Shown here: positions 1 through 64,000 of the stretch, piece by piece
Layout of the letters: the number at the start of each line of letters is the position of its first letter
Position numbering within the stretch: the first letter of the stretch is position 1
Source of the DNA: Anaerolineales bacterium
GTDB taxonomy: Bacteria; Chloroflexota; Anaerolineae; Anaerolineales; E44-bin32
DNA length: 64,000 nucleotides
Assembly (NCBI GenBank): GCA_037382465.1
Contig: JARRPX010000004.1
Coordinates: forward strand, 76,204 to 140,203
Direction of reading: 5' to 3'
Made by a program: the position numbers and the translations under genes
The notes under the pieces: generated by a model
What the model saw: only the letters and a program-made list of their open reading frames with translations
What the model was told of the DNA's origin: nothing
The model's database searches: none

Positions 1-486
1 ATAGGTGCATTCCAGCGCCTGGGATACTTCCTTATAACTCTGTCCGTTGAATTCTCGCAGGATAAGTGCTTGACGATAAACAGTCGGCATGGCATCCAAT
101 GTGCTCCATACCGCCAGACGCGCCTCGTTGCGCTGTACGCCGCGTTCGGAGGGTCGTTTCGTAATCGGTGCCTCTGCCATCATCGTTGGTTCTTCAAGAT
201 CGACGAATCTTCGGTTTCGACGCAGATAATCCACCGCCAGGTTGCTTGCGATGCGAAAGACCCAAGATTTGAAATCCCAGGGTGGACCGAGCTGTCCAAT
301 TCGCTCGTGAGCACGGATGAAAGCATCCTGTGTCACATCCTCTGCCGCCTGGCGGTCCCCAAGCATGTGGTATACGTAGTTCAACACTAGCTGGTGCAGC
401 TGGTTGAAGAGCGTCGCAAAAGCTTCGTCTTCACCCTGCTGGGCTCGTTGAACCAACGCTACGTCATCGCGCCCAGGTACCTTCAC
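1..486 (-). CDS. ECF-type RNA polymerase sigma factor (sigma-70 group 4); C-terminus runs off the left edge
   Basis: My own minus-strand translation from GTG at 484-486 gives VKVPGRDDVALVQRAQQGEDEAFATLFNQLHQLVLNYVYHMLGDRQAAEDVTQDAFIRAHERIGQL...FKSWVFRIASNLAVDYLRRNRR...YRQALILREFNGQSYKEVSQALE. These are region 2 and region 4 motifs. It is absent from the ORF track because the window edge cuts it. Confidence 0.85.
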   Translation of the reverse strand, partial: MKVPGRDDVALVQRAQQGEDEAFATLFNQLHQLVLNYVYHMLGDRQAAEDVTQDAFIRAHERIGQLGPPWDFKSWVFRIASNLAVDYLRRNRRFVDLEEPTMMAEAPITKRPSERGVQRNEARLAVWSTLDAMPTVYRQALILREFNGQSYKEVSQALECTY

Positions 487-832
487 GTTTTCCTCTGACA
501 ACCTTCTCCTCTACAACGCACTACATGGGGAATTTGTGACAGCGATTCCGATGGTTCTATTTTAAGACTATAGCATGAATTGGTATCGAAGGGTGTATCG
601 TATTCCAGTCAGAAGACCACATGACAAGCATAGTTTGGGTGTAGAAAAAAGAACCTGCAAATTTTCGGAAAATACGCTATGGTATTAAGGATTCAGAGAT
701 AAGATTCTGGGATTGACAACGTATCATAAGAAAATCCACTCCCACATTTGTCACCTTCCCAAGCTGGGCTATAAAACGGTATGATAAAAGCAATCCTACA
801 CGTATGATCGAGAAATCAAGAGGCGAGGTGGC

Positions 833-2443
833 GTGAAACATCGTGTTCTGATATTCCTCTCTGTGGTGTCGCTGACAATTTGTGGTTTTACATTTCGCGA
901 CACATTTTCTACCGCAGAATGGACCACGATCGTCGAGGGGATCGACTATCGGGAGTTTCGACTTCCCGGTCCAAATCGAGCCTTTGTTGCCCGCATGGAT
1001 CGATCAAATCCGAACCTCATTCTGGACAGCAGTATTGCACAAGGAAGGCTTTCTGGCGGGATGGAAACAGTCAGCCTGATGGCCAATCGGTACGAGCAAT
1101 CCATCAACGCCTGGGCTCCACCGCCTGACCAATCCGTCCCAAACATCTTTCCGCTCAGCCAGCCAGCCAAACCGACGAAACCCGTTTTCGAGCCATGGGG
1201 ATCACGAAACGATGTTGTAATCGCTATCAACGGAACCTTCTACTACATGGACACCGGCGTTACGATAGGCGGTTTCGTGCACTCTGGTTGGTATGACAAA
1301 CCTTTCGGAAATCTGGGAGGCGGCAGTGGTTTCGCCTGGCAACAGGATCGCTCCGCATTCATCGGTGAATGTGTCTATCACCCATATAATAAACAACGCA
1401 TCACGAATCTTTCGACAGAGAGAACCTTATATTACGATACGATCAATTTCCCCCGAGAAGGCCAGGACCTCGTCATTTACACACCACAATTCGATCGGGA
1501 CAGCCAACGAGAAGGCGAGATTACAGAAATCCTGGTCGAACTCACCCGCACCCTCGGTATCCGCCCTTACCCAGATATGACCGTCGGAATCGTGCGGCAA
1601 GTAAGCGATGCCGAAGGTCCTATTCCAATTCCTTTCGATCACATTGTGATATCTGCGCACCAGGAGAACAACAGACGGAAATTACGAGAAAACTTTCATG
1701 TCGGCGACAAGATCGGCATCTCGATAGACGTAGTGTCCCTGAAAGAAGACTGCGAGGAACCATTACCACTTAATTGGGCAAACACGTATGCCAGTATCGG
1801 TGGCAGCTTCTTTTTCCTGAAGGACGGTGGAATTCCAAGCTTCGACAATCCAGGAGCGACGCTGCGCCATCCGCGCACAGCAATCTGTTACAACACCGAC
1901 TACATCTATTTCGTCGTCGTTGACAGTCGGCAGCAGAACTACAGTATCGGAATGACGATCGATGAACTCGCTCAATTCTGCAGAGATGATCTCGCAGCTA
2001 CCTGGGGAATCAATCAGGACGGAGGGGGTTCATCCACAATGTGGATCCAGGGGCAGATTGTGAATTCGCCATCGGATGGAGCTGAAAGACCTGTGGCCAA
2101 CGGGATGATGATGATCCTCGTTGAGCCGATGGAGCGTTCGGATGCCTTCCAGGTCAATGATGAAGTGAAAACCAGCGAAGCGAGTAAGGTATGGCTGGGA
2201 CCGGGCACCAATTTCGCCGTCCACTCATCCGTGCCGGAAGGCGCAAGCGGAAGAATCGTGCCCCACATGAACGATCTGAACGGCGTATATGCCAAGGGCA
2301 CCTATTGGTGGAAGGTCGATTTCGGTTCGAAGGTTGGCTGGCTGCCGGAGGAAACACTCATCCTCGTCTATCGTCCCGAGTTCATCATCGCCTTTCGGTT
2401 CGCACCCGGTGCTGCACTAAACGAGATCGGTTCGACCTACTAG
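833..2443 (+). CDS. secreted phosphodiester glycosidase family protein (NAGPA/DUF2233-like) with C-terminal SH3b-like domain
   Basis: 536-aa ORF with N-terminal hydrophobic signal MKHRVLIFLSVVSLTICGF. It has the INQDGGGSSTMW motif typical of the phosphodiester glycosidase family and a C-terminal GTYWWKVDFGSKVGWLPEETL SH3b-like pattern. Confidence 0.7.
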   Translation: MKHRVLIFLSVVSLTICGFTFRDTFSTAEWTTIVEGIDYREFRLPGPNRAFVARMDRSNPNLILDSSIAQGRLSGGMETVSLMANRYEQSINAWAPPPDQSVPNIFPLSQPAKPTKPVFEPWGSRNDVVIAINGTFYYMDTGVTIGGFVHSGWYDKPFGNLGGGSGFAWQQDRSAFIGECVYHPYNKQRITNLSTERTLYYDTINFPREGQDLVIYTPQFDRDSQREGEITEILVELTRTLGIRPYPDMTVGIVRQVSDAEGPIPIPFDHIVISAHQENNRRKLRENFHVGDKIGISIDVVSLKEDCEEPLPLNWANTYASIGGSFFFLKDGGIPSFDNPGATLRHPRTAICYNTDYIYFVVVDSRQQNYSIGMTIDELAQFCRDDLAATWGINQDGGGSSTMWIQGQIVNSPSDGAERPVANGMMMILVEPMERSDAFQVNDEVKTSEASKVWLGPGTNFAVHSSVPEGASGRIVPHMNDLNGVYAKGTYWWKVDFGSKVGWLPEETLILVYRPEFIIAFRFAPGAALNEIGSTY

Positions 2444-2576
2444 CAGCCCAAACAGATTCCGTTCTACCCAGCATACCATCCATGTCCCGGCATGTCAGAC
2501 GCCGTGGTTGAGTGGATTTCCCCCTCGAGTCCGCTTCAATCAGAAGCCGAGCTGCCAGGATGGACCGAGGTGCACT

Positions 2577-2867
2577 TCAGCGGATCACCGCCCCGAAGGC
2601 GAGGAACGCTTCACAATGTGGACAGATGATAATCTGTTTCTGCCGCATTATCCCCATGCCCTTCTTCTTGATCCACACTTTGTCCAATTCTGCTTTGCAG
2701 AACGGGCACTTGGGCAAGACGTCCTGCGGTGCTCTTTCGTATCGAACTTCCACAACATGCTCTCCTTGAATGAAATCTCCCGGTATCGAGTAAGATGCCG
2801 ATTTACAGATCCGATTGTAACCCCAGAAGCCACGACAGTGCACAGGCGGAAGAGCGCCTAAAACCAA
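2577..2867 (-). CDS. small zinc-ribbon protein, hypothetical
   Basis: 96-aa ORF with paired CPFC...CPHC motifs. It overlaps the stop of the upstream metallophosphoesterase gene by 10 nt, which suggests operon coupling. The competing plus-strand ORFs look non-protein-like. Start is uncertain. Confidence 0.4.
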   Translation of the reverse strand: MVLGALPPVHCRGFWGYNRICKSASYSIPGDFIQGEHVVEVRYERAPQDVLPKCPFCKAELDKVWIKKKGMGIMRQKQIIICPHCEAFLAFGAVIR

Positions 2868-3511
2868 ACCCGTTTACCTGACACGTCTACATTAAACACC
2901 GTAGGTGAATGCGACAATACAAAATCCTGATCGACCACGCTTGCATTAATGAACTTCGTATGCTCGTTCGCCGTGATCCCATAGCCTTCGTGGATGTGAC
3001 CAAATACATGAACCAGGGGTTGAATTCGCTCGACGAACTCCAAGAGATCCCGGCATCCCACACGGCTGCCGTGAACGGTCAGATCGCCGTGACCGTACGG
3101 CGGACCATGTGTGATCAGCACCTGCGTGTCTTCCGGGATCAACTCCCATTTTGCCCGGATTTCGGCCCCGCGCCGCAAGTTGAAAGCCCAATCATGAAAC
3201 CAGGGCTGCCAGGGGCTGCCGTAGAATCGAACGCCGTCCGCCTGGTATGAGGCATCCTGAAGGTAAACGCAATTCGAGAGAATGGCCGCGCTGCCCTGGG
3301 GATCACGTTCGATGGCGAAATCGTGGTTGCCGGCGATGACGATCTTGATTCGGTGCGGCAGGCCATCCAGAAAATCGTTGAAATCCGCAAGGTCCGTTTC
3401 CCTTCCGTATGCGCTGATGTCCCCGGCGTGAATGAAAACATCTCCATCGGGTACTGTCAGGTCGTGATGATAACCATGTGTGTCGGCCACAGCCACGATT
3501 TTCAGTGACAT
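2858..3511 (-). CDS. metallophosphoesterase (calcineurin-like phosphoesterase)
   Basis: Motifs AVADTHG, GDVFIHAGDISAYG, GNHD, THGPP and GHIH are present. I prefer the ATG at 3511 (MSLKIVAV), which follows AAGGGG, over the longer track ORF start at 3577. Confidence 0.85.
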   Translation of the reverse strand: MSLKIVAVADTHGYHHDLTVPDGDVFIHAGDISAYGRETDLADFNDFLDGLPHRIKIVIAGNHDFAIERDPQGSAAILSNCVYLQDASYQADGVRFYGSPWQPWFHDWAFNLRRGAEIRAKWELIPEDTQVLITHGPPYGHGDLTVHGSRVGCRDLLEFVERIQPLVHVFGHIHEGYGITANEHTKFINASVVDQDFVLSHSPTVFNVDVSGKRVWF

Positions 3512-3700
3512 GATTCGATTCCCCTTTCGTGGCAATCTCTGGAAATAGACAGCCACCTTCGTGTGCAATTTCGTCAATCAATCATATCCCACTTGCAGCA
3601 TTCTATTGCCAACTGATAACAAAACGACCCGGAGCCTTGTGATTCAAGGATATCAACTGGGCTTGCCAGCCTTCTACGCAGTCCTGAGAGTGTTTTACAG

Positions 3701-3731
3701 GAGGGGGGAATCCCCTAATCAATTTAGGGGC
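3701..3731 (+). promoter_or_regulatory. 31-bp G4/C4 inverted-repeat motif (copy A) upstream of xylF
   Basis: GAGGGGGGAATCCCCTAATCAATTTAGGGGC. It contains GGGG-AAT-CCCC and a perfect CCCCTAA-N5-TTAGGGG inverted repeat. It matches the reverse complement of 11161-11200 at 24/31 positions. Confidence 0.35.
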
Positions 3732-4137
3732 AATCTCTCTGTAATTTCATGCTACATTCCATATACTGCTAAAGACAATTTCAAAAGTCTTTCGCCTTTT
3801 CAATTATCAAACCCTAGGTTGTCGTTGTATCCACCGACCCGGTGGAATACTGGAGGAGGAGGGACCACCTATCGAGTTCTGTGACGCTTGGACAAACTCA
3901 TCCGCCCTCAAGCACAGAGAGCGCACGAGTACGGAATACCAAATCTACAATTCACAGAATACCTCCCGATATTTTAAAAATACGTACGTGTATCGTCTCA
4001 GGCCAAAATAATCGTCTTTTTAGATCATCGATACCATCCGAAATTCGAAACTCGAACAAGCAGGAGGTGAATCCGGACGAGAAGTACGAACCAAATTGCA
4101 CGTCGATTGTACAACCAAGAAAAAAATAGGAGGAAAG

Positions 4138-5322
4138 ATGCGCCGCTTATCATTACGTTACGTTGTTTTGGTTCTCTTGATCGTGTTAGTCGCTGGCATG
4201 CTCTTTGGCTGCGCGAAGAAAGCAACTGAAGCCCCTGCAGCGCAAGAGCCTGCAGCGGAAGAACCCGCAGCGGAAGAACCTGCAGCGCAAGAACCTGCAG
4301 CCCCAGGCACGACTAAAATCGGTCTTTCGTTCTCCGACTTCGCCACAGAGCGTTGGAGCACGGAAGAGGCTCTGATGCGCGGGCTGCTGGAGGACAAGGG
4401 CTACGAGGTCCTGACCGCGGAAGCAAGCCATGACGTCAAGCTGCAGAACGATCAGATCGACAACATGGTCGCACAAGGCGTTAAGGTCATTATCGTCGTT
4501 GCAGAAGATGGAGACGCCATCGTAACCTCGGTTGATAAAGCAGCCGATGCTGGCGTCGCCGTCATCGCCTACGACCGCCTGATCAAAACCCCCAAGATCG
4601 CAGCTTACATCTCCTTCAACAACGTTGAAGTTGGCCGGCAGCAGGCATTGGGTGTGATGTCCGCCCTCAACATCGAGGAATGGGACGTGAACGCGAACGG
4701 TCCCGCGAGAATCGTGAAACTCGGCGGCAGCCCCACCGACAACAACGCCATCCTCTTCCGCCAGGGTCAAGATGAAATTCTTAATCCCTACGAAGAAGCC
4801 GGCAAGATCGAAATCGTTGCCGATCAATGGGTGGACAACTGGGATGCAGCCAATGCGCTGGCCCTGATGGAGAACATCCTCACCGCCACCGGAAACGAAA
4901 TCGACGGTGTCGTCGCATCGAATGACGGGACCGCACTTGGTGCACTGCAGGCCATGGCTGCACAGGGTCTGGCAGGCAATGTGCCGATCTCGGGTCAGGA
5001 CGCCACGGCAGACGGCTGCAACAGCATCGTCAAGGGCGAACTCACCGTGTCGATTCTCAAGGACGTACGTGACCTGGGACCGCTCGCCATCAATCTGGCG
5101 GACGCGTTCGCCAAGGGCGAGACGCCTGAGGGCCTGACTTCGTACACCCTGGCAGAACTCACCTTGGACGACAGCCTGGTAGGCGAGGTCAACTGCGCCT
5201 TCCTGGATGTCTATCAGGTGAATGCCGCCAACGTTTACGACCTGGTGGTTGTCTCTGGATTCCAGAGCTACGATGATGTCTATCGCGACATCCCCGAAGA
5301 TCAACGACCGCCACGCCCGTAA
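4138..5322 (+). CDS. xylF: D-xylose-type sugar ABC transporter substrate-binding lipoprotein
   Basis: ATG 4138 follows TAGGAGGA. Lipobox is LFGCAKK. There is clear by-eye collinearity with E. coli XylF (GGSPTDNNAILFRQGQ..., ADQWVDNWDAANALALMENILTA, VVASNDGTALGALQA, ISGQDA). Confidence 0.85.
   Translation: MRRLSLRYVVLVLLIVLVAGMLFGCAKKATEAPAAQEPAAEEPAAEEPAAQEPAAPGTTKIGLSFSDFATERWSTEEALMRGLLEDKGYEVLTAEASHDVKLQNDQIDNMVAQGVKVIIVVAEDGDAIVTSVDKAADAGVAVIAYDRLIKTPKIAAYISFNNVEVGRQQALGVMSALNIEEWDVNANGPARIVKLGGSPTDNNAILFRQGQDEILNPYEEAGKIEIVADQWVDNWDAANALALMENILTATGNEIDGVVASNDGTALGALQAMAAQGLAGNVPISGQDATADGCNSIVKGELTVSILKDVRDLGPLAINLADAFAKGETPEGLTSYTLAELTLDDSLVGEVNCAFLDVYQVNAANVYDLVVVSGFQSYDDVYRDIPEDQRPPRP
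4234..4302 (+). repeat. in-frame 15-bp tandem repeat (about 4.6 units) encoding the (PAA[QE]E)n linker of XylF
   Basis: cctgcagcgcaagag / cctgcagcggaagaa / cccgcagcggaagaa / cctgcagcgcaagaa / cctgcagcc, translating to PAAQEPAAEEPAAEEPAAQEPAA. Confidence 0.8.
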
Positions 5323-5342
5323 TAAGTGACTGTTCGTAAGGT

Positions 5343-5376
5343 CCCGGCTCTCTTTGGGCAACCAAAGGGAGCCGGG
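5343..5376 (+). promoter_or_regulatory. intercistronic stem-loop between xylF and xylG
   Basis: CCCGGCTCTCTTTGG-gcaa-CCAAAGGGAGCCGGG pairs at 14/15 positions. No T-tract follows it, and TATAAT lies at 5378-5383. It is more likely an mRNA-stabilising or attenuating hairpin than a full terminator. Confidence 0.5.
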
Positions 5377-5420
5377 GTATAATCACCTCAATTTCAACCT
5401 GAAAAGTCCAACGAAAAAAT

Positions 5421-6983
5421 TTGACGAAGGCGCGCAAAGTGAAAAACGATATTATTCTAGATTTCCAACATGTAACCAAAAAATTTCCGGGTGTAGTTGC
5501 GCTCGACGATGTCACTTTACAGGTCGAGCGGGGGGAAATCCACGGTCTCTGTGGGGAAAACGGCGCGGGGAAGTCCACTTTGATGAAGATACTTTCCGGC
5601 GTCCACCCCTTCGGCACGTACGAAGGATCGATTCTCTACGAAGGCAAGGAACTCAAGCTGGAGAACCGCGCCATCCGGCGGGCAAGCGAGGCGGGAATCG
5701 CCATCGTTTATCAGGAGTTGACCCTCGTGTCGAGCATGACCGTGGGTGAAAACATCTACCTGGGGAAAGAACCCAGAGAAAACGGCTTCATCAACTGGAA
5801 TAAACTCTACTCCGATACCCAGAAGGTTCTGGATAAATACAATCTCGACGTCGAACCGCAGGCGATCGTCGGAAACCTCGGCGTCGGCAAACAGCAGATG
5901 GTGGAGATCGCCAAGGCTCTGGCCGTCGACGCCAACGTACTTATTTTGGACGAACCCACGAGCGCGCTCACGGAAGCGGAAACCGATCAATTAATGGAAA
6001 TCATCCGCTCTTTGAAATCTCACGGCGTCACGTGCATATATATCTCCCACAAACTCGATGAATTCTTCCGTATTGCAGACTGCATGACCATCCTGCGAGA
6101 TGGAAAAGTCGTCGACACGCTGCCGACGAGCGAACTAAGCCATGAACAACTGGTCAAAATGATGGTCGGCCGTGAGATGCACAAGCGCTTCCCACCCAGC
6201 AAGCGCAAACCCGGCAAAGTCATCATGGAAGTGGAAGATCTGCATGCCCAGGATCCGAACGACCCCAATCGAACGGTGCTCAACGGCGTTACCTTCGATT
6301 TGCGGCGCGGGGAAATTCTGGGAATCGCCGGTCTGATGGGATCAGGACGCACAGAGTTGGCCATGACCCTGTTCGGTGAGTACGGCAAGATCACCCAGGG
6401 TCATATTTTCCTGGACGGTGAAGAGATCCAGCCCCACTCTGCCAGCGCTGCGATTCAAAAGGGCCTGAGCTTGGTCCCGGAAGACCGCAAAGGGTACGGT
6501 CTGATCCTGATCCAATCCGTGCGCAGGAACATCTCATTACCCAACCTGAGTCAATTTTCCTCTTTCATGCGCATCGACCGCCTGGCGGAACTTCGGGCGA
6601 CGATGCAGCAATCCAAGAGCCTGGATATTAAGGCGCCCAGCCTGGAAGTTCCCGTCAACACCTTATCCGGCGGCAACCAGCAGAAAGTCGTGATTTCGAA
6701 GTGGCTGATGTCAAAACCGAAAGTGCTCATCATGGACGATCCCTGCCGGGGCATCGACGTCGGCGCGAAATTTGAGATTTACAAACTGATGACCGAACTG
6801 GCCGAGAAGGGGGTTTCGATCATCATGACTTCCAGCGAATTGGAGGAAGTACTGGGCATGTGCGACCGGGTGCTGGTCATGCACGAAGGGCGCTCGAACG
6901 GCTTGCTCGACATCTCCGAAGCCAGCCAGGAACGTATCATGGCACTAGCAACCGGCATCGCAGAAAGTGAGCCGGCGAAATAA
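5421..6983 (+). CDS. xylG: xylose-type sugar ABC transporter ATP-binding protein with tandem NBDs (CUT2 family)
   Basis: 520 aa with two ABC domains (GENGAGKST ... LILDEPT; LSGGNQQK ... LIMDDPCRGIDVGAK). It is collinear with E. coli XylG. An alternative start is the GTG at 5439 (MKNDIILDFQHVTKKF). Confidence 0.85.
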   Translation: MTKARKVKNDIILDFQHVTKKFPGVVALDDVTLQVERGEIHGLCGENGAGKSTLMKILSGVHPFGTYEGSILYEGKELKLENRAIRRASEAGIAIVYQELTLVSSMTVGENIYLGKEPRENGFINWNKLYSDTQKVLDKYNLDVEPQAIVGNLGVGKQQMVEIAKALAVDANVLILDEPTSALTEAETDQLMEIIRSLKSHGVTCIYISHKLDEFFRIADCMTILRDGKVVDTLPTSELSHEQLVKMMVGREMHKRFPPSKRKPGKVIMEVEDLHAQDPNDPNRTVLNGVTFDLRRGEILGIAGLMGSGRTELAMTLFGEYGKITQGHIFLDGEEIQPHSASAAIQKGLSLVPEDRKGYGLILIQSVRRNISLPNLSQFSSFMRIDRLAELRATMQQSKSLDIKAPSLEVPVNTLSGGNQQKVVISKWLMSKPKVLIMDDPCRGIDVGAKFEIYKLMTELAEKGVSIIMTSSELEEVLGMCDRVLVMHEGRSNGLLDISEASQERIMALATGIAESEPAK

Positions 6984-7030
6984 CATAAGGGGGGAGCAAT
7001 CCAATCACAACCTTGAAGAAGGAATAGCAA

Positions 7031-8203
7031 ATGAACCTACCTAACGAACTCGTACAGCAATTTCGGCGGAACATCCAAACCTACAGCATCATTATTGCGC
7101 TAATCGTTATCTGGGGGTTTTTCGGAGTGCTGAGTGAAGGCGCGTACCTGCAGCCCCAGAACTTCTCGAACCTGTTCCGCCAAATGACGGTGACTTCATT
7201 CCTCGCCATCGGTATGGTCTTGGTGATCGTTACCGGAAACATCGATCTATCGGTAGGGAAAGCCGCAGGATTCATATCCGTGATGGTGGCGCACCACCAA
7301 TACCGAGTATGGCATGCATTAATCCCGGATCAGCCGTTGTTGGCAGCTGCATTGTCGGTTGTTCTCGGCATCGGTCTGGGTATTCTGTGGGGCATTATCC
7401 AAGGATATATCATTTCGTATCAAGGCATCCCGGCATTCATCGTCACGCTCGGTGGACTCTTCGTCATGCGTGGCGCGATCCTGCTGCGAACGGAAGGCAA
7501 GACCATCCCCGCGAATCAACCTTTTTTCAAAACCATCGCTCAGGGTTACATTGATCCAAAGTACAGCTGGATTATCGCCGGAGTGGTGATCTTATTTCTA
7601 ATATTCAACATGTTCCGCAGCCGAAGGAAGAAGCGTGAGTATGGCTTCGAGCAGTCCAGCTTCGCCATGGATCTGTCGATGACCTTCTTCTTCTCTTTAC
7701 TCGTGGCTTTGTATGTGTACATCGTCAATAAGTACCAGGGTTTTCAAATCCCTGTCCTGTTGCTGGCAATCGCCGCCGTCATTCTGGCTTACGTTTCCAA
7801 CAACTCGCGATTCGGACGGTATGCCTATGCAATCGGCGGCAACCGCGAAGCGGCCCGGCTTTCCGGCATCAACATCCGCAAAAACGTGTTTCAGGTTTTT
7901 GTGTTGATGGGTTTTCTGACCGGTGTGGCCGGCATCGTGCTGGCTTCGTACGTCGGCTACGGCACGATTGCCGCAGGTGAAGGCTACGAATTGGATGCCA
8001 TCGCAGCCGCCATCCTTGGCGGCACCTCCCCCCTGGGTGGTGAGGGCACGATATTCGGCGCCCTGGTCGGCGCGTTGATCATGTCCAGCCTGACCAACGG
8101 CCTGCAAATCATGAACGTAGCCCCTGGATGGCAGCAGCTGGTTAAGGGTCTCGTGCTCGTTCTAGCGGTATTCGCGGATGCGAGGCTGAAAAGGAACCGC
8201 TAG
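7031..8203 (+). CDS. xylH: xylose-type sugar ABC transporter permease
   Basis: 390-aa polytopic membrane protein with GNIDLSVGK and AIGGNREAARLSGI motifs. Length and position fit XylH. Confidence 0.85.
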   Translation: MNLPNELVQQFRRNIQTYSIIIALIVIWGFFGVLSEGAYLQPQNFSNLFRQMTVTSFLAIGMVLVIVTGNIDLSVGKAAGFISVMVAHHQYRVWHALIPDQPLLAAALSVVLGIGLGILWGIIQGYIISYQGIPAFIVTLGGLFVMRGAILLRTEGKTIPANQPFFKTIAQGYIDPKYSWIIAGVVILFLIFNMFRSRRKKREYGFEQSSFAMDLSMTFFFSLLVALYVYIVNKYQGFQIPVLLLAIAAVILAYVSNNSRFGRYAYAIGGNREAARLSGINIRKNVFQVFVLMGFLTGVAGIVLASYVGYGTIAAGEGYELDAIAAAILGGTSPLGGEGTIFGALVGALIMSSLTNGLQIMNVAPGWQQLVKGLVLVLAVFADARLKRNR

Positions 8204-8250
8204 GCCGTTCAAGATATTGATTGGGTAACAGAAGAGCTTCCCTCTAGAGA

Positions 8251-8284
8251 GCGACTCCGCGTCTGGCCTTGAACGCGGAGTCGC
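8251..8284. terminator. bidirectional rho-independent terminator between convergent operons
   Basis: Perfect 12-bp stem GCGACTCCGCGT / ACGCGGAGTCGC with a 10-nt loop, followed by TGTATTTA. Confidence 0.7.
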
Positions 8285-8323
8285 TGTATTTACGCTGTTT
8301 GATCCTTCACCAGGTGAATAAAT

Positions 8324-9245
8324 CTAGCCGTCACCCATCTCCGGCGCTTCCCAGCCGATGGTGTCCCATTCATGCGGGATGCCTTTATCATCCAGGAGTG
8401 CCTCGTACTCCTTCAAATTATCCGCCGTGATGACATCCACGCCGGTATCGATGACGCCGTTGACCACCCCCATTTGCGTCGTGGCCGCCGCTTCACCCTG
8501 CGTGGCGATGAGATAGATCAACTGTACCGACTTGTAGCCCATATCGAATTCCCTTTGAGCCACCGTAGCGTCGATCACGCCCTCCTTGATCCCGTTAATG
8601 ATGTCCGTCGTGGCATCGAAACAAACGAGCTTCGTCAGGCCCACGCGGTCGGCCTCCTTGATCGCCGTCGCCCACGCAGGGCCGTTGTAGGCATAGACCC
8701 CAAAGGCACCGGCCAAATCCGGGTGCGCAGATAGCACGGAATTTGCCAATTCCAGCGCCTGCGCCGCGTCTTCCCTGTCGGTGACGGGCTCAAGCACAAC
8801 GATCTGCTCGTCAACGGCATCCAGGAACCCCTGCGTCCGCTGCAACGAATTCAATGCCGTGTCCGAACCGCGGCTGATCCCCACAACCCCACCGTTGGGC
8901 AGCAGCTCCGTCATCGTTTTTCCTGCTTCGAGACCGGCGGTGTAGTTGTCCGTGCCGATATAAACCAATGAGATAGACCCCGCAATGGGGGGTGTGTCCA
9001 GCGTCGTAACGATGATTCCCGCCGCTTCCGCCTGCCGCATCACCGGCTCCAGCGCGCTGGGATCCGAGGGAGCGATGGCAATGCCGGTGACACCCTGGGC
9101 GATGTAGGTTTCCATCGTCTGAATCTGGGATGCGACGTCCTCCACCGGTGTCACGAAGAAAATCGCTTGATCGGAACCCAAACCGAGGTCGGCAGCGGCC
9201 GCCATTACCCCCCCCGAAAACTAGAGTAATGCGCAAGGTTTTCAT
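8324..9245 (-). pseudogene. type I periplasmic-binding-fold sugar-binding protein, frame-broken at a G8/C8 run near the 5' end
   Basis: The ATG at 9245 follows a strong SD (GAAGGAAGGAGCGAT-ATG) and encodes [12 protein letters not shown].... The conserved 293-aa PBP reading frame (8324-9205) is in the +1 frame. A run of 7 rather than 8 C at 9208-9215 would join them into [33 protein letters not shown].... Confidence 0.6.
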
Positions 9246-9354
9246 ATCGCTCCTTCCTTCGCGCCCCGGTCTGTGATTGTACTATTTGAGAAAGCTGCTG
9301 TGGAGTCTATAACGAGATGGATTTCATCGCTCGCAGTGTTGAATCTGCACCATC

Positions 9355-10140
9355 TCATTCATCGAGATTGACGGAGTAATCGTCCCTGGCACCGATCATG
9401 TACGCCACCACTCGCTCACGAAACGCATGGATGTCCCCTTGAATGGGCCGATCACATACCTTCCGTCCATGACGCAAGACCATCACGCGATCGCCGACCT
9501 GATGGATATCCTCCAGGCGGTGACTGATGATGATGATAGAACAGCCCTGAGATTTTAGCTGGCGGATCAGTTCCAGCACCTTTCCCACAGAGATGACGTT
9601 CAGAGCCGCGGTTGGCTCATCCATGATGATGATCCTGGCATCGAAAGCCGTCACACGACTGATGGCGACCGCCTGTCGTTGACCTCCCGATAAATGCCTG
9701 ACCTTCAGACTCACGCAATCGATGTCGATCCTGAGGTCCTCGATCAGACGCAACGATTCCAGTTCCATCGTGCGTTTGTCGAGCAGCCGAACGGGGCCAA
9801 ATCCCCAGCGGATATATTCACGTCCCAGGAACATGTTCGCCGCCACATCCAGATTGTCCACCAATGCAAAATCCTGATAGACCATTTCGATGCCCAATGC
9901 CCGCGAGTCTTCCGGATTCCCGAACCACACCTGGCGGCCATCGATAAATATTCGTCCCCCGTCTGGAACGTGCGCACCGCTGAGCACCTTCATCAGCGTG
10001 GATTTCCCAGCCGCATTATCGCCCACAAGGCCAAGCACCTCGCCGCGCCTAAGAGTCAAATCCACGCCGCGAAGCGCCTGGATGGCTCCGAAGTTCTTGC
10101 GAATATCGTGCATCTCGACGCGTGCGGCCGTATCATCCAC
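9355..10140 (-). CDS. sugar-type ABC transporter ATP-binding protein, single NBD
   Basis: 261 aa with Walker [10 protein letters not shown], signature LSGGQRQ, Walker B IIIMDEPT and H-loop ISHRL. Confidence 0.85.
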
Positions 10141-10152
10141 TCGAGTTGCTCC

Positions 10153-11040
10153 TCAGTTCGTGCTGCGCCTGCGCCGCCACATATCGTAAGTAACCGCGAT
10201 CACCAGCACGGCACCCAAGACGGTCTCCTGTACGTATGGAGACATATTGACGATGACCATGCCGTTGAACATGACCCCCATGATGGCTGCGCCGAGGATT
10301 GCCCCGGTTATCGTCCCTTCACCCCCCCGCAGGCTTGTTCCTCCGATGACCGTAGCCGCAATGGCCCATAATTCGTACGTGGATCCGACGGTCGGTGTGC
10401 CTTGGCCCAGGCGGGAAGCCAGGAGCAATCCCACCAACCCGGCCATGACGCCACTGCTTATGTAGCAAAAACTGCGTACCCGATCGACGTTGATTCCGGC
10501 CACGCGCGCAGCTTCGATATTTCCCCCTACGGCATAGATGTGCCGGCCGAGTGTCGTGGAGCGAAGTATGAAAGCCGCGATTACGGCTACGACGACCAGG
10601 ATGATGAACATTACGGGTATCTGAAAGATCTCACCTTGTCCCAGTTCCAGAAACGGGAAATCCAGAGGGAAGACAATCGGATATCCGCGCGTGATGAACT
10701 TCGCCATGCCCCTGGCGACCAACCAGGTACCCAGGGTGATGATAAAAGAAGGAATTTGCAGCTTGGTGACGCAGAAGCCATGCCATCTGCCAACGAGACC
10801 CGAAAAAGTAAGTACGAGCAGGATGGAAGGCAAGATGGCCAAAGGCGGAATGGGTCCCACACCTTTCACCATAAAGGTTGCCGCAAGCACGCCGGTCAAT
10901 GCGGTCATCGATCCCACGGATAAATCGATTCCGTCTGTGATGATGACCAGAATTTCGCCGATCGCCAGGAGGCCAAACGTCGCCACAAAACGCATGATCA
11001 CTTTCAGATTTGCCAGCTTCAGGGTCTTTTTATCTTCCAT
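10153..11040 (-). CDS. sugar-type (RbsC/XylH-like) ABC permease, short N-terminus
   Basis: 295 aa with motifs [10 protein letters not shown] and [14 protein letters not shown]. The alignment to the in-window XylH begins only at ...NLFRQM..., so TM1 is missing. In-frame TAA and TGA lie 10 and 8 codons upstream of the ATG. Confidence 0.8.
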
Positions 11041-11160
11041 GCGACCGAAATTGCCTCCCGTTCAGAATTACGGCGCATCCGTTCGAATTTCCTGGAACGA
11101 TTTTGGTGGGAATCGACTTCTACCTGTAGATGCAGTATAGGCGAAGATATATTTCCATGG

Positions 11161-11200
11161 CTAGGGGGCATCCCTAAGTAAAATAGGGGATTTCCCCCTC
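11161..11200 (-). promoter_or_regulatory. G4/C4 inverted-repeat motif (copy B) in the divergent region between the ABC permease and the response regulator
   Basis: The reverse complement GAGGGGGAAATCCCCTATTTTACTTAGGGATGCCCCCTAG matches copy A (3701-3731) at 24/31 positions. Its orientation relative to the downstream transporter operon is the same as for copy A. Confidence 0.35.
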
Positions 11201-11240
11201 TTTTCCAGTGCCGCTCGGCGCATCTCGAAATATGCAATAA

Positions 11241-11249
11241 TGGTATAGT
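11241..11249 (+). promoter_or_regulatory. extended -10 promoter (TGG-TATAGT) placed for a leaderless regulator mRNA
   Basis: TATAGT at 11244-11249 ends 6 nt before the ATG at 11256. No SD sequence lies between them. Confidence 0.35.
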
Positions 11250-11255
11250 ATTGGA

Positions 11256-12314
11256 ATGAACAAAGTACGCACCCTCTTGGCAGACGATCACGCCCTCGTT
11301 CGTGAAGGTATCCGCAACGCCTTGAAGAACCTTTCCCATGTAAGCATTATTGCTGAAGTCGGCGACGGACCCGCGTTGATGGCAGCCTTGCACGACACGA
11401 ATCCCGACTTGCTACTTTTGGACGTCACCATGCCGGAGTTCAAGCCCGTCGAAGCCATTCATCAAATTTGCAGCGACTATCCGGATATGAAAATCCTGGT
11501 GATCAGCGCATACGACGACGACGTGTACGTACAGGGGTTGATGCAAGCGGGTGTCGACGGATACCTGCTGAAAGACCAATCTCTGGGTGACTTACAGCTT
11601 GCAATCGACCGGGTGTTGGCCGATGAGAAGTGGGTCTCGAGCCGGGTGATCGATAAATTGGTGCGGATTTCGGAAAGAACGTCAGCTGCACCCGCCTCAC
11701 CGCTGACCTCCCGACAGCGCGACATCCTGCGCTTGCTGCAACAGGGCCTCGACAATCAAAGCATCGCCCAACGCATGAACCTCAGTATTAAAACGATTGA
11801 GAATCACCTTACCCGCATCTATCGCCAGCTCGATGTTCAGAGCCGCCTCGAAGCTGTCAAATACGCCAATCATCACCCAGATATCCTTGGATTGCCGGGA
11901 CAGATCGCCACGCAAGAGCCTCCAACCATGAAAGCCTCCGATCAAAGCGCCGTAACGCTTTTGTTGGTCGATGATAACGCCCGCTATCGCTATCAATTAC
12001 GACGCATGATCGGCAAGGTTTGCACTCAGGCTTTGATCTATGAAGCCGAAAACATCGACGAAACCGTGAACCTGGTCCAACACATCACTCCGCACTTGGT
12101 TTTGATAGACGTTGTCCTGGGGGATGAAGACGGCATCCACTGCACGCGCCGCATCAAAGCGATTTCATCCAAACCCCGAGTAGTTCTCATCAGCGCTTAT
12201 CCCGATCGTGAGTTTCACCGGTTGGGCCTGGAGGCCGGCGCGGTCGCATTTCTGGACAAGAAAGACCTCGACGCTGCTTCGCTGCGCGAACTGATTGAAG
12301 ACGTAATGCGATAG
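11256..12314 (+). CDS. NarL/LuxR-family response regulator with an extra C-terminal receiver domain (REC-HTH-REC)
   Basis: MNKVRTLLADDHALVREG...LLLLDVTMP...VISAY forms REC1. LTSRQRDILRLLQQGLDNQSIAQRMNLSIKTIENHLTRIYRQL is the LuxR HTH. TLLLVDDNARY...LVLIDVVLGDEDG...VLISAY...FLDKKD forms REC2. Confidence 0.85.
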   Translation: MNKVRTLLADDHALVREGIRNALKNLSHVSIIAEVGDGPALMAALHDTNPDLLLLDVTMPEFKPVEAIHQICSDYPDMKILVISAYDDDVYVQGLMQAGVDGYLLKDQSLGDLQLAIDRVLADEKWVSSRVIDKLVRISERTSAAPASPLTSRQRDILRLLQQGLDNQSIAQRMNLSIKTIENHLTRIYRQLDVQSRLEAVKYANHHPDILGLPGQIATQEPPTMKASDQSAVTLLLVDDNARYRYQLRRMIGKVCTQALIYEAENIDETVNLVQHITPHLVLIDVVLGDEDGIHCTRRIKAISSKPRVVLISAYPDREFHRLGLEAGAVAFLDKKDLDAASLRELIEDVMR

Positions 12315-12394
12315 AATGAATGTGTCAAGCCACTTTCGATTATGAGTGATCATTTGATGGTTTCGCATCAAAGTGATATCCTCAGGTTCGATAC

Positions 12395-12919
12395 ATGCAA
12401 CCGAGATTGAAAGTCTATAACATTTCGAAGTACATCGGTTCGCTGCCGGTCTTAGAGCACGTAAGCTTTGAGGTGTTCCCCGGAGAAGTCGTGGGGCTGG
12501 TCGGCAGGAGCGGCGCGGGAAAATCCCTGCTGGCCAGCATCATAACCGGATTATCGATGCCGGATACGGGAACCATGATCTTCGAAGGACGCAAGGTTCA
12601 ATGGCCCTTTCACGCGCAAAAATTGGGCGTTGAAGCCATCCACCAGAGACCGCGTCTGGCTGAGCATCTCGACATCACAGCCAATATCTTCCTTGGCAGA
12701 GAATTGCGGATCCCGATCCTCGGGCGGCGTCTGAACATCCTCGACCGGCGCAGGATGAACAACGAAGCGGCGCGCATCCTCGAGCAACTCAATTTCCGAT
12801 TTCCCTCGCTGCGCGAAAAAGTGGCCAATTTATCCAGCGAACAACGGCAGATGCTTTCCATCGCCCAGGTGATGACCCATACGGCGAAGTTGATCGTCGT
12901 GGATGAGCCTACAAAGTAG
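12395..12919 (+). CDS. ABC nucleotide-binding-domain-like protein truncated immediately after Walker B
   Basis: Walker A is GRSGAGKS. The signature is degenerate (LSSEQRQ). Walker B is LIVVDEPT, then K and a TAG stop. The D-loop/H-loop region (about 55 aa) is absent. Confidence 0.7.
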   Translation: MQPRLKVYNISKYIGSLPVLEHVSFEVFPGEVVGLVGRSGAGKSLLASIITGLSMPDTGTMIFEGRKVQWPFHAQKLGVEAIHQRPRLAEHLDITANIFLGRELRIPILGRRLNILDRRRMNNEAARILEQLNFRFPSLREKVANLSSEQRQMLSIAQVMTHTAKLIVVDEPTK

Positions 12920-12939
12920 CCTCCCACCGCACCGACGAG

Positions 12940-13860
12940 GTGAGCCGTGAGGAGATCGTGGCTGCGCTGGTAGGCACCACAAACCGGCAGCAGCTCACGC
13001 CTGCCATCTGGGCGCTCGACAATTACTACCGCGCCCGAGAGCAAGCAGAAAATCTGCGCCACCAACAAAGACTTCTCGAACAGAATCTTGCGGTGCAGGA
13101 CACCCGCATCCGCAGTCTCATCGAACAAATGACCGAACAGGTAAAGGCGCTGGATCAGGCGAACATCGCCTTGCAAGATGCGCATCGGCGGTTGCTCACC
13201 GAACGCGAACAGGAACGCAAACATTTAGCCAGAGAACTGCACGATCAATTGATTCAGGACTTACTGAGCGTAAATTACCAGTTGGAGGAAAGTGAAGCGC
13301 ACGCCGATGTCGGCCCGGAACTCAAGGAGGATCTCCTTCAAATCCGCAACACCATCCGCATGTTCGTCTCCGACCTGCGCAGGATCTGCAGCGATCTGCG
13401 TCCGCCGACAATTGACAGCCTTGGATTGGGCTCTGCACTGCAATCCTACACGCAAGATTGGAGTGAGCGCACGGGCATCGATCTGACGCTCAACCTGGAC
13501 AGCAATTTGGGTCGTTTGCCCGAAGCGATCGAATTGTCGATTTTCCGCATCGTACAGGAGGGTCTCAACAACGTTCGCAAACACGCCATGGCCAATCGCA
13601 TCGACGTCACGCTTGAACACACATCCGTCCGCGCCTTGATGATCTCCATATCCGATGACGGCAGCGGACTGCAGGACGACTTCGATCTCTCTGCCCTTTC
13701 GAGGGAGGGACACTTCGGGCTGTTGGGAATCAGCGAAAGAGTCGCTCTTCTGGGAGGCCGATTGGACATGAAAAACAAGCCCGAGGGCGGATTGCTTCTT
13801 CAAGCCGAGATACCTCACCCCAGAGTCGATCTCCCGGTAAAAATGGCGGAAGAACGGTGA
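12940..13860 (+). CDS. soluble HisKA_3-type sensor histidine kinase (NarX/DegS class) with coiled-coil; N-terminus retains an ABC-domain C-terminal motif
   Basis: H-box is ERKHLARELHDQLIQDL and the HATPase motifs are NNVRKHA, DDGSGL and GHFGLLGISERV. No TM segment is present. The N-terminal SREEIVAALVG resembles SHEQLVKMMVG at the end of NBD1 of the in-window XylG. The frame is open from 12907, overlapping the upstream ORF in the -1 frame. Confidence 0.8.
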   Translation: MSREEIVAALVGTTNRQQLTPAIWALDNYYRAREQAENLRHQQRLLEQNLAVQDTRIRSLIEQMTEQVKALDQANIALQDAHRRLLTEREQERKHLARELHDQLIQDLLSVNYQLEESEAHADVGPELKEDLLQIRNTIRMFVSDLRRICSDLRPPTIDSLGLGSALQSYTQDWSERTGIDLTLNLDSNLGRLPEAIELSIFRIVQEGLNNVRKHAMANRIDVTLEHTSVRALMISISDDGSGLQDDFDLSALSREGHFGLLGISERVALLGGRLDMKNKPEGGLLLQAEIPHPRVDLPVKMAEER

Positions 13861-13964
13861 TGGGCTGAAGACGGTTCCTGATCCCCAGCCCCTATGGCGT
13901 CATTGCGTACATCTTGCCGATATGATAGATTCCTAAAACTACGGCTTCCGGTTTAGGAGTATGT

Positions 13965-15398
13965 ATGGCTCCAACACCACGTTCGACGCTGAGCGAAGAT
14001 TTCGCAGCCCATTTGAATTGTCCCATCTGCGGAGAAGCGAGGCTGATGGTTCATCACACCTCCTCCCTCCCGGATTTCGTTACCTGCCATAGTTGCTCGT
14101 CCGCCTTCGTCGTCGAGGAAGGTGGAGAACGGGTTCTCTTTGGGAAGATCAACGATCAATACCCGCGTACGCAGCAATTTGCATTGAAACAATGGGTCAT
14201 GCTGGAAGCCATCGAACGCCGCGCTTCCGACGAGCGGTTGGAAGGCGAGGACACGACCGCCCCACCAGAAGTCGAACAAGCGCCCACCCCGCAAATCCCT
14301 AAAGCCGCCCCAACGCCGCCGCCCTCCGCGGAAAACCTCTTGCGTTCGGCAGCCGTTCCCATCCCCACCGAGCCTGACCTTGAATGGCCGCCGGAGAAAT
14401 TGATCCCTCTGGAGCCGGAACCGGAATCCGAACCCGTCCAGACTCCAAAGGTTGAACCCGGCCCGCCGACTCCCGCGAGCGTTGAACCCGTCATGCAGGA
14501 ACCGGTGCAGCCATCCCCAATTCCACCCATACCTTCCCATCTTGAACCTCCACCGGGTGTGGACCTCGAAAGAATCCTCCGCGTCGAGGAACCCGCAGAA
14601 GAGCCAGCGTTTCCCGGCGATACGCCGGTATTTCCCCAGGGTATGAAGCTGAAGCAGCCTGCGGAAGGCCTGGCTGAACCTGCTCCCACGGCGGAAGTGC
14701 AAGCCGAACCAGGCACAGCGGTTCAGGCTGCCCCCGTAAAGCCCGCTTCTGAACCTCCCGTGCTCGAGCTGCGCGAAAACGATCCGCCGCCCGGAATTCG
14801 ATACCGCGTCGTCCTTCGGGGAGAGAAAGTGATTTTCCCCAAGAAAGCCTGTGCCCACTGCCAGGCAACACCGGTGCGCGGCCGCTTGACGATCATCGGT
14901 GACCTTCCCCAGGGGCAGAAAATCGGCCAACGTAAGAAGGCAACCTTCAACCTTCCTCTATGCGCAGAATGTCACGATCGGGCTCAGAGCGTCACGCCGG
15001 AGGAAAAGGCGGAACGGCTTCAAGCCAACCTGATCTCCATGCTTGTCATGATGGTGCTCCTCGTGGCGGCTCTTGCCTGGGGCCTTGACCTTCAGGAGGA
15101 TCCAATCTCTGGTGTAATTATCATTGGTATTCTCGCCCTGGTGGGATATTTTGTCCCGTCCTATTTCCTGTTGAGACGCATCAAACCTTCTCCCCCCTCA
15201 CCCAACGCCGCCTACATTCGCTCGACGCTTCTCATCCCCGACGATGCGCAGGGCCTGGAGACGGCCTTCGAATTCCGCAACAAGGATTATGCACAGCAAT
15301 TCTTCGAGGCCAACGAATTCGTTACCCTGGGAAAGCCCATCCAGGTTAAAGACCGCTCCTTTTCCAGGATGCGGCCGCCGGAAACCCCTGCGTCGTAA
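13965..15398 (+). CDS. hypothetical membrane protein: two zinc-ribbon-like CxxC pairs, long Pro/Glu-rich spacer, two TM helices
   Basis: It contains CPICGE...CHSC near the N-terminus and CAHC...CAEC at about aa 300. Two hydrophobic helices are LISMLVMMVLLVAALAWGL and VIIIGILALVGYFVPSYFLL. Confidence 0.6.
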   Translation: MAPTPRSTLSEDFAAHLNCPICGEARLMVHHTSSLPDFVTCHSCSSAFVVEEGGERVLFGKINDQYPRTQQFALKQWVMLEAIERRASDERLEGEDTTAPPEVEQAPTPQIPKAAPTPPPSAENLLRSAAVPIPTEPDLEWPPEKLIPLEPEPESEPVQTPKVEPGPPTPASVEPVMQEPVQPSPIPPIPSHLEPPPGVDLERILRVEEPAEEPAFPGDTPVFPQGMKLKQPAEGLAEPAPTAEVQAEPGTAVQAAPVKPASEPPVLELRENDPPPGIRYRVVLRGEKVIFPKKACAHCQATPVRGRLTIIGDLPQGQKIGQRKKATFNLPLCAECHDRAQSVTPEEKAERLQANLISMLVMMVLLVAALAWGLDLQEDPISGVIIIGILALVGYFVPSYFLLRRIKPSPPSPNAAYIRSTLLIPDDAQGLETAFEFRNKDYAQQFFEANEFVTLGKPIQVKDRSFSRMRPPETPAS

Positions 15399-15561
15399 AT
15401 CCATTAAAGCGGGACGTTCATAACCCTGCTTGCATTCATGCCACCGCCAACCCTTCGATGCTGCGCCCCGAAGGATGACCCGGCGTCACATCCACTCGCT
15501 ACGCATCCCGTCCCCACACCCGCGATGATCAATCCTGTTCTGACCCTTGATTTTGGTCTGT

Positions 15562-15601
15562 TATAATGATATGTTGTACGCGTAAATAGAACATTTGTAC
15601 G
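15562..15601 (+). promoter_or_regulatory. uvrA promoter -10 (TATAAT) followed by an SOS/Cheo-box-like site
   Basis: TATAAT lies at 15562-15567 with a -35-like TCTGAC 17 bp upstream. AGAACATTTGTACG at 15588-15601 is GAAC-N4-GTAC, one mismatch to GAAC-N4-GTTC, and sits 18 bp before the uvrA ATG. Confidence 0.4.
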
Positions 15602-15618
15602 AATAAGGCCAGAATCGA

Positions 15619-18504
15619 ATGACACAAGACCACATCCAAGTTGTAGGTGCACGGGAACACAATCTGAAGAATATCTCCGTCGACATTCCTCGCAATAAAC
15701 TCGTCGTGATATCCGGCATATCCGGATCAGGTAAATCATCGCTCGCCTTCGACACCATTTTCGCAGAAGGCCAACGCCGTTACGTTGAATCCCTCTCTGC
15801 ATACGCACGCCAATTTCTCGGCCAGCTCGACAAGCCTGACGTGGATTACATCGAGGGGCTTTCTCCCGCTGTATCGATAAATCAACGCGGGGTGTCCCAC
15901 AATCCTCGATCCACAGTCGGAACCGTGACGGAAGTGTATGATTATCTGCGTCTGCTTTTTGCACGCGCCGGAATCCCACACTGTCCCATCTGCAATCGAG
16001 AAGTGCGCCAGCAATCGGCGCAGGAGATCGTAGATGCCGTCGAGGCGCTGCCGGCCGACTCGCGCGTGTTGATCCTGGCGCCGTTGATTCGCGGCCGCAA
16101 AGGGACACACCGTGCGGTTTTCGACGAAGTGCGAAGGTCGGGTTTCGTGCGTGTACGGGTGGATGGCGTGATGCAATCCGTCGACGACGAGATCGAGCTG
16201 GATCGCTACAAAACGCACACCATCGAAGTCGTCGTGGATCGTCTCATCGTCGAAGCAGATGCCGAACATGCATCGGAAAACGGATTCCGGTCACGCCTCA
16301 CGGATTCGATCGAGACGGCACTGCGTTGGGGTGATGGCACGATGCTCGTCGCCGACGTTACTTCAGAGCAGGAACCCAAAATCACGCCGTATTCGGAGTT
16401 CCTTGCCTGCCCCGAGCACGGCACGATGCTCTCGGAGATCGAGCCACGCACATTCTCTTTCAACACGCCCCACGGCGCATGTCCGGAATGCCAGGGATTG
16501 GGAATTAAACTGGAGATCGATCCCGATCGCATCATCCCCGATCGATCCATTTCCATTGCCGACGGCGCGGTCGCCGCACTGGAATGGTCCAACCAAAGCC
16601 GCGAACGTAGAGGCTATTACTGGCAGATGGTCGAAGCCGTCGCCGAGCACTATGGCGTGAGCCTCGATGCGCCGGTCGCAGAACTCGAAGACGAAAAATT
16701 GGATTTGATCCTGTATGGGACGAACAACGAAAAATTACCCGTTCATTACGTGAACACTGAAGGCCGCAAAACGACATTCAAGACGACTTTCGAAGGCGTG
16801 ATCGGAAATCTCGAGCGGCGCTATCAGGAGACGCAGTCCGATGCGGTTCGCAACCGGATTCAAGAATTCATGGCCGAGCGGCCGTGTCCCTCCTGCGGCG
16901 GCCGGCGCTTGCGCGCAGAAGCCCTGGCCGTTCTTTTGGACGGCATGAACATCGTCGAGATCACGAAGTGGCCCGTCCAACGCACCCTGAAGTGGGTACA
17001 GAAATTACAGGGAGACGACAGTCCATTGTCCGACCGTCAACGGAAAATCGCCGATCGAGTGCTGAAAGAGATCGCCGATCGTCTCGGCTTCCTGGTGAAC
17101 GTTGGCCTGGATTACCTCACCCTCGACCGTTCGGCGAGCACGCTCTCCGGCGGCGAGGCGCAGCGCATCCGGCTGGCGACCCAGATTGGATCGCGTTTGA
17201 TGGGCGTGCTCTACGTGCTCGACGAACCCTCCATCGGCCTTCATCCCCGCGACAACAAACGCCTCATCCGGACACTGGAGGAGATGCGCGATCTGGGCAA
17301 CTCCGTGCTCGTCGTCGAGCACGACGAAGCCACCATCCGCGCTGCGGATTGGGTCATCGATCTGGGTCCGGGAGCCGGCGAATCCGGTGGAGAAATCATG
17401 GCGGAAGGCACGGTAGCTCAAGTCACGCGCAACAAGAATTCGGTTACCGGGCAATTCCTCGCCGGAAATCTCTGCATCGACACTCCCAAGGAACGGCGCA
17501 CAGGAAACGGACACACCCTGTCCGTCCTCGGCGCACGCGAGAACAACCTCAAGGACATCGACGTCGACATCCCCCTGGGAACGTTTGTATGCATCACGGG
17601 CGTTTCAGGCTCCGGCAAATCCACGCTGATGGTGGAGGTGCTTTACAAAGCGTTGGCGCAGAAACTGCACGGGGGACGGCAGCAGCCGGGTGCCTATTCC
17701 GCACTCGAAGGGGTCGAATTCGTAGACAAGGTCATCAACATCGACCAGAGTCCGATTGGCCGCACGCCGCGCTCCAACCCCGGCACGTACACAGGTGTTT
17801 TCGATCACGTGCGCGCGTTGTTCGCCGAGTTGCCCGAATCCAAAGTGCGCGGCTATAAGCCGGGACGTTTCTCTTTCAACGTCCACGGCGGCCGCTGTGA
17901 AGCCTGCCAGGGACAGGGACAACTGCGCATCGAAATGCAGTTCCTGCCGGATGTGTACGTGCCGTGCGAGGTATGCCACGGCGCCCGCTTCAACCGCGAG
18001 ACTCTGCAGGTGCGCTTCAAAGAACATTCCATTGCCGACATCCTCGACATGACCATCCATGAAGCCGCAGAGTTTTTCGAGGCATTTCCGGCGATCGTAC
18101 GCAAACTCGATACGTTGCAGGAGGTGGGGCTGGGCTACATCAAAATCGGCCAGCCGGCACCCACCTTATCCGGTGGCGAGGCCCAACGCGTGAAACTCTC
18201 GCGCGAACTCTCGAAACGCAGCACCGGCCACACACTCTACGTTCTCGACGAGCCTTCTGTGGGATTGCACGCTGCGGATGTGTATAAATTGATCGACGTG
18301 CTGCAGCGCCTGGTGGACCAGGGCAACACCGTCTTGATCATCGAGCACCATCCCGACATCATCAAAGTCGCCGACTGGGTGATCGATCTCGGCCCGGAAG
18401 GGGGAGATCAGGGCGGAGAAATCGTCGCGGTCGGAACCCCGGAAGAGCTCAGCGGCGTGGCCGCATCGTATACCGGTCAATTTTTGCGAGAGCAGTTGAA
18501 ATAG
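15619..18504 (+). CDS. uvrA: excinuclease ABC subunit A
   Basis: 961 aa. The start is canonical ([61 protein letters not shown]). Two ABC modules and the zinc-finger cysteines are present. Confidence 0.97.
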
Positions 18505-18520
18505 CCGTAAATCGAGGACG

Positions 18521-19744
18521 TTATTCGGAACGCAGCGCCTCGACGGGTTGCAGATCGGCGGCGCGTTTTGCCGGATAGAGGCCGAAGAATACGCCGACGG
18601 CCGCCGAGAACAGCGTCGCCAGCAATATCGCATCCAGGCCCATGCTGGGGTTCAATTCGGCATCCGAAGCGGCTGCGATCGCACCGACGATTTGCGACAA
18701 TCCCCAACCCAGGCCGATGCCGATCAAGCCTCCCATCATGCTCAACAACGCCGATTCGGTGAGGAATTGAAACAGAATGTCGCGTTTGCGTGCACCGACC
18801 GCCTTGCGTAGGCCGATTTCCCGCGTGCGCTCCGTTACCGACACGAGCATGATGTTCATGATCCCGATCCCACCGACGAGCAGCGAGATCGCCGCGATCC
18901 CACCCAGGAAGACCGTAAGTACGTTGGTGATCTGTTCCGCCGTTTCGAGGAAATCCTGCTGCGTGAAAATAGTGAAATCGTCTTCGCCGATTGGCGTGCG
19001 GTGACGGGCGCGCAGTATGGCGGCGATTTCGTCGCTCGCCGTGGTGACATTCTCCGGACTGATCGCCTGGACCAGAATCATGTCCACCGCGTCTCGGTTC
19101 CTGCGCAGCAAGCGAACTTGTGCGGTGGACAACGGCACGATGATCTGATTGTCCTCGTTTGAAAACTCGGATCCACCCTTCGAAACGGTGACGCCAATGA
19201 CACGAAACGGCTGCCCTTCGACGCGTATGGTTTCACCGAGCACGCCCTGCCTTCGGCCGAACAATTCATCGGCGACGTCCGGGCCGATGACAGCCACGGC
19301 GGCCCGTCCGAGAAGATGCACTTCGCTGATGAACTCCCCTTCCGCGAGTTCAACGTTGCGCACACTTTGATAGTCCGGTGTGACGCCGTAGCCTGTGGTC
19401 AGATCTCCCTCCCCAGCGTAACTGACCTCGACCGTACCTTGAAGCACGGGAGCCACGCCGACCACGGAAGGAGCCACGAACGGATCGCGTATCGCTTCAG
19501 CATCCGCCAGGGTCAACGGCTTGGGATTGCGGATTTCCTGGGATCCGCCGCGCACAACGAAAAGCAAATTGGTCCCAATGCCGCTGATCGATCCCGTGAT
19601 CGTGTTTTGCGCGCCGGTGCCGATCGCCAGCATGGCAATCACCGCCCCGACGCCGATAACGATACCCAGTACCGTCAGGCCGGAGCGCAGCTTGTTGCTG
19701 GCGAGACTATCCAGCGCTTCGAGGACGTTGTTCCAGATGTCCAT
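18521..19744 (-). CDS. MacB/FtsX-family ABC transporter permease
   Basis: 407 aa. It has an N-terminal TM, a periplasmic MacB_PCD-like region and a C-terminal FtsX motif TERTREIGLRKAVGARKRDILFQFLTES. Confidence 0.85.
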   Translation of the reverse strand: MDIWNNVLEALDSLASNKLRSGLTVLGIVIGVGAVIAMLAIGTGAQNTITGSISGIGTNLLFVVRGGSQEIRNPKPLTLADAEAIRDPFVAPSVVGVAPVLQGTVEVSYAGEGDLTTGYGVTPDYQSVRNVELAEGEFISEVHLLGRAAVAVIGPDVADELFGRRQGVLGETIRVEGQPFRVIGVTVSKGGSEFSNEDNQIIVPLSTAQVRLLRRNRDAVDMILVQAISPENVTTASDEIAAILRARHRTPIGEDDFTIFTQQDFLETAEQITNVLTVFLGGIAAISLLVGGIGIMNIMLVSVTERTREIGLRKAVGARKRDILFQFLTESALLSMMGGLIGIGLGWGLSQIVGAIAAASDAELNPSMGLDAILLATLFSAAVGVFFGLYPAKRAADLQPVEALRSE

Positions 19745-19837
19745 CCCGATTCCTTACCGCCTTGCAACTGACCGCTCGTGACCCCGCATCGCAAAAATGT
19801 GTGGGAAATGTGCAGGGCCATCCGTGCGGTCACGCTA

Positions 19838-20521
19838 TCAACCCGGTTGACTTTCGACCAATCCATCCCGCAGCATGATCACGCGTTCTGTCCGTACCGC
19901 GATCTCGGGATCGTGAGTCACGAAAATCAGGGTCGTCGAGAATTTCTCGTTGAGATCGAGCAAGATGTCCATGATTTCCTCGCCCGACTTCGTATCCAGG
20001 TTGCCCGTGGGTTCGTCGGCCAGAATGATCGCCGGATTATTGACCAGTGCCCGGGCGATGGCCACCCGCTGCTGCTGGCCACCGGAAAGTTCGTTCGGCC
20101 GGTGGTGGATGCGGTCGCCCAGGCCGACGTCTTCCAGCGCCTGGATCGCACGTTTCCGCCTGCCGTTGGAAACGCCGGCGTAACGCATGGGCAGCTCGAC
20201 GTTCGTCAGTGCGGTCTGGCGTCCCAAAAGGTTGAAACTCTGGAAAACGAAACCTACTTTATGACTGCGGATTTCCGCCAATTCATCGTCACTCAAATCG
20301 GCGATCTCCTGCCCATCGAGCTTGTAACAGCCACTGCTCGGACGATCGAGGCACCCCAGGATGTTCATCAGCGTGCTTTTCCCCGAGCCGGAAGGTCCCA
20401 TGATGGCGATCACTTCTCCCGGCTTGACGCGCATCGACACGCCGCATAGTGCGTGTACTTCGAATTCGCCCATTCGATAGACTTTGGTCAGGTCTTCGGC
20501 TTCGATGACCCAATCCGTCAT
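19838..20521 (-). CDS. MacB/LolD-type ABC transporter ATP-binding protein
   Basis: Motifs [27 protein letters not shown] and [11 protein letters not shown] are present. Its start overlaps the adaptor gene stop by 1 nt. Confidence 0.9.
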
Positions 20522-21927
20522 TATCTGCCCCCCATGAACCCCGGTTGTCCACCGAAAAGCATATTTTCGGGCGGATTCAAAACCACGAGATCCCCTACCT
20601 TTAGTTCTCCATCGAGGACCTGGCTTTGCGTATCGGACGATACGCCAAGCTGGATGGTGACCGGCTTTAATTGCCCTCCCTCGAGGATGAAGACAGTGCG
20701 TTCGCCGTCGACCACTCGTACGGCTCGATTGGGTACAAGCAGCACGTCCTCGATCTGCTCGACGACGATGTTTACAGCGGCGGTCATCCCCGGCTTGATA
20801 CGCTCGTCTGCATCTTGCAGTTCGACGGTAACGTTGAAGCTCACGACGCCCTGCGTGATCACACCGCTGAGCCCGATCGCGGTGACCTCTCCGTGATACG
20901 TAAGGTCGAGGACGGCATCGAAATTCATGTTAACCGGTTGGCCGAGCGCAATTCGATTGATGTCCACCTCGGAAATTTCGACGTCCACCAACAGGTGTGA
21001 AAGATCCGCCAATCCAAAAGCGACCGTGCCCGGAGCAACTTGATCGCCGGGTTTTGCCTGCACCGAAGTGATCGTGCCCGAAAAAGGAGCCTCGATGCGG
21101 GCAGTCTTCAGCGTGGCCTCCGCGGCCGCCAAACGCGCTTTCGCCGCGGCGATGTCATCAGGATTGGGGCCGTCTTTCACGCGCTCCCACTCTCGCATGG
21201 CATCCGCGACCTGCGCTTCCGCCACTGCCACATCGGCATCCAGCAACGCTTGTTCGGTTTCCGAAGGATGTCCCGTGTACCAATTGAGCTCACGTTGGAT
21301 CGAGTCGCGTTTCTTGCGCGCTGCGATGAGGTTGGACAGCGCCAGAGCCCTGCCCGGATCGTCATTCGGACGATTCTCCACCCGATCGTATGCAGCCTGG
21401 GCACGGTCGACGTCCTGCTGCGCGAGCACCAGGTTGGCGCGCGCTGCAGCCAGCGTGTCGCTGCTCGCCCGATAACCTTCCTGCCGCACGGTGCGCAGGT
21501 ACTCAGCATTTTCGAGTGCATCTTGCGCCTGGGCGAGGGCCAACTGCGCTGCGGCCTGCGTTTGCGAGGACTCCAGAAGATCTTCCAGGGCTCGCTGTGC
21601 GGCGACGTAATCGGCCTGCGCAAGGATCACCGCTGCGGGCAGCGATGTCTGTTGAATTTCGGATAGCACATCCCCGTGCTTGACCTTGTCCCCCAGTTCC
21701 ACTTCGACGCCGTCTACGATGCCGCTGGATTGAAAAGTAAGCACTGCGGATTGGTTCGCCCGTACCGTTCCCGTCGCACCGACCGATGCCGTTAGCGATC
21801 CTCGGGTCAACTTTTCGGTCTGCAGAGAACCCAATGAAGCTTGATTCGATTGCGCGCAAGATCGCAGTGCAAGAAAACCCGCAATAATGACAACAACCAC
21901 TGCGATCGCGATATATCGTCGTTTCAT
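20521..21927 (-). CDS. HlyD/MacA-family periplasmic adaptor (efflux membrane fusion protein)
   Basis: It has a long coiled-coil (AQADYVAAQRALEDL...AAAKARLAAAEATLK) flanked by beta-barrel motifs. I prefer the ATG at 21927 (MKRRYIAIAVVVVIIAGF, after AAGGA) to the track start at 22044. Confidence 0.85.
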   Translation of the reverse strand: MKRRYIAIAVVVVIIAGFLALRSCAQSNQASLGSLQTEKLTRGSLTASVGATGTVRANQSAVLTFQSSGIVDGVEVELGDKVKHGDVLSEIQQTSLPAAVILAQADYVAAQRALEDLLESSQTQAAAQLALAQAQDALENAEYLRTVRQEGYRASSDTLAAARANLVLAQQDVDRAQAAYDRVENRPNDDPGRALALSNLIAARKKRDSIQRELNWYTGHPSETEQALLDADVAVAEAQVADAMREWERVKDGPNPDDIAAAKARLAAAEATLKTARIEAPFSGTITSVQAKPGDQVAPGTVAFGLADLSHLLVDVEISEVDINRIALGQPVNMNFDAVLDLTYHGEVTAIGLSGVITQGVVSFNVTVELQDADERIKPGMTAAVNIVVEQIEDVLLVPNRAVRVVDGERTVFILEGGQLKPVTIQLGVSSDTQSQVLDGELKVGDLVVLNPPENMLFGGQPGFMGGR

Positions 21928-22087
21928 ATTTCTACATCCTTCCAGTTGCTTCTCTGCCTTTATCGTACGGTGAATAAGATTTGCGATCCCCAGGGCAATA
22001 AGGTAAACGCCTGGGGATCCTCGGTTTTCCGAGCCGAACAGCACAACAAATTGTATTTTACCCTATGATGATAGGTATATTTTCGGT

Positions 22088-22103
22088 TGTGACAACCATC
22101 ACG
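22088..22103. promoter_or_regulatory. CRP/FNR-family-like binding site TGTGA-N6-TCACG
   Basis: TGTGACAACCATCACG matches TGTGA-N6-TCACA at 9 of 10 arm positions. It lies about 80 bp upstream of the gltD-like start, in the divergent region shared with the efflux operon. Confidence 0.35.
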
Positions 22104-22182
22104 AATAAGGATGACATTCACGACTGATATAGGACCACTTGGGTCTGTATCATCTTATGTATGGATTCGCGGAGGGTTACAA

Positions 22183-23622
22183 ATGCCGGAAATATCCAGT
22201 GATGAACTAGCTCTCGACCGCAGAGCTCGCATGAAATTGCCTTTCGAGGACGTTGAAGCACGCCCAGCCAAGGTTCGCATCCTCGATTTTGAGCCCACGT
22301 TCAAACCGCTGACCGCAGAGCAAGCGCGTCGCGCTGCAGAAAGATGCATCCATTGCCCAGATCCCGCCCCTTGTCACAAAGCATGCGTTCTGCATAACGA
22401 CATCCCCTCCGCAATGTGGTTAATCGAGCAAGGCGACTTCATCGGCGCAGCCGAAATCTACCGCCGTACCAGTTCCATGCCCGAAATCTGCGGCAGGGTT
22501 TGCCCGCACGAGTCGTTCTGCGAGGGCGCATGTCCGCGCAACAAGCGCGGCGAGCCTGTCCTGACCGGGGCGTTGGAAGCTTTCGTCGCAGACTATCAAC
22601 GCGAGCACGGTAAAGTTGAAATCCCAGTCGGTTCGCCCAGCGGCAAAAAGGTCGCCATCGTCGGCTCCGGACCATCGGGCCTCGCCTGTGCGGAGCAACT
22701 GGTCCAAAAAGGACACGCCGTAACAATTTTCGATGCCATGCCTGCGTTCGGCGGTCTATTAATGTACGGAATTCCCAATTTTAAACTCGACAAGCACGTC
22801 GTCCAGGCGCGGATCGACGATCTGCGAGACGCCGGTGTCTCCTTCGTGAACAACACCCGCATCGGCGAGGATCAAAAGATCGATGATCTCATGAAACAAG
22901 GTTTCGACGCCGTCTTCATCGGGGTCGGTTCCCTGATTGATGCCAAGATGGATGCACCCGGAGAGGATTTACCCGGCGTGTACAAAGCCACGGATTTTCT
23001 CATGCGCGCCAACGTCGATCCGAAGCTGCTTCCGGAATCGGAGCGCAGCAAACCCGAAATCGGACATCGGGTCGTCGTCATCGGCGGCGGCGACACGGCC
23101 TCCGACTGCCTGCGCACTGCGATCCGGCTTGGGGCGGAAGAGGTAACCTGTCTGTACCGGCGCACGGAAGCCGAGATGCCGGGCGGTGAGAAAGATCGTC
23201 ACCTGGCGAAAGAAGAGGGCGCCCAATATCGTTTCCTTACCCAGCCGGTGCGTTACATCGCCGGACCAGACGGGAGCGTGAGCGCCGTTGAGTGTCTGCA
23301 ATGCGAATTGGGCGAGCCCGATAAAAGCGGCCGCCGTCGGCCCATCCCCATCGAGGGTTCGAATTTTACCGTAGAGGCGGACACCGTGATCCTGGCGATC
23401 GGTTACTGGCCCGATCCCCTCATTGGAGAGACGACGGACAAACTGGAGACCAGCAAGTATGGTCTCGTCATCGCCGATGATGAAACAGGCGCCACGTCTC
23501 GAAAGGGCATTTTCGCCGGCGGCGATGCAGTCAGCGGACCCGACCTGGTCGTTACGGCCGTCGCCTCGGGCCGGCGTGCTGCGGCAGGCATCAACGAATA
23601 CCTGCTCGAAACCAGCGCATAA
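22183..23622 (+). CDS. Fe-S/FAD NAD(P)H oxidoreductase of the glutamate synthase small-subunit (GltD) family
   Basis: Cys clusters are CIHCPDPAPCHKAC and CGRVCPHESFCEGAC. Dinucleotide-binding motifs are VAIVGSGPSGLACA and VVVIGGGDTASDC. The start at 22183 follows GGAGGG. Confidence 0.8.
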   Translation: MPEISSDELALDRRARMKLPFEDVEARPAKVRILDFEPTFKPLTAEQARRAAERCIHCPDPAPCHKACVLHNDIPSAMWLIEQGDFIGAAEIYRRTSSMPEICGRVCPHESFCEGACPRNKRGEPVLTGALEAFVADYQREHGKVEIPVGSPSGKKVAIVGSGPSGLACAEQLVQKGHAVTIFDAMPAFGGLLMYGIPNFKLDKHVVQARIDDLRDAGVSFVNNTRIGEDQKIDDLMKQGFDAVFIGVGSLIDAKMDAPGEDLPGVYKATDFLMRANVDPKLLPESERSKPEIGHRVVVIGGGDTASDCLRTAIRLGAEEVTCLYRRTEAEMPGGEKDRHLAKEEGAQYRFLTQPVRYIAGPDGSVSAVECLQCELGEPDKSGRRRPIPIEGSNFTVEADTVILAIGYWPDPLIGETTDKLETSKYGLVIADDETGATSRKGIFAGGDAVSGPDLVVTAVASGRRAAAGINEYLLETSA

Positions 23623-23784
23623 TCCATCTTTCCGATTCCATGTTACGTCAGGAGACGCGGCCAGGCCCGCGTCCCCAATCGATTTTAAAAGGGCGCATCT
23701 GCTGTACTCGAGTGGAAAGACGGCCCGCGCCTCGATTTAAGCGAAGACCGGTATAATCAGGTCAGCGCTCCTCCAAGGGAAGAA

Positions 23785-24969
23785 TTGGAAACCATGCACG
23801 AGGCCCCAGCGAAGGCGTTAGCCATAGAAATAAAAGACGAAGCAAGACGTGTCGGCTTTTCGCTTGTGGGTATCACGTCGCCCGATCCGCCTGCCCATCT
23901 CGAGGTCTATCGAGCGTGGCTTTCCGAAGGGCATCATGCGGGCATGGCCTACATGAACCGCGAAGACGCCCGCCAACACCGCGCCGATCCCCGCTCGATC
24001 CTGCCGGAATGCCGGGCGATCATCGTCCTCGCAGCGAACTACCTCCCCGGAAACACGGCTCGAGATCGAATGGCCTCTCACCTCCAGATTGCATCCTACG
24101 CCCTCGGCGACGATTACCACATCGTGCTGCCCGAGCGGATGCGCCGGCTCGTCGAATTCGTTCAGGAGCGGCTGGGAAGAGACGTGCGGCATAAGATCTA
24201 CACCGACACCGGGCCGCTGCTCGAGCGCGAGCTCGCACAACGAGCGGGCTTGGGTTGGATCGGAAAGAATTCGTGCCTGATCCACCCACGACTCGGTTCC
24301 TACTTCGTCCTGGGCGAAATCTTGCTCGACGTCCCCCTCCCTATCGACGCGCCGTACGCATACGATCGCTGTGGTACGTGCTCCCGCTGCATCGACGCCT
24401 GTCCGACCCAATGCATCCTGCCCGACCGCACCCTGGACAGCCGCAAATGCATAGCATACTGGACCATCGAAGCCAGGGATGCCATCGCGCTCGACGTCCG
24501 TTCGCAGATCGGGGACTGGTTGTTTGGCTGTGACGTCTGCCAGCAAGTATGTCCCTTCAATATAACGTTCGCCAGGCCGAGCGAGGATCCCGCGTTCCAG
24601 ATTCGCGAATCCCTCGCCGGCGCGACGCTCGAGCAATTCCTGCAATTACTACCGCACGGCTGGCGCCGCAGATTTAAGGAAAGCCCGCTGCTGCGCGCCA
24701 GACGGCGCGGTCTGGTGCGCAACGCAGCCGTCGTGGCGGGCAACGCCGAAGCTCCGGCATTTGTCCCCCAGTTGACGGTTCTCCTCCAGCAAGACCCGGA
24801 ACCGCTCGTGCGATCGCATGCGGCGTGGGCGCTTGGCCGCATTCGTTCTCCGCAAGCCCTGTCCGTACTCCGAGCGGCGCATTCGGGCGAGAAATCACCC
24901 GAGGTGATCGAAGCCATCGAGGCGGCGCTGCGAGATTCCTGGCCGTTTACACTCGATTCGAGAAAATAG
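23785..24969 (+). CDS. queG: tRNA epoxyqueuosine(34) reductase with C-terminal HEAT-like repeats
   Basis: Conserved features are GLGWIGKNSCLIHPRLGSYFVLGEIL, the ferredoxin motifs CGTCSRCIDACPT and CDVCQQVCPFN, and C-terminal VRSHAAWALGRI repeats. An alternative start is the ATG at 23794. Confidence 0.9.
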   Translation: METMHEAPAKALAIEIKDEARRVGFSLVGITSPDPPAHLEVYRAWLSEGHHAGMAYMNREDARQHRADPRSILPECRAIIVLAANYLPGNTARDRMASHLQIASYALGDDYHIVLPERMRRLVEFVQERLGRDVRHKIYTDTGPLLERELAQRAGLGWIGKNSCLIHPRLGSYFVLGEILLDVPLPIDAPYAYDRCGTCSRCIDACPTQCILPDRTLDSRKCIAYWTIEARDAIALDVRSQIGDWLFGCDVCQQVCPFNITFARPSEDPAFQIRESLAGATLEQFLQLLPHGWRRRFKESPLLRARRRGLVRNAAVVAGNAEAPAFVPQLTVLLQQDPEPLVRSHAAWALGRIRSPQALSVLRAAHSGEKSPEVIEAIEAALRDSWPFTLDSRK

Positions 24970-25152
24970 GAAAGAGAACTTCCACAAAGAGCTGCACCCA
25001 GATCCAATATCGCCCCGCAACCAACCTAAAACCTCGCTGGTGCCGGATATATATCCGGTGCCGGTATCTGGCGCATTTTTTCCGCCGCCGTGAAATGTTG
25101 GGTTTCGGTTCCCTCAACCCAACCTACGAGTTAGACCCGGCGGGTTTCAATT

Positions 25153-25190
25153 GGGGCTGCCCTTTTGGGACAGCCCCGTTGTTATTTTTA
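25153..25190 (+). terminator. rho-independent terminator after queG
   Basis: GGGGCTGCCC-TTTT-GGGACAGCCCC, with one bulge, followed by GTTGTTATTTTTA. Confidence 0.6.
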
Positions 25191-25212
25191 CTCTATGGAT
25201 TTGATATCGCGG

Positions 25213-25914
25213 CTAGCTCGGCGTAGCGGAAGGCGTACCCGGGGCCGGAGACAGCGTTGGCGTCGGTGTGGCGATGTTGACCGGGACGAGGATGATCTGA
25301 CCGACGCCGATGTCGTTCGGGTCTTCGATGTCATTGGCTTCGGCGATCGCTTCCGCCGTGCTGTTGAACTGTGCGGCGATCGACTCAAGCGTGTCGTTCG
25401 GTTGGACGCGGTATTCGATTTTTTGTCCGGGCAGCAGATTCTCCGGCAGGGGTGTGTTCGTCGGCAAGACGTCTTCCGCGCCGGGGATGATCAAAACCTG
25501 TCCTACGAATATCGCATCCGGATCGTCGATGTTGTTCACGGCCATCAAGAGCGAGATTCCATCCAATCCGAACTGTTCGGCGATCGTCCAGAGCGAGTCC
25601 CCAAGCTCGACCGTGTAACTCAACGGGCCCGTGGGGGTCGGCGTATCCGAAGGCGGCAGGGTGAGGGTAATCGTAGGCGTGTCGGTTGCCGGCAAGGGGG
25701 TTGAGGTTTCCGTGGGTGTCGGTGTCTTGCTGGCAAGAAATCCGGGCAGCGCCGGTGGGTTATCACCCGTCAGCCACAGCACGACCATGAAGACTCCCAC
25801 AACGAGGAGCACCACCGCCATCCCCCCCAGGATGAGCGGCACCAAACGCTCTCGACGCCGCCTGTAGGCCATAATTACGTCCGCGACATCTGGTTCCGGT
25901 TCAGGCATGTCCAA
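25213..25914 (-). CDS. membrane-anchored protein with two LysM domains
   Basis: One TM helix (LVPLILGGMAVVLLVVGVFMVVLWL) is followed by a PT-rich linker. Two LysM repeats follow (YTVELGDSLWTIAEQFG...; YRVQPNDTLESIAAQFN...). Confidence 0.8.
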   Translation of the reverse strand: MDMPEPEPDVADVIMAYRRRRERLVPLILGGMAVVLLVVGVFMVVLWLTGDNPPALPGFLASKTPTPTETSTPLPATDTPTITLTLPPSDTPTPTGPLSYTVELGDSLWTIAEQFGLDGISLLMAVNNIDDPDAIFVGQVLIIPGAEDVLPTNTPLPENLLPGQKIEYRVQPNDTLESIAAQFNSTAEAIAEANDIEDPNDIGVGQIILVPVNIATPTPTLSPAPGTPSATPS

Positions 25915-26016
25915 TCACTCCCCTCCAGTGTGGAGCGCAACCACAACTCCTTCGGCGCGTTTCATTGTACCTGAATTCAAGTCATCTGGGCGGTTAAATG
26001 TTAGGAATATCTAACT

Positions 26017-27000
26017 TTAGTTTTGCCACTTATCGGCCAGGAAATCGAGCATGTCGTCAAAAACCAGAATCCAGCCTTCGTGATCGTGCCCACCCTGTGA
26101 GGATATATAGGTGTGAGGAATCCCCTGCTGTTCGAGCAGCGCAACCAGCTTCTCCGTCGCCTGGCGGAAGGAGGGCTCGCCTTTCCCGGCGCTGAGAAAA
26201 ATCGCCGCGGGCAGCGGGCGATCGTCTCCGGCGAGCAAGAGGGGATCGTACGCCGGACGGGCATAATTGACGTTCAACGCCGGACTCAAGGCTATCACGG
26301 TATCGAAAACATCCGGGTGGCGGAATGCAATCTCCAAGGCCCAAACCCCACCCCGCGAGACGCCCGCCAGCGCACGCATCTGTGGTCGGGTATCGATGGG
26401 ATAATTCTGTTCGATTGCCGGAAGCAAATCGTCGATGAACTCGGCTTCGTAGGAACCGGGACCACCATCGCTGCTCGTGAACAGTGGCTCCGGTGCACGC
26501 GGCATGACCATCAGAATCCCCGGAAGAAAGTTCGTGGCGATGGCACGATCCACCCACTCGGTAAACCCCAGGTCATACCAATGAGTCTCGTCGAAAGGAA
26601 AACCATGCAGCAGGTAAAGTACGGGATACGGCCGGCTTTCATCGGGGTAACAGGGCGGCAGATAAATCAGATAAGGCACCTGCTCTCTCAACAGGCTGCT
26701 CGTGTATTCTCCTTGTTCCAGATGGCCTTGCAGTTCCGGGCAAGCAGCCGTGGGGCTCAACGTGGGCGTGAGGCTTGGCGCCGGAGTCTTCGTCGGCGGG
26801 AGGGTGCGGGTGGCGGCCGGCGCTTTCGTCGCTTCTGTCGTCGGAGAGACGTCCACGCTTCCAGCGCCAGGACCACAGCTCACGCCCCCCAACACCAGGA
26901 TGAGACAGCCCAGCAAAGTGCGTTTTAGCCCTCGTGGATCAATGCGCAGAACGGAATCCGTGTCGTCAGCCTGCATGGTGTTGTGACGGTCCTTCCTCAT
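26017..27000 (-). CDS. secreted alpha/beta hydrolase (putative esterase family)
   Basis: Features are the lipobox-like LGGVSCG, a PT-rich linker, YPVLYLLHG, and the nucleophile-elbow-like GVSRGG. The start is ambiguous (TTG 27012, ATG 27000 or ATG 26976). Confidence 0.7.
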   Translation of the reverse strand: MRKDRHNTMQADDTDSVLRIDPRGLKRTLLGCLILVLGGVSCGPGAGSVDVSPTTEATKAPAATRTLPPTKTPAPSLTPTLSPTAACPELQGHLEQGEYTSSLLREQVPYLIYLPPCYPDESRPYPVLYLLHGFPFDETHWYDLGFTEWVDRAIATNFLPGILMVMPRAPEPLFTSSDGGPGSYEAEFIDDLLPAIEQNYPIDTRPQMRALAGVSRGGVWALEIAFRHPDVFDTVIALSPALNVNYARPAYDPLLLAGDDRPLPAAIFLSAGKGEPSFRQATEKLVALLEQQGIPHTYISSQGGHDHEGWILVFDDMLDFLADKWQN

Positions 27001-27133
27001 CGTGAATCCCAATCATACCGCAATTAACGATGACAAGCCCGCAGGAGCGATGTCCCGGCCTTTCCGTTCCATCCGATCCACGTTACAGCCGGACATCCGA
27101 CAAATCAGACTCGATCGGGTTATAATCGTCCCC

Positions 27134-28483
27134 ATGAAGTATCACATTTGGACCGCCGGCTGCCAGATGAACGTCGCCGATTCTCAGCGCGTGGCTTCCG
27201 CCCTTGAACGCCTGGGCTACATCGCATCCGCAGACATCGAGCAGGCGGACGTCATCGTGCTGAACACCTGCGTCGTGCGTCAGAGCGCCGAAGACAAAGC
27301 CTACGGCCGGCTCCAGTCACTGAAGCCGTTGAAAGCACGCAACCCCGATTTGGTCATCAACCTCATGGGCTGCCTGGTCGGCGTGAAGGACAATCCCAAG
27401 CTGCGGAAGGTCTTTCCCCACGTCGACGTATTTTCACCCCCTTCCGACCCGAGCCCGCTGATCGAGCATCTGCTGCTGAAGGACGCCCACGACGTGGACC
27501 GGGCGGAGACGAATCGCCGCCACGCCATCATGGACGGCGAACTCCAACTGCCCCTCGCCCAACGCGGGAAAACCGTCTCGGCTTTCATTCCCGTGGTGTA
27601 TGGCTGCTCCCACGCCTGTTCGTTTTGCGTCATACCTTACCGCCGCGGTGTGGAACGCAGCCGGCCGCTCGCCGAGGTCGTCGCCGAACTAAGTGCACTC
27701 ACCGCGCAGGGCGTTCGTGAAGTCACCTTGCTGGGGCAGATCGTCGACCGCTACGGGAAAGATTTAGACAGCGGGGAAACGCTGAGCAGTCTGCTGCGAG
27801 CCGTGCATGCCGTCGAGGACATCCAACGCGTCCGTTTCCTGACCTCCCACCCCAATTGGATGAACGCCGAATTACTGGACACCGTAGCCGAGCTTCCCAA
27901 AGTGTGCGAGCACATCGAAGTTCCCGTGCAAGCCGGTGACGATGACGTTCTGCGCCAGATGAAGCGCGGTTACAGTGTGGACGAGTCCCGGCGCTTGATC
28001 GAGCGCATCCGCAAGCGCGTACCGGACGCATCCATCGCCACCGACATCATCGTCGGCTTCCCGGGTGAAACGGAGGCACAGTTCCAGTGCACCTACGACC
28101 TGCTCGAGGAGCTGCGTTTGGACGTCGCCCATCTGGCGCGCTATTCGCCGCGGCCGGACACCGTCTCCGCAAGGCGCATGCCGGACGATGTGCCCGAGGA
28201 AGAGAAAATGCGCCGTTTCCGGGCCTTGGAGGCCTTGCAGGCCGACATCGCCGCGGAAATCAACGCCGGCTACCGGGATCGAACTGTCGAGGTGCTGGTC
28301 GAAGAAAAGCATCGCGGCCGTTGGAAAGGCCGCACGCGCACCAACAAACTGGTGTTCTTCGACTCCGAAGCGGACCTGCTGGGCAAACTGGTGCCGGTAC
28401 GCGTCGAGTGGAGCGGTCCCTGGTCGCTGATCGCCTCTCCTGTCGACATTGCCCAGGTCCACGCGGATCTCCCTACACCGTAA
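27134..28483 (+). CDS. miaB: tRNA (N6-isopentenyl adenosine(37)-C2)-methylthiotransferase
   Basis: Features are MKYHIWTAGCQMNVADS, the radical-SAM CSHACSFCVIPYRRG motif and a C-terminal TRAM domain. The start at 27134 is preferred over the 44-aa upstream extension. Confidence 0.93.
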   Translation: MKYHIWTAGCQMNVADSQRVASALERLGYIASADIEQADVIVLNTCVVRQSAEDKAYGRLQSLKPLKARNPDLVINLMGCLVGVKDNPKLRKVFPHVDVFSPPSDPSPLIEHLLLKDAHDVDRAETNRRHAIMDGELQLPLAQRGKTVSAFIPVVYGCSHACSFCVIPYRRGVERSRPLAEVVAELSALTAQGVREVTLLGQIVDRYGKDLDSGETLSSLLRAVHAVEDIQRVRFLTSHPNWMNAELLDTVAELPKVCEHIEVPVQAGDDDVLRQMKRGYSVDESRRLIERIRKRVPDASIATDIIVGFPGETEAQFQCTYDLLEELRLDVAHLARYSPRPDTVSARRMPDDVPEEEKMRRFRALEALQADIAAEINAGYRDRTVEVLVEEKHRGRWKGRTRTNKLVFFDSEADLLGKLVPVRVEWSGPWSLIASPVDIAQVHADLPTP

Positions 28484-28899
28484 TCTGTCAATCCTCCTGC
28501 GGTTCGGCTCTAATTCCGCCCGCAGCATCCCTGTGCAAGCGTTCACGTTGAACTTTGTGAAAAAAGGCGCGAGAATATTTCGGACGCCTCCCGCCGGGTA
28601 GTTGCGGTGTTGTACGATCTCTCGACATGCTCGAATCTCTCGCAGCCATGGGCATACGTCTGCAAATCTGCGATTTCTAGCCGGTATCAAACTGAATTCA
28701 ATACCACATAACGCACTCGCGCATGCTTGTGTACATGTCACAAAACGACTTCCCGAACCGTTTCAGGAGTATGAAATTGATGGACCGAGGGGAACTTCGA
28801 CGCCAGCTTTGCAGTTGAAGCCACATCGAACCTGGTTGTTCATATCGATACCCACTCCAATCTGGGATTTGTGGGGTTTTTGATAGGAGAACGAGAATT

Positions 28900-31545
28900 A
28901 TGAAGAGAACGATTTTTTACATCACACTACTGACAGTCATGATTTCCATCGCATTCGCCGCTCTTGCCGATCCGCTTCCCGCGAGTGCCGACGACGGCAA
29001 GATCATAGTCAACACCGATGACGACAAAGAAGACGGCAGTTGCGACGATGTACATTGCTCTCTACGTGAGGCCATTGGCCAATCGAACGACACGCAAGGA
29101 AGGCAAACGATTGTCTTCGAAATGCCGGACCCCGGCAACTACTACACGATCCAACTGTGCAGTCCGCTTCCGGACATCGCCGATCCGGTTACCATAGACG
29201 GCACCTTGCCACCCGGGACGTTTGGTCCACCCAGTGTCGTGATCAAACCTTGGGATATCAACAATCTTCCCCCATGGCCATGCAATCCGCCACCCTACGG
29301 ATTCTGGGTCGGCGCTGATGACGTTATCCTACGCGGTATGAGCATGGTTGGATTCCTCAATTTCCAGGCCGAGACGTCCGGCGCGATCATCGTCGACAAC
29401 GCCTCAAACGCACTCATCGAATACAACCAACTGGGTGTGTATCCCAATGGAGTCGTAGAGGGAAACTATAATGCGATCTACCTGACAGATGAGAATCACA
29501 TCGTTCGTAACAATTTGATCTCGGGGAATTGGTATGGCATCAACAGCTTTGCCTCGGACACGACCATCCAGGGCAATTACATCGGCACGGACATCTCGGG
29601 AACGTCTACAAGCTTATTGTTAGGGAATCAAACAGGGATATTTTTGTGGTGTCCCAGCGAATCCACGACCATCGGCGGCGTGAATCCGGATGAAATGAAT
29701 CTGATCTCCGGAAATTCGATCGGTATATCCATTTGCTCGGACAGCACGATTTATGGCAATCGCATCGGAACGGATAGAACCGGCACCATGGATCTGGGAA
29801 ACTCCAACGGAATCATGATCGGTGGAGACGACAACATAATCGGCGGCCCGTTACCCGGCCAGGGCAATCTGATTTCGGGCAACGGATTGGCACTCAGCTT
29901 CGCCAGCGGCGCAGATGACAACATCATCCAGGGCAACAACATTGGAGCAGATATCAGCGGAAACCAGGCACTTGTGAATGCGGCCGGTAACTGGCATGGA
30001 ATGATCGTCTTTGGCGATTCCAACACGATTGGCGGGACCAATCCCGGAGAGGGCAACCGGATTGCCTTTATCACGGGTGAAGGGATTGACTTCGATCACG
30101 GTGCCACCTCCAACCACGTCGTAGGGAATACGATCTTTTCTAACGTAACCGGCGTGCTTGTTGAATCCGATCAGTGGTATACGGCGTTGATGAACACGCT
30201 GTCTCAGAACAGCATCTACGATAACATGGGTTTGGGAATCGACCTCGAACCCGCAGGGGTATCACTGAATGACGTCGGCGATACAGACAGCGGCGGCAAC
30301 ACGGTGTTGAACTTCCCGGTTTTCAGCGCAGGTTTCAACAGCGTAAGCGGAACTGCGTGCCCGGGCTGCATCGTCGAGCTTTATATAAGCGACAACGACT
30401 CCTCCGGTTATGGCGAGGGCAGCACGTTTATCAGCCAAACCGTCGCCGAAGATGACGGCGACTTCACAATCCCGGTGATGTTGGCGTATTCACACTGCAC
30501 CCGCCTCACGGCAACGGCGACGGATATCCAGGGAAACACCTCCGAGTTTTCCAGGAACGTTGAGTTCGGACTGTGTATATCCCACCATCCCTGGAACCTC
30601 TTCATACCTATGCTGTCCCTTGGGTTGAGTCTGCTGGCCGGCGTGCTGTTCGGACGTTCACCCAAAATCAATGGCCGCGCCGCCCTTGCCGTCGCCGGAA
30701 TCGTCGGCCTCGGACTGGCGGGCGGCTTGTTCCTGATCCTGCGAAGTCCCACCAAAGCCCCCGCAGCGCAGCCGGCAGAAATGGATCCATGGGCGGGTTT
30801 GCCATCCTGCAGCGATTACATCGAACCGGATAGCCTGTCCCCGGACGAAGAAGTGTTTGCGCTGGAGGACGATCCCGTGTTGTCCTGGTCGCCGCTCGAA
30901 GACATGCTCCCCGATTCGCTGCGCTGGACGGTCGAGCTTTCCCGGCATCCCGATCCGGCGCAGAGTGAGACAACGAGCGAAGAGCATCTGGCGTTTTCGG
31001 CCTTCGGCCTGCAGCCGGACCCGGGCGATATCTACAAATGGCGTCTCAGCGGAGAGATGGATGGATCCGCGGATGGCAGCTGGCGATTTTTCTGTGCGCC
31101 CACCGATTGGCTGCCCTTTCAGTTCGAGCGCCTCATCGTCCCTGCGGCGCCCTCCGACACCCCCGAACCGTCGCCCACGCCCACGCAAACCCCGACACCC
31201 ACGCCGGACGTATGTGTCTACACGGCGATCCGAAACGCCAACTGCCGTTCGAGCGACCATTCGGAATCGGAGCAGATAAATATTCTCATGCAGGGAGAAA
31301 GCGCGGCGCTGCTGGCGCTCAACCCGGAATTCACGCATGGACAGTTCGAATTGGATCAGGAGTCGTGCTGGATCTGGCTCGGTTTGCTGGACGGTCCCGA
31401 AAATCCTTTCGGCACGTGCGACGTGCCGATCATCGATCCCGCACCGGCTTGCACGCCGGAGCTGGATGAGCAAGCCTGTATACTCGCCGGCGGGCAGATG
31501 AGTGAAACGCGCACGACGGCGCCCTTCTGCGTCTGCCCGGATTGA
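28900..31545 (+). CDS. paralog 1: CSLREA-motif right-handed beta-helix surface protein with internal TM hairpin and Cys-rich C-terminal module
   Basis: The ATG follows TAGGAGA and the signal peptide is MKRTIFYITLLTVMISIAFAALA. SCDDVHCSLREAI is present (CSLREA at 29056-29073), followed by many beta-helix turns (ISGN.., GNxIG). Further features are LGIDLEPAGVSLNDVGDTDSGGNTVLNFP, the TM hairpin at 30592-30741, a PT linker and the tail CVYTAIRNANCR...CWIWLGLLDGP...CVCPD. Confidence 0.8.
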   Translation: MKRTIFYITLLTVMISIAFAALADPLPASADDGKIIVNTDDDKEDGSCDDVHCSLREAIGQSNDTQGRQTIVFEMPDPGNYYTIQLCSPLPDIADPVTIDGTLPPGTFGPPSVVIKPWDINNLPPWPCNPPPYGFWVGADDVILRGMSMVGFLNFQAETSGAIIVDNASNALIEYNQLGVYPNGVVEGNYNAIYLTDENHIVRNNLISGNWYGINSFASDTTIQGNYIGTDISGTSTSLLLGNQTGIFLWCPSESTTIGGVNPDEMNLISGNSIGISICSDSTIYGNRIGTDRTGTMDLGNSNGIMIGGDDNIIGGPLPGQGNLISGNGLALSFASGADDNIIQGNNIGADISGNQALVNAAGNWHGMIVFGDSNTIGGTNPGEGNRIAFITGEGIDFDHGATSNHVVGNTIFSNVTGVLVESDQWYTALMNTLSQNSIYDNMGLGIDLEPAGVSLNDVGDTDSGGNTVLNFPVFSAGFNSVSGTACPGCIVELYISDNDSSGYGEGSTFISQTVAEDDGDFTIPVMLAYSHCTRLTATATDIQGNTSEFSRNVEFGLCISHHPWNLFIPMLSLGLSLLAGVLFGRSPKINGRAALAVAGIVGLGLAGGLFLILRSPTKAPAAQPAEMDPWAGLPSCSDYIEPDSLSPDEEVFALEDDPVLSWSPLEDMLPDSLRWTVELSRHPDPAQSETTSEEHLAFSAFGLQPDPGDIYKWRLSGEMDGSADGSWRFFCAPTDWLPFQFERLIVPAAPSDTPEPSPTPTQTPTPTPDVCVYTAIRNANCRSSDHSESEQINILMQGESAALLALNPEFTHGQFELDQESCWIWLGLLDGPENPFGTCDVPIIDPAPACTPELDEQACILAGGQMSETRTTAPFCVCPD

Positions 31546-31631
31546 GCTGCGCAGACGCATGCAGCGACGTATTTCGAGACGGGCATTTCCTCACCGGGGA
31601 GGTGCTCGACAGCAAGTCAGAAGGTTAGGAG

Positions 31632-34382
31632 ATGAAAATGAAGAACAAGCGGATCTTGTACCTTACCCTCGCTTTAACGCTGGCGGTCTTCGCCCTCGTC
31701 ATGCAGCCCACGCATTCCGGCTACGCCGGAGGGGGCATCATCGAGGTCAACACGGTAGACGACAACGATGACGGTGTCTGCAATGCGACACACTGCTCGC
31801 TGCGCGAAGCGATCGACTGGGCCAACACCATGCCGGGTACGCCTACGATCACCTTCGACATCCCCGGCGCCGGCCCGCACGTCATCAATCTCTGCCACGC
31901 GCTGCCGCAGCTGACGAGTTCGGGCACGACCATCGACGGCACGACGGAACCGAGTTATTCCGGAACGCCCGTCGTCGTACTGCAGCCGGCGTTCCTTTCC
32001 GATACGCCGCCGCCGCTCACCCACGTCCCGCCGTGTATTCCACCTTCGGTCGGCCTGTGGATCGAAACCGACGACATCACCGTGCGAGGCTTGAGCATCG
32101 TCGGTTTTCGCCAGACCTGGCCGGCGATCGCCGCCGGGATCGTGGTCGCTAACGGCAGCAACAATCTTATCGACGCAAACTACATCGGTCTGGACGCCGG
32201 CGGCTCACCAGACGGCAACCGCGATGGCATTCTCCTCGGCGCAGCCGGCCAGGAGATTCGGCACAACACCATTTCCGGCAACGACAACGGTATCCACGTC
32301 CGCGCCGGCGAACAAAAAATATACGCCAACCGCATCGGCACCGATTTCTCCGGCAGCACGAGCGGAACCGGCATGGGCAACTACCGCGGCATTTATATCG
32401 AAGCTTCAGCGGGTGCCAACATCATCGGCTCCTCCGATCCTACCCACAAGAACGTGATCTCCGGCAACACCGCCGTCGGGATAGAGGTGGAATCCGACGA
32501 CAACATCATCCAGGGCAACCACATCGGCTGCAATTTGATCGGCGATACCGCCCTGGGCCAGCAGGAAGGTGTGAGCCTCGGAGGGAACAGCAATCTCCTC
32601 GGCGGTAGTAACGCCGGTGAGGGGAATCTGATCTCCGGAAACGACATCGACGGCGTCATCATCGGCTGGAATTCCAGCGGCCACCAAATCCTGGGCAACA
32701 TCATCGGAGCCGACGCCAGCGGTACCGCATCGCTGGGAAATTTCGTCGGTATATTTACAATCGGCGGAGACAACATCGTTATCGGAAATAATTCCGCCCT
32801 GGGGGGCAATCTCATCGCATTCAACGGCCACCACGGGATCATGCTTCTGGCTGATGCCCATACCTATCACATCGCTGGCAACACGATCACGCAGAACGGC
32901 GGTGACGGGATAATATTGGGAACGTTCTCAGCCAATCCAGCCACTCCCCAGCAGATTACAATCAACCGCAACAGCATCTTCGATAACGGCGAATTGGGCG
33001 TGGATTTATTTCCAGATGGCGTTACGCCTAACGACCCGGGTGACGCCGATACAGGTGCCAACACGCTGCTCAATTTCCCCGAGCTCAGCCAGGTGACGGC
33101 CACCGATGCGCAGGGGACCGCCTGCACCGGCTGCCGCGTGGAAGCCTTCATCGCCGACGGCGATCCCTCCGGCTACGGCGAAGGCATGACCTTCGTTGGG
33201 GAAGCGTTCACCGACTCCTCTGGTAACTTCAGCGTTCCGCTGGATGTGAACCTGGTCTCCACCTGCGACCTGATTACGACGCGAGCGACGGATGGGTCTG
33301 GGAACAGCTCCGAATTCTCGGAAAACATGCGCGTTTCACCCTGCTTCGTAATGCGCCGCCCGTGGCTGTTCGCACCACCCCTCCTGCTGGGCTTGCTGGG
33401 TCTGCTCGGAGGCCGCCGCGCAGGCCGTGGTAAACCCGGGCTGGCTTCCGCCGCCGGCGGCGCCGCCATCGGCGCCGGGATCGGCGGTGGACTGGTTGTC
33501 CTGGCGATCGTGCTGCCCGTTGTGCACATCGAAAAACCACAGGAAGACGCAGGCTTGCCGGCCGTGCAGATGCCCTGCGATCGCTTCCTCGATCCTGCCG
33601 GGCTCTCGCCCGCAGATGGCTCGATCTTTGAGATCGATGATAACGACTGGGATTTCACCTGGAGTCCATCTGCCGAGATGCCCGATGGAGAGTTCCGCTG
33701 GCTCGTCGAGCTACTCGGACCGGATGGCAGCATGCAGCAATTGTCTACAATCGGTAACTCACTGCCCTTCCTTTCCTTTGATACTGAAATCTCACAAGGC
33801 GCCGTATTCTCCTGGCGCCTCAGCGCCGAGCAAGCAATCCCCGGAACGGACCGCTGGGAGCCCTTCTGCCGGCAGATGGGCTGGCGTTCCTTCCAATTCG
33901 GCGAACGCCCACCGCTCAACGCCCCGCCCTGGACGCCCGACGAATGGAGCCAGCCTGAAGATTCTCCGACCCCGACTTCGTCGCCCACAGCGACCTCCAC
34001 GCCGACTCCCGAAGAAATGACCTGCGTATACGAGGCGCTGCAGAACGCGAACTGCCGCGCCAGCGACTACTCGGAAGCGGCCCAAATCTCGATCCTCATG
34101 CAGGGAGAGACGGCCGAACTGTTGGCTTTGAATCCCGAGTTCACCCACGGCCAGTTCAATCTCGGCCAGGGTGCGTGCTGGATCTGGCTCGGCTTGCTGG
34201 ACGGGCCGGAAGATCCGTTCGCCAACTGCGGCGTACCGGTCCTCGATCCCCCACCACCGCCGACAGACACGCCCACGCCGCCCGCCTGCACGCCGGATTT
34301 AAACGAAGAAATGTGTATAAAAAGCGGCGGAACCTGGCCGGAAGGTGAAACGACAAAACCCCGTTGCGTCTGCCCGGATTAA
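31632..34382 (+). CDS. paralog 2 of the CSLREA/beta-helix, TM hairpin, Cys-rich module family
   Basis: It has a signal peptide and VCNATHCSLREAI (TGC at 31794). Other features are LGVDLFPDGVTPNDPGDADTGANTLLNFP and the TM hairpin at about 33361-33525 with loop GGRRAGRGKPG. The tail is CVYEALQNANCR...CWIWLGLLDGP...CVCPD. Confidence 0.8.
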   Translation: MKMKNKRILYLTLALTLAVFALVMQPTHSGYAGGGIIEVNTVDDNDDGVCNATHCSLREAIDWANTMPGTPTITFDIPGAGPHVINLCHALPQLTSSGTTIDGTTEPSYSGTPVVVLQPAFLSDTPPPLTHVPPCIPPSVGLWIETDDITVRGLSIVGFRQTWPAIAAGIVVANGSNNLIDANYIGLDAGGSPDGNRDGILLGAAGQEIRHNTISGNDNGIHVRAGEQKIYANRIGTDFSGSTSGTGMGNYRGIYIEASAGANIIGSSDPTHKNVISGNTAVGIEVESDDNIIQGNHIGCNLIGDTALGQQEGVSLGGNSNLLGGSNAGEGNLISGNDIDGVIIGWNSSGHQILGNIIGADASGTASLGNFVGIFTIGGDNIVIGNNSALGGNLIAFNGHHGIMLLADAHTYHIAGNTITQNGGDGIILGTFSANPATPQQITINRNSIFDNGELGVDLFPDGVTPNDPGDADTGANTLLNFPELSQVTATDAQGTACTGCRVEAFIADGDPSGYGEGMTFVGEAFTDSSGNFSVPLDVNLVSTCDLITTRATDGSGNSSEFSENMRVSPCFVMRRPWLFAPPLLLGLLGLLGGRRAGRGKPGLASAAGGAAIGAGIGGGLVVLAIVLPVVHIEKPQEDAGLPAVQMPCDRFLDPAGLSPADGSIFEIDDNDWDFTWSPSAEMPDGEFRWLVELLGPDGSMQQLSTIGNSLPFLSFDTEISQGAVFSWRLSAEQAIPGTDRWEPFCRQMGWRSFQFGERPPLNAPPWTPDEWSQPEDSPTPTSSPTATSTPTPEEMTCVYEALQNANCRASDYSEAAQISILMQGETAELLALNPEFTHGQFNLGQGACWIWLGLLDGPEDPFANCGVPVLDPPPPPTDTPTPPACTPDLNEEMCIKSGGTWPEGETTKPRCVCPD

Positions 34383-34442
34383 GAATCGAACATCAAGGAT
34401 GAGATTCGGTTAGAGATGATGGTTCGATTGTGGAGGAAGATC

Positions 34443-37310
34443 ATGAAATCACGACGCTCGACCATGTTGGTGGGATATGCGGTATGTTTGGCTCTAGTTA
34501 TTGGTTTCGTTACCCCGCTGCCGTCTCATGCAGGCGGCGGGGTGTGGATCGTCAACACGGTCGACGACCTCGACGACGGCGTCTGTGACAGCACACACTG
34601 TTCCTTGCGCGAAGCAATCAATCAGGTCAATGCCAGTCCAGGCGTTCAGTATATTTACTTCGATATCCCTGGACCGGGCCCACACGAGATCCAACTCTGC
34701 TCGATGCTGCCGGCGTTGACCGACGACGGAACGTTGATCGACGGCACCTCGGAGCCCGATTATGGGGGTACCGTACCGGTGGTCGTGATCAAGCCGGGGA
34801 TATTCAATGTGTCCGCCTATCCGGGCTGCTTTCCTCCACCAGTCGGGATCTGGATCGCCGCCAGCGACATCACCGTGACCGGCCTGAGCATCATCGGTTT
34901 TAGAAGTCCTTCCGCCTCCGTCGCCGGGGGAATCGTGACCCACATGGGCTCGAACGTCACGATCGAGCACAATTACATCGGCCTCGATCCTTCCGGAACG
35001 CCCGTCGGAAATCGAGACGGTATTTTGATGGGCTCCGAGGCGTCGCAGATCTATTCCAACCGCATCTCGGGCAACGTCAACGGCATTCACGTCTTCCGCA
35101 GCGATCACGTCATCCGTTTGAACTACATCGGAACCGATCCCACGGGCACGTTCACCAGCCCCACGCTGAAAAATTCCGTCGGCATCCTGGTGGATAATCC
35201 CTCCAGCAACGTGCAAATCGGAGGTCCAAATCCCGCCTGGATGAACCTCATTTCGGGCAACGATACCGGTGTTCAAGTCGTAACGGACGATAACTCCGTG
35301 ACCAACAACCGCATCGGCTCGGACACCAGCGGTACGCTCGGATTGGGAAACGACACCGGTATTTGGGTGACCGGCAGTGGAAACCTGATCGAGGGCAATC
35401 AGGTCAGCGACGGCCAGATCGGTGTGCTGTTGGCCGGCAGCAGCAATCAGATCTCGGGCAACTTCATCGGCACGGATTCCAGCGGCGACCTGGCGTTAGG
35501 CAACGACACCGGCGTTCACATCACCGGCAGCGATAACGTCATCGGCGGTGAGATTCCGATCATGCTCGTACCGGGCAGCACGGCTGGTAACATCATCTCC
35601 GGCAATGACACGGGCATCTTCCTCGGCCCGAATGCGCAGAATAACTACATCAAAGGCAACAAGATCGGCGCAGGCAACAGTCCGGATTCGAGTCTGCCCA
35701 ACACCACGGGCATCCTGCTCGATGGCGCCAACAACAACACGATCGGAGGCATCTATCTACCCATGGAAGCCAACTGGGTGATGCACAATATCCAGGACGG
35801 CATCCAGTTCGTCACCACCGCCAGCGATAACCTGGTTCAAAACAACTACATCGCCTGGAACGAACGGGGCATCACCGCCGGCGCTACGACCGGAACGTCG
35901 ATCCAAAACACCTTTCACTACAATAACATCTACTTTAACGATCAACTCGGTATCGACCTCTTCCCCTGGGGCGTGACCCCCAACGACCCGGGTGACGCAG
36001 ACAGCGGCGCCAATAACCTGCAAAATTTCCCCGTGATCAGTTCGGCTACGACTGCCACGGTTCAGGGAACATCCTGTCTGGGTTGCACGGTGGAAATTTT
36101 CGAAAGCGAAGAGGATCCCTCCGGATACGGAGAGGGCATATCGCCTATCGGCGAGGGGTTAACCGACACTGCCGGTAATTTCAGCATCAGTGTCGATCCG
36201 CTCTCTACCGCAGGTGTCTGTGATTACGTTACGGCCACCGCCACCGATTCGAACGGCAATACCTCCGAGTTTGCCCAGAACTTCCTTATCGGACCTTGCT
36301 TCACGTTCTCGCCGCACCTTTTACTCTTCCTGGGTGTGGTCTTCTTGGCCGGTGGTGCGGCCGCCGGTGGTAGTATCGGGCGCGGCCGCGGCAAGAGACC
36401 CGGCCTGGGGACCGCTGCTGGCGCAGCGCTGGGCGGATTGATCGGCGCCGGGCTGCTCCTGGCTACCTCCTTCATTCCGATCTTTCGCTTTCCGCCAGAA
36501 GAAGAACACGCGGTCTCCGAAGGCCTGACGGCACTTGTCCCCTCCTGCAATGCCTACCTCGATCCGCAGGCATTCGTCCCGCAAGATGGCGCAATCGTGC
36601 TCGACGAGAACTTCGATTTCGCGTGGGCCTGGTTGAATGAACCGTCGAACGGTGATTTCCGCTGGATCCTGGAATTGAATGGTCCCGACGATTCGGGTCA
36701 GCAAACAACGGAGAACTTAACGCTGCCTTTCACTGCGTTTGGTCTCGCTTTCGATGATGGGGATCGATTCTCCTGGCGCTTGAGCGGCGAACGGTTCGAC
36801 GACGCTTCTGCTGAATGGGAGGCTTTCTGCACGCCCTCCGCCTGGCTGACGTTCCAAATCGGATTGTCACCACTGCTGGCGCCGCCGTGGACACCGGATA
36901 CCCCGGAGGGACAACCCCCGACGCCCACCAGCACGCCCGAGTCTCCTGCGGGAGTCTGTCTGTACACGGCGGTACGCAACAGCAACTGCCGCGCCAGCGA
37001 CTATCCGGAGTCGCTGCAGATCGATATCCTCATGCAGGGGGAATCGGCTGAACTCCTGGCCCTGAATCCCGAGTTCACCCACGGTAAGTTCGAACTCGAT
37101 CACGGGCAGTGCTGGATCTGGCTCGGACTGCTGGAAGGTCCTGAAAATCCGTACGGCACCTGTGGCGTGCCGGTCATCGATCCAGCGCCGCCGCCGACCG
37201 CAACGCCGCCGGTCTGCACTCCGGATCTGGGCCAGGAGGACTGCGAAGCGAGCGGAGGCACCTGGTCCGGCGGCGTGACGGGCGCTGCGGGATGTGTGTG
37301 CCCGGAGTAA
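34443..37310 (+). CDS. paralog 3 of the CSLREA/beta-helix, TM hairpin, Cys-rich module family
   Basis: ATG 34443 follows GGAGGA. VCDSTHCSLREAI and LGIDLFPWGVTPNDPGDADSGANNLQNFP are present. The TM hairpin lies at about 36303-36490 with loop GRGRGKRPG. The tail is CLYTAVRNSNCR...CWIWLGLLEGP...CVCPE. Confidence 0.8.
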   Translation: MKSRRSTMLVGYAVCLALVIGFVTPLPSHAGGGVWIVNTVDDLDDGVCDSTHCSLREAINQVNASPGVQYIYFDIPGPGPHEIQLCSMLPALTDDGTLIDGTSEPDYGGTVPVVVIKPGIFNVSAYPGCFPPPVGIWIAASDITVTGLSIIGFRSPSASVAGGIVTHMGSNVTIEHNYIGLDPSGTPVGNRDGILMGSEASQIYSNRISGNVNGIHVFRSDHVIRLNYIGTDPTGTFTSPTLKNSVGILVDNPSSNVQIGGPNPAWMNLISGNDTGVQVVTDDNSVTNNRIGSDTSGTLGLGNDTGIWVTGSGNLIEGNQVSDGQIGVLLAGSSNQISGNFIGTDSSGDLALGNDTGVHITGSDNVIGGEIPIMLVPGSTAGNIISGNDTGIFLGPNAQNNYIKGNKIGAGNSPDSSLPNTTGILLDGANNNTIGGIYLPMEANWVMHNIQDGIQFVTTASDNLVQNNYIAWNERGITAGATTGTSIQNTFHYNNIYFNDQLGIDLFPWGVTPNDPGDADSGANNLQNFPVISSATTATVQGTSCLGCTVEIFESEEDPSGYGEGISPIGEGLTDTAGNFSISVDPLSTAGVCDYVTATATDSNGNTSEFAQNFLIGPCFTFSPHLLLFLGVVFLAGGAAAGGSIGRGRGKRPGLGTAAGAALGGLIGAGLLLATSFIPIFRFPPEEEHAVSEGLTALVPSCNAYLDPQAFVPQDGAIVLDENFDFAWAWLNEPSNGDFRWILELNGPDDSGQQTTENLTLPFTAFGLAFDDGDRFSWRLSGERFDDASAEWEAFCTPSAWLTFQIGLSPLLAPPWTPDTPEGQPPTPTSTPESPAGVCLYTAVRNSNCRASDYPESLQIDILMQGESAELLALNPEFTHGKFELDHGQCWIWLGLLEGPENPYGTCGVPVIDPAPPPTATPPVCTPDLGQEDCEASGGTWSGGVTGAAGCVCPE

Positions 37311-37383
37311 AACCGATTCGAGAATACTACGCCGTGAAGTTGATCGAAAATCGCAGCCAGAGGTTGATGTAAGGAGCACTTTG

Positions 37384-39984
37384 ATGAGAACTCGCAAACA
37401 CATTTCCCAGGCCTGGCTGACCCTGGGCCTGCTGGCGATGATGACCCTCGCTTTTCCATTCCCAGCAGAAGCCAGCACCTTCGTCGTCAACACGGTCGAC
37501 GATCTCGACGACGGGACCTGCGACGCCGATCACTGTTCCCTGCGCGAGGCGATCAACGCCGCCAACGCCAACCCCGGCGCGGACACGATCGCCTTCGACA
37601 TTCCCGGCGCCGGACCGCACGTGATCGAACTGTGCAGTCTGCTGCCCAAACTCACCGACGGCGGGACGACGATCGACGGCACGACGGAACCGGGTTATGC
37701 GGGGACGCCTGTCATCACGCTGACGCCATCTGCAAATCCGAGTTGTGTAAGACCGCACATCGGCCTCTGGATCCAATCCGACGGGAACGTGATCCGCGGG
37801 CTGCACACCATCGACTTCATGCACCCCACCCTGCAGCACGAAACCGCCATCTACATCGAGCGCGGCGGCGGAAACTTGATCGAGTTGAATCACATCGGCT
37901 ACCAACCCACCTGTTCGCTCTTCAACACCCAATACGGCGTTCGCATCGATACCGACGCCGGCAACCAGCGCATTCTCAAAAACGTATTCAATTGCAACGG
38001 AACGGCAATCGACATCTGGGCCGGCAGCCACCTGATCCGGGACAATCTCATCGGCGTCGATCCTTCCGGCACTACGGCCATCCTCAACGGCCTGGGTATC
38101 TACGTTTACGAAACCGCCCACGGGTCAATCATCCAGGATAACGTGGTTTCGGGCAACATCAGCGCCATGGCGGTCTATTCGGACGACAACAAGATATTGG
38201 GCAACCGCGTCGGAACCGATTGGTCGACGAACATCGCCATCCCCAATCAGGGCGGCGTCCAGGTGAACGGTGATCACAACCGCATCGGCGGCACGAACCC
38301 CGGCGAAGCGAACATCATCGCCGCCAACACCAGCATCGGCCTCGATCTGTACTGCGGCGCGGAATACAACCAGGTGTACGGCAACATCATCGGCACCAAT
38401 CTCGCCGGAACTCTCATGATGGGCAACCAGTATGGTGTCACCATCATGGGGAACACGAACATCATCGGGGGAAACGGCCCGGGAGAAGCAAACCGCATCA
38501 TCTTCAGCCAGGAAGCCGGGCTCAGCCTGTACGCATTGGCGCACAAAAACCGCGTCATCGGAAACGAGATCGCCTACGGCCGCACGCAGGGCATTCTGGG
38601 TACGAGTTCGATGGGCTTTCCCGAATCCAACACCTTCAGCCGTAACAGCATCCACCACAATCGTGCCCTGGGAATCGATCTGGAACCCGCGGGTGTGACC
38701 CTGAACGACCCTGGGGACACGGACGTCGGCCCCAACACGCTGCTCAACTTCCCCGAGCTGCAGTCCGCCAATGTGAACACGGCGGAAGGAGACGCCTGCC
38801 CGGGCTGTACCGTGGAAATCTTCATCGCCGATTCGGGTCAAGGTGCGTTCGGCGAAGGCATGACGTATGTGGGAAGCGGCAACGCCGATTCGAGTGGTCA
38901 TTTCACGATACCGCTGAGCGGGGTCGGTTTCTGCGATCCGCTCACCGCCACCGCAACAGACGGCGCGGCCAACACCTCCGAATTCGCCAAGAACATCCTG
39001 GCCAGCTGTCTCACGCTCGTCTTCCCCTGGCCCGACCTCGTCTTACTGGCGTTCATTCTTACCGGCGCCCTGGGCAATGGACGTCGCAGCCGGGGCAAAT
39101 CGCCCGGCCGATTTGCCGCCGCCGGCGGTGCTGCTGGCGCAGTGTTCGGCATCGCCCTGCTGACCCTGGGCAGTACGCTTCCCAACGTGCACCTGGAACT
39201 GCTCCCTCCCAAAGAGGAATCGAAGATTGAACCACTATGCAGCGAGCTGCTTCTACCGGATGGGTACGCGCCGCCGGCCGGAACCGTTTTCCAAACCAGC
39301 GAGGACCCGCTGCTTTCCTGGACGCCAGGCCCCGGCGTCGCCGACGGGATCGTCTGGCAGGTAGAGTTAAGCGCACCGGACGGCTCGGGTGTGAATCAAA
39401 CGACGCAGGAGACAAGCATCGCCTTCAGCAGCTTCGCGCTCCCCGCTCAACCGGGGTTTTACCGCTGGCGTATCACCGCCGGAGAGGGCAACGCCCCAGG
39501 AATACTGGGGAAAGCGTTATGTTCACCGACTTCGTGGATGCCGTTTTCCCTCGAAGGGCCGCAGCGTGAGGAAACGCCTTCATCGACGCCGACCTCGACC
39601 CCCACGCCAACTCCCACAACGGAGTTATCCGCGTGTGTCTTCATCGCGCTGCAAAATGCCAACTGCCGGGAGAGCGACTACGTCGAATCGGACCAGATTG
39701 CCATTCTCATGCAGGGCGAGAGCGCCGGGTTGATCGCCTTGAATCCCGAATTTACGCACGGAGAGTTCGAGGTCGATCAGCATCAATGCTGGATCTGGCT
39801 CGGGTTGCTGGACGGCCCGGATAACCCGTACGGCACGTGCGGCGTTCCGGTCGTCGATCCGCCTCCGCCGCCGACGGCAACGCCGCCGGTCTGCACCCCG
39901 GATCTCGGCCAGGAAGACTGCGAAGCAAGCGGGGGCACTTGGTCCGGCGGCGTGACGGGCGCTGCGGCATGCATATGCCCGTAA
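37384..39984 (+). CDS. paralog 4 of the CSLREA/beta-helix, TM hairpin, Cys-rich module family
   Basis: ATG 37384 follows AAGGAG. TCDADHCSLREAI and LGIDLEPAGVTLNDPGDTDVGPNTLLNFP are present. The TM hairpin lies at about 39019-39180 with loop GNGRRSRGKSPG. The tail is CVFIALQNANCR...CWIWLGLLDGP...CICP. Confidence 0.8.
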   Translation: MRTRKHISQAWLTLGLLAMMTLAFPFPAEASTFVVNTVDDLDDGTCDADHCSLREAINAANANPGADTIAFDIPGAGPHVIELCSLLPKLTDGGTTIDGTTEPGYAGTPVITLTPSANPSCVRPHIGLWIQSDGNVIRGLHTIDFMHPTLQHETAIYIERGGGNLIELNHIGYQPTCSLFNTQYGVRIDTDAGNQRILKNVFNCNGTAIDIWAGSHLIRDNLIGVDPSGTTAILNGLGIYVYETAHGSIIQDNVVSGNISAMAVYSDDNKILGNRVGTDWSTNIAIPNQGGVQVNGDHNRIGGTNPGEANIIAANTSIGLDLYCGAEYNQVYGNIIGTNLAGTLMMGNQYGVTIMGNTNIIGGNGPGEANRIIFSQEAGLSLYALAHKNRVIGNEIAYGRTQGILGTSSMGFPESNTFSRNSIHHNRALGIDLEPAGVTLNDPGDTDVGPNTLLNFPELQSANVNTAEGDACPGCTVEIFIADSGQGAFGEGMTYVGSGNADSSGHFTIPLSGVGFCDPLTATATDGAANTSEFAKNILASCLTLVFPWPDLVLLAFILTGALGNGRRSRGKSPGRFAAAGGAAGAVFGIALLTLGSTLPNVHLELLPPKEESKIEPLCSELLLPDGYAPPAGTVFQTSEDPLLSWTPGPGVADGIVWQVELSAPDGSGVNQTTQETSIAFSSFALPAQPGFYRWRITAGEGNAPGILGKALCSPTSWMPFSLEGPQREETPSSTPTSTPTPTPTTELSACVFIALQNANCRESDYVESDQIAILMQGESAGLIALNPEFTHGEFEVDQHQCWIWLGLLDGPDNPYGTCGVPVVDPPPPPTATPPVCTPDLGQEDCEASGGTWSGGVTGAAACICP

Positions 39985-40040
39985 CGCCGGGCGAAAACGA
40001 GCGCCCTGAAATTGAAGGCGACGTTCTCGCGACGGGCATC

Positions 40041-40069
40041 TTGTCGAAACAGGCAGGCTGTTGTAGCAT
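40041..40069 (+). promoter_or_regulatory. sigma-70-like promoter of lipoprotein gene 1 (TTGTCG-N17-TAGCAT)
   Basis: The -35 is at 40041-40046 and the -10 at 40064-40069. The same architecture and flanking GTAGCATCCTGAT recur upstream of the paralog at 41401-41429. Confidence 0.5.
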
Positions 40070-40153
40070 CCTGATCCGAACTACTGGCCATTCACGCTCA
40101 ATGCCATGCCTGTTTAACAAAGAAGAAGATTTCAAAATGAAGGAGACAACAAG

Positions 40154-41299
40154 ATGAGCCTCTGGATTCGAACAAAAACAACAACTCTCGTCCTGATCCT
40201 TGCAGCAAGCCTGATCCTTTCGGCATGTCATTTCCCCGGTATGGGCGCCACCCCGGATCTGTTCGCCACGTCCGCAGCGCAAACCGTATCCGCCCGGCTG
40301 ACGCAGCCGGTAGAACCAGGTATAGACGGGACGACAGAGCCCGAGCCGCCCGTGATCGCCACGACTGAAGCGCCACCGACGGAAGAACCGCCTACCCCAA
40401 CGATTACGCTCACGCCTACGATCACGCAGACCACCATCCCCTGCGATCGCGCCGGCTTCGTTTCGGACGTCACCATCCCGGACGGGGAAGAACTGCAACC
40501 GAACGAGAGCTTCACCAAAACCTGGCGGTTGAAAAATAACGGCTCGTGTACCTGGACCTCCAGCTACGCGCTCATCTTCGACAGCGGCGATTCGATGAGC
40601 GGACCTGCATCCCAACAACTCACCAGTGGAACCGTGGCGCCTGGCGCCACGATGGACGTCTCCGTCGATCTGACCGCGCCAGGTTCACCGGGAACGTACA
40701 AGGGTTACTGGAAACTGCGCAACGGATCGGGTGTGAATTTCGGCATCGGAACGAGCGGCACGAATCCCTTCTGGGTCGAAATCGAGGTCGTTCCCAACAC
40801 CACCACGGTCACCCTGCCGATGAAAGAAATGGAAAGCGGACAGGTGGAATCCACCGGCTCAACCGGATTTGGAAGGTATGTGGGTGACAGCCACACGAAT
40901 ACATCCACACAAGCATTCGTCAGCTTCGATATCAGTGCGATACCGTCGGACGCCATCATCACCAAGGTTACGACGAAGGTCAGCAGCTACAATAAAACCG
41001 GAGATCCCTTTGGTGACCTGGGCGCATTATTCATCTTCAAGGATGATTACGGCAGCCTGGACGCAAGCGACTACGTCGGAAGTGTTCCGGGGAGCGGCCG
41101 GCTGATGTCCTGGTCTTCGACATCGAGCCTGGGAACCGAAACCGCCGACAACGATATGGTCAATGCACTGCAGAGCAAAGTGGGCAGCAGTCGCTTTAAA
41201 GTGCGATTCCAATTCGCCGATGACACAAATGGTGATCACGGCGCAGACTATCTGGAACTGGTCACGATTGTGATCAAGGTAACTTACTACACACCATAA
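40154..41299 (+). CDS. lipoprotein with NBR1-type Ig-like (FW-like) domain and a beta-rich C-terminal domain (paralog A)
   Basis: Lipobox is LILSAC, followed by a PT/E linker. The NBR1-Ig pattern is CDRAGFVSDVTIPDGEELQPNESFTKTWRLKNNGSCTWTSSYALIFDSGD...GTYKGYWKLRNGSGVNFG. The C-terminus reads ...LFIFKDDYGSLDASD...KVTYYTP. Confidence 0.8.
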   Translation: MSLWIRTKTTTLVLILAASLILSACHFPGMGATPDLFATSAAQTVSARLTQPVEPGIDGTTEPEPPVIATTEAPPTEEPPTPTITLTPTITQTTIPCDRAGFVSDVTIPDGEELQPNESFTKTWRLKNNGSCTWTSSYALIFDSGDSMSGPASQQLTSGTVAPGATMDVSVDLTAPGSPGTYKGYWKLRNGSGVNFGIGTSGTNPFWVEIEVVPNTTTVTLPMKEMESGQVESTGSTGFGRYVGDSHTNTSTQAFVSFDISAIPSDAIITKVTTKVSSYNKTGDPFGDLGALFIFKDDYGSLDASDYVGSVPGSGRLMSWSSTSSLGTETADNDMVNALQSKVGSSRFKVRFQFADDTNGDHGADYLELVTIVIKVTYYTP

Positions 41300-41320
41300 T
41301 TACCTGGCGTCAGGATGCTG

Positions 41321-41354
41321 ATCCCCGTCGAACTGATTCTCGGCGGGGATTTTC
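41321..41354 (+). terminator. rho-independent terminator after lipoprotein gene 1
   Basis: ATCCCCGTCG-N10-CGGCGGGGAT (9 of 10 bp paired), followed by TTTT. Confidence 0.6.
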
Positions 41355-41400
41355 CATGCTGCTCAAGAAAATTCTGAGCGCCAGATTAAGCGAACGCCAC

Positions 41401-41429
41401 TTGTCAAAATTGGCGGCTCACAGTAGCAT
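41401..41429 (+). promoter_or_regulatory. sigma-70-like promoter of lipoprotein gene 2 (TTGTCA-N17-TAGCAT)
   Basis: The -35 is at 41401-41406 and the -10 at 41424-41429. It is a paralogous copy of 40041-40069. Confidence 0.5.
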
Positions 41430-41513
41430 CCTGATACTGATTGCCGGCTTTGAATGATCATATTCTTAGCGGGTACACGGAGAAGAAGATATCAAAACGA
41501 AGGAGACACCAAG

Positions 41514-42659
41514 ATGAGCCTTCTGACTCGGATAAAAACTTCAACACTCGTCTTTATTCTTGCGGCCGGTTTGATTCTTTCGGCCTGTAATTTCCCCGGC
41601 ATGGGCGCTACCCCGGATCTGTTCGCCACATCGGCCGCACAGACGGTGTCCGCCCGTCTCACCCAACCGGTGGAACCCGGCAGCGTGGAAACGACAGAAC
41701 CTCCGCCGCCTGTGATCGCCACGACCGAAGCGCCGCCGACGGAGGAGCCCCCCACGCCGACCAAAACGCTGACACCCACGGTCACGAATACCACCATCCC
41801 CTGCGACCGCGCCGCCTTCGTTACGGACGTCACCGTACCCGACGGGGAGGAATTTGAACCGAACGAGAACTTCACCAAGACCTGGCGCCTGAAGAACGAT
41901 GGCTCCTGCACCTGGACCTCCAGCTATGCACTCATTTTCGACAGCGGTGATTCGATGGGAGGGCCCGCTTCCAAACAGCTCACCAGTGGAACCGTGGCGC
42001 CTGGTGCGACCATGGACGTCTCCGTCGATCTGACCGCGCCGAGCTCTCCGGGCACCTACAAAGGCTACTGGAAATTGCGCAACGGATCGGGAGTGAACTT
42101 CGGCATCGGCGCAGGAGGCACAAATCCCTTCTGGGTCGAAATCAAGGTCGTTCCCAACACGACAACGAAAACCGTTCCCCTCGTCGTCGGCGAAAGTGGG
42201 CAGGTGACCAAAGGCGGCTTCGTATTCGGAAACAAAATCGCCGGAGACAACGTAAGCAACGATTCCTCCCAGGCCTTCCTGAGTTTCAATATCACCGGAA
42301 TCCCGGCGGACGCCGTCATCACGGAAGTCGTGATCGACCTCGGCGATTTCACCGTGAGCGGAACGCCGTTCTCGGCGCTCGGGGCGCTCTTCATCTTCAA
42401 GGACGATTACGGCAGCCTGGACGCCTCCGATTTCGTCAGCAGCACACCCTCTTCCGGCCGGCTTATTTCCTGGAGCTCAAACTCGAGCCTGGGAAATGCC
42501 GTCTCGGATGCCGACATGGTCAATGCCCTCCAGACCAAGGTGGGGTCGAGTCGTTTCAAGCTGCGTCTGCAGTTCAACAAACAGACCGATAATGACAATG
42601 GAAACGATTACCTGACTTTCAACACGGTAATCCTCAAAGTCACCTACTACACGCCCTGA
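41514..42659 (+). CDS. lipoprotein with NBR1-type Ig-like domain and beta-rich C-terminal domain (paralog B)
   Basis: The ATG at 41514 follows GAAGGAGACACCAAG, the same leader as paralog A. The signal/lipobox is MSLLTRIKTSTLVFILAAGLILSAC. The N-terminal half is about 90% identical to paralog A by eye and the C-terminal half about 60%. Confidence 0.8.
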   Translation: MSLLTRIKTSTLVFILAAGLILSACNFPGMGATPDLFATSAAQTVSARLTQPVEPGSVETTEPPPPVIATTEAPPTEEPPTPTKTLTPTVTNTTIPCDRAAFVTDVTVPDGEEFEPNENFTKTWRLKNDGSCTWTSSYALIFDSGDSMGGPASKQLTSGTVAPGATMDVSVDLTAPSSPGTYKGYWKLRNGSGVNFGIGAGGTNPFWVEIKVVPNTTTKTVPLVVGESGQVTKGGFVFGNKIAGDNVSNDSSQAFLSFNITGIPADAVITEVVIDLGDFTVSGTPFSALGALFIFKDDYGSLDASDFVSSTPSSGRLISWSSNSSLGNAVSDADMVNALQTKVGSSRFKLRLQFNKQTDNDNGNDYLTFNTVILKVTYYTP

Positions 42660-42685
42660 CGCTGCGCAGCGGATAGATGTGAAAA

Positions 42686-42720
42686 ATCCCCGCGAAGTTC
42701 GAAGACTCGCGGGGATTTTC
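42686..42720 (+). terminator. rho-independent terminator after lipoprotein gene 2
   Basis: Perfect 10-bp stem ATCCCCGCGA / TCGCGGGGAT with an 11-nt loop, followed by TTTTC. Confidence 0.75.
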
Positions 42721-42810
42721 GCTCTTTATCGAGGTATATTTTGTGCAGATGCTTGCCGCATTCCAGCGGTTGAATTGGCAGATTCAAAGCACGCGTGATA
42801 GATTCAAGCT

Positions 42811-44487
42811 ATGGTTGCGAATGTACTCGTTGTTGAAGAGATGGAAGAATTCGGGTCTTTGATCCGCAATGCGCTGGAAGAAACCGGGCGGTATCAGGTG
42901 TCGCTGGCGATGAACGCAGACGAGGCGATCGAACTCGGAGATCGGGAGAATATCCACTTGCTGATTATCGACTTCGATCTCTCCGAAGCCGATGCGCCGG
43001 CCTGTATTCAACGCATCCAATCCACCAATCCGGACATGGCCATCATCGCCATTCCGCCCAACAACGACCCGCACGATCCTGCATTGTCGAATCTTCCAAT
43101 CCGCGGCATGCTGACGAAGCCCTTTTACCTTCCTGAACTCAACGAAATCGTCTCCGCAGCGATTGATCTGCCGACGCAGCCTGTGGCAACGGAACAGATC
43201 CAAGAATCCCTCCCACAGGAAGCCCCCTTCATCGAGGTCATGGACACGCCGGCACCCTGGGCGGACGACGCGGATCGAACCACGCAGTACCTCGCCAGGA
43301 TATGTGACGAAACGTCGGCCGAAGCGGTGATCCTCTTGCACCACGGCCGGCAATGGGCACAAACGGGTGGGATAACTGCGGATCAAGCCCAGGGACTCGC
43401 AGAAAAGATTGCTGAAATCGGAGTCGGCTCGGGCGCCCGCGGAGCCATTACCACTCTGACTCGCCTGCCGGGCACACAACGGGACTGCATCCTCTATGCC
43501 AACGGTTTGATGCCGAATTGGATTTTGGCGCTGATCTATCCCTCCGGCACGTCCTTCGGGATCATCCGCCGCCAGGCCAGACACGCCGCAGATAGACTCA
43601 AATACACCGATCTGTCCGGCCACGAGGAAGAACTGCCTCCTATAAAGGTATCCGCACCCGATACCGCACCGATTTCCACTCGAGCCGAAGAAGACATATC
43701 GTTCGATGAAATCTTCGATGCGGAACCGGAGACTCAAGAGATGCCGTTTTTCGAAGATCTCGACCTGCCTTCCATAAAGAAATCCGCACCCGATACCGCA
43801 CCAGTTTCCGCTCGAGACGAAGAAGAGACATCGTTCGACGAAATCTTCGATGCGGAACCGGAGGCCCAAGAGATGCCGTTTTTCGACGATCTCGACCTGC
43901 CCCCTCCGGAACCCGACGAAGCACCCGCAGAAATCGAAGAGCACCGGATTGAAGAAGCAGACACCGTCGCAGCGATCCCTGGGGATTGGGTGCCCGACAA
44001 ACCCAAACCCGAATCCCACCTGCCCTTTCTCGACGAGGACGCCTTCCCGGATTCGGACTCCACCCCGGATGCACAGGAACCAATCCCGCTGCCCGACGCG
44101 GAGTACTACCTTCCCGTAACTGCGGTGCTTGTACCCCGATTCCCGGAGCACCGCCTGACGGGCGCTCTTGCGGAAAATCTGCAGCAATGGGTGATTCGTC
44201 TCTGCCTGGCGTGGGATTGGCGTGCGGATGAAGTGTCGATCGAACCCGATTATCTCTGTCTGACGATGAGCATTTCCCAGGAGACTGCGCCATCGAATGC
44301 GGTATTCCGGCTTCGCGACGATCTTTCACAGCGAATACTCAGCGCGTTTCCGGAATTTGTGGACGACCTGCCCTCTCGACGATTTTGGGCTCGCAGCTAC
44401 CTGCTGATCACCGGTGGATCACCGCCGACGGAACGGCTGCATGCCTTCGTCGAAGCCACCCGCAAGGCCCAGGGCATCGAAATCTGA
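42811..44487 (+). CDS. multidomain protein: receiver (REC), Roadblock/LC7-like, 2 x 44-aa acidic repeats, catalytically dead IS200/IS605 TnpA-like (Y1/HUH fold) domain
   Basis: The REC domain reads VLVVEEMEE...LLIIDFDL...LTKPF. The Roadblock-like pattern is TTQYLARICDETSAEAVILLHHGRQW...NWILALIYPSGTSFGIIRRQARHAADRL. The C-terminal 44104-44487 is collinear with TnpA_IS200 (VLVPRFPEHRLTG / EPDYLCLT / SQRILSAFPEF / FWARSYLLITGG / AFVEATRKAQ). Confidence 0.8.
   Translation: MVANVLVVEEMEEFGSLIRNALEETGRYQVSLAMNADEAIELGDRENIHLLIIDFDLSEADAPACIQRIQSTNPDMAIIAIPPNNDPHDPALSNLPIRGMLTKPFYLPELNEIVSAAIDLPTQPVATEQIQESLPQEAPFIEVMDTPAPWADDADRTTQYLARICDETSAEAVILLHHGRQWAQTGGITADQAQGLAEKIAEIGVGSGARGAITTLTRLPGTQRDCILYANGLMPNWILALIYPSGTSFGIIRRQARHAADRLKYTDLSGHEEELPPIKVSAPDTAPISTRAEEDISFDEIFDAEPETQEMPFFEDLDLPSIKKSAPDTAPVSARDEEETSFDEIFDAEPEAQEMPFFDDLDLPPPEPDEAPAEIEEHRIEEADTVAAIPGDWVPDKPKPESHLPFLDEDAFPDSDSTPDAQEPIPLPDAEYYLPVTAVLVPRFPEHRLTGALAENLQQWVIRLCLAWDWRADEVSIEPDYLCLTMSISQETAPSNAVFRLRDDLSQRILSAFPEFVDDLPSRRFWARSYLLITGGSPPTERLHAFVEATRKAQGIEI
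43633..43896 (+). repeat. 2 x 132-bp in-frame tandem repeat inside the REC/TnpA-like gene
   Basis: Unit 1 (43633-43764) encodes LPPIKVSAPDTAPISTRAEEDISFDEIFDAEPETQEMPFFEDLD. Unit 2 (43765-43896) encodes LPSIKKSAPDTAPVSARDEEETSFDEIFDAEPEAQEMPFFDDLD. A third unit begins (CTGCCCCCTCC) but diverges. Confidence 0.9.
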
Positions 44488-44517
44488 CTCCCTGTTTCCC
44501 CCACGAATTGCGCCTGG

Positions 44518-44526
44518 TGCTACAAT
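44518..44526 (+). promoter_or_regulatory. possible extended -10 promoter (TGC-TACAAT) for polA
   Basis: TGCTACAAT lies 37 bp upstream of the polA ATG. No convincing -35 is present. Confidence 0.3.
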
Positions 44527-44563
44527 TTAATACCTCACCGATTATTCCAAGGGAGCGTCCAGG

Positions 44564-47341
44564 ATGACTACCCAACCTCGCTTATTTCTCATCGATGGCC
44601 ATGCACTCGCATACCGCACCTACTTTGCACTGACGCGTGCAGGCGATCCCTCCCGCTGGATAACCAAATCCGGCGAGCCGACGGCCGGGACGTACGGCTT
44701 CGTCTCCGTGCTGCTCTCGCTCCTCGAGCGTGAGAAACCGGAGTATCTCGCCGTCTCCTTCGATACCGGCCGCACGTTCCGCGACGATCTGTTTGCTGAG
44801 TACAAGGCCACCCGAGAGAAGATGCCCGACGATCTTCGCCTGCAGATCAAACGCATCCGTGAGATTATCGCGGCCTTCGGAATCCCCATTCTCGAAGCCG
44901 AAGGATACGAAGCCGATGACGTGCTCGGCACTGTGGCCCGACAAGCGTCAGCGCAGGGCGTCCATACCATCATCGTCACCGGTGACCGTGATCTCCTGCA
45001 GCTTGCCACCGACGACGTGACCATTCAATTATCCGGCCAGAAGCTTTCCGAAGCGACCGACTACGGGCCGGAACAGGTTCGCGAACGCTACGATCTCGAT
45101 CCCGGGCAGCTGGTCGACCTGAAAGCCCTCGTCGGTGACAGCAGCGACAACATCCCGGGCGTGCGCGGCGTGGGTGAGAAAACGGCCACATCGCTGCTCC
45201 AAAAATACCATACCCTGGATAACATCTTCGCCAACCTGGCGGAGGTTCAGTCCCGTTTCCGTAACAAATTGGAGCAAGGCCGCGATGATGCCTATCTGAG
45301 CAAGAAGTTGGGCCAAATCGAAACGGACGTGCCCATCGAGTTCAATCTCGAGTCATGCCGCGCGCAAGCCTACAACCGGGATGAAATCGTCGACATTTTT
45401 CGGGAACTCGAATTCCGCACTTTACTCAACCGCATCCAAATCGACGAAGAAAGCGGCGAACACCAGATGAGTCTTTTCGTCAGCGATCAGCAGGGCGGTA
45501 GCGCAGGATCCCGGACCGTACACATCGTCGACGATGCTGAAAAACTCAAAAATCTGATCCAGCGCCTCGAAGCGGCTGAACGCGTTGCTTTCGACGTCGA
45601 AACGACCAGCACAGATGAGATGCAGGCCGATCTCGTCGGAATATCGCTCGCCACCCAACCCGAAGAGGGGTATTACATTCCCGTCGGGCACGTCGCTGCC
45701 CAAGCCGGAGCGCAACTGCCGTTGGAAACGGTCATCGAAGCCCTGCGTGGTCCCCTGACCGATTCCGGCAAACCCAAGGTGGGACACAATCTGAAGTACG
45801 ATTACACCCTTCTCGCTCGCAGCGGGCTTCGTGCTTCGCCGCTCGCATTCGATACCATGCTGGCCGAGTGGCTCTGCGATCCCGCTTCCCGCAGCCTGGG
45901 GCTGAAAAATCTGGCCTGGATCCGCCTGGGCGTGGAGATGACGGAGATCGAAACGTTAATCGGCCGTGGAAAGAATCAACGTTCCATGGCCGAGGTGCCC
46001 ATTGCAGAAGTCGCGCCGTACGCCGCTGCGGACGCCGAGATCTGTCTGCGCCTCCTGCCGATCCTCGAGAAGGAACTAAAAGAGAAGAACCAGACGAAAT
46101 TGTTCCAAGAGCTTGAAATGCCGTTGATTCCCATCCTGGCACAAATGGAGATGACGGGGATCAGCCTGGACATCGAATTCTTACGTCAGCTTTCCAGAGA
46201 ACTGCAGGAGCGTATGGCGAAGATCGAAACCAAGATCTTCGAAGAAGCCGGCAGTCAATTCAACGTCAATTCGACGCAGCAGTTGTCGGCTGTGCTTTTC
46301 GAGGATTTGAAGCTCGCCCCGCCCGATCGCGCCCGCCGCACGGCTTCCGGTCATTACTCTACCGCCGCCTCGGTGCTTGAAGAACTGCGTGAAGCACATC
46401 CAATCGTAGATGACATACTCGCCTACCGCGAGATCGCAAAGATAAAATCCACCTACGCCGACGCCCTGCCCCAGGAAGTCAATCCACGAACGGGCCGCGT
46501 ACACACGTCCTTCAATCAAACCGGTTCGGTGACCGGCCGATTGGCATCATCGAACCCCAATTTGCAAAACATACCGGTGCGCACCGAAATCGGTCGTGAA
46601 ATCCGCCGGGCCTTTATCGCAGACAGCGGCCACACTTTGCTCAGTGTGGACTACTCTCAAATCGAACTGCGCATCGTCGCCCACATATCCGAAGATGAAG
46701 CGATGCTGCAAGCCTTCCGAGACGATCAAGACATCCACAGCGCCACCGCAGCGGCGATCTTTGGCGTCAAACCTGCAGACGTAACGCCGAATCTGCGCAG
46801 ACGGGCGAAAGCGATCAATTTTGGCCTGATCTACGGGATGAGTCCCTTCGGGCTGACCCGTTCCACGGATTTGACCCTCGCGGAAGCCGAAAACTTCGTC
46901 AAGGCATATTTCGATCGATTCCCTGGCGTGCAGCGATACCTGGAGCAGATTCGACAACAGGCCTCTCAGGTCGGCTACGTTTCCACACTGCTGGGTCGAC
47001 GGCGATACTTCCCGCAGTTGGTCGCGGGGTCCGCCGTTTCAGAACAGGCTCGCGCCCGGGCGATGCGCGAGGCGATCAACGCCCCGATCCAGGGCACGGC
47101 CTCCGACATCATCAAAATCGCCATGATACGCCTCCCGCAAGCACTGGCCGAGGAGAAATCAAAAGCCGACATGCTGATCCAGGTTCACGACGAATTGGTT
47201 CTCGAATGTCCGCAAAGCGAACTGACCAAAACCACCGCCGTCGTTCAGAAGATCATGCAAGGCGCATTCGATCTTCGTGTGCCATTGAAGACCGATGCCA
47301 AAGCAGGCGTGACCTGGGCGAGCATGAAACCCGTAGATTGA
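44564..47341 (+). CDS. polA: DNA polymerase I
   Basis: 925 aa. It has a 5'-3' exonuclease N-terminus (LFLIDGHALAYRTYFAL), a 3'-5' exonuclease-like domain, and polymerase motifs DYSQIELRI, RRRAKAINFGLIYGMS and QVHDELV. Confidence 0.97.
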   Translation: MTTQPRLFLIDGHALAYRTYFALTRAGDPSRWITKSGEPTAGTYGFVSVLLSLLEREKPEYLAVSFDTGRTFRDDLFAEYKATREKMPDDLRLQIKRIREIIAAFGIPILEAEGYEADDVLGTVARQASAQGVHTIIVTGDRDLLQLATDDVTIQLSGQKLSEATDYGPEQVRERYDLDPGQLVDLKALVGDSSDNIPGVRGVGEKTATSLLQKYHTLDNIFANLAEVQSRFRNKLEQGRDDAYLSKKLGQIETDVPIEFNLESCRAQAYNRDEIVDIFRELEFRTLLNRIQIDEESGEHQMSLFVSDQQGGSAGSRTVHIVDDAEKLKNLIQRLEAAERVAFDVETTSTDEMQADLVGISLATQPEEGYYIPVGHVAAQAGAQLPLETVIEALRGPLTDSGKPKVGHNLKYDYTLLARSGLRASPLAFDTMLAEWLCDPASRSLGLKNLAWIRLGVEMTEIETLIGRGKNQRSMAEVPIAEVAPYAAADAEICLRLLPILEKELKEKNQTKLFQELEMPLIPILAQMEMTGISLDIEFLRQLSRELQERMAKIETKIFEEAGSQFNVNSTQQLSAVLFEDLKLAPPDRARRTASGHYSTAASVLEELREAHPIVDDILAYREIAKIKSTYADALPQEVNPRTGRVHTSFNQTGSVTGRLASSNPNLQNIPVRTEIGREIRRAFIADSGHTLLSVDYSQIELRIVAHISEDEAMLQAFRDDQDIHSATAAAIFGVKPADVTPNLRRRAKAINFGLIYGMSPFGLTRSTDLTLAEAENFVKAYFDRFPGVQRYLEQIRQQASQVGYVSTLLGRRRYFPQLVAGSAVSEQARARAMREAINAPIQGTASDIIKIAMIRLPQALAEEKSKADMLIQVHDELVLECPQSELTKTTAVVQKIMQGAFDLRVPLKTDAKAGVTWASMKPVD

Positions 47342-47462
47342 TGCCAACGGAGACGAATGACAGCAGGATTGGCATATATTTCGTCAGGTTGTTCAGCGAC
47401 CGATGATGACTTATGCTATACTCGCCTCGCCTAGAATTTTTTAGTCAGGTGAAGATCGTCGA

Positions 47463-49808
47463 ATGACTGACCAGTCAAACCTTTTTGAAGAATCGATGCG
47501 CCTTGGGCACTCTGCTGCCTGGGACCTCAAGTGGGACCGGGCAATCGAGTTCTACCGCAAGGCATTGGTGCAGCTGCCGGAAGATCCTGGTGCGCTCACC
47601 AGTTTGGGGTTGGCGCTGCTGGAGACCGAGCAGTACAAGGAAGCGCTTTCGGTCTACCATAAGGCCGCGAAGGTCACCCCCAACGACCCGATCCCGCTCG
47701 AACGCTGCGCAGAGATCTTCGAACGCCTGGGGCAAATTAGCGACGCCGTCATGCAGCGCAATGCTGCGGCGCAGCGCTACCTGGCCCGAAAGGACGCTCA
47801 GAAGGCCATCGATAACTGGATTCACATCGCACGCCTGACACCGGACGATTTGCACACGCGCTCCACCTTGGCCCTCACTTACGAACGGACCGGAAATGCC
47901 CGCCAGGCGGTGTACGAATACATCAACGTGGCGTCCATATTGCAAAGAGCGGGGAACACCGAGCGGGCCATAGAAGCCGTACAGCGTGCTTTACGCCTCG
48001 TCCCCGGGCATCCTGAGGCGGGTAAAGCCTTGCGTGCGCTCAAGGTCGGCGAAACCTTGGCGCCGCCCTCGCAGCCGCGCGGCGCGACCGCGCCGCTGCG
48101 GATGGCCAAGGTCCAGGAATACATCAACGCGGAAGCCGTGGAGACGGAAGTAGACGACGATGATGTGGCAGATCCCGAAGTCGCGGCGCAGCGCGATGCA
48201 CTCAAGATTTTGGCCGGTCTGCTGTTCGATGAACCAAGTGGGGACGATGAAGATGATCTCGATCAGGCGGACACTTCATCCGGACTTTCCGCCCTCGCTG
48301 GAGGGTTGAGTCTTTCGGGCCGTAAATCCGTCGGGCAACCCCAGATGTATCGTTATCTCGGGCAGGCGATCGATCTGCAAACACGTGGGAAAGACAAAGA
48401 AGCCATCAAGGAATACGAACGTGCGATTAAAGCTGGATTGGACCATCGGGCGGCGCACTACAACGTAGGTATTCTGCTCAAGAAGGCCGAAGATTACCAG
48501 GCCGCTAAAAAGCATCTTGCCGCCGCGTTGGGTTACGAAGATTTAGATCTGGGCACCAACCTCGCCCTCGGTCGGATCGCGCGCACGGAGAAAGACCTGC
48601 CCGAAGCTGCCAGGTACCTGCTGCAAGCCCTGCGAATCGCCGATTCGCTGTCCGTCGATTCCAGTCAATCGGCGTCCCTGAATCAGTTTTACGACGCCAT
48701 GCTCGTTTCCCAGGAAGAAGGCAACGAAGAAGAACTGGCTCGTATCGTTGAGAGCACGCTCAACTTTCTCAGCGGTCCGGATTGGATGCGTCGGCTTCGT
48801 CAGGCACGCATGCAATTGGAAAGCGAGGGTGCGGAAAGCTCGGCCGTCGTTCCGATCGCCGAGATGCTCGCCGTGGGCGGAACGGACCGCGTGCTTCAAT
48901 CCCTGGGCCGAATCGACGACCTTCTCGTCCGTGAATTGTTCGCCGCGGCCATGGAAGAAGCGATGCTGACGCTCGATCACGCACCTTCCTATCTTGCGCT
49001 GCACATGCGCATGGCTGAAATCATGATCCGCAGCGGCCGTCGGGAAGCCGGCTTGGAAAAAATGGGGATCGTCGCCGAAACGCATCGCGTGCGTGGTGAA
49101 ATTCCCCAGGCCGCAGATGTCTACGCCAAGATCATCCGCGAGGCCCCGGTCAACATCCCGGCCAGAAACCGACTGATCGAACTCTTCGTCCAGCAAGATC
49201 GACACAAAGAGGCGCTGGAACACTACATCGATCTGGCGGACATCTATATGCAAATGGCAGAACTGGACTCGGCCAGAAAAGCCCTGGCATCAGCGCTCAG
49301 CCTGGCGCAGGACAGTTCTGTCGACCGAGAGTGGTCCGTAAAGATATTACGGGAAATGGGCGACATCGACCTTTCTCGTCTGGATTGGCGGCGTGCATTG
49401 CGCGTCTATTCCCAGATCCGCACCCTGGATCCAAGCGACGAGAAGGCGCGTACGAACGTGATCGATCTGAATTTACGTCTCGCGCAGGATGAACAAGCCG
49501 CTCAGGAATTGGATGGTTATCTCGAGTATCTCGTTCAGCACGATCGCGGTCAAAACGCCTTGACTTTCATTGAAGACCTGGCGCGAGAGCACTCCGGGAA
49601 AAGCATTCTGCACGAGCGTCTTGCCGAAGCTTACCTCGCCGCCGGCCGCAAAGCCGATGCAATCGCACAATTCGATGCACTGGGTGAGATCCTCCTCGAC
49701 GCCGGGCGTAACGGCGAAGCAATTCGAATCATCGAAAGAATCATCACTCTCCAACCCCCCGACATCGAAGGGTATCAAGAATTGCTCACCAATTTGAGGA
49801 ACGCCTGA
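47463..49808 (+). CDS. TPR-repeat protein
   Basis: 781 aa of degenerate 34-aa TPR-like helical repeats (for example AIEFYRKALVQLPEDPGALTSLGLALLETEQYKEALSVYHKAAKVTPNDP). Confidence 0.8.
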   Translation: MTDQSNLFEESMRLGHSAAWDLKWDRAIEFYRKALVQLPEDPGALTSLGLALLETEQYKEALSVYHKAAKVTPNDPIPLERCAEIFERLGQISDAVMQRNAAAQRYLARKDAQKAIDNWIHIARLTPDDLHTRSTLALTYERTGNARQAVYEYINVASILQRAGNTERAIEAVQRALRLVPGHPEAGKALRALKVGETLAPPSQPRGATAPLRMAKVQEYINAEAVETEVDDDDVADPEVAAQRDALKILAGLLFDEPSGDDEDDLDQADTSSGLSALAGGLSLSGRKSVGQPQMYRYLGQAIDLQTRGKDKEAIKEYERAIKAGLDHRAAHYNVGILLKKAEDYQAAKKHLAAALGYEDLDLGTNLALGRIARTEKDLPEAARYLLQALRIADSLSVDSSQSASLNQFYDAMLVSQEEGNEEELARIVESTLNFLSGPDWMRRLRQARMQLESEGAESSAVVPIAEMLAVGGTDRVLQSLGRIDDLLVRELFAAAMEEAMLTLDHAPSYLALHMRMAEIMIRSGRREAGLEKMGIVAETHRVRGEIPQAADVYAKIIREAPVNIPARNRLIELFVQQDRHKEALEHYIDLADIYMQMAELDSARKALASALSLAQDSSVDREWSVKILREMGDIDLSRLDWRRALRVYSQIRTLDPSDEKARTNVIDLNLRLAQDEQAAQELDGYLEYLVQHDRGQNALTFIEDLAREHSGKSILHERLAEAYLAAGRKADAIAQFDALGEILLDAGRNGEAIRIIERIITLQPPDIEGYQELLTNLRNA

Positions 49809-49843
49809 CGATCGATGGAGGGAAAGCAAAATAGGTTTCGAAC

Positions 49844-50719
49844 GTGACGGATCTCATAAACGAGCTGGAATTATTCATACTTCGCTTCAACTGGCTGAGC
49901 TTGATCGATATCTTGCTCGTCACCGTGGTGATGTATTTGCTCCTGCGGCTCATGCGGGGCACGCGAGCGGAAGTCTTGCTGCGCGGGGTGATCCTGCTCA
50001 CCCTCGGCATTGCTTTGATCACACTGGTGCTCGACCTTCCAGCTTTCTCGTGGCTGCTGCAAACGTCTTTGCCGGCGCTGATCGTTGCGATTCCGGTGAT
50101 CTTTGCCCCCGAAATCCGCCGTGCGCTGGAACAATTGGGAAGAGCAGGAAATTTCTTCATTCTGGGAACACAACCCAGCGCAATCGAAAACATGATCGAC
50201 ATCGTCTGTGGCACTGCCCAGCGGCTTGCGGAACGCAGATTTGGTGCATTGATCGTTATTGAAAGAGAAGTGCGGCTGGATGAATACGTCGAAACCGGAA
50301 TTTCCCTCGACGCGCAATTGACGCCCGAACTTCTGCTGCAGCTCTTTTTTCACAACACCCCACTGCACGACGGCGCAGTGATCATCCGGAACGGCAGACT
50401 CGTCGCAGCAGCATGTGTGATGCCGCTCTCCTCCAGCGGCACACTTTCGAGATCGCCGGCGCACCACTTCGGCCTGCGCCATCGTGCTGCGCTGGGCATC
50501 AGCGAGGTCAGCGACTCGGTGTCCGTCGTCGTGTCGGAAGAGACGGGATCAATCTCGATCACCCACAACGGACGCATGATCCGCCGCCTGGACCAGAATC
50601 GCCTGCGCAACATTCTGACCGCCTTTTTCCAACCGCGTACGACCAGCCGGCTCCCCGAGTGGCTCGACCAATTGCTTTTGCGGTTCCAACATGCAAGCAG
50701 CGAAGCCCAGGGAGACTGA
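49844..50719 (+). CDS. cdaA: diadenylate cyclase (membrane-anchored, DisA_N/DAC domain)
   Basis: Three N-terminal TM helices are followed by GALIVIERE, TPLHDGAVII and GLRHRAALGISEVSDSVSVVVSEETGSISI. Confidence 0.9.
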   Translation: MTDLINELELFILRFNWLSLIDILLVTVVMYLLLRLMRGTRAEVLLRGVILLTLGIALITLVLDLPAFSWLLQTSLPALIVAIPVIFAPEIRRALEQLGRAGNFFILGTQPSAIENMIDIVCGTAQRLAERRFGALIVIEREVRLDEYVETGISLDAQLTPELLLQLFFHNTPLHDGAVIIRNGRLVAAACVMPLSSSGTLSRSPAHHFGLRHRAALGISEVSDSVSVVVSEETGSISITHNGRMIRRLDQNRLRNILTAFFQPRTTSRLPEWLDQLLLRFQHASSEAQGD

Positions 50720-50727
50720 AGCCTTCC

Positions 50728-51975
50728 ATGTTGACTTGGTTCAGGGAGAACTTCGGAACCCTTCTGCTTTCGCTGATCCTGGCTGTCATGGTCTGGTTCA
50801 TTGCCGTCAATGAGGATGATCCCCGCGTAGAACACCCGCTTTCCAATCCGGTCGACATTCAATTTACCGGCGTACCGGATGGCTTTCTGATCACCAACCC
50901 GTCCGCAACGCAAGCCAGCGTTACGCTCCTGACGACCCAATCGATCTGGAACGAACTGTCGGATGCGGACATCCGCGTGGTGGCGGATATGTCAGGGTTG
51001 GAGCAAGGCACGTACAAAGTACCGCTCCAGGCAAAGCTCACGCGACGATTGGTCAAAGTAACTGAGATCGCACCGGAATCCGTGATCGTCACCCTGGAAG
51101 TAAAAGAAACGAAAACACTGCCGGTCCAGGTCGTGACTCTCGGCAGTCCGGCGTTGAGCTATACCGCCGAAGACCCGGTCGCCGAGCCTCGAAACGCAAC
51201 CATCGTCGGACCCGCCTCCGCGGTAGCGCGCGTGGTCGAATTACGAGCTGCACTCAACCTGACCAACCGCCAGGAAAGCCTGGATCAACTGGTGACTCTC
51301 AACGCCATGGACGAAAACGGGCTCGAGGTAAACGGCATCCAGATCTCCCCCGAAACCGTGCGCGTGCAGATCCAGATCACGCAACAGCCCAACTACCGCC
51401 TCGTCTCCGTCATACCCAAGATCGAGGGGCAGGACGAATTGGTGGAAGCCGGCTACCTGGTAACCGAGGTCACCGTTACGCCTCAATGGGTGACGATCTT
51501 TTCCTCCGATCCCCAGGCATTCGAAGACCTGCCGGGCTACATCGAAACCGTTCCACTGGACTTGTCCGGCGCCGTGGACGATGTCGAGCAGCAACTGCAG
51601 CTCGATCTCCCGCCCGGCTTTTCCCTGGCGTTTGAGCAGAGCGTGACCGTCAAAGTCGACATCGAACCCCGCACAAACTCGATCACCATCAACCGTCCGT
51701 TGGACGTGCGCGGGGTCGGTACCGACCTCTACGCCCTGCTCTCTCCCGATGAAGTCTCCATCATTCTCACGGGTCCGGCGGCGCTGCTCAACACGCTGCA
51801 GCCGGAAGAGATCATCGTGGTCGTCGATGTAACCGGTTTAGAACCCGGAACGTACCAGATCACGCCGCAAATCATCGGGATTCCCGAGATTATCGACGCC
51901 AGCGGCCCCATCCCGGCCACCATTCAAGTCACGATCAGCGCCACTCCGCTGCCGACCCCCACCTCAGAATCATGA
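50728..51975 (+). CDS. cdaR: YbbR-domain protein, CdaA regulator-like
   Basis: The start at ATG 50728 (MLTWFRENFGTLLLSLILAVMVWFIAVNED) gives an N-terminal TM followed by repeated YbbR-like beta modules. Its position right after cdaA is canonical. The track ORF start at 50413 overlaps cdaA and is rejected. Confidence 0.8.
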   Translation: MLTWFRENFGTLLLSLILAVMVWFIAVNEDDPRVEHPLSNPVDIQFTGVPDGFLITNPSATQASVTLLTTQSIWNELSDADIRVVADMSGLEQGTYKVPLQAKLTRRLVKVTEIAPESVIVTLEVKETKTLPVQVVTLGSPALSYTAEDPVAEPRNATIVGPASAVARVVELRAALNLTNRQESLDQLVTLNAMDENGLEVNGIQISPETVRVQIQITQQPNYRLVSVIPKIEGQDELVEAGYLVTEVTVTPQWVTIFSSDPQAFEDLPGYIETVPLDLSGAVDDVEQQLQLDLPPGFSLAFEQSVTVKVDIEPRTNSITINRPLDVRGVGTDLYALLSPDEVSIILTGPAALLNTLQPEEIIVVVDVTGLEPGTYQITPQIIGIPEIIDASGPIPATIQVTISATPLPTPTSES

Positions 51976-51981
51976 GTGCCG

Positions 51982-53352
51982 ATGTCCAAACCTGTCGTTG
52001 CAATCGTCGGACGCCCGAACGTCGGTAAGTCCACCCTGTTCAATCGCCTCGCAGGCGAACGCCTGGCCGTCGTGGACGACAGGCCCGGCACCACGCGCGA
52101 TCGTCTCGTCGCCGAAGCGGAATGGCGCGGCATCACTTTCGACATCGTCGATACCGGCGGGATCGATCCGACGGACATCCGCAGAAGCGAACCCTTGTCT
52201 CTGGACTCCGCAGACTTTATCGAACAGATTCGTACCCAGGCCGAACTGGCCATGCGAGATGCAGATGCCATCCTGTTCATCGTGGATGTCGAAAGCGGGG
52301 TAACGCCGGCGGACGTGGAAGTGGCAGAGAGGCTGCGGAAACAGCAGGGCCTGCAGCGCGAGACCCGGCAACCACCAATCCTGCTCGTGGTCAATCGCTG
52401 CGACAACGAACAACGGCGTGCCCGGGCGCACGAATTCTATGAACTCGGCATGGGCGATCCGATACCGATTTCCGCCCTGCACGGCAGCGGCACCGGCGAT
52501 ATGCTGGACCTGCTCGTGGAGGCCCTGCAGTTCGAAGGCGCACTCGAGGACGATGAAGATACCACGATCAAGATCGCCATCATTGGTCGCCCCAACGTGG
52601 GGAAATCCAGTCTGTTGAATCGTCTGCTGGGGGAGGAACGGGTGATTGTGTCCCCTCTACCAGGGACTACCCGCGACGCCATCGATACCCGGCTCATCTA
52701 CCGCGGCACACCCCTGACATTGATCGACACGGCGGGGATTCGACGCAGGGGCCGCATTCAATCCGGCGTGGAGCGGTATTCCGTCCTGCGCGCCCTGAAG
52801 GCCATCGATCGCGCGGACGTCGTCCTGCTGCTCGTCGACGCCACGGAAAGCGTCATCGCGCAAGACACGCACATCGCGGGCATGGCGATCGAAAAAGCGA
52901 AGAGCGTCGTCGTGATCGTCAACAAGTGGGACGCGGTAGACAAAGATTCACACACCATGGCCGCCTTCACGGAACACCTTCGGCAGGCGTTGAATTTCAT
53001 GGACTACGTCCCGGTCCTCTTCATTTCCGCCAAGACGGGTCTGCGCGTCGGACAGGTGATTTCCACGGCTTTGCAGGTGCAGGAAGAGCGGCTGCGGCGC
53101 ATACCGACCGGTCAATTGAATCGTCTGTTGAGACAAGCGCTCCACGATTTCCCGCCGCCGGCCAGAAAAGGCAAACGTCTGCGTATTCGCTATGCATCGC
53201 AGGTGCGCACCGATCCGCCCACGTTTCTTTTCCACGTCAACGATCCCGAGTTGGTCCATTTCAGCTACGTGCGATATCTCGAAAATTGCATCCGCACGGA
53301 GTACCATTTTCTGGGAACGCCGCTGCGTCTTTCCTTTCGAAAACAAGCCTGA
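51982..53352 (+). CDS. der: ribosome-associated GTPase Der/EngA (tandem GTPase domains plus KH-like domain)
   Basis: The sequence contains MSKPVVAIVGRPNVGKSTLFNRL...DTGG and a second G domain IAIIGRPNVGKSSLLNRL...DTAG...NKWD. The GTG at 51976 is an alternative start. Confidence 0.95.
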   Translation: MSKPVVAIVGRPNVGKSTLFNRLAGERLAVVDDRPGTTRDRLVAEAEWRGITFDIVDTGGIDPTDIRRSEPLSLDSADFIEQIRTQAELAMRDADAILFIVDVESGVTPADVEVAERLRKQQGLQRETRQPPILLVVNRCDNEQRRARAHEFYELGMGDPIPISALHGSGTGDMLDLLVEALQFEGALEDDEDTTIKIAIIGRPNVGKSSLLNRLLGEERVIVSPLPGTTRDAIDTRLIYRGTPLTLIDTAGIRRRGRIQSGVERYSVLRALKAIDRADVVLLLVDATESVIAQDTHIAGMAIEKAKSVVVIVNKWDAVDKDSHTMAAFTEHLRQALNFMDYVPVLFISAKTGLRVGQVISTALQVQEERLRRIPTGQLNRLLRQALHDFPPPARKGKRLRIRYASQVRTDPPTFLFHVNDPELVHFSYVRYLENCIRTEYHFLGTPLRLSFRKQA

Positions 53353-53422
53353 AGGATCGTTACCCTGCGCCTCGCGACTCCCCGAAATGTAGGCGCCCTC
53401 GATGATGATATAATTTGTTGCG

Positions 53423-54025
53423 ATGTCGAACCCTTACTCGTACGACCACGAAGCCGAGTTGCAGGCACCTGCCCCGGAAAAGCCACAGAACCGGATCATC
53501 CGCTACTTCGGTGAGTTTTTACAGACGGCCTTGATCGCCCTGCTGCTATTTCTGGCCGTCAATCTCATCACGGCGCGCATTCGCGTCGAAGGCATCAGCA
53601 TGGAACCGAGCCTCCACGACGGTCAATTCGTGGTCGTAAACCGGCTGGCGTATCGTTGGCAGGAACCCATCCGCGGAGACATCATCGTCTTCTACTTCCC
53701 TCAAAATCCCTCACGACGATTCATCAAACGTGTGATCGGCTTGCCCGGAGATACGATCGACGTTCAATCCGGCCATGTGTATGTCAACGACGTTCTGTTG
53801 GAAGAACCCTATATCGCCGCACCGGCGAACTTCTCCGGCGAGTGGCTCGTCGGCCGCAACGAGGTCTTCGTTCTCGGAGACAACCGCAATAACTCTTCTG
53901 ATTCCCCGGATTGGGGCGGATTGCCCATCAACGAAATCATCGGAAAAGCTATTTTCGTTTATTGGCCGCTGGACACCGTCGGACTGATCCCGCATTACAA
54001 TCTCGTAGGGGCTGCCGAAGAGTAA
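53423..54025 (+). CDS. lepB: signal peptidase I
   Basis: Motifs are SMEPSLHDGQFVVVNRLAY, RGDIIVF, KRVIGLPGD and GDNRNNSSDS. Confidence 0.9.
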   Translation: MSNPYSYDHEAELQAPAPEKPQNRIIRYFGEFLQTALIALLLFLAVNLITARIRVEGISMEPSLHDGQFVVVNRLAYRWQEPIRGDIIVFYFPQNPSRRFIKRVIGLPGDTIDVQSGHVYVNDVLLEEPYIAAPANFSGEWLVGRNEVFVLGDNRNNSSDSPDWGGLPINEIIGKAIFVYWPLDTVGLIPHYNLVGAAEE

Positions 54026-54251
54026 TAATGGTCACTCGCCTGAACCCCGTACGTTGTGCTAAAATCGAAACACAGAAACACCAAGTGATTTGCCCCAAAT
54101 GGGAATCTCAGTGCATAATTCAGCAGCATTGATTTCTACCCGTTAAGGACAGGTAGATTGGTGGTATCTCCGACTCTGGAATGGAATACATCTTCGATGA
54201 AGCTGTTTAGCGCCAAATCCACCGGAACGGGACGATGAGGATGAGAGATTT

Positions 54252-54267
54252 TGTGTCCTAGGACACA
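54252..54267. promoter_or_regulatory. perfect 16-bp palindrome (operator-like) just upstream of the REC-GAF gene
   Basis: TGTGTCCTAGGACACA ends 17 nt before the ATG at 54285. Confidence 0.4.
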
Positions 54268-54284
54268 TCTCAAAGGACATTCAC

Positions 54285-55919
54285 ATGTCTGAAGCGCAAG
54301 AAAAAGCGGCATCCCCACGTGTATTGGTGATCGCGGATGTCGAAAGCAATGCAGAAGCGCTCATTGATCGTGTCTTTCGCCCTGCCGGGATTCAGGCTTC
54401 GACCTCAAACACGGATGGTCCACCACCGGACATCCTGGTTCTCGACATCACCCAACTACGCGGAGATCCACTGGCGAACTTACGCAACATGCGTGCGCAA
54501 GGTGAAGAAGCGCCCGCCATCGTACTCGCGGCTCACTTCCCCCATTCCCGCATACGAGACATGTTCCGTCTCGGTGTGAATGACTTTTTACTCAAACCCT
54601 ACCGGTCGGAAGTACTATGTCAAGCCATCCACGACATGGGTGAAAGCCGTTCGATCGAAGCAAACACCAAGATACTGGCGCGAAGGCTGGAGGGGATGCG
54701 CGAGCAATTCCGACGGCGATCGGAGGAAATTCGCCTTCTAACCGAGATCGGCCGCGTGGTCGTCAGCCTTGGCGACCTGGATTCCATTCTTCGCCGCGTC
54801 GTGGAAGCAGCCGCCTTTGTAACCGACGCCGAGGAAGCCAACATCTACCTGGCCGAACCTGGCACCAAAGAGTTGGTGCTGCGCGCTACGAAGAGCCTCA
54901 ACGAACGGCATGCAACATTGCAGCGCTTGCGTGTCGAGGACACGTTGACGGGAGAAGTGTTCACGACCGGGGAGCCGATGCTGCGCCAGCCTTCCCTGGA
55001 AGGTGGGGCGATCAAGGTTCAAACGGGTTTCATGGTGCAATCACTCGTAAAGGTTCCCATCCGGGCGCGGAACAGCATCGTCGGCGTGCTGGGCATATAC
55101 AACGGCATCACCCCGCGCCGATTTAGTCAGCATCACCTTACCTTGTTGATGGCGCTCGGTCACTGGACGGGCGTGGCGCTGGAATACGCCAACTTGATGC
55201 GCGTGGCGGAAAACCCGGCAGCACCCAACCAAACCCTCACAGCCGTTCCCAACGATCTGATCGAAGGACTCGATGAGTGTATTCAAATCATCGAACCGAT
55301 GATCAACGGCGCAACGGAAGCATCGAGTAGAGAACAGCGGCGCAACTTGAACGAACTCCACAGGCATCTACTCATGCTGCGTGCCATGCCCATGGCGACG
55401 CTCGACGTCGAAGAAGCACAAGAAATGGTCGACTTACCCGGTATTATGGAGCAGGTACTCCGGGAAATGCGGCGTCCGGCAGCACGCAGAGGTCTGGAGA
55501 TAATCATCGACGAAAGCCCCCCACTGCCTCTTTTTCGCGGCGATAGCAACCGCACCCATCGCATCATCCAAACGCTCGTCGCAGCTGCGATCCGGCGAAC
55601 GTCGCGCGGCCGCATCGTTCTCGAAGCCCATCGTGTCGAAATGCTCCGAGGCCGCAGTACCAGCATTCCCATCCCGAGGCACATCCAACTCAACGATGGG
55701 TTGTGGGCCATCGTGAGAATTTCGGATACGAGTCCCGGTCTCTCGCCGGATACGGTTCACGCGCTGACGAAAGAAGAAATCGATCCGTCCGCCGGACAGA
55801 TCGGACCGGGGCTTTCTTTAGGTGAGATTCGTATGATGCTTGAAAGCATGAACGGAAGATTGTGGTACGAACACACACCCGCAAGCACCAGCATCGTCTT
55901 CTCCCTTCCAATAACCTGA
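54285..55919 (+). CDS. REC, GAF, histidine-kinase-like protein with degenerate H-box and N-box
   Basis: The REC domain reads VLVIADVE...ILVLDITQ...LLKPY. The GAF domain reads LTEIGRVVVSLGDLDSILRRVVEAAAFVTDAEEANIYLAE.... The C-terminal GHKL-like part has DSNRTHRIIQTLVAAAIRRT, SDTSPGLSP and GPGLSLGEI. NDLIEGLDECIQ occupies the position of the SHELRTPL H-box. Confidence 0.75.
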   Translation: MSEAQEKAASPRVLVIADVESNAEALIDRVFRPAGIQASTSNTDGPPPDILVLDITQLRGDPLANLRNMRAQGEEAPAIVLAAHFPHSRIRDMFRLGVNDFLLKPYRSEVLCQAIHDMGESRSIEANTKILARRLEGMREQFRRRSEEIRLLTEIGRVVVSLGDLDSILRRVVEAAAFVTDAEEANIYLAEPGTKELVLRATKSLNERHATLQRLRVEDTLTGEVFTTGEPMLRQPSLEGGAIKVQTGFMVQSLVKVPIRARNSIVGVLGIYNGITPRRFSQHHLTLLMALGHWTGVALEYANLMRVAENPAAPNQTLTAVPNDLIEGLDECIQIIEPMINGATEASSREQRRNLNELHRHLLMLRAMPMATLDVEEAQEMVDLPGIMEQVLREMRRPAARRGLEIIIDESPPLPLFRGDSNRTHRIIQTLVAAAIRRTSRGRIVLEAHRVEMLRGRSTSIPIPRHIQLNDGLWAIVRISDTSPGLSPDTVHALTKEEIDPSAGQIGPGLSLGEIRMMLESMNGRLWYEHTPASTSIVFSLPIT

Positions 55920-55932
55920 TCGGAGCGGGATC

Positions 55933-56475
55933 ATGAATGGAAAACCAACGTCGGTCGAAGTCTACACCGAAACGCACAGAATACTGGGAAGGGTCCAGGC
56001 AGGACCCACAGGACTGTTCAGCTACATCAACATTCCAACGCGCTCCTACATCGAGATGGAAGGTGCGCATCTTTCGCGCCTGCACCAACCCTCCAAGTTG
56101 ATCGCCCGCCACCCTACGCTGTGGCTGGTGAAGAGCGAAGTGGTGGTCATTCTACTCAGCAGCCGCTCCGAACTCGGCGCAGCGAGCTTCGCTCGAGGGG
56201 GGTATACGAGTAAAATTCCGCATTGGGTACGCATTCTCATGGGGGGCTACGAAATGCGTGGCATGGTGGAAACTTCAGGCAAATTCAACTTCGGTTCGAT
56301 CATGTTCGAGGGCGATTCGTTGTTCATCCCCATCTACCACACAGATTTCAACGCAATCCTCTTCCCCGCAGTCCGGACCCGTTCTCCCGTCGGTCTGATC
56401 AATCGCAAGATGGTCGATGGGATCGCCTTGCTGCCCAAAGAAGAAATCCCCCAGCCGAAGGACGACGCCGGATAA
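55933..56475 (+). CDS. hypothetical protein with an internal duplication of a small beta-rich (Sm-like pattern) module
   Basis: 180 aa, starting 13 nt after the upstream gene. Repeat 1 is VEVYTETHRILGRVQ...TLWLVKSEVVVILL and repeat 2 is VRILMGGYEMRGMVE...VGLINRKMVDGIALL. Confidence 0.55.
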   Translation: MNGKPTSVEVYTETHRILGRVQAGPTGLFSYINIPTRSYIEMEGAHLSRLHQPSKLIARHPTLWLVKSEVVVILLSSRSELGAASFARGGYTSKIPHWVRILMGGYEMRGMVETSGKFNFGSIMFEGDSLFIPIYHTDFNAILFPAVRTRSPVGLINRKMVDGIALLPKEEIPQPKDDAG

Positions 56476-56588
56476 TCCGCAAGTCTGCGACTCGGGCGAT
56501 GGATTTACGCCGGACATCCGGGCACGGACGTCCCTAAGCGTTCTATTTCGGAATCATACGGGTGAGCTGACGATCGATCGGGCTCGAG

Positions 56589-57281
56589 TTACATCGACTC
56601 TTTTACGATCTTCACCCCGGCGCTCGCACCGATTCTCGTTGCCCCGGCAGCGATCATTTGCTGTGCCTGCGCGTACGTGTGAATCCCGCCTGCGGCTTTC
56701 ACGCCGATATCAGGTCCCACGACGTGGCGCATCAATGCCACGTCTTCGATGCTCGCTCCACCAGGGCCGAAACCCGTCGAGGTTTTGACAAAATCCGCCC
56801 CTGCATCCACTGCAGTCTGACAGGCAGTTTCCTTCTCTTCGTCCGTGAGCAACGCGGCTTCGATAATCACCTTGAGGATGGCTTCACCTTGGTGACAGGT
56901 ATCTGCTACTTTGGCCATATCCTCCCGCACTACATCCATCTGGTCCGATTTTAACGCACCGATGTTCATCACCATATCTACTTCGCTCGCCCCGTCCCGC
57001 AGCACCCGCTGCGTCTCGAAGACCTTGACTTCCGTAAGCGTGGCGCCCAGTGGGAAACCTACGACCGAACACACCAGGCTGTCTGTCCCACCGAGCAGCT
57101 GCGCGCACAGTTTTACATAGTAGGGGTTCACGCATACTGTATAGAATTTGTATTCCACGGCCTCGTCACAAAGCTGGCGGATTTGGTCCTCGCTGGCATC
57201 CGCTTTGAGCAGCGTATGGTCGATGAGGCGGTTGATAGGCACCTGGGTTGATTCTTTATTCGTCACAACACTACCCTCCAT
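56589..57281 (-). CDS. deoC: deoxyribose-phosphate aldolase
   Basis: Motifs are [28 protein letters not shown] and the Schiff-base lysine context DFVKTSTGF. Confidence 0.92.
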
Positions 57282-57511
57282 TCGTTGGCAATGGGAAGAA
57301 TGCGCTTCTGTTTTCGATTCTCAATGGTTATTCTATGCCGTACGACCCTTTCCAGGCAAGCATGCCGGTCCGGTTCGAACGGCTTGCGGCGCCTCTCCCG
57401 ACAGCAAACGGGAGTTAATCAAAACAGATTGGGAGTCTGAAGGATGCGTTTTTGGTTTCGGCGCGGTTTTAAGTTATCATGCGGTTGACAAAATGAATCC
57501 AGGGGGATGCA

Positions 57512-59872
57512 ATGAGATTGTTCTCTTTCAGCATGGCTTGGCTGGCCGGAATCGGCATCAGCCGGGCCGTATCGATTGATTCCACAGAGTGGTCAATACT
57601 TGCGGGGATTTCGCTGGCCGCGTTGCTTCTCTTCCGCCGCAATCCGCTTTCCCAAGTCATGTTTTCGCTCAGCTTGTTTTTCTCACTGGGAGGGTTGCGG
57701 TACGTAACGTCCCTCCCCAGGATCGATGCGAACCACGTCGCCAGCCACAACGATCGCGGATTGCCTGTCACGATCGAAGGCATCATCGTCGCCTCACCCG
57801 ACCTGCGCGATACGTACACGGGTTTGAAAATCGAAGCCCAAAGAATCCAAACCTTGGACGGCGAACAGACCCGGGTGATATCGGGCAGACTCCTGGCGTA
57901 CGTGTCTCCGTTCGAGGAATACAGCTACGGGGACAGCGTTCGCCTGACCGGATTCGTCGAGACACCTCCCGTCTTCGAAACGTTTTCCTATCGAGAATAC
58001 CTCGCCCGGCAGGGAATTCACAGCCTGATGCAAGATCCCGTGATCGCCATATTGGAAAAGAGAGTGGGTCATCCCCTGCTTCAAAGCGTATACGATTTCC
58101 GCGGGCGCGCATTGGAAATCGTGCAGAAGATCTTTCCCGATCCGGAAGCGTCCCTGCTCGCCGGAATACTGCTGGGCATCGAAAGCGGCATCTCACCCGA
58201 AGTACGTACGGCGTTCGACAAGACCGGCACGACGCACATCATCGCCATATCCGGATTCAACATCACCATCATCAGCGCCCTCTTCATTTCACTGTTCGGA
58301 CGCTGGCTGGGCGTTCGTCGGGGCGCCGTCGCAGCCGGGTTGGCGATTTGCTTGTATACCATCTTCGTCGGCGCAGACGCAGCCGTGGTGCGTGCGGCCA
58401 TCATGGGCGGCTTCGTCCTGTTGGCGAACCGCATCGGCCGGCAGACGCACGGCATGGCCTCCCTGGGAGGCGCAGCGATCTTGATGAGCATCATCAACCC
58501 GAGCGTGCTCTGGGACGTGGGATTTCAACTGTCTTTTGCGGCCACGTTGGGCCTCATCCTTTACGCCGAACCCCTTCAGAATTGGTTCGTACGCACAGCC
58601 AGCAGATGGGTGGAGGAAAGCCTCGCAGAACGCCTCGCCGGACCCATCGGTGAATACATTCTCTTCACCCTGGCTGCACAGCTCACCACGCTGCCCCTGA
58701 TCGCATACTATTTCCGCCGCATCTCGCTCGCCTCGTTCCTCACCAATCCCGTGATCTTGCCGGTCCAACCCGCGGTGATGATCCTGGCGGGATTGGCCAC
58801 CCTGGCGGGCTGCTTGTGGCTTCCGTTGGGGAACGTCCTCGCCTGGGGCGCGTGGCCTTTCGCGGCGTTTACCATTCGAACGGTCGACTATTTCTCCCGT
58901 TGGAACGCAGCCAGCTTTTCCCTGGGCCCCGTTTCGTTCTTCGTCGTCGCAGGATTCTATCTGGTTCTCTTCACCCTCACCGCGAACCTTCGAATTCCGG
59001 CGGAACGCCATCCCCGCCTGGCGTGCGTGCGCACGCGTTTGGAATCGCTGCGACTATCGAAAACTGCGACGCTGGCTGCGCTGGCCGTGCTGGCCGGGTT
59101 CACCTGGCGCGGCGTCGTCGACCGATCCGACGGACGTTTGCACCTCACCATGCTCGACACGGCTGGCGGCGACGCCATACTGATCCAGACCCCCACAGGG
59201 AGGCACGTCCTCGTCGACGGCGGCAGCAGTACGATGCGTCTGTCCACCGCGCTGGGTCGACGGCTTCCACCGCTCGCTGCCCACCTGGATTGGCTCGTGG
59301 TCGGCGGGACAAACGAAGAACAGATCGCAGGATTGGCGAGCGCCGTCGAACGTTTCTCGATCGGCGGGGTTCTCATTTCAGGGGATCCGAGCGGCCCGGC
59401 CTACAGCAAGTTGATCGACTCCCTCATGGAAATGGGCAGCGAAATCTGTTATGCAGCCCGCGGACAGATTCTCGATCTTGGATCGGGAGCACATCTCGAG
59501 GTCGTCGAGGTTGGCCGGCGCGGCGCGATCCTTCGGGTTACTTACGGGCAAGCGAGCTTCCTGCTCACACCTGGGGCGGACCCCGCGTTGGTCGAAGCGT
59601 TGCAGCAAAATCGCAGTTTTACAACCGCTACGGCGCTGATGCTCGCAGACAGCGGATACGGCGCGGTAAACCCGCCCAGTCTGATCGCCCGCCTGCAGCC
59701 CCGACTGGCTCTGGTTTCCGTGACGGCCGGGAACGATCGCAACCTGCCCGACTGGCGCGTGCTTGAAGCACTGGAGGGAACGACGCTTCTGCGTACCGAC
59801 CAACATGGCTGGATTCACTGCTTCAGCGATGGAGAAAAACTTTGGGTCGAGGTCGAGCGAACGCCAAACTGA
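57512..59872 (+). CDS. comEC: DNA internalization competence protein ComEC/Rec2 (competence domain plus metallo-beta-lactamase domain)
   Basis: 786 aa. The polytopic core has GTTHIIAISGFNITII. The C-terminal MBL-like region reads LHLTMLDTAGGDAILIQTPTGRHVLVDGG. Confidence 0.9.
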   Translation: MRLFSFSMAWLAGIGISRAVSIDSTEWSILAGISLAALLLFRRNPLSQVMFSLSLFFSLGGLRYVTSLPRIDANHVASHNDRGLPVTIEGIIVASPDLRDTYTGLKIEAQRIQTLDGEQTRVISGRLLAYVSPFEEYSYGDSVRLTGFVETPPVFETFSYREYLARQGIHSLMQDPVIAILEKRVGHPLLQSVYDFRGRALEIVQKIFPDPEASLLAGILLGIESGISPEVRTAFDKTGTTHIIAISGFNITIISALFISLFGRWLGVRRGAVAAGLAICLYTIFVGADAAVVRAAIMGGFVLLANRIGRQTHGMASLGGAAILMSIINPSVLWDVGFQLSFAATLGLILYAEPLQNWFVRTASRWVEESLAERLAGPIGEYILFTLAAQLTTLPLIAYYFRRISLASFLTNPVILPVQPAVMILAGLATLAGCLWLPLGNVLAWGAWPFAAFTIRTVDYFSRWNAASFSLGPVSFFVVAGFYLVLFTLTANLRIPAERHPRLACVRTRLESLRLSKTATLAALAVLAGFTWRGVVDRSDGRLHLTMLDTAGGDAILIQTPTGRHVLVDGGSSTMRLSTALGRRLPPLAAHLDWLVVGGTNEEQIAGLASAVERFSIGGVLISGDPSGPAYSKLIDSLMEMGSEICYAARGQILDLGSGAHLEVVEVGRRGAILRVTYGQASFLLTPGADPALVEALQQNRSFTTATALMLADSGYGAVNPPSLIARLQPRLALVSVTAGNDRNLPDWRVLEALEGTTLLRTDQHGWIHCFSDGEKLWVEVERTPN

Positions 59873-59967
59873 TCCAGATTGAGATGGACGCTTCAACGCT
59901 GTGAGATGGTTTTGCGCCCTTCGCTCCGTATGCTACAATTTCGGCAACTTCGTACCGCAGGCGGTGC

Positions 59968-61002
59968 ATGATGCAGTTGACGAAACGTCTTCCCATCCTT
60001 CTGATCGTCTGCCTGGCGGCATGCAACGCGCCAATCCAAAAGAAAACGGCGGCCCCGACGGCCACACCCGAGCCTACGGAAGCTCCAACGGAATTGCCGA
60101 TCGACACCACCACGCCCTCCCCCGAGCCGGTCGAGACGGCCAATCCCTTCGGTGGACTCGGGCAGATCATGTTTCTCGTATCGCAGGGTGGCCAATCCGA
60201 CATGTATGTCGTCAACACGGATGGAACGCAGCTCACACGTTGGCAGCCCCCCATCGACGGCGTATCGGAATTCGACTGGTCGCCCGACGGCACCCGGCTC
60301 GCGGTTGTCAGCAACGCCGACGGCGATGATGAAATCTACGTCATGAATGCCGACGGTACGGATCTCAAGCAGTTGACCAACAACGACGCAGCCGACCGAG
60401 ACCCGGATTGGTCGCCGGACGGAAACAAGATCGCATTTTACTCGATGCGGGACGTGATTCCGGGTTACGAAGGCCCGCCTCCGGAAATCTACGTGATGAA
60501 CGCCGACGGCTCCCAGCAAACCCGAATAACCAACAACGAAACCAGCGACACCTGCCCCAATTGGACCCCAAGCGGCTCGCACATCGCTTTTACTTCCTTC
60601 CATTTCTCGTATGTGTCGAGCAGGATCAACATCATGCGCGCGGACGGGAGCGAAGAAACCTTACTGGTCGATACAGACGGAGACGAAGGCTGCCCGCGTT
60701 GGTCTCCCGACGGAACGCGGCTCATCTTCGAATCACGCTATCGCGACGCCAGTTTCATCATCCTCACGGACGCCTATGGTATGAACGAAACACCCCTGAC
60801 GGACGGCAGCGCCAACGATCGTGATCCGAACTGGTCACCGGACGGACAGTGGATCGTCTTTGCTTCGGACCGCAACGACGGCGATGATCTCTACATCCTC
60901 TCTGCTATCGGAACGGACCTCGTGAATCTGACGCTGAATCCGTCTGTGCACGAACGAGCGCCGGTTTGGGTGCTTCCGGGAACCATTCTACTGGCGGAAT
61001 AA
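59968..61002 (+). CDS. TolB-like lipoprotein with PD40/WD40-like beta-propeller repeats
   Basis: Lipobox is LAAC, followed by a PT-rich linker. DWSPDG / NWSPDG repeat units occur at least 6 times. Confidence 0.8.
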   Translation: MMQLTKRLPILLIVCLAACNAPIQKKTAAPTATPEPTEAPTELPIDTTTPSPEPVETANPFGGLGQIMFLVSQGGQSDMYVVNTDGTQLTRWQPPIDGVSEFDWSPDGTRLAVVSNADGDDEIYVMNADGTDLKQLTNNDAADRDPDWSPDGNKIAFYSMRDVIPGYEGPPPEIYVMNADGSQQTRITNNETSDTCPNWTPSGSHIAFTSFHFSYVSSRINIMRADGSEETLLVDTDGDEGCPRWSPDGTRLIFESRYRDASFIILTDAYGMNETPLTDGSANDRDPNWSPDGQWIVFASDRNDGDDLYILSAIGTDLVNLTLNPSVHERAPVWVLPGTILLAE

Positions 61003-61037
61003 CCCGGCTCCGGCCTAGAAACGGTTATCAAAACGAA

Positions 61038-61078
61038 GCCGCTCCCCACGATGAAGCCCTCGGGGAGCGGCTGTTTCA
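61038..61078. terminator. bidirectional rho-independent terminator between convergent genes
   Basis: Perfect 10-bp stem GCCGCTCCCC / GGGGAGCGGC with a 14-nt loop. It is flanked by TGTTTCATT on the plus strand and TTCGTTTTGA on the minus strand. Confidence 0.65.
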
Positions 61079-61098
61079 TTCAGTCGGAAAACACAACA

Positions 61099-62973
61099 TC
61101 AAGGCAGCTTCACCACCAGATTGTCGAACGCCACGGAAAAGCCGCCTTCGGTGTACGTCCCGGCGATCAACCCGATATCGCCGTCCGTGAACGTGTAATC
61201 CGTGACTTGCGCGACGACGATGTCGTTGATCGCAAGCGTCAGTTCGCTGCTGATACATGCGGCCGTAATCGTGTAGGAACTATTTTTAGGAATTTCACGT
61301 GTGTAATCCCATTCCCACAACCATTCGATGCCGTAATCTTCCGCTTTCCAGATGGAAAACCAGCCATCGCCGGTCATCGTCATGGCGTAAAAATTGCCGT
61401 CATCTTCGGCGCGGCAGATCACGCCGAAATCCGCGCCCTCCACCGGCGTGACGATGCGTGAATCGACGCTGAGAATCAAATCGCCGTAACTCTTTCCCGG
61501 ATTTCCCCAGAAGTAATACCCCTCCCAATTGATTTGAAAGACATACTCGCCGTTTTGGTAGCCAACGAAAGCGGCTTCATTGCGCTCGTGCCGCCAGCCC
61601 GCAGACCTACTCGAAAAATCTTCCTGATAGACGAGTGTCTTCCCCTGTGGCATCGTAATGTTCGGTTTGGGCTGCTCGACGATGTTGTATTCGCCGCGCT
61701 GTGCGGCCTCGATCAAGGGCATGGCCAGATCGATCGGGCGCAACGCATTGATGAAACCGCCCGTCGGAACGCAGCTGTCCCGTCCATCGACAACCCCGTC
61801 GCGGTTGGTGTCGACGATCACGCGGCAATCCACGAACTGATCCTCTCCACCGTAGCCAAGTTGTGTGGGAATGGCGACCAGATATCCTGCCGAATCGACC
61901 ACCAAACCTCCACTGTTCCCGCCCGCGATCGTCGCCGAAGTCTTGATGAAGGCGCGATCGCCGTACGTCTCCTCGGAGGTAAAACCGCTCACTTCGCCAC
62001 GCGTGAGCGTAATCGTCTGCCCGCCGATTCCCGGATAACCGAGAATGATCAACGAGTCCCCCAATTGAATCTGGCCGGCATCTCCCAGAGGCACCGCCGG
62101 TAAGTTGAGCTCGGACGGAACGATCTCATGCTTGTCGATATTCGTGGTGATGCGGATCACAGCGACGTCGAGTTGATAGTCGGCTTGAAGTACCTCGGCG
62201 TAGTAAGCATCGGTAGGCGGTTGATCCGGCTCGCCGGTCATCGAAATCTTGAGTGCGTCGACGGGAAAAAACTTGTCTGGCAGCACGACGTGAGCGTTGG
62301 TCAAAATCAAACCGTCAGAGGAGATGATCGAACCGGATCCGCTCCACCCCGGTGTAAGGCTCCCGTTTTCCATGTACATTGCCGTGATTTTGACAACCGA
62401 GGAAAATGGAATTTCGGAGGCCGGCTTGGGCGTCGGAGCCTGCGTTGCGATCGCCTCCACGTCGTCTGCCAATTCTTCCGCTGCACCATCGATCACCAGG
62501 CTTGTGGCCGCAGAAACCTGCTTCGATCCCGCCTTGACGTTGAAGCTGCCGTTGAATTCTACAGCCTCGCCGGCCTGCATGCGGAAGCGGAACTCGCGCA
62601 CTTCCTGGGGAACGAGAATGAAATCGATCACGAAGCCGGTCATTGAGCCTTCATTCACCTGATCGAGCGACCCGGGAAAGACATCGAGCACCGTGGCAGC
62701 CTCGAGAAGATTCTGCGGCAGCAGGATCTCATCCACGGTCAGGTTTCCACTGCCGAGATTTTCCACGTCGACAAACACATCGAACGTATCTCCGACCGTT
62801 ACCTCGGAAGGCGCACGCACCTCGACCTGCATATCGCTCGAAGAGCCGGAAAGAAAGCCCAGGCCGCCTTCGAAGATCCCCAAACTCGAGATCGCGAACA
62901 CCGCGACGGCGATCAGCATGCCTACATTTGCAATCGCTAAAATGATGATGATGGTTTTCGTTTTCCTTTTCAT
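61099..62973 (-). CDS. membrane-anchored trypsin-like serine protease (S1C/HtrA-like core) with N-terminal Ig-like (CARDB-like) and C-terminal jelly-roll (DUF1080/LamG-like) domains
   Basis: ATG 62973 starts MKRKTKTIIIILAIANVGMLIAVAVFAI. The catalytic contexts are LTNAHVV, DVAVIRI and GNSGGLVVD. The C-terminal 190 aa are beta-rich and end GGFSVAFDNLVVKLP. Confidence 0.8.
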   Translation of the reverse strand: MKRKTKTIIIILAIANVGMLIAVAVFAISSLGIFEGGLGFLSGSSSDMQVEVRAPSEVTVGDTFDVFVDVENLGSGNLTVDEILLPQNLLEAATVLDVFPGSLDQVNEGSMTGFVIDFILVPQEVREFRFRMQAGEAVEFNGSFNVKAGSKQVSAATSLVIDGAAEELADDVEAIATQAPTPKPASEIPFSSVVKITAMYMENGSLTPGWSGSGSIISSDGLILTNAHVVLPDKFFPVDALKISMTGEPDQPPTDAYYAEVLQADYQLDVAVIRITTNIDKHEIVPSELNLPAVPLGDAGQIQLGDSLIILGYPGIGGQTITLTRGEVSGFTSEETYGDRAFIKTSATIAGGNSGGLVVDSAGYLVAIPTQLGYGGEDQFVDCRVIVDTNRDGVVDGRDSCVPTGGFINALRPIDLAMPLIEAAQRGEYNIVEQPKPNITMPQGKTLVYQEDFSSRSAGWRHERNEAAFVGYQNGEYVFQINWEGYYFWGNPGKSYGDLILSVDSRIVTPVEGADFGVICRAEDDGNFYAMTMTGDGWFSIWKAEDYGIEWLWEWDYTREIPKNSSYTITAACISSELTLAINDIVVAQVTDYTFTDGDIGLIAGTYTEGGFSVAFDNLVVKLP

Positions 62974-63227
62974 CCGACACCTCTTCCGTACCGAGGAAGA
63001 TGCGGAATGTTCGCCCTCCAGCTCAACAAACCACATCTCGCCAGCTGTTCAAGCTGAATAGTATAAGATTTCGCAATCGCAGACAACATCCAATTCATCC
63101 CATATGCATCATCCCGCTGATGGATTGGTGCTCAAGGACATCCACTAGAAAAATCATGCTTTACCGTTCTCTTTTTTCCCGATTTTGAATACACTTAGGT
63201 TTGCCAGAGATCAACGTGGAGGAGAAG

Positions 63228-64000
63228 ATGATAGCCAGCGATCCGAGGGCCATGCTGATGGCGCAGCTCCAACCTTGGCACGATGCCATTTCCGATCCGG
63301 TGGGCGCACAGCAGAACGTATTGCATCGTTTGCTGCAGGATTACGCCAAGACGAAATACGGCGCAGAACACGGCGCCTTACAGGTCGATTCCATCGAAAC
63401 ATACCGCCAGGCGTTTCCCATCATGACCTATGAAGAATTCAAGCCGCTGATCGACCGCGTCATGGCGGGTGAAATGGATCTCTTACTGGCGGAACCGCCC
63501 ATCGGCTGGGCGATCACTCGCGGCACCACCGCCGGAGAGTCGAAATTCATCCCCATGACCCCGACCGACCTGGCGATGCGGGTCGCCGCCGGCCGCGCTA
63601 TGATGAACTACGTCTTGGAGAGCGGCCGTTTCGATCTCTTCCAGGGCGTCAATCTCAACTTGAACTTTCCATCCTACGTCGGCACGGTCAAGGTCGGCGA
63701 TCGGGAGCTGGCCTACGGCTACAGCTCCGGGATATATACCAAATTCGTCTCGGAGAAAACCCCCATCCATTCGATGCCCACACAAGATGAGATCGATGCA
63801 CTCGGAGGCGGAAAGACGATACGCGACTGGGAAGCGCGTTTCGAGCTGGCCTACCAACAATGCAAGGATGAAAACGTTACTCTCGTGGGTGGAGTCGCGC
63901 CGACGGCTTTACGTTTTGCACGCTACCTACGGAAAAAACACAAAGTGTATCCGAAGAAACTGTGGAAAACGCAAATCATGACCCTCGGCAGCGTTCCAGG
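63228..64000 (+). CDS. GH3-family (acyl-acid amido synthetase-like, ANL superfamily) protein; C-terminus runs off the right edge
   Basis: My own translation from ATG 63228 (after GGAGGAG) gives MIASDPRAMLMAQLQPWHDAISDPVGAQQNVLHRLLQDYAKTKYGAEHG...FPIMTYEEFKPLIDRVMAGE...WAITRGTTAGESKFIPMT...YGYSSGIYT.... It is not in the ORF track because it is open at the window end. Confidence 0.8.
   Translation, partial: MIASDPRAMLMAQLQPWHDAISDPVGAQQNVLHRLLQDYAKTKYGAEHGALQVDSIETYRQAFPIMTYEEFKPLIDRVMAGEMDLLLAEPPIGWAITRGTTAGESKFIPMTPTDLAMRVAAGRAMMNYVLESGRFDLFQGVNLNLNFPSYVGTVKVGDRELAYGYSSGIYTKFVSEKTPIHSMPTQDEIDALGGGKTIRDWEARFELAYQQCKDENVTLVGGVAPTALRFARYLRKKHKVYPKKLWKTQIMTLGSVP

Follow-up and report, generated by a model that had tools for sequence, protein, structure and literature searches.

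A predicted histidine kinase with an ABC nucleotide-binding domain as its N-terminal input, and its interrupted copy in an Anaerolineales genome

In the genome of an Anaerolineales bacterium, part of an ABC nucleotide-binding domain (NBD) and a soluble histidine kinase are read in two overlapping frames, and the question is whether these frames represent two cooperating proteins, a decayed fusion, or a single protein whose gene is interrupted in the assembly. The window that we analyzed is a 64,000-nt stretch of contig JARRPX010000004.1 (positions 76,204 to 140,203). The open reading frame at 12395-12919 on the plus strand encodes Walker A (GRSGAGKS), the sequence LSSEQRQ, and Walker B (LIVVDEPTK) and then stops; it matched Pfam ABC_tran with an E-value of 5.4e-26 over profile positions 1-136 of 137. 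A previous sequence-only reading had described this frame as ending just after Walker B, with the third of the domain that bears the D-loop and H-loop gone, and the kinase as continuing in the -1 frame from 12907. Both points were borne out, the former by the sequence and Pfam. The -1 frame opens after a TGA at 12904-12906, reads AYKVASHRTDEVSREEIVAALVG..., and matched HisKA_3 (E = 1.9e-13) followed by HATPase_c (E = 5.9e-9). The same reading had taken SREEIVAALVG in the kinase frame for the C-terminal motif of an NBD because of its likeness to SHEQLVKMMVG and SQERIMALATG, which indeed form the ends of both NBDs in the XylG encoded at 5439-6983. This likeness persisted on alignment by MAFFT, in which SREEIVAALVG fell on the C-terminal end of the neighboring 261-aa ATPase, 14 residues before its stop codon.

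The relationship between the two frames became clear from intact alleles, which are present at 98.5-99.3% nucleotide identity in three independent assemblies of the same species (L001, L002, and L088). The intact protein, P0001, has 537 amino acid residues, and the two pieces in the window are its two ends, with 172 of 172 and 314 of 315 residues identical (486 of 487 overall). This identity is far beyond chance, and the two ORFs are halves of one gene, predicted from its sequence to encode a 537-aa cytoplasmic HisKA_3 kinase with a ribose/xylose-type (CUT2) NBD as its N-terminal input (Table 1). The 5' part carries Walker A, the Q-loop, the LSSEQRQ signature, and Walker B, while the 3' part encodes the NBD end SREEIVAALVG, a conserved junction (LTPAIWALDNYYRAREQAE), a long coiled-coil, the HisKA_3 DHp domain with His332, and HATPase_c. 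Absent at 12912/12913 are the last base of codon Thr173 and codons Gly174-Arg222 (GLLSYHQQKKLLALIRQWQDEGVSIIFCSKDLEHLFAVTDRVIALRHGR), and these 49 residues make up the D-loop, the helix after it, the H-loop strand, and the strand that follows. The resulting 148-nt gap shifts the frame and thereby creates the TAG at 12917-12919. With the 148 nt restored, the window copy fits the family layout of one polypeptide of about 530-545 residues; as assembled, its frame is broken. No paralogue of the NBD-kinase was found elsewhere in the window.

Table 1. Coordinates of the NBD-kinase gene and the neighboring features in the window
Feature	Position	Strand	Details and evidence
Sugar-binding protein gene	8324..9245	-	128 nt missing at 9211/9212; blastn vs L004, tblastn vs L004, L018
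Single-NBD (261 aa) CUT2-type ATPase, fully canonical motifs	9355..10140	-	ABC_tran, E = 1e-26
CUT2-type (BPD_transp_2) sugar permease gene	10153..11040	-	125 nt missing at 11023; blastn, tblastn vs L002, L004, L018, L088
Divergent intergenic (promoter) region	11041..11255	.	Between transporter operon and regulator-kinase operon; ORF map
Response regulator REC-GerE(LuxR HTH)-REC, 352 aa	11256..12314	+	Pfam: two Response_reg stretches and GerE
5' part of NBD-histidine kinase gene	12395..12912	+	Codons 1-172 and 2 nt of codon 173; 172/172 identical to P0001 residues 1-172
Junction of 148-nt gap	12912..12913	+	blastn vs L001, L002, L004, L088
3' part of NBD-histidine kinase gene	12913..13860	+	Lys223-Arg537; 314/315 identical to P0001 tail; Pfam

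A naturally split two-gene system, in which a half-NBD of 174 residues cooperates with a separately encoded soluble kinase of 306 residues, had been offered as one reading of the locus. Its sole support is the ORF map of the window, and it can hardly be correct: the intact alleles of the same species already rule it out, the 49 missing residues belong to the core of the NBD, and the frames overlap with no plausible start for the kinase, the GTG at 12940 abutting GACGAG without a spacer. Nor was a split orthologue found in 80 loci or among approximately 240 listed proteins. Six of the top 120 homologues were kinase-only and thus candidates for natural splits. Two of these were inspected (P0025 and P0085) and lie close to contig ends, their starts being 181 nt and 8 nt away, respectively, which identifies them as fragments; the other four lie on short contigs.

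The orthologues are instead uninterrupted single genes that retain the NBD, and relatives of the NBD-HisKA_3 protein are encoded in 277 species genomes. All matches for which the source names an organism come from metagenome-assembled genomes (MAGs) of uncultured Chloroflexota. In the best 80 loci, the match runs from residue 1-6 to residue 526-537 with no internal stop. The combination of ABC_tran and HisKA_3 occurs in 114 of the 120 top homologues and in all 120 matches to a distant member, and more than 1,800 clusters at 90% identity match a distant member at E ≤ 1e-20, a list that may include partial matches. The common layout is NBD, an LTPxIWALDxYYRAREQAE junction, coiled-coil, HisKA_3, and HATPase_c, in approximately 530-545 residues. 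One relative, P0193, appears to fuse the same NBD directly to a MalT-like TPR and LuxR HTH, and the NBD input module may have been reused with PAS-kinase and MalT-like/LuxR outputs. A full-text literature search, of limited coverage and hence no proof of absence, returned no description of an ABC_tran-HisKA_3 protein. A PDB sequence search (60 matches listed) and a fold search (50 listed) listed nothing but ABC ATPase entries, none of them fused to a kinase.

The sequence-only reading had also considered a decayed fusion with an internal deletion and a frame break. The deletion and the frame break stood, at exactly 148 nt relative to the same-species alleles; as to whether they reflect a real mutation or an assembly error, the evidence favors an error. 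Comparison by blastn and tblastn revealed three frameshifting gaps (128, 125, and 148 nt) within 3.7 kb, the flanking codons being essentially unchanged. The 125-nt gap removes the first 48 residues (TM1) of the permease relative to its 337-aa orthologues, and the start of the binding-protein gene at 9245 is out of frame with the gene body (ORF 8324-9205). At two of these sites, sequence is also missing from L003, a sister MAG of the same species, but in different amounts (135 and 246 nt); L003 has an additional 13-nt gap in uvrA with 3-nt microhomology (GTA). In L002, the only two homopolymers of at least 7 nt are both A8 and lie inside the two missing segments that could be checked there, each approximately 24 nt from the left edge of its segment. 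Taking together the three frameshifting gaps in 3.7 kb, the L003 gaps of other lengths at the same sites, and the A8 runs, we regard an assembly or polishing artefact as probable.

It is rather unlikely, by comparison, that the 148-, 125-, and 128-nt gaps are real and very recent deletions that have turned the binding protein, the permease, and the NBD-kinase into pseudogenes and switched the sensing and uptake module off. Such deletions would account for the confinement of all three gaps to one functional module, with uvrA, the regulator, the 261-aa ATPase, and xylGH intact in the window, and for lesions at two of the sites in a second MAG of the species; the GTA microhomology at the uvrA gap of L003 is also a feature that real deletions often show. 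However, this explanation requires two near-identical genomes to have independently lost different lengths of DNA at the same two sites, L003 breaks the essential uvrA as well, and the only A8 runs of the locus, lying in two missing segments, indicate a technical cause. There is no other sign of decay in a copy that matches the intact allele at all residues except one. Moreover, the exact deletion junction 12912/12913 had no match in JGI metagenome contigs, in which the intact junction is present, and the 148-nt junction (CCTAC/CGGATT...GGCCGA/AAAGTAG) is devoid of microhomology. Inspection of the junctions for microhomology or slippage revealed no clear mechanism; at the 125-nt junction, the only repeat was an offset CGGTCTTT, which is not what simple slippage would produce. 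A boundary between recombined strains at 12912 was suspected as the cause of an assembly break, given 99% identity to L001 on the left versus 93% on the right. It was rejected because L001 and L002 differ at only four positions over 2.8 kb, and the value of 93% reflects a variable downstream gene. The apparent cut at Walker B is therefore a warning: the 148-nt gap, accompanied by two more in the locus, should not be taken as biology without the reads.

We then asked what the intact protein is likely to do. In the kinase half, H332 of HisKA_3 (HDQ) was invariant in 25 of 25 aligned sequences, as were N442 of the N box, D470, G472, and G474 of the G1 box, and G491, L492, and L493 of the G2 box of HATPase_c; G494 was at least 90% conserved. 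The kinase core matched the UhpB, NarX, and LiaS models of NCBIfam. The best match to a named kinase was to MctS, with a score of 138.8 bits (cut-off 700), and no equivalog-level match (MctS, UhpB, LiaS, or NarX) was obtained. An AlphaFold2 model showed one continuous helix from residue 247 to 352, which runs into the DHp domain and passes through His332, and a helix of approximately 85 residues joins the NBD to the kinase; the absence of a TM segment noted in the sequence-only reading was thus upheld. The protein is not a BceS-like two-TM kinase, since it has no TM helix and its neighbors are CUT2 importer genes (BPD_transp_2 and Peripla_BP_4).

In the same model, the NBD comprises residues 1-242 with block-mean pLDDT values of 80-93 except for the loop 101-120, and Foldseek matched it to FbpC and MalK with E-values around 1e-17. 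In NCBIfam, the NBD in the window was best matched by RbsA, AlsA, and AraG, in each case over their first half (E = 2.7e-34 to 2.2e-28), and its score against the RbsA equivalog (118.8 bits, cut-off 745) was far below the threshold. The closest NBD relative seen was the neighboring 261-aa ATPase (38% identity), and in a representative search the next matches after the family itself were tandem CUT2 ATPases, listed at 28-35% identity to their NBD1. In a census of 178 members, the nucleotide-binding elements were strongly conserved: Gly40 and Gly42 of Walker A in all 178, Lys43 in 176, the Q-loop residue Q84 in 177, and D170 of Walker B in all 178, and the window retains Walker A and the Q-loop glutamine. 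The signature is LSxEQRQ rather than the canonical LSGGQ, with E149 replacing the second Gly in 178 of 178 members. Position 171 is Glu in 87 members, as in the window, and Asp in another 87. The D-loop of intact members is LLSY rather than SALD, and the H-loop position, 203, is occupied by N, K, Q, D, or T in the 167 sequences listed in the census, His not being among the five commonest residues; both loops lie in the segment missing from the window. This motif pattern argues against efficient ATP hydrolysis by the predicted NBD. The block IHQxPxLAxxLDIxxNIFLGxE was almost invariant in both the alignment and the census. In known ABC structures, the Q-loop region contacts the coupling helix of the permease.

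Compared with the N-terminal NBD of CUT2 ATPases (RbsA, XylG, AraG, MglA, and YtfR), the kinase NBD shares the IxQ..L...L.V.ENIFLGRE block and the S.E.IV..MVG ending. It differs in being single and kinase-fused, in lacking the H-loop His, in its LLSY D-loop and LSxEQRQ signature, and in the frequent replacement of the catalytic Glu by Asp.

The gene neighborhood links the kinase to sugar uptake. The kinase gene is preceded, at a distance of 80 nt, by the REC-GerE-REC gene, whose product is a putative cognate regulator of the NBD-kinase; the same regulator architecture adjoins the kinase in orthologous loci. A repeat search found direct repeats (TAGGGGGCATCCC and TAGGGGATTTCCC) at 11162 and 11184 in the divergent intergenic region, for which we infer a regulatory role. 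The NCBIfam matches of the 261-aa ATPase fell on the NBD1 halves of YtfR, XylG, and RbsA, and orthologues of the sugar-binding protein carry Peripla_BP_4. Of the 49 loci whose upstream flank extends for 5 kb or more, 47 have a CUT2 component nearby, and the nearest upstream gene on the same strand encodes a permease or a binding protein in approximately 45 of 76 loci. The operons vary in composition: regulator-permease-kinase with adjacent stop and start codons in L085; regulator-permease-binding protein-kinase, with no other ATPase gene within the operon, in L086; binding protein-single NBD-permease-kinase in L084; and binding protein-tandem ATPase-permease-kinase in L092. A tandem ATPase is also present in L091. 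An operon ordered regulator, permease, optional binding protein, and kinase, without a further ATPase gene, is frequent. Single-NBD CUT2 ATPases of 256-261 residues occur in the kinase clusters of locus types A and D and some others (approximately 24 of 76 loci), while in about 30 loci a permease, with or without a binding protein, stands beside the kinase with no single-NBD gene.

The explanation that we consider best overall, with moderate confidence, is one gene with a likely artefactual gap, whose product would dock on a CUT2 permease as a non-hydrolyzing NBD. A kinase dimer would fill the NBD positions on the permease dimer; in the locus type of the window, the permease would be shared with the canonical single-NBD ATPase. 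From the conserved Walker A and Q-loop, the NBD would still bind ATP. The missing H-loop His, the LSxEQRQ signature, and the Asp in place of the catalytic Glu in half of the family suggest that it is built not to hydrolyze it. Docking of a sugar-loaded binding protein on the permease would then close the NBDs, and the closure, relayed along the coiled-coil as far as the DHp domain, would switch the kinase/phosphatase activity directed at the REC-HTH-REC regulator, which would control the adjacent sugar-transporter operon. The kinase would thus report the occupancy of the sugar-binding protein. We infer permease docking from synteny and motif conservation. A homodimer of the kinase NBD would have both ATP sites degenerate, which is unusual and counts against the docking model. 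In L091 and L092, the tandem ATPase would already fill both NBD sites of the permease, leaving the kinase to compete for them or to bind at another place.

The sequence-only reading had proposed that the kinase senses transport through NBD-NBD pairing with the 261-aa ATPase, the heterodimer replacing the tandem NBD1-NBD2 and the kinase reading the ATPase cycle directly. This is conceivable in the locus type of the window, where the candidate partner is also the closest NBD relative seen, and single-NBD ATPases share clusters with the kinase in the roughly 24 loci mentioned above. As a general mechanism, however, we consider it unlikely. Many orthologous operons, including the approximately 30 with a permease by the kinase, have no single-NBD ATPase, which makes permease docking the better general model, and other loci hold a complete tandem ATPase. 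The single NBDs are fully canonical and can therefore work as homodimers, whereas in a heterodimer the degenerate signature and the missing H-loop of the kinase would fall in different ATP sites and cripple both. A still less probable alternative is that the NBD serves as a free cytoplasmic sensor of ATP (energy charge), with ATP-driven NBD dimerization switching the kinase and no contact with a membrane protein. The absence of a TM segment is consistent with such a sensor, and a conserved Walker A combined with degenerate catalytic residues is what a binding switch would require. However, it leaves unexplained why CUT2 permease and binding-protein genes are linked to the kinase gene almost universally, down to a permease stop codon adjacent to the kinase start, and why the Q-loop/NIFLGxE block, which faces the permease in transporters, is near-invariant.

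Several known systems share parts of the docking model. UhpC is an MFS transporter-like receptor that has given up transport, and UhpABC resembles the present case in using a transport protein as receptor with a UhpB-type kinase core, although UhpC is of the MFS type and separate from the HisKA_3 kinase UhpB. MalK, an ABC NBD, sequesters the LuxR-type regulator MalT; here too an ABC NBD would communicate with a LuxR-type regulator, but the MalK-MalT contact is non-covalent. LuxP-LuxQ, XylFII-LytS, and TorT-TorS likewise use a periplasmic sensor of the ribose-binding-protein type for a two-component kinase, as the NBD-kinase would in controlling sugar uptake genes. In those systems the binding protein touches the periplasmic domain of the kinase itself, whereas in the present case an ABC permease would have to carry the signal across the membrane. 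The conformation of BceS is controlled by BceAB (bioRxiv 10.1101/2020.02.28.969956). As in BceAB-BceRS, the conformational or activity state of an ABC transporter would be the input of a kinase without its own sensory domain, and a transporter operon would be regulated; the Bce system combines a peptide-antibiotic exporter with a separate membrane-anchored kinase, while the present one combines a binding-protein-dependent CUT2 importer with a soluble kinase that covalently bears an NBD. In PstSCAB-PhoU-PhoR, a histidine kinase without a periplasmic sensor domain receives the state of an ABC importer from the importer's NBD, PstB (PMC6978683). That relay is non-covalent, proceeds via the adaptor PhoU, and starts from a working ATPase, PstB, in contrast to the single polypeptide and apparently non-catalytic NBD described here.

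To our knowledge, transporter-coupled sensing (Bce, Pst/PhoU/PhoR, DctA/DcuS, and UhpC) is known only as non-covalent partnerships, and the coupling mechanisms of such systems are hard to study. In the NBD-kinase, the coupling would be hard-wired in a single polypeptide, and nature provides variants with a dedicated permease only, with permease and binding protein, or alongside a single or a tandem ATPase. The large family and these natural variants make two questions directly testable: how NBD closure in an ABC system becomes a kinase signal, and whether a degenerate, non-hydrolyzing NBD can serve as a pure conformational sensor. A more far-reaching possibility, to which we give slightly less than even weight, is that a whole binding-protein-dependent CUT2 importer, consisting of the extracellular sugar-binding lipoprotein, the permease dimer, and the NBD dimer, has been converted into a receptor spanning the membrane in which the NBD is an ATP-dependent clamp, its closure being read by the fused kinase and no longer powering transport. 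If so, this would be a bacterial receptor kinase made of ABC parts, and the ABC NBD would join the list of two-component input domains.

The open reading frame (ORF) encoding the ABC nucleotide-binding domain (NBD) matched ABC_tran in Pfam (E = 5.4e-26) to position 136 of 137 of the profile. Its top NCBIfam matches were the first halves of the CUT2 ATPases RbsA, AlsA, and AraG (ribose, allose, and arabinose), with E values of 2.7e-34 to 2.2e-28, far under the equivalog cut-offs. The kinase is read in the -1 frame, which is open from 12907 and reads AYKVASHRTDEVSREEIVAALVG, followed downstream by HisKA_3 (E = 1.9e-13) and then HATPase_c (E = 5.9e-9). These ORFs and Pfam matches bear out the sequence-only reading, in which the NBD stops after Walker B and a kinase continues in the -1 frame. 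The string SREEIVAALVG of the kinase frame, taken there as an NBD C-terminal motif, fell in the same alignment columns as the C-terminal end of the neighboring 261-aa ATPase, and the XylG strings cited as parallels were found closing both XylG NBDs. That reading had left two explanations, a decayed NBD-kinase fusion (a deletion plus a frame break) and a naturally split pair. The best protein match, P0001 (537 aa), was identical to the window at 172 of 172 residues in the first piece and at 314 of 315 in the second, and carries GLLSYHQQKKLLALIRQWQDEGVSIIFCSKDLEHLFAVTDRVIALRHGR between them. By DNA comparison, the intact gene was present in three independent assemblies of the same species (L001, JGI 3300056879; L002, Logan SRR35816893; L088, JGI Ga0315554_1000896), which are 98.5–99.3% identical to the window around the kinase gene. 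The window lacks exactly 148 nt, namely the last base of codon 173 and codons 174–222, and this loss shifts the frame and creates the TAG. When the kinase frame was searched against a large protein collection, ABC_tran and HisKA_3 occurred together in 114 of the 120 best homologues listed, mostly of about 530–545 aa; six were kinase-only matches, and both of the two inspected were cut by contig ends. None of the 80 orthologous loci examined had an internal stop within the match. Because intact alleles exist within the species, the decayed fusion is the correct explanation, and the single uninterrupted gene in these three assemblies and the 80 orthologous loci rules out a natural split pair.

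Against four orthologous loci (L004, L005, L018, and L057), the window proved to have three clean gaps in a 3.7-kb stretch, their lengths all indivisible by 3; across the rest of the 17 kb comparable (4.6–21.8 kb) it has small indels only, of at most about 11 nt and mostly outside genes. A sister MAG of the same species, L003 (GCA_037382565.1, JARRPU010000178.1; 99.5–99.9% identical to the window), has its own set of gaps, two of which coincide in site with those of the window and differ in length. Given this set, its kinase product P0002 (455 aa, labeled "ATP-binding cassette domain-containing protein"), which results from the 246-nt in-frame gap, is a damaged copy of the NBD-kinase too. The only two homopolymers of at least 7 nt in L002, both A8 (954–961 and 2968–2975), lie inside the 125-nt and 148-nt missing segments, in both cases about 24 nt past the left gap edge, and the junction of the 128-nt gap is within a C8 run (window 9208–9215); the entire 64-kb window has four homopolymer runs of at least 7 nt. 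This placement suggests a platform- or polishing-linked artefact. The 148-nt hole is flanked by coding sequence without other decay, and its junction had no match in JGI contigs. Since two nearly identical genomes have gaps of unequal length at shared sites, and these are linked to homopolymers, a sequencing, assembly, or polishing problem fits better than independent mutations, and we consider it the likely origin of the gaps. The break in the window's kinase gene is ordinary and probably technical.

When one genome was scanned for each of 185,579 species, relatives turned up in 277 genomes. The best 80 of these loci are all from MAGs, mainly of Anaerolineae and also of Caldilineae, Chloroflexia, and Thermoflexia; all but one, a Limnocylindrales MAG, carry the label Chloroflexota/Chloroflexi or that of a subordinate class, order, or family, and the match runs uninterrupted from residue 1–6 to residue 526–537. 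At 50% clustering, the full-length family forms about five clusters with 41–54% identity to P0001, and the next matches beyond it are ordinary tandem CUT2 ATPases (28–35% identity). With the most distant member, P0126, as a query, 1,810 90%-identity clusters were obtained at E ≤ 1e-20; both ABC_tran and HisKA_3 are present in all 120 matches listed, of which those with a name come from Anaerolineales or Chloroflexi MAGs. The only source names were "ATP-binding cassette domain-containing protein" or "signal transduction histidine kinase". We found no literature on NBD-HisKA_3 proteins, and sequence and fold searches of the PDB gave nothing but ABC ATPase entries, none fused to a kinase.

An AlphaFold2 model of the NBD-kinase from a 25-sequence alignment (mean pLDDT 77.8) placed an NBD, a long helix, and the kinase domains in succession, and Foldseek matched the NBD model to importer ATPases, FbpC and MalK among them. 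Motif states were counted in 178 non-redundant members; comparison with a solved ATPase confirmed where the D-loop and H-loop lie. The protein has the fold, Walker A, Q-loop, and Walker B Asp of an ABC NBD and departs from it in the signature, D-loop, and H-loop; it has all domains of a HisKA_3 kinase and matched no named equivalog. From this census, we infer that the NBD retains the requirements for ATP binding and has lost those for ATP hydrolysis. Its best-conserved stretch is IHQxPxLAxxLDIxxNIFLGxE, a Q-loop/helical-subdomain block of the kind that, in known ABC structures, is turned toward the coupling helix of the permease. The NBD-to-helix junction, LTPxIWALDxYYRAREQAE, is nearly invariant.

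A CUT2 component is present within -7 to +3 kb of the kinase gene in 47 of the 49 loci whose upstream flank is 5 kb or longer. In most loci with enough flank, the kinase is accompanied by a regulator with the same unusual REC-GerE-REC architecture as that of the window (344–360 aa in L002, L003, L084–L086, L091, and L092, the loci with Pfam listed). Of 76 loci, about 45 have a permease or binding-protein gene as the nearest same-strand gene upstream, and 27 have the regulator gene there. Types A and D have half-size CUT2-type ATPases (256–261 aa) with fully canonical motifs, whose size is unusual, since the usual CUT2 ATPase is a tandem protein of about 500 aa. The large binding proteins of L084 and L091 have two tandem Peripla_BP_4 domains (Pfam), and the 713-aa product of L057 can be aligned to the window's binding protein in two places along its length. 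PermB340 and PermC340, the permeases adjoining the NBD-kinase in types B and C, are 35–38% identical to that of the window and carry YALGGNERALLVSGVN or YALSNSERALLVCGVN in a cytoplasmic loop where the window's permease differs, which could reflect co-adaptation to the fused NBD. Two direct repeats in the divergent permease/regulator promoter region are possible binding sites of the regulator. The 477-aa protein encoded downstream of the kinase has a zinc-ribbon at the N-terminus (weak Lar_restr_allev match, under the cut-off) and a long Pro-rich middle region; near the C-terminus, a hydrophobic stretch looks, by eye, like a TM helix. Its gene is syntenic among type A loci and, at only 64–77% identity, varies more than any other in the neighborhood.

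Features of the window and of homologous loci (L numbers); residues are numbered as in P0001
Feature	Position	Particulars
NBD ORF	window 12395-12919 (+)	174 residues; Walker A GRSGAGKS, signature LSSEQRQ, Walker B LIVVDEPT; ends K-TAG
Single-NBD ATPase	window 9355-10140 (-)	261 aa
Single-NBD ATPase	L084 6753-7523
Regulator	window 11256-12314 (+)	352 aa
Direct repeats	window 11162-11174, 11184-11196	TAGGGGGCATCCC, TAGGGGATTTCCC; 22 nt apart
477-aa protein	window 13965-15398
Large binding proteins	L084 4366-6510; L091 10885-13050; L057 2329-4470	713-721 aa
PermB340	L085 7978-9000
PermC340	L086 6925-7947
P0138	L087 823-3351	842 aa
Window gap	9211/9212	128 nt; binding-protein gene; start put out of frame
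Window gap	11023	125 nt; permease gene; first 48 residues missing
Window gap	12912/12913	148 nt; NBD-kinase gene
L003 gap	window 10156-10245	90 nt; permease 3' end; in frame
L003 gap	window 11023-11032	135 nt (window gap 125 nt); permease gene; in frame
L003 gap	window 12913-13014	246 nt (window gap 148 nt); kinase gene; in frame
L003 gap	window 17958-17970	13 nt; uvrA; product 779 aa instead of 961
NBD	residues 1-242	AlphaFold2 block-mean pLDDT 80-93 except loop at 101-120
Uninterrupted helix	residues 247-352	AlphaFold2; passes through phospho-accepting His332
Second DHp helix	residues 357-382	AlphaFold2
Catalytic domain	residues 389-525	AlphaFold2
Walker A	residues 40, 42, 43	conserved; Gly40, Gly42 178/178; Lys43 176/178
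Q-loop Gln		177/178
Signature		LS(S/G)E(Q)RQ; second Gly to Glu 178/178
Walker B Asp		178/178
Catalytic-base position		Glu 87, Asp 87 (of 178)
D-loop		LLSY, not SALD
H-loop	residue 203	N, K, Q, D or T in 167 sequences listed; His outside the five commonest
Type A	window, L004, L005, L018, L057	binding protein, single-NBD ATPase and permease, divergent from regulator-kinase
Type B	L085	regulator-permease-kinase; permease stop directly before kinase start
Type C	L086	regulator-permease-lipoprotein binding protein-kinase; no other ATPase gene in operon; divergent CUT1 sugar transporter operon
Type D	L084 and 12 more	double binding protein-single NBD-permease-kinase
Type E/F	L091, L092	complete transporter with tandem ATPase, divergent or directly upstream of kinase

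From the domain content, motif states, fold, synteny, and distribution observed, we infer ATP binding, docking, signal direction, and a regulatory target as follows. An NBD-kinase dimer would occupy the NBD positions on the permease dimer, for which the strongest argument is that in types B and C the kinase is the operon's only NBD partner. A binding protein with sugar would dock onto the permease, which would close the ATP-bound but non-hydrolyzing NBDs; the closure movement would travel along the long coiled-coil to the DHp domain and alter phosphorylation of the REC-HTH-REC regulator, which would control the adjacent sugar-uptake operon. In the type A locus of the window, the permease also has the 261-aa ATPase with all motifs intact, so the kinase would share or compete for the permease. 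The sequence-only reading had proposed that the kinase pairs with this ATPase; we regard such pairing as unlikely because it is inapplicable to types B and C and because, in a heterodimer, the two defects of the kinase would fall in different ATP sites. That the NBD-kinase is an ATP sensor independent of the membrane is less probable still, as it leaves both the synteny and the conserved Q-loop block unexplained.

The permease-docked kinase would work like transporter-as-sensor systems. In BceAB-BceS, kinase conformation is controlled by the transporter (bioRxiv 10.1101/2020.02.28.969956), and in PstSCAB-PhoU-PhoR, the NBD protein PstB signals via PhoU to a kinase without a periplasmic sensor (PMC6978683). 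The NBD-kinase is a member of neither, nor of the UhpC-UhpB or MalK-MalT systems, which offer further parallels. It lacks TM helices and a Bce-type exporter, its partner would be a CUT2 importer, and the connection is a covalent one.

Two other proteins carry the same kind of NBD. P0193 (549 aa; JGI 3300075153, a 1,981-nt contig) has the CUT2-like degenerate NBD, the junction motif, and about 60 aa of coiled-coil, followed by a MalT-like TPR region and a LuxR/GerE HTH in place of the kinase. It would be a one-component version recalling MalK-MalT, on a single short contig that is possibly chimeric. P0138 has an N-terminal CUT2-like NBD, also without the H-loop His (VSR), then three PAS domains, HisKA_3, and HATPase_c, with a REC-GerE regulator gene directly upstream. 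The CUT2-like NBD seems to be reused as an input module of other signaling architectures. The NBD-kinase family is large, homogeneous, and, so far as could be found, uncharacterized, and the mechanism to which a broken gene has drawn attention is worth testing.

Follow-up and report, generated by a model that had tools for sequence, protein, structure and literature searches.

Four tandem CSLREA/beta-helix paralogs with a predicted transmembrane hairpin and a second, SH3-like ectodomain in an uncultured Anaerolineales bacterium

An array of four paralogs and its neighbours

We analysed a window of 64,000 nt from an uncultured Anaerolineales bacterium (Chloroflexota), in which four co-directional paralogs on the + strand (g1 to g4) encode proteins of 866-955 aa. 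All four carry the same parts in the same order: a signal peptide, a CSLREA cap, a predicted right-handed beta-helix, an Ig-like domain, a transmembrane (TM) hairpin, an FN3-like domain, a Pro/Thr (PT) linker, an SH3-like module and a Cys tail. Two genes for NBR1-Ig lipoproteins follow. The features are listed below, with the predicted ones accompanied by their basis in brackets.

28900..31545, + strand: g1, 881 aa, with all parts from the signal peptide to the Cys tail
30565..30741, + strand: g1 TM hairpin; TM1 aa 556-585, loop RSPKINGR, TM2 aa 594-614 (hydropathy and AF2)
30790..31209, + strand: g1 FN3-like sandwich and Pro/Thr linker (AF2 pLDDT above 90)
31210..31542, + strand: g1 SH3b-like barrel (4 Cys) and 4-Cys tail ending CVCPD (profiles, AF2, Foldseek, hhalign)
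31632..34382, + strand: g2, 916 aa, parts as in g1
33360..33530, + strand: g2 TM hairpin; TM1 aa 577-594, loop RRAGRGK, TM2 aa 602-633 (hydropathy)
33558..34019, + strand: g2 FN3-like sandwich and PT linker, the copy that was modelled (AF2 and Foldseek)
34020..34379, + strand: g2 SH3b-like barrel and 4-Cys tail (AF2, Foldseek)
34443..37310, + strand: g3, 955 aa, parts as in g1
36273..36485, + strand: g3 TM hairpin; TM1 aa 611-646, loop RGRGKR, TM2 aa 653-681 (hydropathy)
36528..36953, + strand: g3 FN3-like sandwich and PT linker (alignment to paralogs)
36954..37307, + strand: g3 SH3b-like barrel and 4-Cys tail (sequence comparison)
37384..39984, + strand: g4, 866 aa, parts as in g1
39007..39195, + strand: g4 TM hairpin; TM1 aa ~542-566, loop RRSRGKSPGR, TM2 aa 577-604 (hydropathy)
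39220..39630, + strand: g4 FN3-like sandwich and PT linker (alignment to paralogs)
39631..39981, + strand: g4 SH3b-like barrel and 4-Cys tail (sequence comparison)
40154..41299, + strand: NBR1-Ig lipoprotein 1; lipobox LSAC, PT linker, N_BRCA1_IG, C-terminal domain of ~170 aa
41454..42659, + strand: NBR1-Ig lipoprotein 2, a paralog of lipoprotein 1; likely start ATG 41511, L-S-A-C lipobox

The gaps between g1-g2, g2-g3 and g3-g4 are 86, 60 and 73 nt, and an SD-like purine run was found upstream of each gene. The ATG of g3 at 34443 has GGAGGA 7-12 nt upstream (the ORF itself is open from 34416) and that of g4 at 37384 has AAGGAG 8-13 nt upstream (the ORF itself is open from GTG 37294). The original prediction of a four-paralog array with one common architecture and an SD for each gene was borne out, and every motif that it listed is present in all four proteins. 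Promoter and terminator scans of positions 28300-42900 gave counts not above those of shuffled controls and are therefore uninformative on operon structure.

The products of g2-g4 are 41-45% identical to g1 when aligned end to end, the g3 beta-helix being longer by ~47 residues, or roughly two extra turns. The last ~120 nt of g3 and g4 are 89% identical. The N-terminal 583 aa of g2, used as the query, are 100% identical to P0167, a public protein of 916 aa named 'CSLREA domain-containing protein' by JGI; public records of relatives carry the same name. In related Anaerolineales MAGs the array is kept one-to-one, and since each of its genes has a positional ortholog there, the array is far beyond chance. 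These positional orthologs are 61-94% identical and the paralogs about 40% to one another; by sequence, the array appears to be an old one.

Two predicted ectodomains joined by a membrane hairpin

The CSLREA_Nterm model (TIGR04214) matched g1-g4 at 28.7, 37.3, 34.2 and 43.7 bits, all above the curated cut-off of 25, and within residues 35-91 of the translated ORFs. In g1 the signal peptide covers aa 1-30, the beta-helix aa ~34-450 and the Ig-like domain, which ends TATATD..GNTSEFS, aa 474-556. The full-length AF2 model of g1 had a mean pLDDT of 85.5, with regular short strands at pLDDT above 90 across residues 34-450, and the Foldseek matches of the ectodomain were beta-helix proteins, 8wm1 being the best and the phage tailspike glycanases CBA120 TSP2 and Dettilon the next. 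Invariant Asn and Gly recur every ~20-23 residues along the helix in 65 homologs. The ectodomain is thus modelled as a right-handed parallel beta-helix, and the predicted membership of the CSLREA/beta-helix proteins was confirmed by TIGR04214 in 4/4 proteins and, for the fold, by AF2 and Foldseek. No match to a beta-helix family (PF13229 / PF05048) was obtained in the window proteins with Pfam at E up to 0.1, and both NosD_copper_fam (24.8 bits vs a cut-off of 300) and the para_beta_helix repeat (17.7 vs 19.45) fell below threshold; precomputed PF13229/PF05048 matches are present on homologs.

Hydropathy analysis showed, besides a signal-like stretch at the N-terminus, two hydrophobic segments inside each chain, separated by an R/K-rich loop of 6-10 aa. 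TM1 of g2 lies below the 19-residue hydropathy threshold and was detected as an uncharged run (residues 577-594), while in the AF2 model of g1 the two helices span residues 564-585 and 592-615. In a comparison of 79 homologs the median loop is 8 aa long; the loops carry on average 3.5 K/R vs 0.13 D/E, with a net charge of at least +2 in 75 of the 79; the flanks of the hairpin are net acidic (0.8-1.1 K/R vs 2.4-2.9 D/E). Both helices are rich in Gly zippers, with GxxxG in 93/96 TM2 segments, and in the 96 sequences with a hairpin TM2 is followed by [LST]-P-x-[VIF]-x-x-E. An Nout-Cout hairpin is well supported by hydropathy, charge bias, the AF2 helices and the domain context, and the charge statistics and modelled helices agree with the earlier placing of the basic loop in the cytoplasm and of both large parts outside. 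Equally, the SH3-like module occurs C-terminally on TM-less lipoproteins and secreted beta-helix proteins, which argues that it is extracytoplasmic. Among Nout-Cout helical hairpins, the leader peptidase LepB of E. coli is a classic model of the positive-inside rule. The array proteins resemble it in their two TM helices, short and strongly basic cytoplasmic loop and exported C-terminal domain, but differ in that both helices are Gly-zipper rich and the N-terminal side is an ectodomain of 530-600 aa with its own cleavable signal peptide.

The region behind the hairpin, regarded in the original prediction as an unrecognised module, did not prove to be a new fold, being resolved into an FN3-like sandwich, a PT linker, a divergent SH3b barrel and a 4-Cys tail. 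In Foldseek the first of these, a beta-sandwich modelled at pLDDT above 90, matched the FN3 domains of EpoR, IL-7R and other cytokine receptors (probability 1.0, E ~2e-3, TMt 0.3-0.5). It differs from FN3 domains in having no Pfam match (E up to 0.1) and in a conserved, probable disulfide joining the first and last strands; the two Cys that bracket the sandwich are invariant in all four paralogs. The domain is missing in the relative P0143, and in P0034 Cys-rich repeats stand in its place.

For the last module, Foldseek returned the ABL SH3 domain (TMt 0.76) and a sequence search of the PDB an SH3 domain at E 0.34. Direct annotation of the C-terminal region with Pfam and NCBIfam gave no match; SH3_3 (PF08239) matched only 2/19 alignment members (best E 5e-4), and the g2 module had no Pfam match of any kind at E up to 10. 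Comparison with SH3_3 repeats by hhalign was in register (E 5e-4, probability 32%). The SH3_3 array P0021, in turn, was matched by the module profile at E 2.2e-45 and by Pfam SH3_3 at E 2.5e-105, and SH3_3 matches the intermediates P0077 and P0143 at the position of the module. Given the lack of a direct SH3_3 match and an hhalign probability of only 32%, homology to SH3 rests on these intermediates and the predicted fold, by which the module is most probably a divergent SH3b (SH3_3-type) barrel.

SH3_3/SH3b domains and the GW modules of Listeria InlB and Ami are non-covalent cell-wall anchors. The array module has in common with them a small barrel of five to six strands, a C-terminal position on surface proteins and the register N-x-R ... 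G ... N ... [GC]-W, and its profile retrieves genuine SH3_3 arrays that match GW as well. It differs in its four additional Cys, in a 4-Cys tail of ~35 aa ending CxCP and in reading ALNPEFTHG where G-R-x-x-x-x-W is usual. The eight Cys in the last ~110 aa are invariant among g1-g4, and the Cys count of the post-hairpin region is even in 75/79 homologs, supporting the expectation that this region is rich in probable disulfides. In P0016, P0017 and P0077 the first and fourth Cys (C1, C4) are jointly missing and C2 and C3 are retained, a co-variation that points to barrel disulfides C1-C4 and C2-C3. The supposed tie between the 8-Cys module and the hairpin did not hold, because the module is also the C-terminus of many TM-less lipoproteins and secreted beta-helix proteins (TM-less proteins ending in it include P0026, P0031, P0032, P0056, P0064, P0080 and P0024).

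Relatives and origin of the architecture

With the module profile, an exhaustive HMMER search recovered 1734 representatives at E 1e-3 or better, 244 of them at 1e-10 or better. A separate search, which also found P0167, had about 65 distinct full-length proteins with the array architecture among its best 112 matches. Extreme rarity of the post-hairpin region, suggested by a word-indexed search that yielded 17 proteins with 8000 candidates scored, was rejected because that search had missed P0167, the match of g2 itself, and the full-length relatives were found later. The hairpin is present in 96 homologous sequences, each a single uninterrupted ORF, and this ORF is intact in independent assemblies from NCBI, JGI, ENA and Logan. 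Misassembly or a gene split at the hairpin was likewise rejected, the ORF being intact in every relative examined, as expected if the genes are genuine. In other genomes, too, such genes are found in tandem runs of two to five.

With CSLREA proteins at large (TIGR04214; PF13229 / PF05048), g1-g4 share the DDxDDGxCxxxHCSLREAI cap, the Asn-ladder beta-helix and the Ig-like domain with its characteristic end. More distant members end right after '...TATATD..GNTSEFS' or bear a T9SS tail, a short hydrophobic tail or another post-hairpin domain, whereas g1-g4 add the hairpin and a second ectodomain. Since distant CSLREA proteins stop after the Ig domain, this addition appears to be lineage-specific; the ancestor was probably a secreted CSLREA/beta-helix/Ig protein to which an 'anchor' of hairpin and C-terminal ectodomain was appended. 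Our literature search on CSLREA found incidental mentions only and nothing on function.

Proposed role at the cell surface

We propose that each of g1-g4 would be exported through its cleavable Sec signal peptide, leaving the CSLREA-capped beta-helix and the Ig-like domain outside the cell. TM1 would act as a stop-transfer segment, the R/K-rich loop of 6-10 residues would remain cytoplasmic, and TM2 would restart export, now of the FN3-like domain, the Pro/Thr linker and the SH3b-type barrel. The product would be a two-ectodomain Nout-Cout membrane protein whose barrel is stapled by two disulfides and bears the 4-Cys tail. The conserved SH3-like module may then dock all paralogs to one envelope component, be it peptidoglycan, a secondary wall polymer or a protein layer, while the diverged beta-helices would give different binding or enzymatic specificities at the cell surface. 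Docking is proposed because the SH3-like core is 73% identical between paralogs vs 33% for the beta-helix; the FN3-like domain is 31% identical. We consider this combination of exported beta-helix, Gly-zipper hairpin and docking FN3-SH3 ectodomain the best explanation, and a reasonably probable one. Our best guess for the role is accordingly worded: a membrane-tethered surface protein whose SH3-like module may bind a common envelope component. Wall anchoring of the SH3b/GW type is suggested by the fold, C-terminal position and conservation of the module. An SH3 fold alone is no proof of wall binding, and a protein already held by a hairpin has no obvious need of a wall anchor.

The same division into conserved anchor and diverged beta-helices (33% identity) would also suit a set of membrane-tethered extracytoplasmic enzymes, in which the beta-helices are lyases, dehydratases or glycan-processing enzymes of four specificities and FN3 and SH3 are accessory substrate- or wall-binding domains. 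The best ectodomain match by structure (Foldseek E 4e-16) as well as by sequence (hmmsearch E 2.8e-16) is PDB 8wm1, deposited as a 3-dehydroshikimate dehydratase; the tailspike glycanases rank next in Foldseek, and the recurrence of two- to five-gene arrays elsewhere fits such a set. Like g1-g4, 8wm1 opens with a signal-like N-terminus and a cap, here SLRWAIEQANANPG, followed by a beta-helix and by a C-terminal Ig domain containing '...TDRFGATSELS', and the profile match spans cap, helix and Ig domain. It is, however, a protein of 484 aa that is only 18% identical and has no hairpin, FN3 or SH3, and our literature search found nothing on 8WM1 nor on a DHS dehydratase with a beta-helix or from Gluconobacter. 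Moreover, no conserved catalytic site was found in the beta-helix among 65 homologs: the invariant residues of its body are the Asn, Gly and Ser ladder only, which argues against a single conserved active site, and every invariant charged residue belongs to the N-terminal cap or to the Ig domain. We regard the enzyme reading as unlikely; nevertheless, with the nearest solved structure deposited as an enzyme, it is not certain that the role is purely structural or adhesive.

Two further readings concern what the hairpin and the SH3-like module are for. TM1 with its basic cluster resembles a C-terminal sortase/exosortase signal, and the basic stretch followed by TM2 an N-terminal signal anchor, so that the chain might be cleaved at the hairpin into two proteins, or be an artefactual fusion; the distant relatives ending after the Ig domain are consistent with two units joined in evolution. 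Against this, every hairpin-bearing relative (~65 of the best 112; 96 sequences) has one uninterrupted ORF, and its recovery in independent assemblies indicates that the joined ORF is real. A sortase-like signal was rejected: TM1 and its loop are internal, with TM2 and 250-280 more residues behind them, no conserved sorting motif precedes TM1 in the four paralogs or the 96 hairpin sequences, and a scan of the 24 largest ORFs of the window revealed neither a sortase nor an exosortase. The motif after TM2 is also unlike an AXA signal-peptidase site, and we judge this reading very improbable. The remaining possibility, close to the dedicated system originally predicted, is that the array proteins and both NBR1-Ig lipoproteins belong to a single dedicated envelope complex, with FN3-SH3 binding the lipoproteins and not the wall. 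In every close relative the array is followed by two NBR1-Ig lipoprotein genes, and in a wholly different neighbourhood one such gene comes after the lone homolog P0204, which shares 35-38% identity with g1, g2 and g4. These are 2/8 independent genomic contexts, namely the clade of the window and P0204; no NBR1-Ig gene adjoins P0223, P0200, P0260, P0249, P0185 or P0175, and the SH3-like module is found on many unrelated proteins too. The case for a dedicated system is therefore weak and a common complex quite unlikely, although lipoprotein 1 is a possible partner of the array through this partly conserved linkage.

Chloroflexota are considered monoderm; their envelope is nonetheless multilayered, and its protein layers have not been identified (PMC13319060). 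On the docking proposal, one may go further and see in the hairpin with its FN3/SH3-like ectodomain an Anaerolineae-specific way of building the envelope of these filaments, the Cys-stapled module being a general, unnamed C-terminal 'anchor' domain of the class, common to hairpin proteins and many lipoproteins, that would hold beta-helix proteins at the wall or at one of the protein layers seen by cryo-ET, with g1-g4 encoding components of such a layer; we think this extension unlikely. The architecture is one of known parts in an undescribed arrangement, not a new kind of system, and its significance is limited in that the building blocks are all known folds and the family does not extend beyond one bacterial order or class. 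Its topology is unusual nonetheless, with an ectodomain of ~550 aa exported by a signal peptide, a Gly-zipper hairpin and a second ectodomain. Many predicted surface proteins of Anaerolineae are marked by the SH3-like barrel with its 4-Cys tail, a module that could become a new curated domain model and is a potential wall- or layer-binding tag. The g1-g4 family itself is a conserved and abundant class of proteins, and a concrete set of candidates for the envelope.

Four tandem genes and their neighbourhood

The four paralogous genes g1 to g4 lie in ordinary chromosomal DNA of ~57% GC without a compositional break. Each encodes, in order, a signal peptide, CSLREA cap, beta-helix, Ig-like domain, transmembrane (TM) hairpin, FN3-like domain, Pro/Thr linker, SH3-like module and four-Cys tail.

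g1: 28900-31545, + strand, ORF of 881 aa
g2: 31632-34382, + strand, ORF of 916 aa
g3: ATG start at 34443, + strand, 955 aa; ORF opens at 34416, GGAGGA 7-12 nt 5' of the ATG
g4: ATG start at 37384, + strand, 866 aa; ORF opens at GTG 37294, AAGGAG 8-13 nt 5' of the ATG

The intergenic gaps are 86, 60 and 73 nt, and an SD-like purine run was found upstream of all four genes. The original prediction of four paralogs sharing one architecture is real and was confirmed by aligning the four proteins: they align end to end (41-45% identity to g1), contain all of the motifs it listed and score above the curated cut-off of TIGR04214 (CSLREA_Nterm) in 4/4 cases. The window further encodes UvrA, a MacB/HlyD ABC exporter, QueG, a LysM protein, an esterase, MiaB, PolA, a TPR protein, Der, ComEC and an HtrA-like protease. 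Scanning the 24 largest window ORFs revealed no sortase or exosortase.

Two peptide patterns from the SH3-like module (ALNPEFTH and CWIWLGLL) were scanned against 185,579 species genomes, returning six loci, every one in Anaerolineales MAGs and carrying the same arrays. DAOUEE01 (Anaerolineales isolate N4_180) is the nearest relative, with ~94% identity for g1 and g2; g3 is absent from one related MAG. In tblastn comparisons, 1:1 positional orthologs were 61-94% (g1), 81-94% (g2), 76-88% (g3) and 70-90% (g4) identical, whereas the paralogs matched each other at only ~38-44%, so the duplications are older than the split of these MAGs. Tandem arrays of 2-5 beta-helix genes recur in other contexts, and at one locus (L013) five such genes stand in tandem. 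On three contigs of distant homologs, unrelated in their gene content (L007, L014, L015), proteins with SdrD_B domains were also seen a few kb or less from CSLREA genes of the hairpin type.

Downstream of g4 are two lipoproteins, paralogs of each other, that both have an LSAC lipobox, a Pro/Thr linker, an N_BRCA1_IG domain and a ~170-aa C-terminal domain. These had been proposed to form a dedicated system with the array. NBR1-Ig genes do lie 3' of the array in all close relatives, and the gene of P0204, a distant homolog, is also followed by one in entirely different surroundings, but none adjoins six other homologs (P0223, P0200, P0260, P0249, P0185, P0175). A dedicated system including the lipoproteins is possible, though weakly supported.

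Further neighbours were observed. A LysM-repeat protein (25213-25914, - strand), the esterase and MiaB lie 5' of the array and keep this position in the related locus L012, which may be plain synteny or may mark another wall-associated neighbour. At 42811-44487 (+ strand) is a 558-aa fusion of a response-regulator receiver domain and an IS200-like Y1 transposase domain. In L012 a 570-aa gene with both domains likewise lies 3' of the NBR1-Ig pair, and L005 and L006 have 514-aa ORFs there, matched by position. Given this recurrence at the same position, the gene looks like a conserved, possibly domesticated one and not a mobile element.

The exported ectodomain and the membrane hairpin

In the structural model of g1, residues 34-450 form a regular right-handed beta-helix (pLDDT >90). 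The sole low-confidence segment within the ectodomain is an acidic loop, NDxGDxDxGxNxLxNFP (residues 453-470, window 30256-30309; pLDDT ~42), between the beta-helix and the Ig-like domain; it is conserved, with equivalents in g2-g4, and looks like a putative Ca2+-binding loop. PDB entry 8wm1, whose deposited name is 3-dehydroshikimate dehydratase, is the solved structure nearest to residues 34-556 (window 28999-30567); it has the cap (SLRWAIEQANANPG), beta-helix and Ig domain in common with g1 (E 4e-16 by Foldseek and 2.8e-16 by profile hmmsearch; 18% identity). A literature search on 8wm1 found no publication. If its annotation is true, the wider CSLREA family includes enzymes; the next-ranked structural matches are phage tailspike glycanases. 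Across 65 homologs, invariance within the helix body is limited to ladder Asn, Gly and Ser, so residue conservation does not point to an active site common to the family. Conserved charged residues are found in the cap (D41, D42, D44, D45, H52, R56, E57) and otherwise in the Ig domain. Paralog-specific active sites would be compatible with these data.

Hydropathy profiles show a signal-like N-terminus in the proteins and, further in, two hydrophobic stretches with an R/K-rich loop of 6-10 residues between them. In g2, TM1 falls under the 19-residue hydropathy threshold and was recovered as an uncharged run (residues 577-594). The original prediction of a TM hairpin with both termini outside the cell is well supported by four independent lines. 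The loop (median length 8 residues in 79 homologs) averages 3.5 K/R against 0.13 D/E and has a net charge of at least +2 in 75/79, and the 15-residue flanks on both sides are net acidic. The full-length AF2 model of g1 (pLDDT 85.5) places helices at 564-585 and 592-615. Equally, the SH3-like module and its tail make up the very C-terminal end of many lipoproteins and secreted proteins that lack any TM segment apart from the signal, and the module is therefore extracytoplasmic. Such carriers include PMP-repeat or choice-of-anchor-like beta-helix proteins (P0026, P0031, P0032, P0052, P0056, P0064, P0080, P0081), the hairpin-less CSLRDA protein P0024 and the FN3-like lipoproteins P0013 and P0027. 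Finally, the post-hairpin Cys count is even in 75/79 homologs.

Both TM helices are Gly-rich, and TM2 is a glycine zipper; the TM2 segments span:

g1 TM2: 30679-30741, + strand, glycine zipper
g2 TM2: 33435-33530, + strand, glycine zipper
g3 TM2: 36399-36485, + strand, glycine zipper
g4 TM2: 39112-39195, + strand, glycine zipper

Among 96 homologs, GxxxG is present in TM2 of 93 and GxxxGxxxG in 53; the helix terminates with a recurrent [LST]-P-x-[VIF] motif, after which 73 of the homologs have acidic residues. A GxxxG-rich TM2 would fit tight helix packing, and the zipper hints at either a tightly packed hairpin or oligomerisation.

Folds of the post-hairpin region

The post-hairpin module had been described as unrecognised; modelling and profile searches instead resolve it into known folds, namely an FN3-like domain, a Cys-stapled SH3b-like barrel and a small Cys-rich tail. 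In the AF2 model of this part of g2 (274 aa, pLDDT 82), residues 1-115 form a beta-sandwich (pLDDT >90), followed by a disordered Pro/Thr linker, a five- to six-strand barrel and a tail that contains two short helices. In the PDB, Foldseek paired the sandwich with cytokine-receptor FN3 domains (probability 1.0, E ~2e-3) and the barrel with the ABL SH3 domain (TMt 0.76). Two further conserved Cys bracket the FN3-like domain.

By sequence, Pfam SH3_3 matched 2/19 family members (best E 5e-4), and the sole PDB sequence match was an SH3 domain, at E 0.34. Exhaustive HMMER with the module profile retrieved 1734 representatives at E<=1e-3, 244 at E<=1e-10 and 38 at E<=1e-30, among them tandem arrays confirmed by Pfam as bona fide SH3_3 (e.g. 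P0021, E 2.5e-105). More distant hairpin homologs (P0077, P0101, P0143 and others) have a more canonical SH3b sequence at this position, NCR.GP..Y....L..G..A.V.GRN.EGTWWWI....HCWVW, and hhalign placed the 8-Cys subfamily in register with SH3_3 repeats (E 5e-4, probability 32%). Together with the Foldseek match, this evidence identifies the C-terminal module as a divergent SH3b barrel. Its Cys 1 and Cys 4 are jointly missing in P0016, P0017 and P0077, and Cys 2 (NCR) and Cys 3 (CW) are invariant, a pattern implying probable C1-C4 and C2-C3 disulfides. The tail adds four Cys, predicted to form two more disulfides, and ends CxCP.

An apparent rarity of the module (at least 17 proteins in a word-indexed search) was rejected, the count being an artefact of scoring 8000 candidates; with a query containing the Pro/Thr linker, the word-indexed search missed g2's own database match. 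We also observed a 170-aa protein from a Logan assembly (P0011) in which the signal peptide and CSLREA motif are fused in frame straight to the SH3-like module ('...CSLREAINKAN|CRSSDY...'). The junction lies at a short shared 'N-x-A-N-C' microhomology, and P0011 reflects an internal deletion or else a chimeric assembly.

Evolution and proposed role of the architecture

Searching with the N-terminal 583 aa of g2 recovered 2183 proteins at E<=1e-10, including P0167, a 916-aa public protein (JGI name 'CSLREA domain-containing protein') identical to g2 over the queried 583 aa. Architectures were classified for the best 112 of these matches. In about 65 the signal peptide, the CSLREA cap, both TM helices and the C-terminal module are all present; many distant relatives stop right after '...TATATD..GNTSEFS.C', a few have a short hydrophobic '...YLPLVLR' end, two carry T9SS tails and in several (P0228, P0233, P0236, P0239, P0245) a small C-terminal domain of another kind comes after the hairpin. 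In P0143 the hairpin is present and the FN3 domain missing; in P0034, Cys-rich repeats replace that domain. Since relatives can end after the Ig domain and post-hairpin domains vary, we read the hairpin and its variable second ectodomain as a lineage-specific addition to a protein whose ancestral form was secreted. Among the relatives examined, none has its gene divided at the hairpin. Separately, in the distant relatives P0241, P0256 and P0262 a '(V)YLPLVLR/K' hydrophobic tail directly follows the GNTSEFS motif; this tail may act in Chloroflexota as a C-terminal sorting signal that has yet to be named.

All named sources of the relatives are Anaerolineales or Anaerolineae, and the family appears confined to Anaerolineae. 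In the literature 'CSLREA' has incidental mentions only, in three papers, and the combination of a signal-peptide-exported beta-helix ectodomain, a Gly-zipper hairpin and a second ectodomain ending in an SH3-like module has not been described. Chloroflexota are considered monoderm, and the protein layers of their multilayered envelopes have not been identified (PMC13319060).

Comparison of the paralogs gives 73% identity in the SH3-like core, against 33% in the beta-helix and 31% in the FN3-like domain. At the DNA level the last 360 nt agree at only 66-77%, and most of this protein-level conservation is therefore attributable to purifying selection. As an exception, the last ~120 nt of g3 (37190-37310) and g4 (39864-39984) are 89% identical, compared with ~60% for other pairs, and the encoded tails have the identical stretch PPPPTATPPVCTPDLGQEDCEASGGTWSGGVTGAA in common, which indicates local gene conversion at these 3' ends.

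SH3b/GW modules are wall anchors of Gram-positive surface proteins, and the docking role proposed here is likened to theirs. From the pairing of diverged ectodomains with a conserved putative docking module, we infer that the SH3-like module would attach all four paralogs to one common envelope component, while the paralogs would display different beta-helix surfaces, or different enzymes.

Follow-up and report, generated by a model that had tools for sequence, protein, structure and literature searches.

Eukaryotes offer well-known cases of domesticated transposases. The main bacterial example of Y1 domestication is the RAYTs, which are still active enzymes; they lie between REP sequences and retain both the HUH motif and the Tyr. 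The IS200/IS605 TnpA proteins form subclass 1.1 in the survey of Quentin et al. 2018, in which only sequences carrying both motifs were retained (PMC6006769). For the active TnpA of IS608, localisation to stalled forks, an interaction with DnaN and binding of fork-like DNA have been described (PMC5027513), and a Y132F mutant of ISDra2 TnpA has been crystallised on hairpin DNA (PDB 2xo6).

A gene of Anaerolineales bacterium GCA_037382465.1 (contig JARRPX010000004.1) encodes a relative of these enzymes. The gene occupies 42811..44487 of the stretch analysed here, which is 64,000 nt long and is called the window; counts given for the window refer to this stretch only, and coordinates are on the forward (+) strand. 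Its 558-aa product, delineated by ORF calling, Pfam and an AF2 model, comprises a receiver (REC) domain, a Roadblock domain, an acidic linker and a catalytically dead IS200-TnpA domain. The original prediction had proposed this four-part order, including the acidic repeats of the linker, and it is correct by Pfam, profile and Foldseek searches; the peptide strings and coordinates quoted with it were all verified. The identical sequence in NCBI (MEJ2549539.1) is annotated "response regulator". No description of a fusion of REC, Roadblock and a dead TnpA was found in the searchable full-text literature, and the both-motif filter of Quentin et al. places this family outside their classification. 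The base composition of the gene resembles its surroundings, and PADLOC returns no defence-system match. An antisense ORF of 467 aa shows neither conservation nor a Pfam match.

The C-terminal domain (residues 431-558; 44101..44484, +) has the IS200/IS605 TnpA fold that had been proposed for it. Pfam Y1_Tnp (PF01797) matches residues 437-548 with 38.9 bits against a gathering cut-off of 23, and a profile of the domain recovers the IS200-family structures 2ec2 (E=3.7e-16), ISDra2 (4e-14) and IS608 (6e-8). Foldseek aligns the AF2 model of the domain with TnpA structures at a target TM of 0.75-0.82. Fold and domain length are common to the domain and to IS200/IS605 TnpA (2ec2, 2f4f, ISDra2 2xm3, IS608 2vjv), as are the PxxR-type beta1, the FW(A)xxY strand and the C-terminal helix. 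Unlike these enzymes, the domain sits behind ~430 aa of other domains. The E. coli RAYT is absent from the PDB matches, and the domain is therefore closer to IS200 TnpA. JGI labels members of the family 'RayT'.

Judged by profile alignment to ISDra2 TnpA, the catalytic residues of this protein have been lost. The former HUH strand, residues 480-484 (44248..44262, +), reads D-Y-L-C-L where ISDra2 has pdHvHl and 2ec2 has pdHiHl, so that Y481 and C483 occupy the positions of both histidines. In the former Y-x-x-x-Q motif (44446..44460, +), Phe546 (codon 44446-44448) replaces the Tyr132 nucleophile of ISDra2, and Thr550 replaces Gln136, a metal ligand. The predicted loss of HUH and Tyr is thus confirmed for this protein and extends to the Gln. 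A shift of the alignment cannot restore the active site, because the entire 558-aa protein has no H-x-H and its last helix has no Tyr.

Comparison across 80 species separates two of these losses. An HUH motif is missing at the aligned position in 80/80 orthologues: 77 of them have Tyr at the first position, and Gln (63) or Cys (10) is found at the second. Six HxH strings do occur among these orthologues, all elsewhere in the Y1 domain. The position of the catalytic Tyr is Tyr in 44 species and Phe in 36, and the loss of the nucleophile is therefore clade-specific; the position equivalent to Gln136 is Thr in 85% of the orthologues. On these alignments, loss of HUH is family-wide whereas loss of Tyr is not, and the proposed loss of the nucleophile stands for this protein and its clade but cannot be extended to the family. 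P442, F525-W526-A527, R551 and Q554 are invariant in the 80 species, and R443, H447 and R471 are also conserved. The net charge of the Y1 domain is mildly acidic here (-4), against a family median of +4.

The family is large and its architecture is fixed. At E<=1e-30 it comprises 1,092 clusters at 50% identity, the best 150 of which essentially match the whole profile, and at least 390 matching stretches are found in species-representative genomes. All of the loci listed (80/80) carry the label Chloroflexota, with one locus per genome in these 80 genomes, and the ORF is intact over its full length in 79 of the 80 loci fetched. Roadblock and Y1 are the best-conserved blocks of the protein across the 80 species. 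At 0.089, dN/dS is lower in the Y1 domain than in all other segments (0.19-0.27), a ratio that demonstrates strong purifying selection on the dead domain. An architecture fixed in ~1,090 clusters and this low ratio bear out the proposal that an HUH fold has been domesticated as a host domain.

Versions of the protein with other architectures were sought and rejected. A Y1 profile search for stand-alone dead domains gave only short fragments, and the two that were inspected on long contigs are frameshift-split genes at the same locus, in which polA is split too. A Roadblock profile search for Roadblock-only versions found only three short unannotated proteins. Longer relatives merely have longer linkers.

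The REC domain (residues 5-114; 42823..43152, +) was delineated by Pfam, by alignment to PhoP (1mvo) and by residue counts in 80 species. Pfam Response_reg (PF00072) scores 43.6 bits against a gathering cut-off of 30.2, and Foldseek finds REC matches with an rmsd of ~2 A. Like atypical or pseudo-receiver response regulators, it is an orphan without an adjacent kinase and has a REC fold with the Asp and Lys-Pro: D54 is kept in 79/80 species, K103 in 73/80 and P104 in 100%. The Thr/Ser and the aromatic switch are lost (Pro82 and Met100 at the positions aligned to PhoP), and the Mg2+-binding acidic pair is mostly lost in this family; E9-E10 align to D10-D11 of PhoP, and the position is E-E in this clade and T-P in most orthologues. 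In place of an HTH or enzyme output, the receiver is followed by Roadblock and a dead transposase fold.

The domain had been read as a plausible phospho-acceptor under phosphorylation control. The retained D54 and K103-P104 speak for that reading, and Pro82 and Met100 make the receiver less canonical than supposed. REC is also the least conserved of the folded domains in the 80 species, and no kinase was found as a conserved neighbour gene among the orthologous loci. The case for phosphorylation control is therefore weak, with the T-P of most orthologues at the acidic-pair position as a further point against it. The window also encodes a hybrid REC-GAF-kinase, 10 kb further downstream at 54285-55919.

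The middle region (residues ~148-266; 43252..43608, +) is a Roadblock/LC7 domain, as predicted, and is MglB-like by profile, AF2 and Foldseek. Its topology is alpha-beta-beta-alpha-beta-beta-beta-alpha. The profile matches MglB (6h5b) at E=4.5e-5, and the AF2 model (pLDDT 84.6) has MglB, LAMTOR and Roadblock as top Foldseek matches (E ~5e-6, probability 1.0, TM ~0.64). Unlike typical Roadblock/LC7 domains, it escapes the Pfam Robl_LC7 model, which matches none of 19 family members at E<=10. Unlike MglB, it is embedded in a multidomain protein, and the 64-kb window holds no MglA-like GTPase. Y229, G186, L239 and R253 are invariant in the 80 species.

The linker (residues 267-430; 43609..44100, +) is acidic, Pro-rich and disordered, with a net charge of -43 and pLDDT <50; conservation was also used to define it. 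It contains two copies of a 132-bp (44-aa) tandem repeat (43633..43901, +; TRF score 440, 89% match), which doubles the acidic motif EMPFF[ED]DLDLP. Among the relatives, lengths of 514, 558 and 602 aa lie whole 44-aa units apart. Alignment and conservation also delimit a short linear motif, E-M-P-F-F-D-D-L-D-L-P-P-P-E-P (43870..43914, +), and P364, P366 and P368 are conserved at 88-98% in the 80 species.

The original prediction had taken the proximity of polA as a hint of a role linked to replication or repair, and that link proves far stronger than a hint. Full-length DNA polymerase I is encoded at 44564..47341 (+, Pfam), and the gap to it, given earlier as 77 bp, is 76 nt (44488..44563, +). 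A 781-aa TPR protein (47463..49808, +, Pfam) completes a conserved trio. Across the family, 69/75 loci have polA within 400 nt downstream on the same strand (median gap 111 nt; 14 gaps measure 3-28 nt), and in 60/64 loci polA is itself followed by a TPR gene. Placement directly upstream of polA and the TPR gene is near-universal; polA adjacency holds down to ~25% protein identity, and the upstream neighbours are variable, the best one being present in just 23/73 loci. Three loci have no polA nearby.

Signals around the gene outline its transcription. The upstream gene ends in a terminator hairpin (AAAATCCCCGCGA / TCGCGGGGATTTT; 42683..42719, +), a 13-nt perfect inverted repeat with a T-rich tail, whose stem is invariant and whose loop is variable in the relatives L001-L005. 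By its sequence, this hairpin delimits the transcription unit on its 5' side; it is no IS end. A consensus scan finds a promoter-like TTGGCA-18-TAGATT with a TG extension at 42775..42804 (+), invariant in L001-L005 despite synonymous divergence up to ~1.6. The site ends 6 nt before the ATG, and the mRNA is therefore probably leaderless, with the transcription start placed from the promoter-like sequence. The 76-nt spacer before polA carries an extended -10 (TGCTACAAT, 44518-44526) and a Shine-Dalgarno sequence (AAGGGAG), and ~50 nt of it are invariant in L001-L005. It contains no terminator or stable fold, folding no better than its shuffles (z=+0.6); Rfam has no match in the 64-kb window, and no structured element was found beside the gene in this window. 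Terminators do lie between the gene and polA in many orthologous loci, and a conserved promoter serves polA itself. Often, then, the two genes are transcribed separately, and a physical interaction does not follow from their linkage.

The Tyr546 clade has a hairpin of conserved sequence, CGCAGAG...CTCTGCG, 8-99 nt past the stop codon. All 14 exact sites in 939 kb (14/14) are at this post-gene position, and some copies carry compensatory changes. The hairpin was considered as a ligand of the TnpA domain and rejected: it resembles a Rho-independent terminator and is absent from the clade of the window.

We favour a reading, with a probability of about 45%, in which the protein holds a captured, non-catalytic TnpA module and acts in Pol I-linked DNA processing as its adaptor or regulator. 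An IS200/IS605 TnpA domain would have been captured, would have lost its metal ligands (and, in this clade, the Tyr nucleophile as well), and would now form the non-catalytic C-terminal module of a signalling-type protein. Roadblock, and probably the TnpA-like domain too, would keep the protein dimeric. The dead fold may recognise the ancestral substrates without cutting them, that is, single-stranded, hairpin or fork-like DNA of the lagging-strand template; the fork-related properties of IS608 TnpA and the ISDra2 Y132F crystals on hairpin DNA are precedents for such an activity. The conserved peptide motifs of the linker, duplicated here, would tether partners, with Pol I and the co-conserved TPR protein as the best candidates. 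The atypical REC would modulate the protein, probably independently of phosphorylation in most relatives. Dimerisation, DNA recognition, tethering and modulation by REC would together make an adaptor or regulator of Pol I-linked processing, with gap filling, Okazaki fragment maturation and repair as candidate processes. On this reading, the protein would be a non-catalytic adaptor working with Pol I, and it would probably bind nucleic acid.

Several findings count against this Pol I adaptor. The window contains no hairpin or repeated palindrome that could be a candidate ligand, the Y1 domain has its net charge of -4, the gene and polA are often separately transcribed, and three loci lack polA. 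A bolder form of the proposal appears doubtful: throughout the class, the protein would be a non-cutting sensor of ssDNA or hairpins on a REC-Roadblock switch and, with the TPR partner, would guide or regulate lagging-strand Pol I.

An unlikely alternative makes the protein a regulator at the transcriptional or post-transcriptional level. The dead TnpA would then be an output domain that binds a DNA or RNA hairpin of its own locus and controls polA, for example through read-through or promoter activity. The C-terminus is the usual place of output domains in response regulators, the ~50-nt invariant block with the polA promoter lies directly downstream, and the hairpin past the stop codon is conserved in the Tyr546 clade. 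However, the clade of the window has no such hairpin and its spacer does not fold; unrelated terminators, or gaps of just 3-28 nt, are found in other clades. The hairpin pattern is as expected of an ordinary terminator inherited in one clade. Nor are TnpA folds known to bind double-stranded DNA sequence-specifically, which also counts against a regulator of this kind.

A signalling scaffold without nucleic-acid binding is likewise improbable. REC and Roadblock would then serve as switch and as dimerisation platform for a small GTPase or other NTPase, like MglB or RomR, with the dead TnpA as a protein-protein or dimerisation module only and the adjacency of polA incidental. The MglB-like Roadblock is as strongly conserved as Y1, and Foldseek superposes REC and Roadblock on the arrangement of G-domain and Roadblock in Rag GTPases. 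The REC domain with a Pro/Glu-rich disordered region is also reminiscent of RomR-type polarity regulators (PMC4316618). Against such a scaffold, the 64-kb window holds no small Ras-like GTPase, Der being the sole GTPase found, and there is none among the conserved upstream neighbours. The adjacency of polA is hard to call incidental, because the polA-TPR linkage is still seen at ~25% identity, whereas the remaining neighbours vary.

That the gene is an IS200/IS605 element, active now or until recently, or else a RAYT, in either case with an atypical active site, is refuted for this protein and is highly improbable. In its favour are the Pfam Y1_Tnp match above cut-off, the public annotation of fragments as IS200/IS605 transposase or RayT and the Tyr retained in 44/80 orthologues; the gene also resembles RAYTs as a host-retained, single-copy relative of IS200 TnpA. 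However, all three metal ligands are replaced (the HUH His family-wide, Gln136 by Thr in 85%), this protein has Phe for Tyr and no HxH, and the NCBIfam IS200 equivalog (NF033573) scores 36.9 bits, below its cut-off of 55. Unlike IS200/IS605 elements, the gene has a single copy in the 64-kb window and the same locus in the fetched genomes, with tnpB absent from the window and no pair of hairpins around the gene, the only nearby hairpin being the terminator of the upstream gene. Unlike RAYTs, it has lost the motifs, and the 64 kb hold no REP-like repeats or palindromic repeat family. The apparent stand-alone copies, as noted, are split genes at the same locus. As originally proposed, the gene is no IS: it is an Anaerolineae host gene. 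A decaying fusion or functionless pseudogene remnant, which the lost catalytic residues and the long, poorly conserved linker with its variable repeat copy number might suggest, is refuted by conservation and has next to no probability, given the ORF intact in 79/80 fetched loci, the near-full profile matches of the best 150 of ~1,090 clusters, dN/dS of 0.09-0.27 across all segments, and the invariant residues and promoter block.

The Y1 domain of this protein has lost all its catalytic residues and is yet the most constrained segment of a protein known from ~1,000 clusters, which makes it a clear example of the non-enzymatic reuse of a transposase fold. Fragments of this host gene that are annotated "IS200/IS605 transposase" or "RayT" inflate mobile-element counts in Chloroflexota metagenomes. 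The fixed adjacency of polA is a concrete lead to a candidate Pol I-associated factor in a large, little-studied phylum. If the bolder form of the proposal is true, the protein would be a new bacterial accessory factor of replication or repair, derived from a fork-targeting transposase.

The 558-aa product of the forward-strand ORF at 42811-44487 (the REC-Y1 protein) joins a receiver domain, a Roadblock domain, an acidic linker and a C-terminal domain that keeps the fold of an IS200/IS605 TnpA but not its catalytic residues. The ORF exists, all sequence strings and coordinates quoted for it in the original prediction check out, and the exact protein is public as MEJ2549539.1, "MAG: response regulator [Anaerolineales bacterium]". 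Pfam recognizes Response_reg at residues 5-114 (43.6 bits) and Y1_Tnp at residues 437-548 (38.9 bits), both above the curated cut-offs, and leaves the middle domain unrecognized; against the NCBIfam IS200 equivalog model the protein reaches 36.9 bits, short of the 55 required. The AlphaFold2 model, with 36 homologues as input, is folded with confidence at residues 1-120, ~148-265 and ~430-555 and disordered at 121-146 and 268-430. A 467-aa antisense ORF overlapping the gene (42784-44187, reverse strand) is a chance ORF: it has no Pfam match and is not conserved, its frame being interrupted by 10-18 stops in the relatives L001 and L003-L005.

The TnpA-like fold proposed for the C-terminus is borne out by the Pfam match, by profile comparison with IS200-family TnpA structures (2ec2, E=3.7e-16; 2f4f, 3e-14; ISDra2, 4e-14; IS608, 6e-8) and by Foldseek (target TM 0.75-0.82); no RAYT structure occurs among the structure matches. 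In alignment with ISDra2 TnpA, the HUH histidines correspond to Y481 and C483, the nucleophile Tyr132 to F546 and the metal ligand Gln136 to T550. Because no H-x-H is present anywhere in the 558 residues and no Tyr in the last helix, no alignment shift can rebuild the site, and the predicted loss of HUH and Tyr stands. F546 is a natural version of the ISDra2 TnpA Y132F trapping mutant, which was crystallized on hairpin DNA (PDB 2xo6).

A word-indexed search finds 39 clusters that share this combination of REC and Y1, every one of them from Anaerolineales or Chloroflexi metagenome bins, and an exhaustive profile search (E<=1e-30) returns 1,092 representatives of 50%-identity clusters, the best 150 of which match essentially the whole profile. 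A one-genome-per-species scan gives 390 matching stretches; residue counts refer to the best 80 loci, each from a different Chloroflexota assembly. Among these orthologues, the first HUH His is replaced by Tyr in 77/80, the second by Gln in 63 and Cys in 10, and the metal-ligand Gln by Thr in 85%. Judged by these residues, the metal site is lost family-wide; loss of the nucleophile (position 546 is Tyr in 44/80 and Phe in 36/80) is confined to some clades, the window's among them. Across the 80, conservation is highest in Y1 and Roadblock, and among the folded segments it is lowest in REC. By dN/dS among the six closest sequences (Y1 0.089, Roadblock 0.19, REC 0.20, linker 0.27), the dead domain is the most tightly constrained part of the protein.

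As predicted, the gene is not an insertion sequence: it is single copy in the window, where no other ORF carries a transposase or TnpB domain and no palindromic repeat family is found. All window repeats are paralogous genes or an internal 132-bp duplication, and the gene's base composition is that of its surroundings. Four tandem paralogues at 28900-39984 (~880-960 aa, common internal repeats, weak bacterial Ig matches to Big_6) are followed at 40154-42659 by a tandem pair of paralogues with N_BRCA1_IG domains. A 15-nt tandem repeat of about four copies at 4222-4301 encodes an Ala/Glu/Pro-rich stretch near the start of a periplasmic-binding-protein gene. The short, stand-alone "Y1-only" database entries are fragments; in the two that lie on long contigs (L081 3813-5447, L082 3783-5504), frameshifts break the gene at the usual locus, and polA is broken too. 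Public labels on fragments (proteins P0185-P0304) read 'IS200/IS605 family transposase, partial' or 'RayT', and such mislabelling gives rise to false mobile-element calls in Chloroflexota bins. Comparison with the PADLOC defence models gave no match.

The Roadblock/LC7 call for the middle domain is right. Its profile matches Myxococcus MglB over almost the whole domain (E=4.5e-5), and a separate model (pLDDT 84.6, pTM 0.80) finds its best PDB matches in MglB, then in LAMTOR/MP1-p14 and a Streptomyces Roadblock protein (probability 1.0, TM ~0.64). Over ~320-330 columns, Foldseek aligns the REC and Roadblock domains (42811-43608, model mf158ec9a9c7b) to RagA/RagC, which pair a G-domain with a Roadblock domain. 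This hints at an analogous switch-plus-platform layout; TM is low, and the model places the domains relative to each other without confidence. It is unlikely that the protein is a GTPase-type signalling scaffold that does not engage nucleic acid; upstream neighbours in 73 loci include no conserved kinase or GTPase, and the commonest occurs in only 23.

The receiver was predicted to be a plausible phospho-acceptor, and this holds in part: D54 and K103-P104 are conserved, but alignment with PhoP puts Pro82 at the conserved Thr and Met100 at the aromatic switch residue. The acidic pair corresponds to E9-E10, a position that is T-P in most of the 80 orthologues, and in distant members REC no longer reaches the Pfam cut-off. 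From these residues, phosphorylation seems possible in the window's clade and unlikely as a general mode of control.

The linker is proline-rich and very acidic, with a net charge of -43 against a family median of -14.5. Its 44-aa tandem repeat (132-bp, 43633-43901) duplicates a conserved acidic motif, EMPFF[DE]DLDLP, and relatives carry one, two or three whole units, for lengths of 514, 558 and 602 aa respectively; two clusters among these variants are 91% and 93% identical, with the repeat length difference counted. The L-P-P-P-[DE]-P that follows is conserved across 80 species. Such motifs in disordered tails are typical partner-binding sites, and the co-conserved TPR protein would be an obvious candidate partner.

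The polA neighbourhood is conserved. Among the 75 loci whose downstream sequence spans 1.5 kb or more, polA (44564-47341 in the window) lies on the same strand within 400 nt in 69 (median gap 111 nt; 3-28 nt in fourteen loci); in three more it is 0.9-2 kb away, once with an inserted gene between, and three lack it. A large TPR gene (47463-49808) follows polA in 60/64 loci. All three genes stay together down to ~25% identity of the REC-Y1 protein, a persistence that speaks for a functional link and against inertia. In closer relatives only, cdaA follows the TPR gene. As listed, the ORFs for cdaA (diadenylate cyclase) and a YbbR-domain (cdaR-like) protein at 49844-51975 have ~300 nt in common; the true start of the second gene therefore probably lies further downstream.

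Transcription layout differs from clade to clade. The REC-Y1 gene's promoter-like site, TTGGCA-18-(TG)ATAGATT (42775-42811), ends 6 nt before an ATG with no Shine-Dalgarno, suggesting a leaderless mRNA; five relatives, their synonymous sites saturated, all have the block unchanged. The 76-nt spacer to polA in the window's clade has no terminator and no stable fold. Within it, a ~50-nt block (44514-44563), invariant in L001-L005, comprises an extended -10 TGCTACAAT, the 5' UTR and the polA ribosome-binding site AAGGGAG; the core GTGCTACAAT recurs in the more distant L006-L010, L013 and L021. This conservation exceeds the usual need of a promoter alone. That the protein regulates polA expression is a less likely reading than the adaptor role proposed below.

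Other clades have a terminator between the two genes. A hairpin in the gap, absent from the window's clade, looks like one: a sequence-conserved 7-bp core, CGCAGAG...CTCTGCG, with widely differing loops and a T-run, is found 8-99 nt past the REC-Y1 stop codon (L023, L025, L027, L030, L036, L040, L042, L046, L051, L053, L054, L057, L061, L062, L067-L069, L071, L073, L076, L078, L080 and others). Exact sites number 14 in 939 kb of locus DNA, 14/14 at this position, and the hairpin occurs only where the protein has Tyr546. Its stem shows double compensatory changes (C-G to T-A, A-T to G-C) and sense-strand G.T wobbles. The core persists across proteins only 47-57% identical.

Beyond the established anatomy, loss of catalysis, selection and polA-TPR linkage, we propose, at a probability of roughly 0.45, that the REC-Y1 protein is a dimeric adaptor acting with Pol I. 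Its dead TnpA fold would no longer cut DNA but would still recognize single-stranded, hairpin or fork-like forms, and its acidic tail would tether partners. DNA recognition by the dead fold has precedent in the parental enzymes: IS608 TnpA, which localizes to stalled forks, has the beta clamp as an interaction partner and binds fork-like DNA on the lagging-strand template (PMC5027513). Full-text literature searches gave no account of a REC-Roadblock-linker-TnpA fusion, and the filter of Quentin et al., which requires both motifs, would have removed the family (PMC6006769). The REC-Y1 protein belongs with two known types, domesticated transposases and response-regulator-like proteins, here with an output that is unusual.
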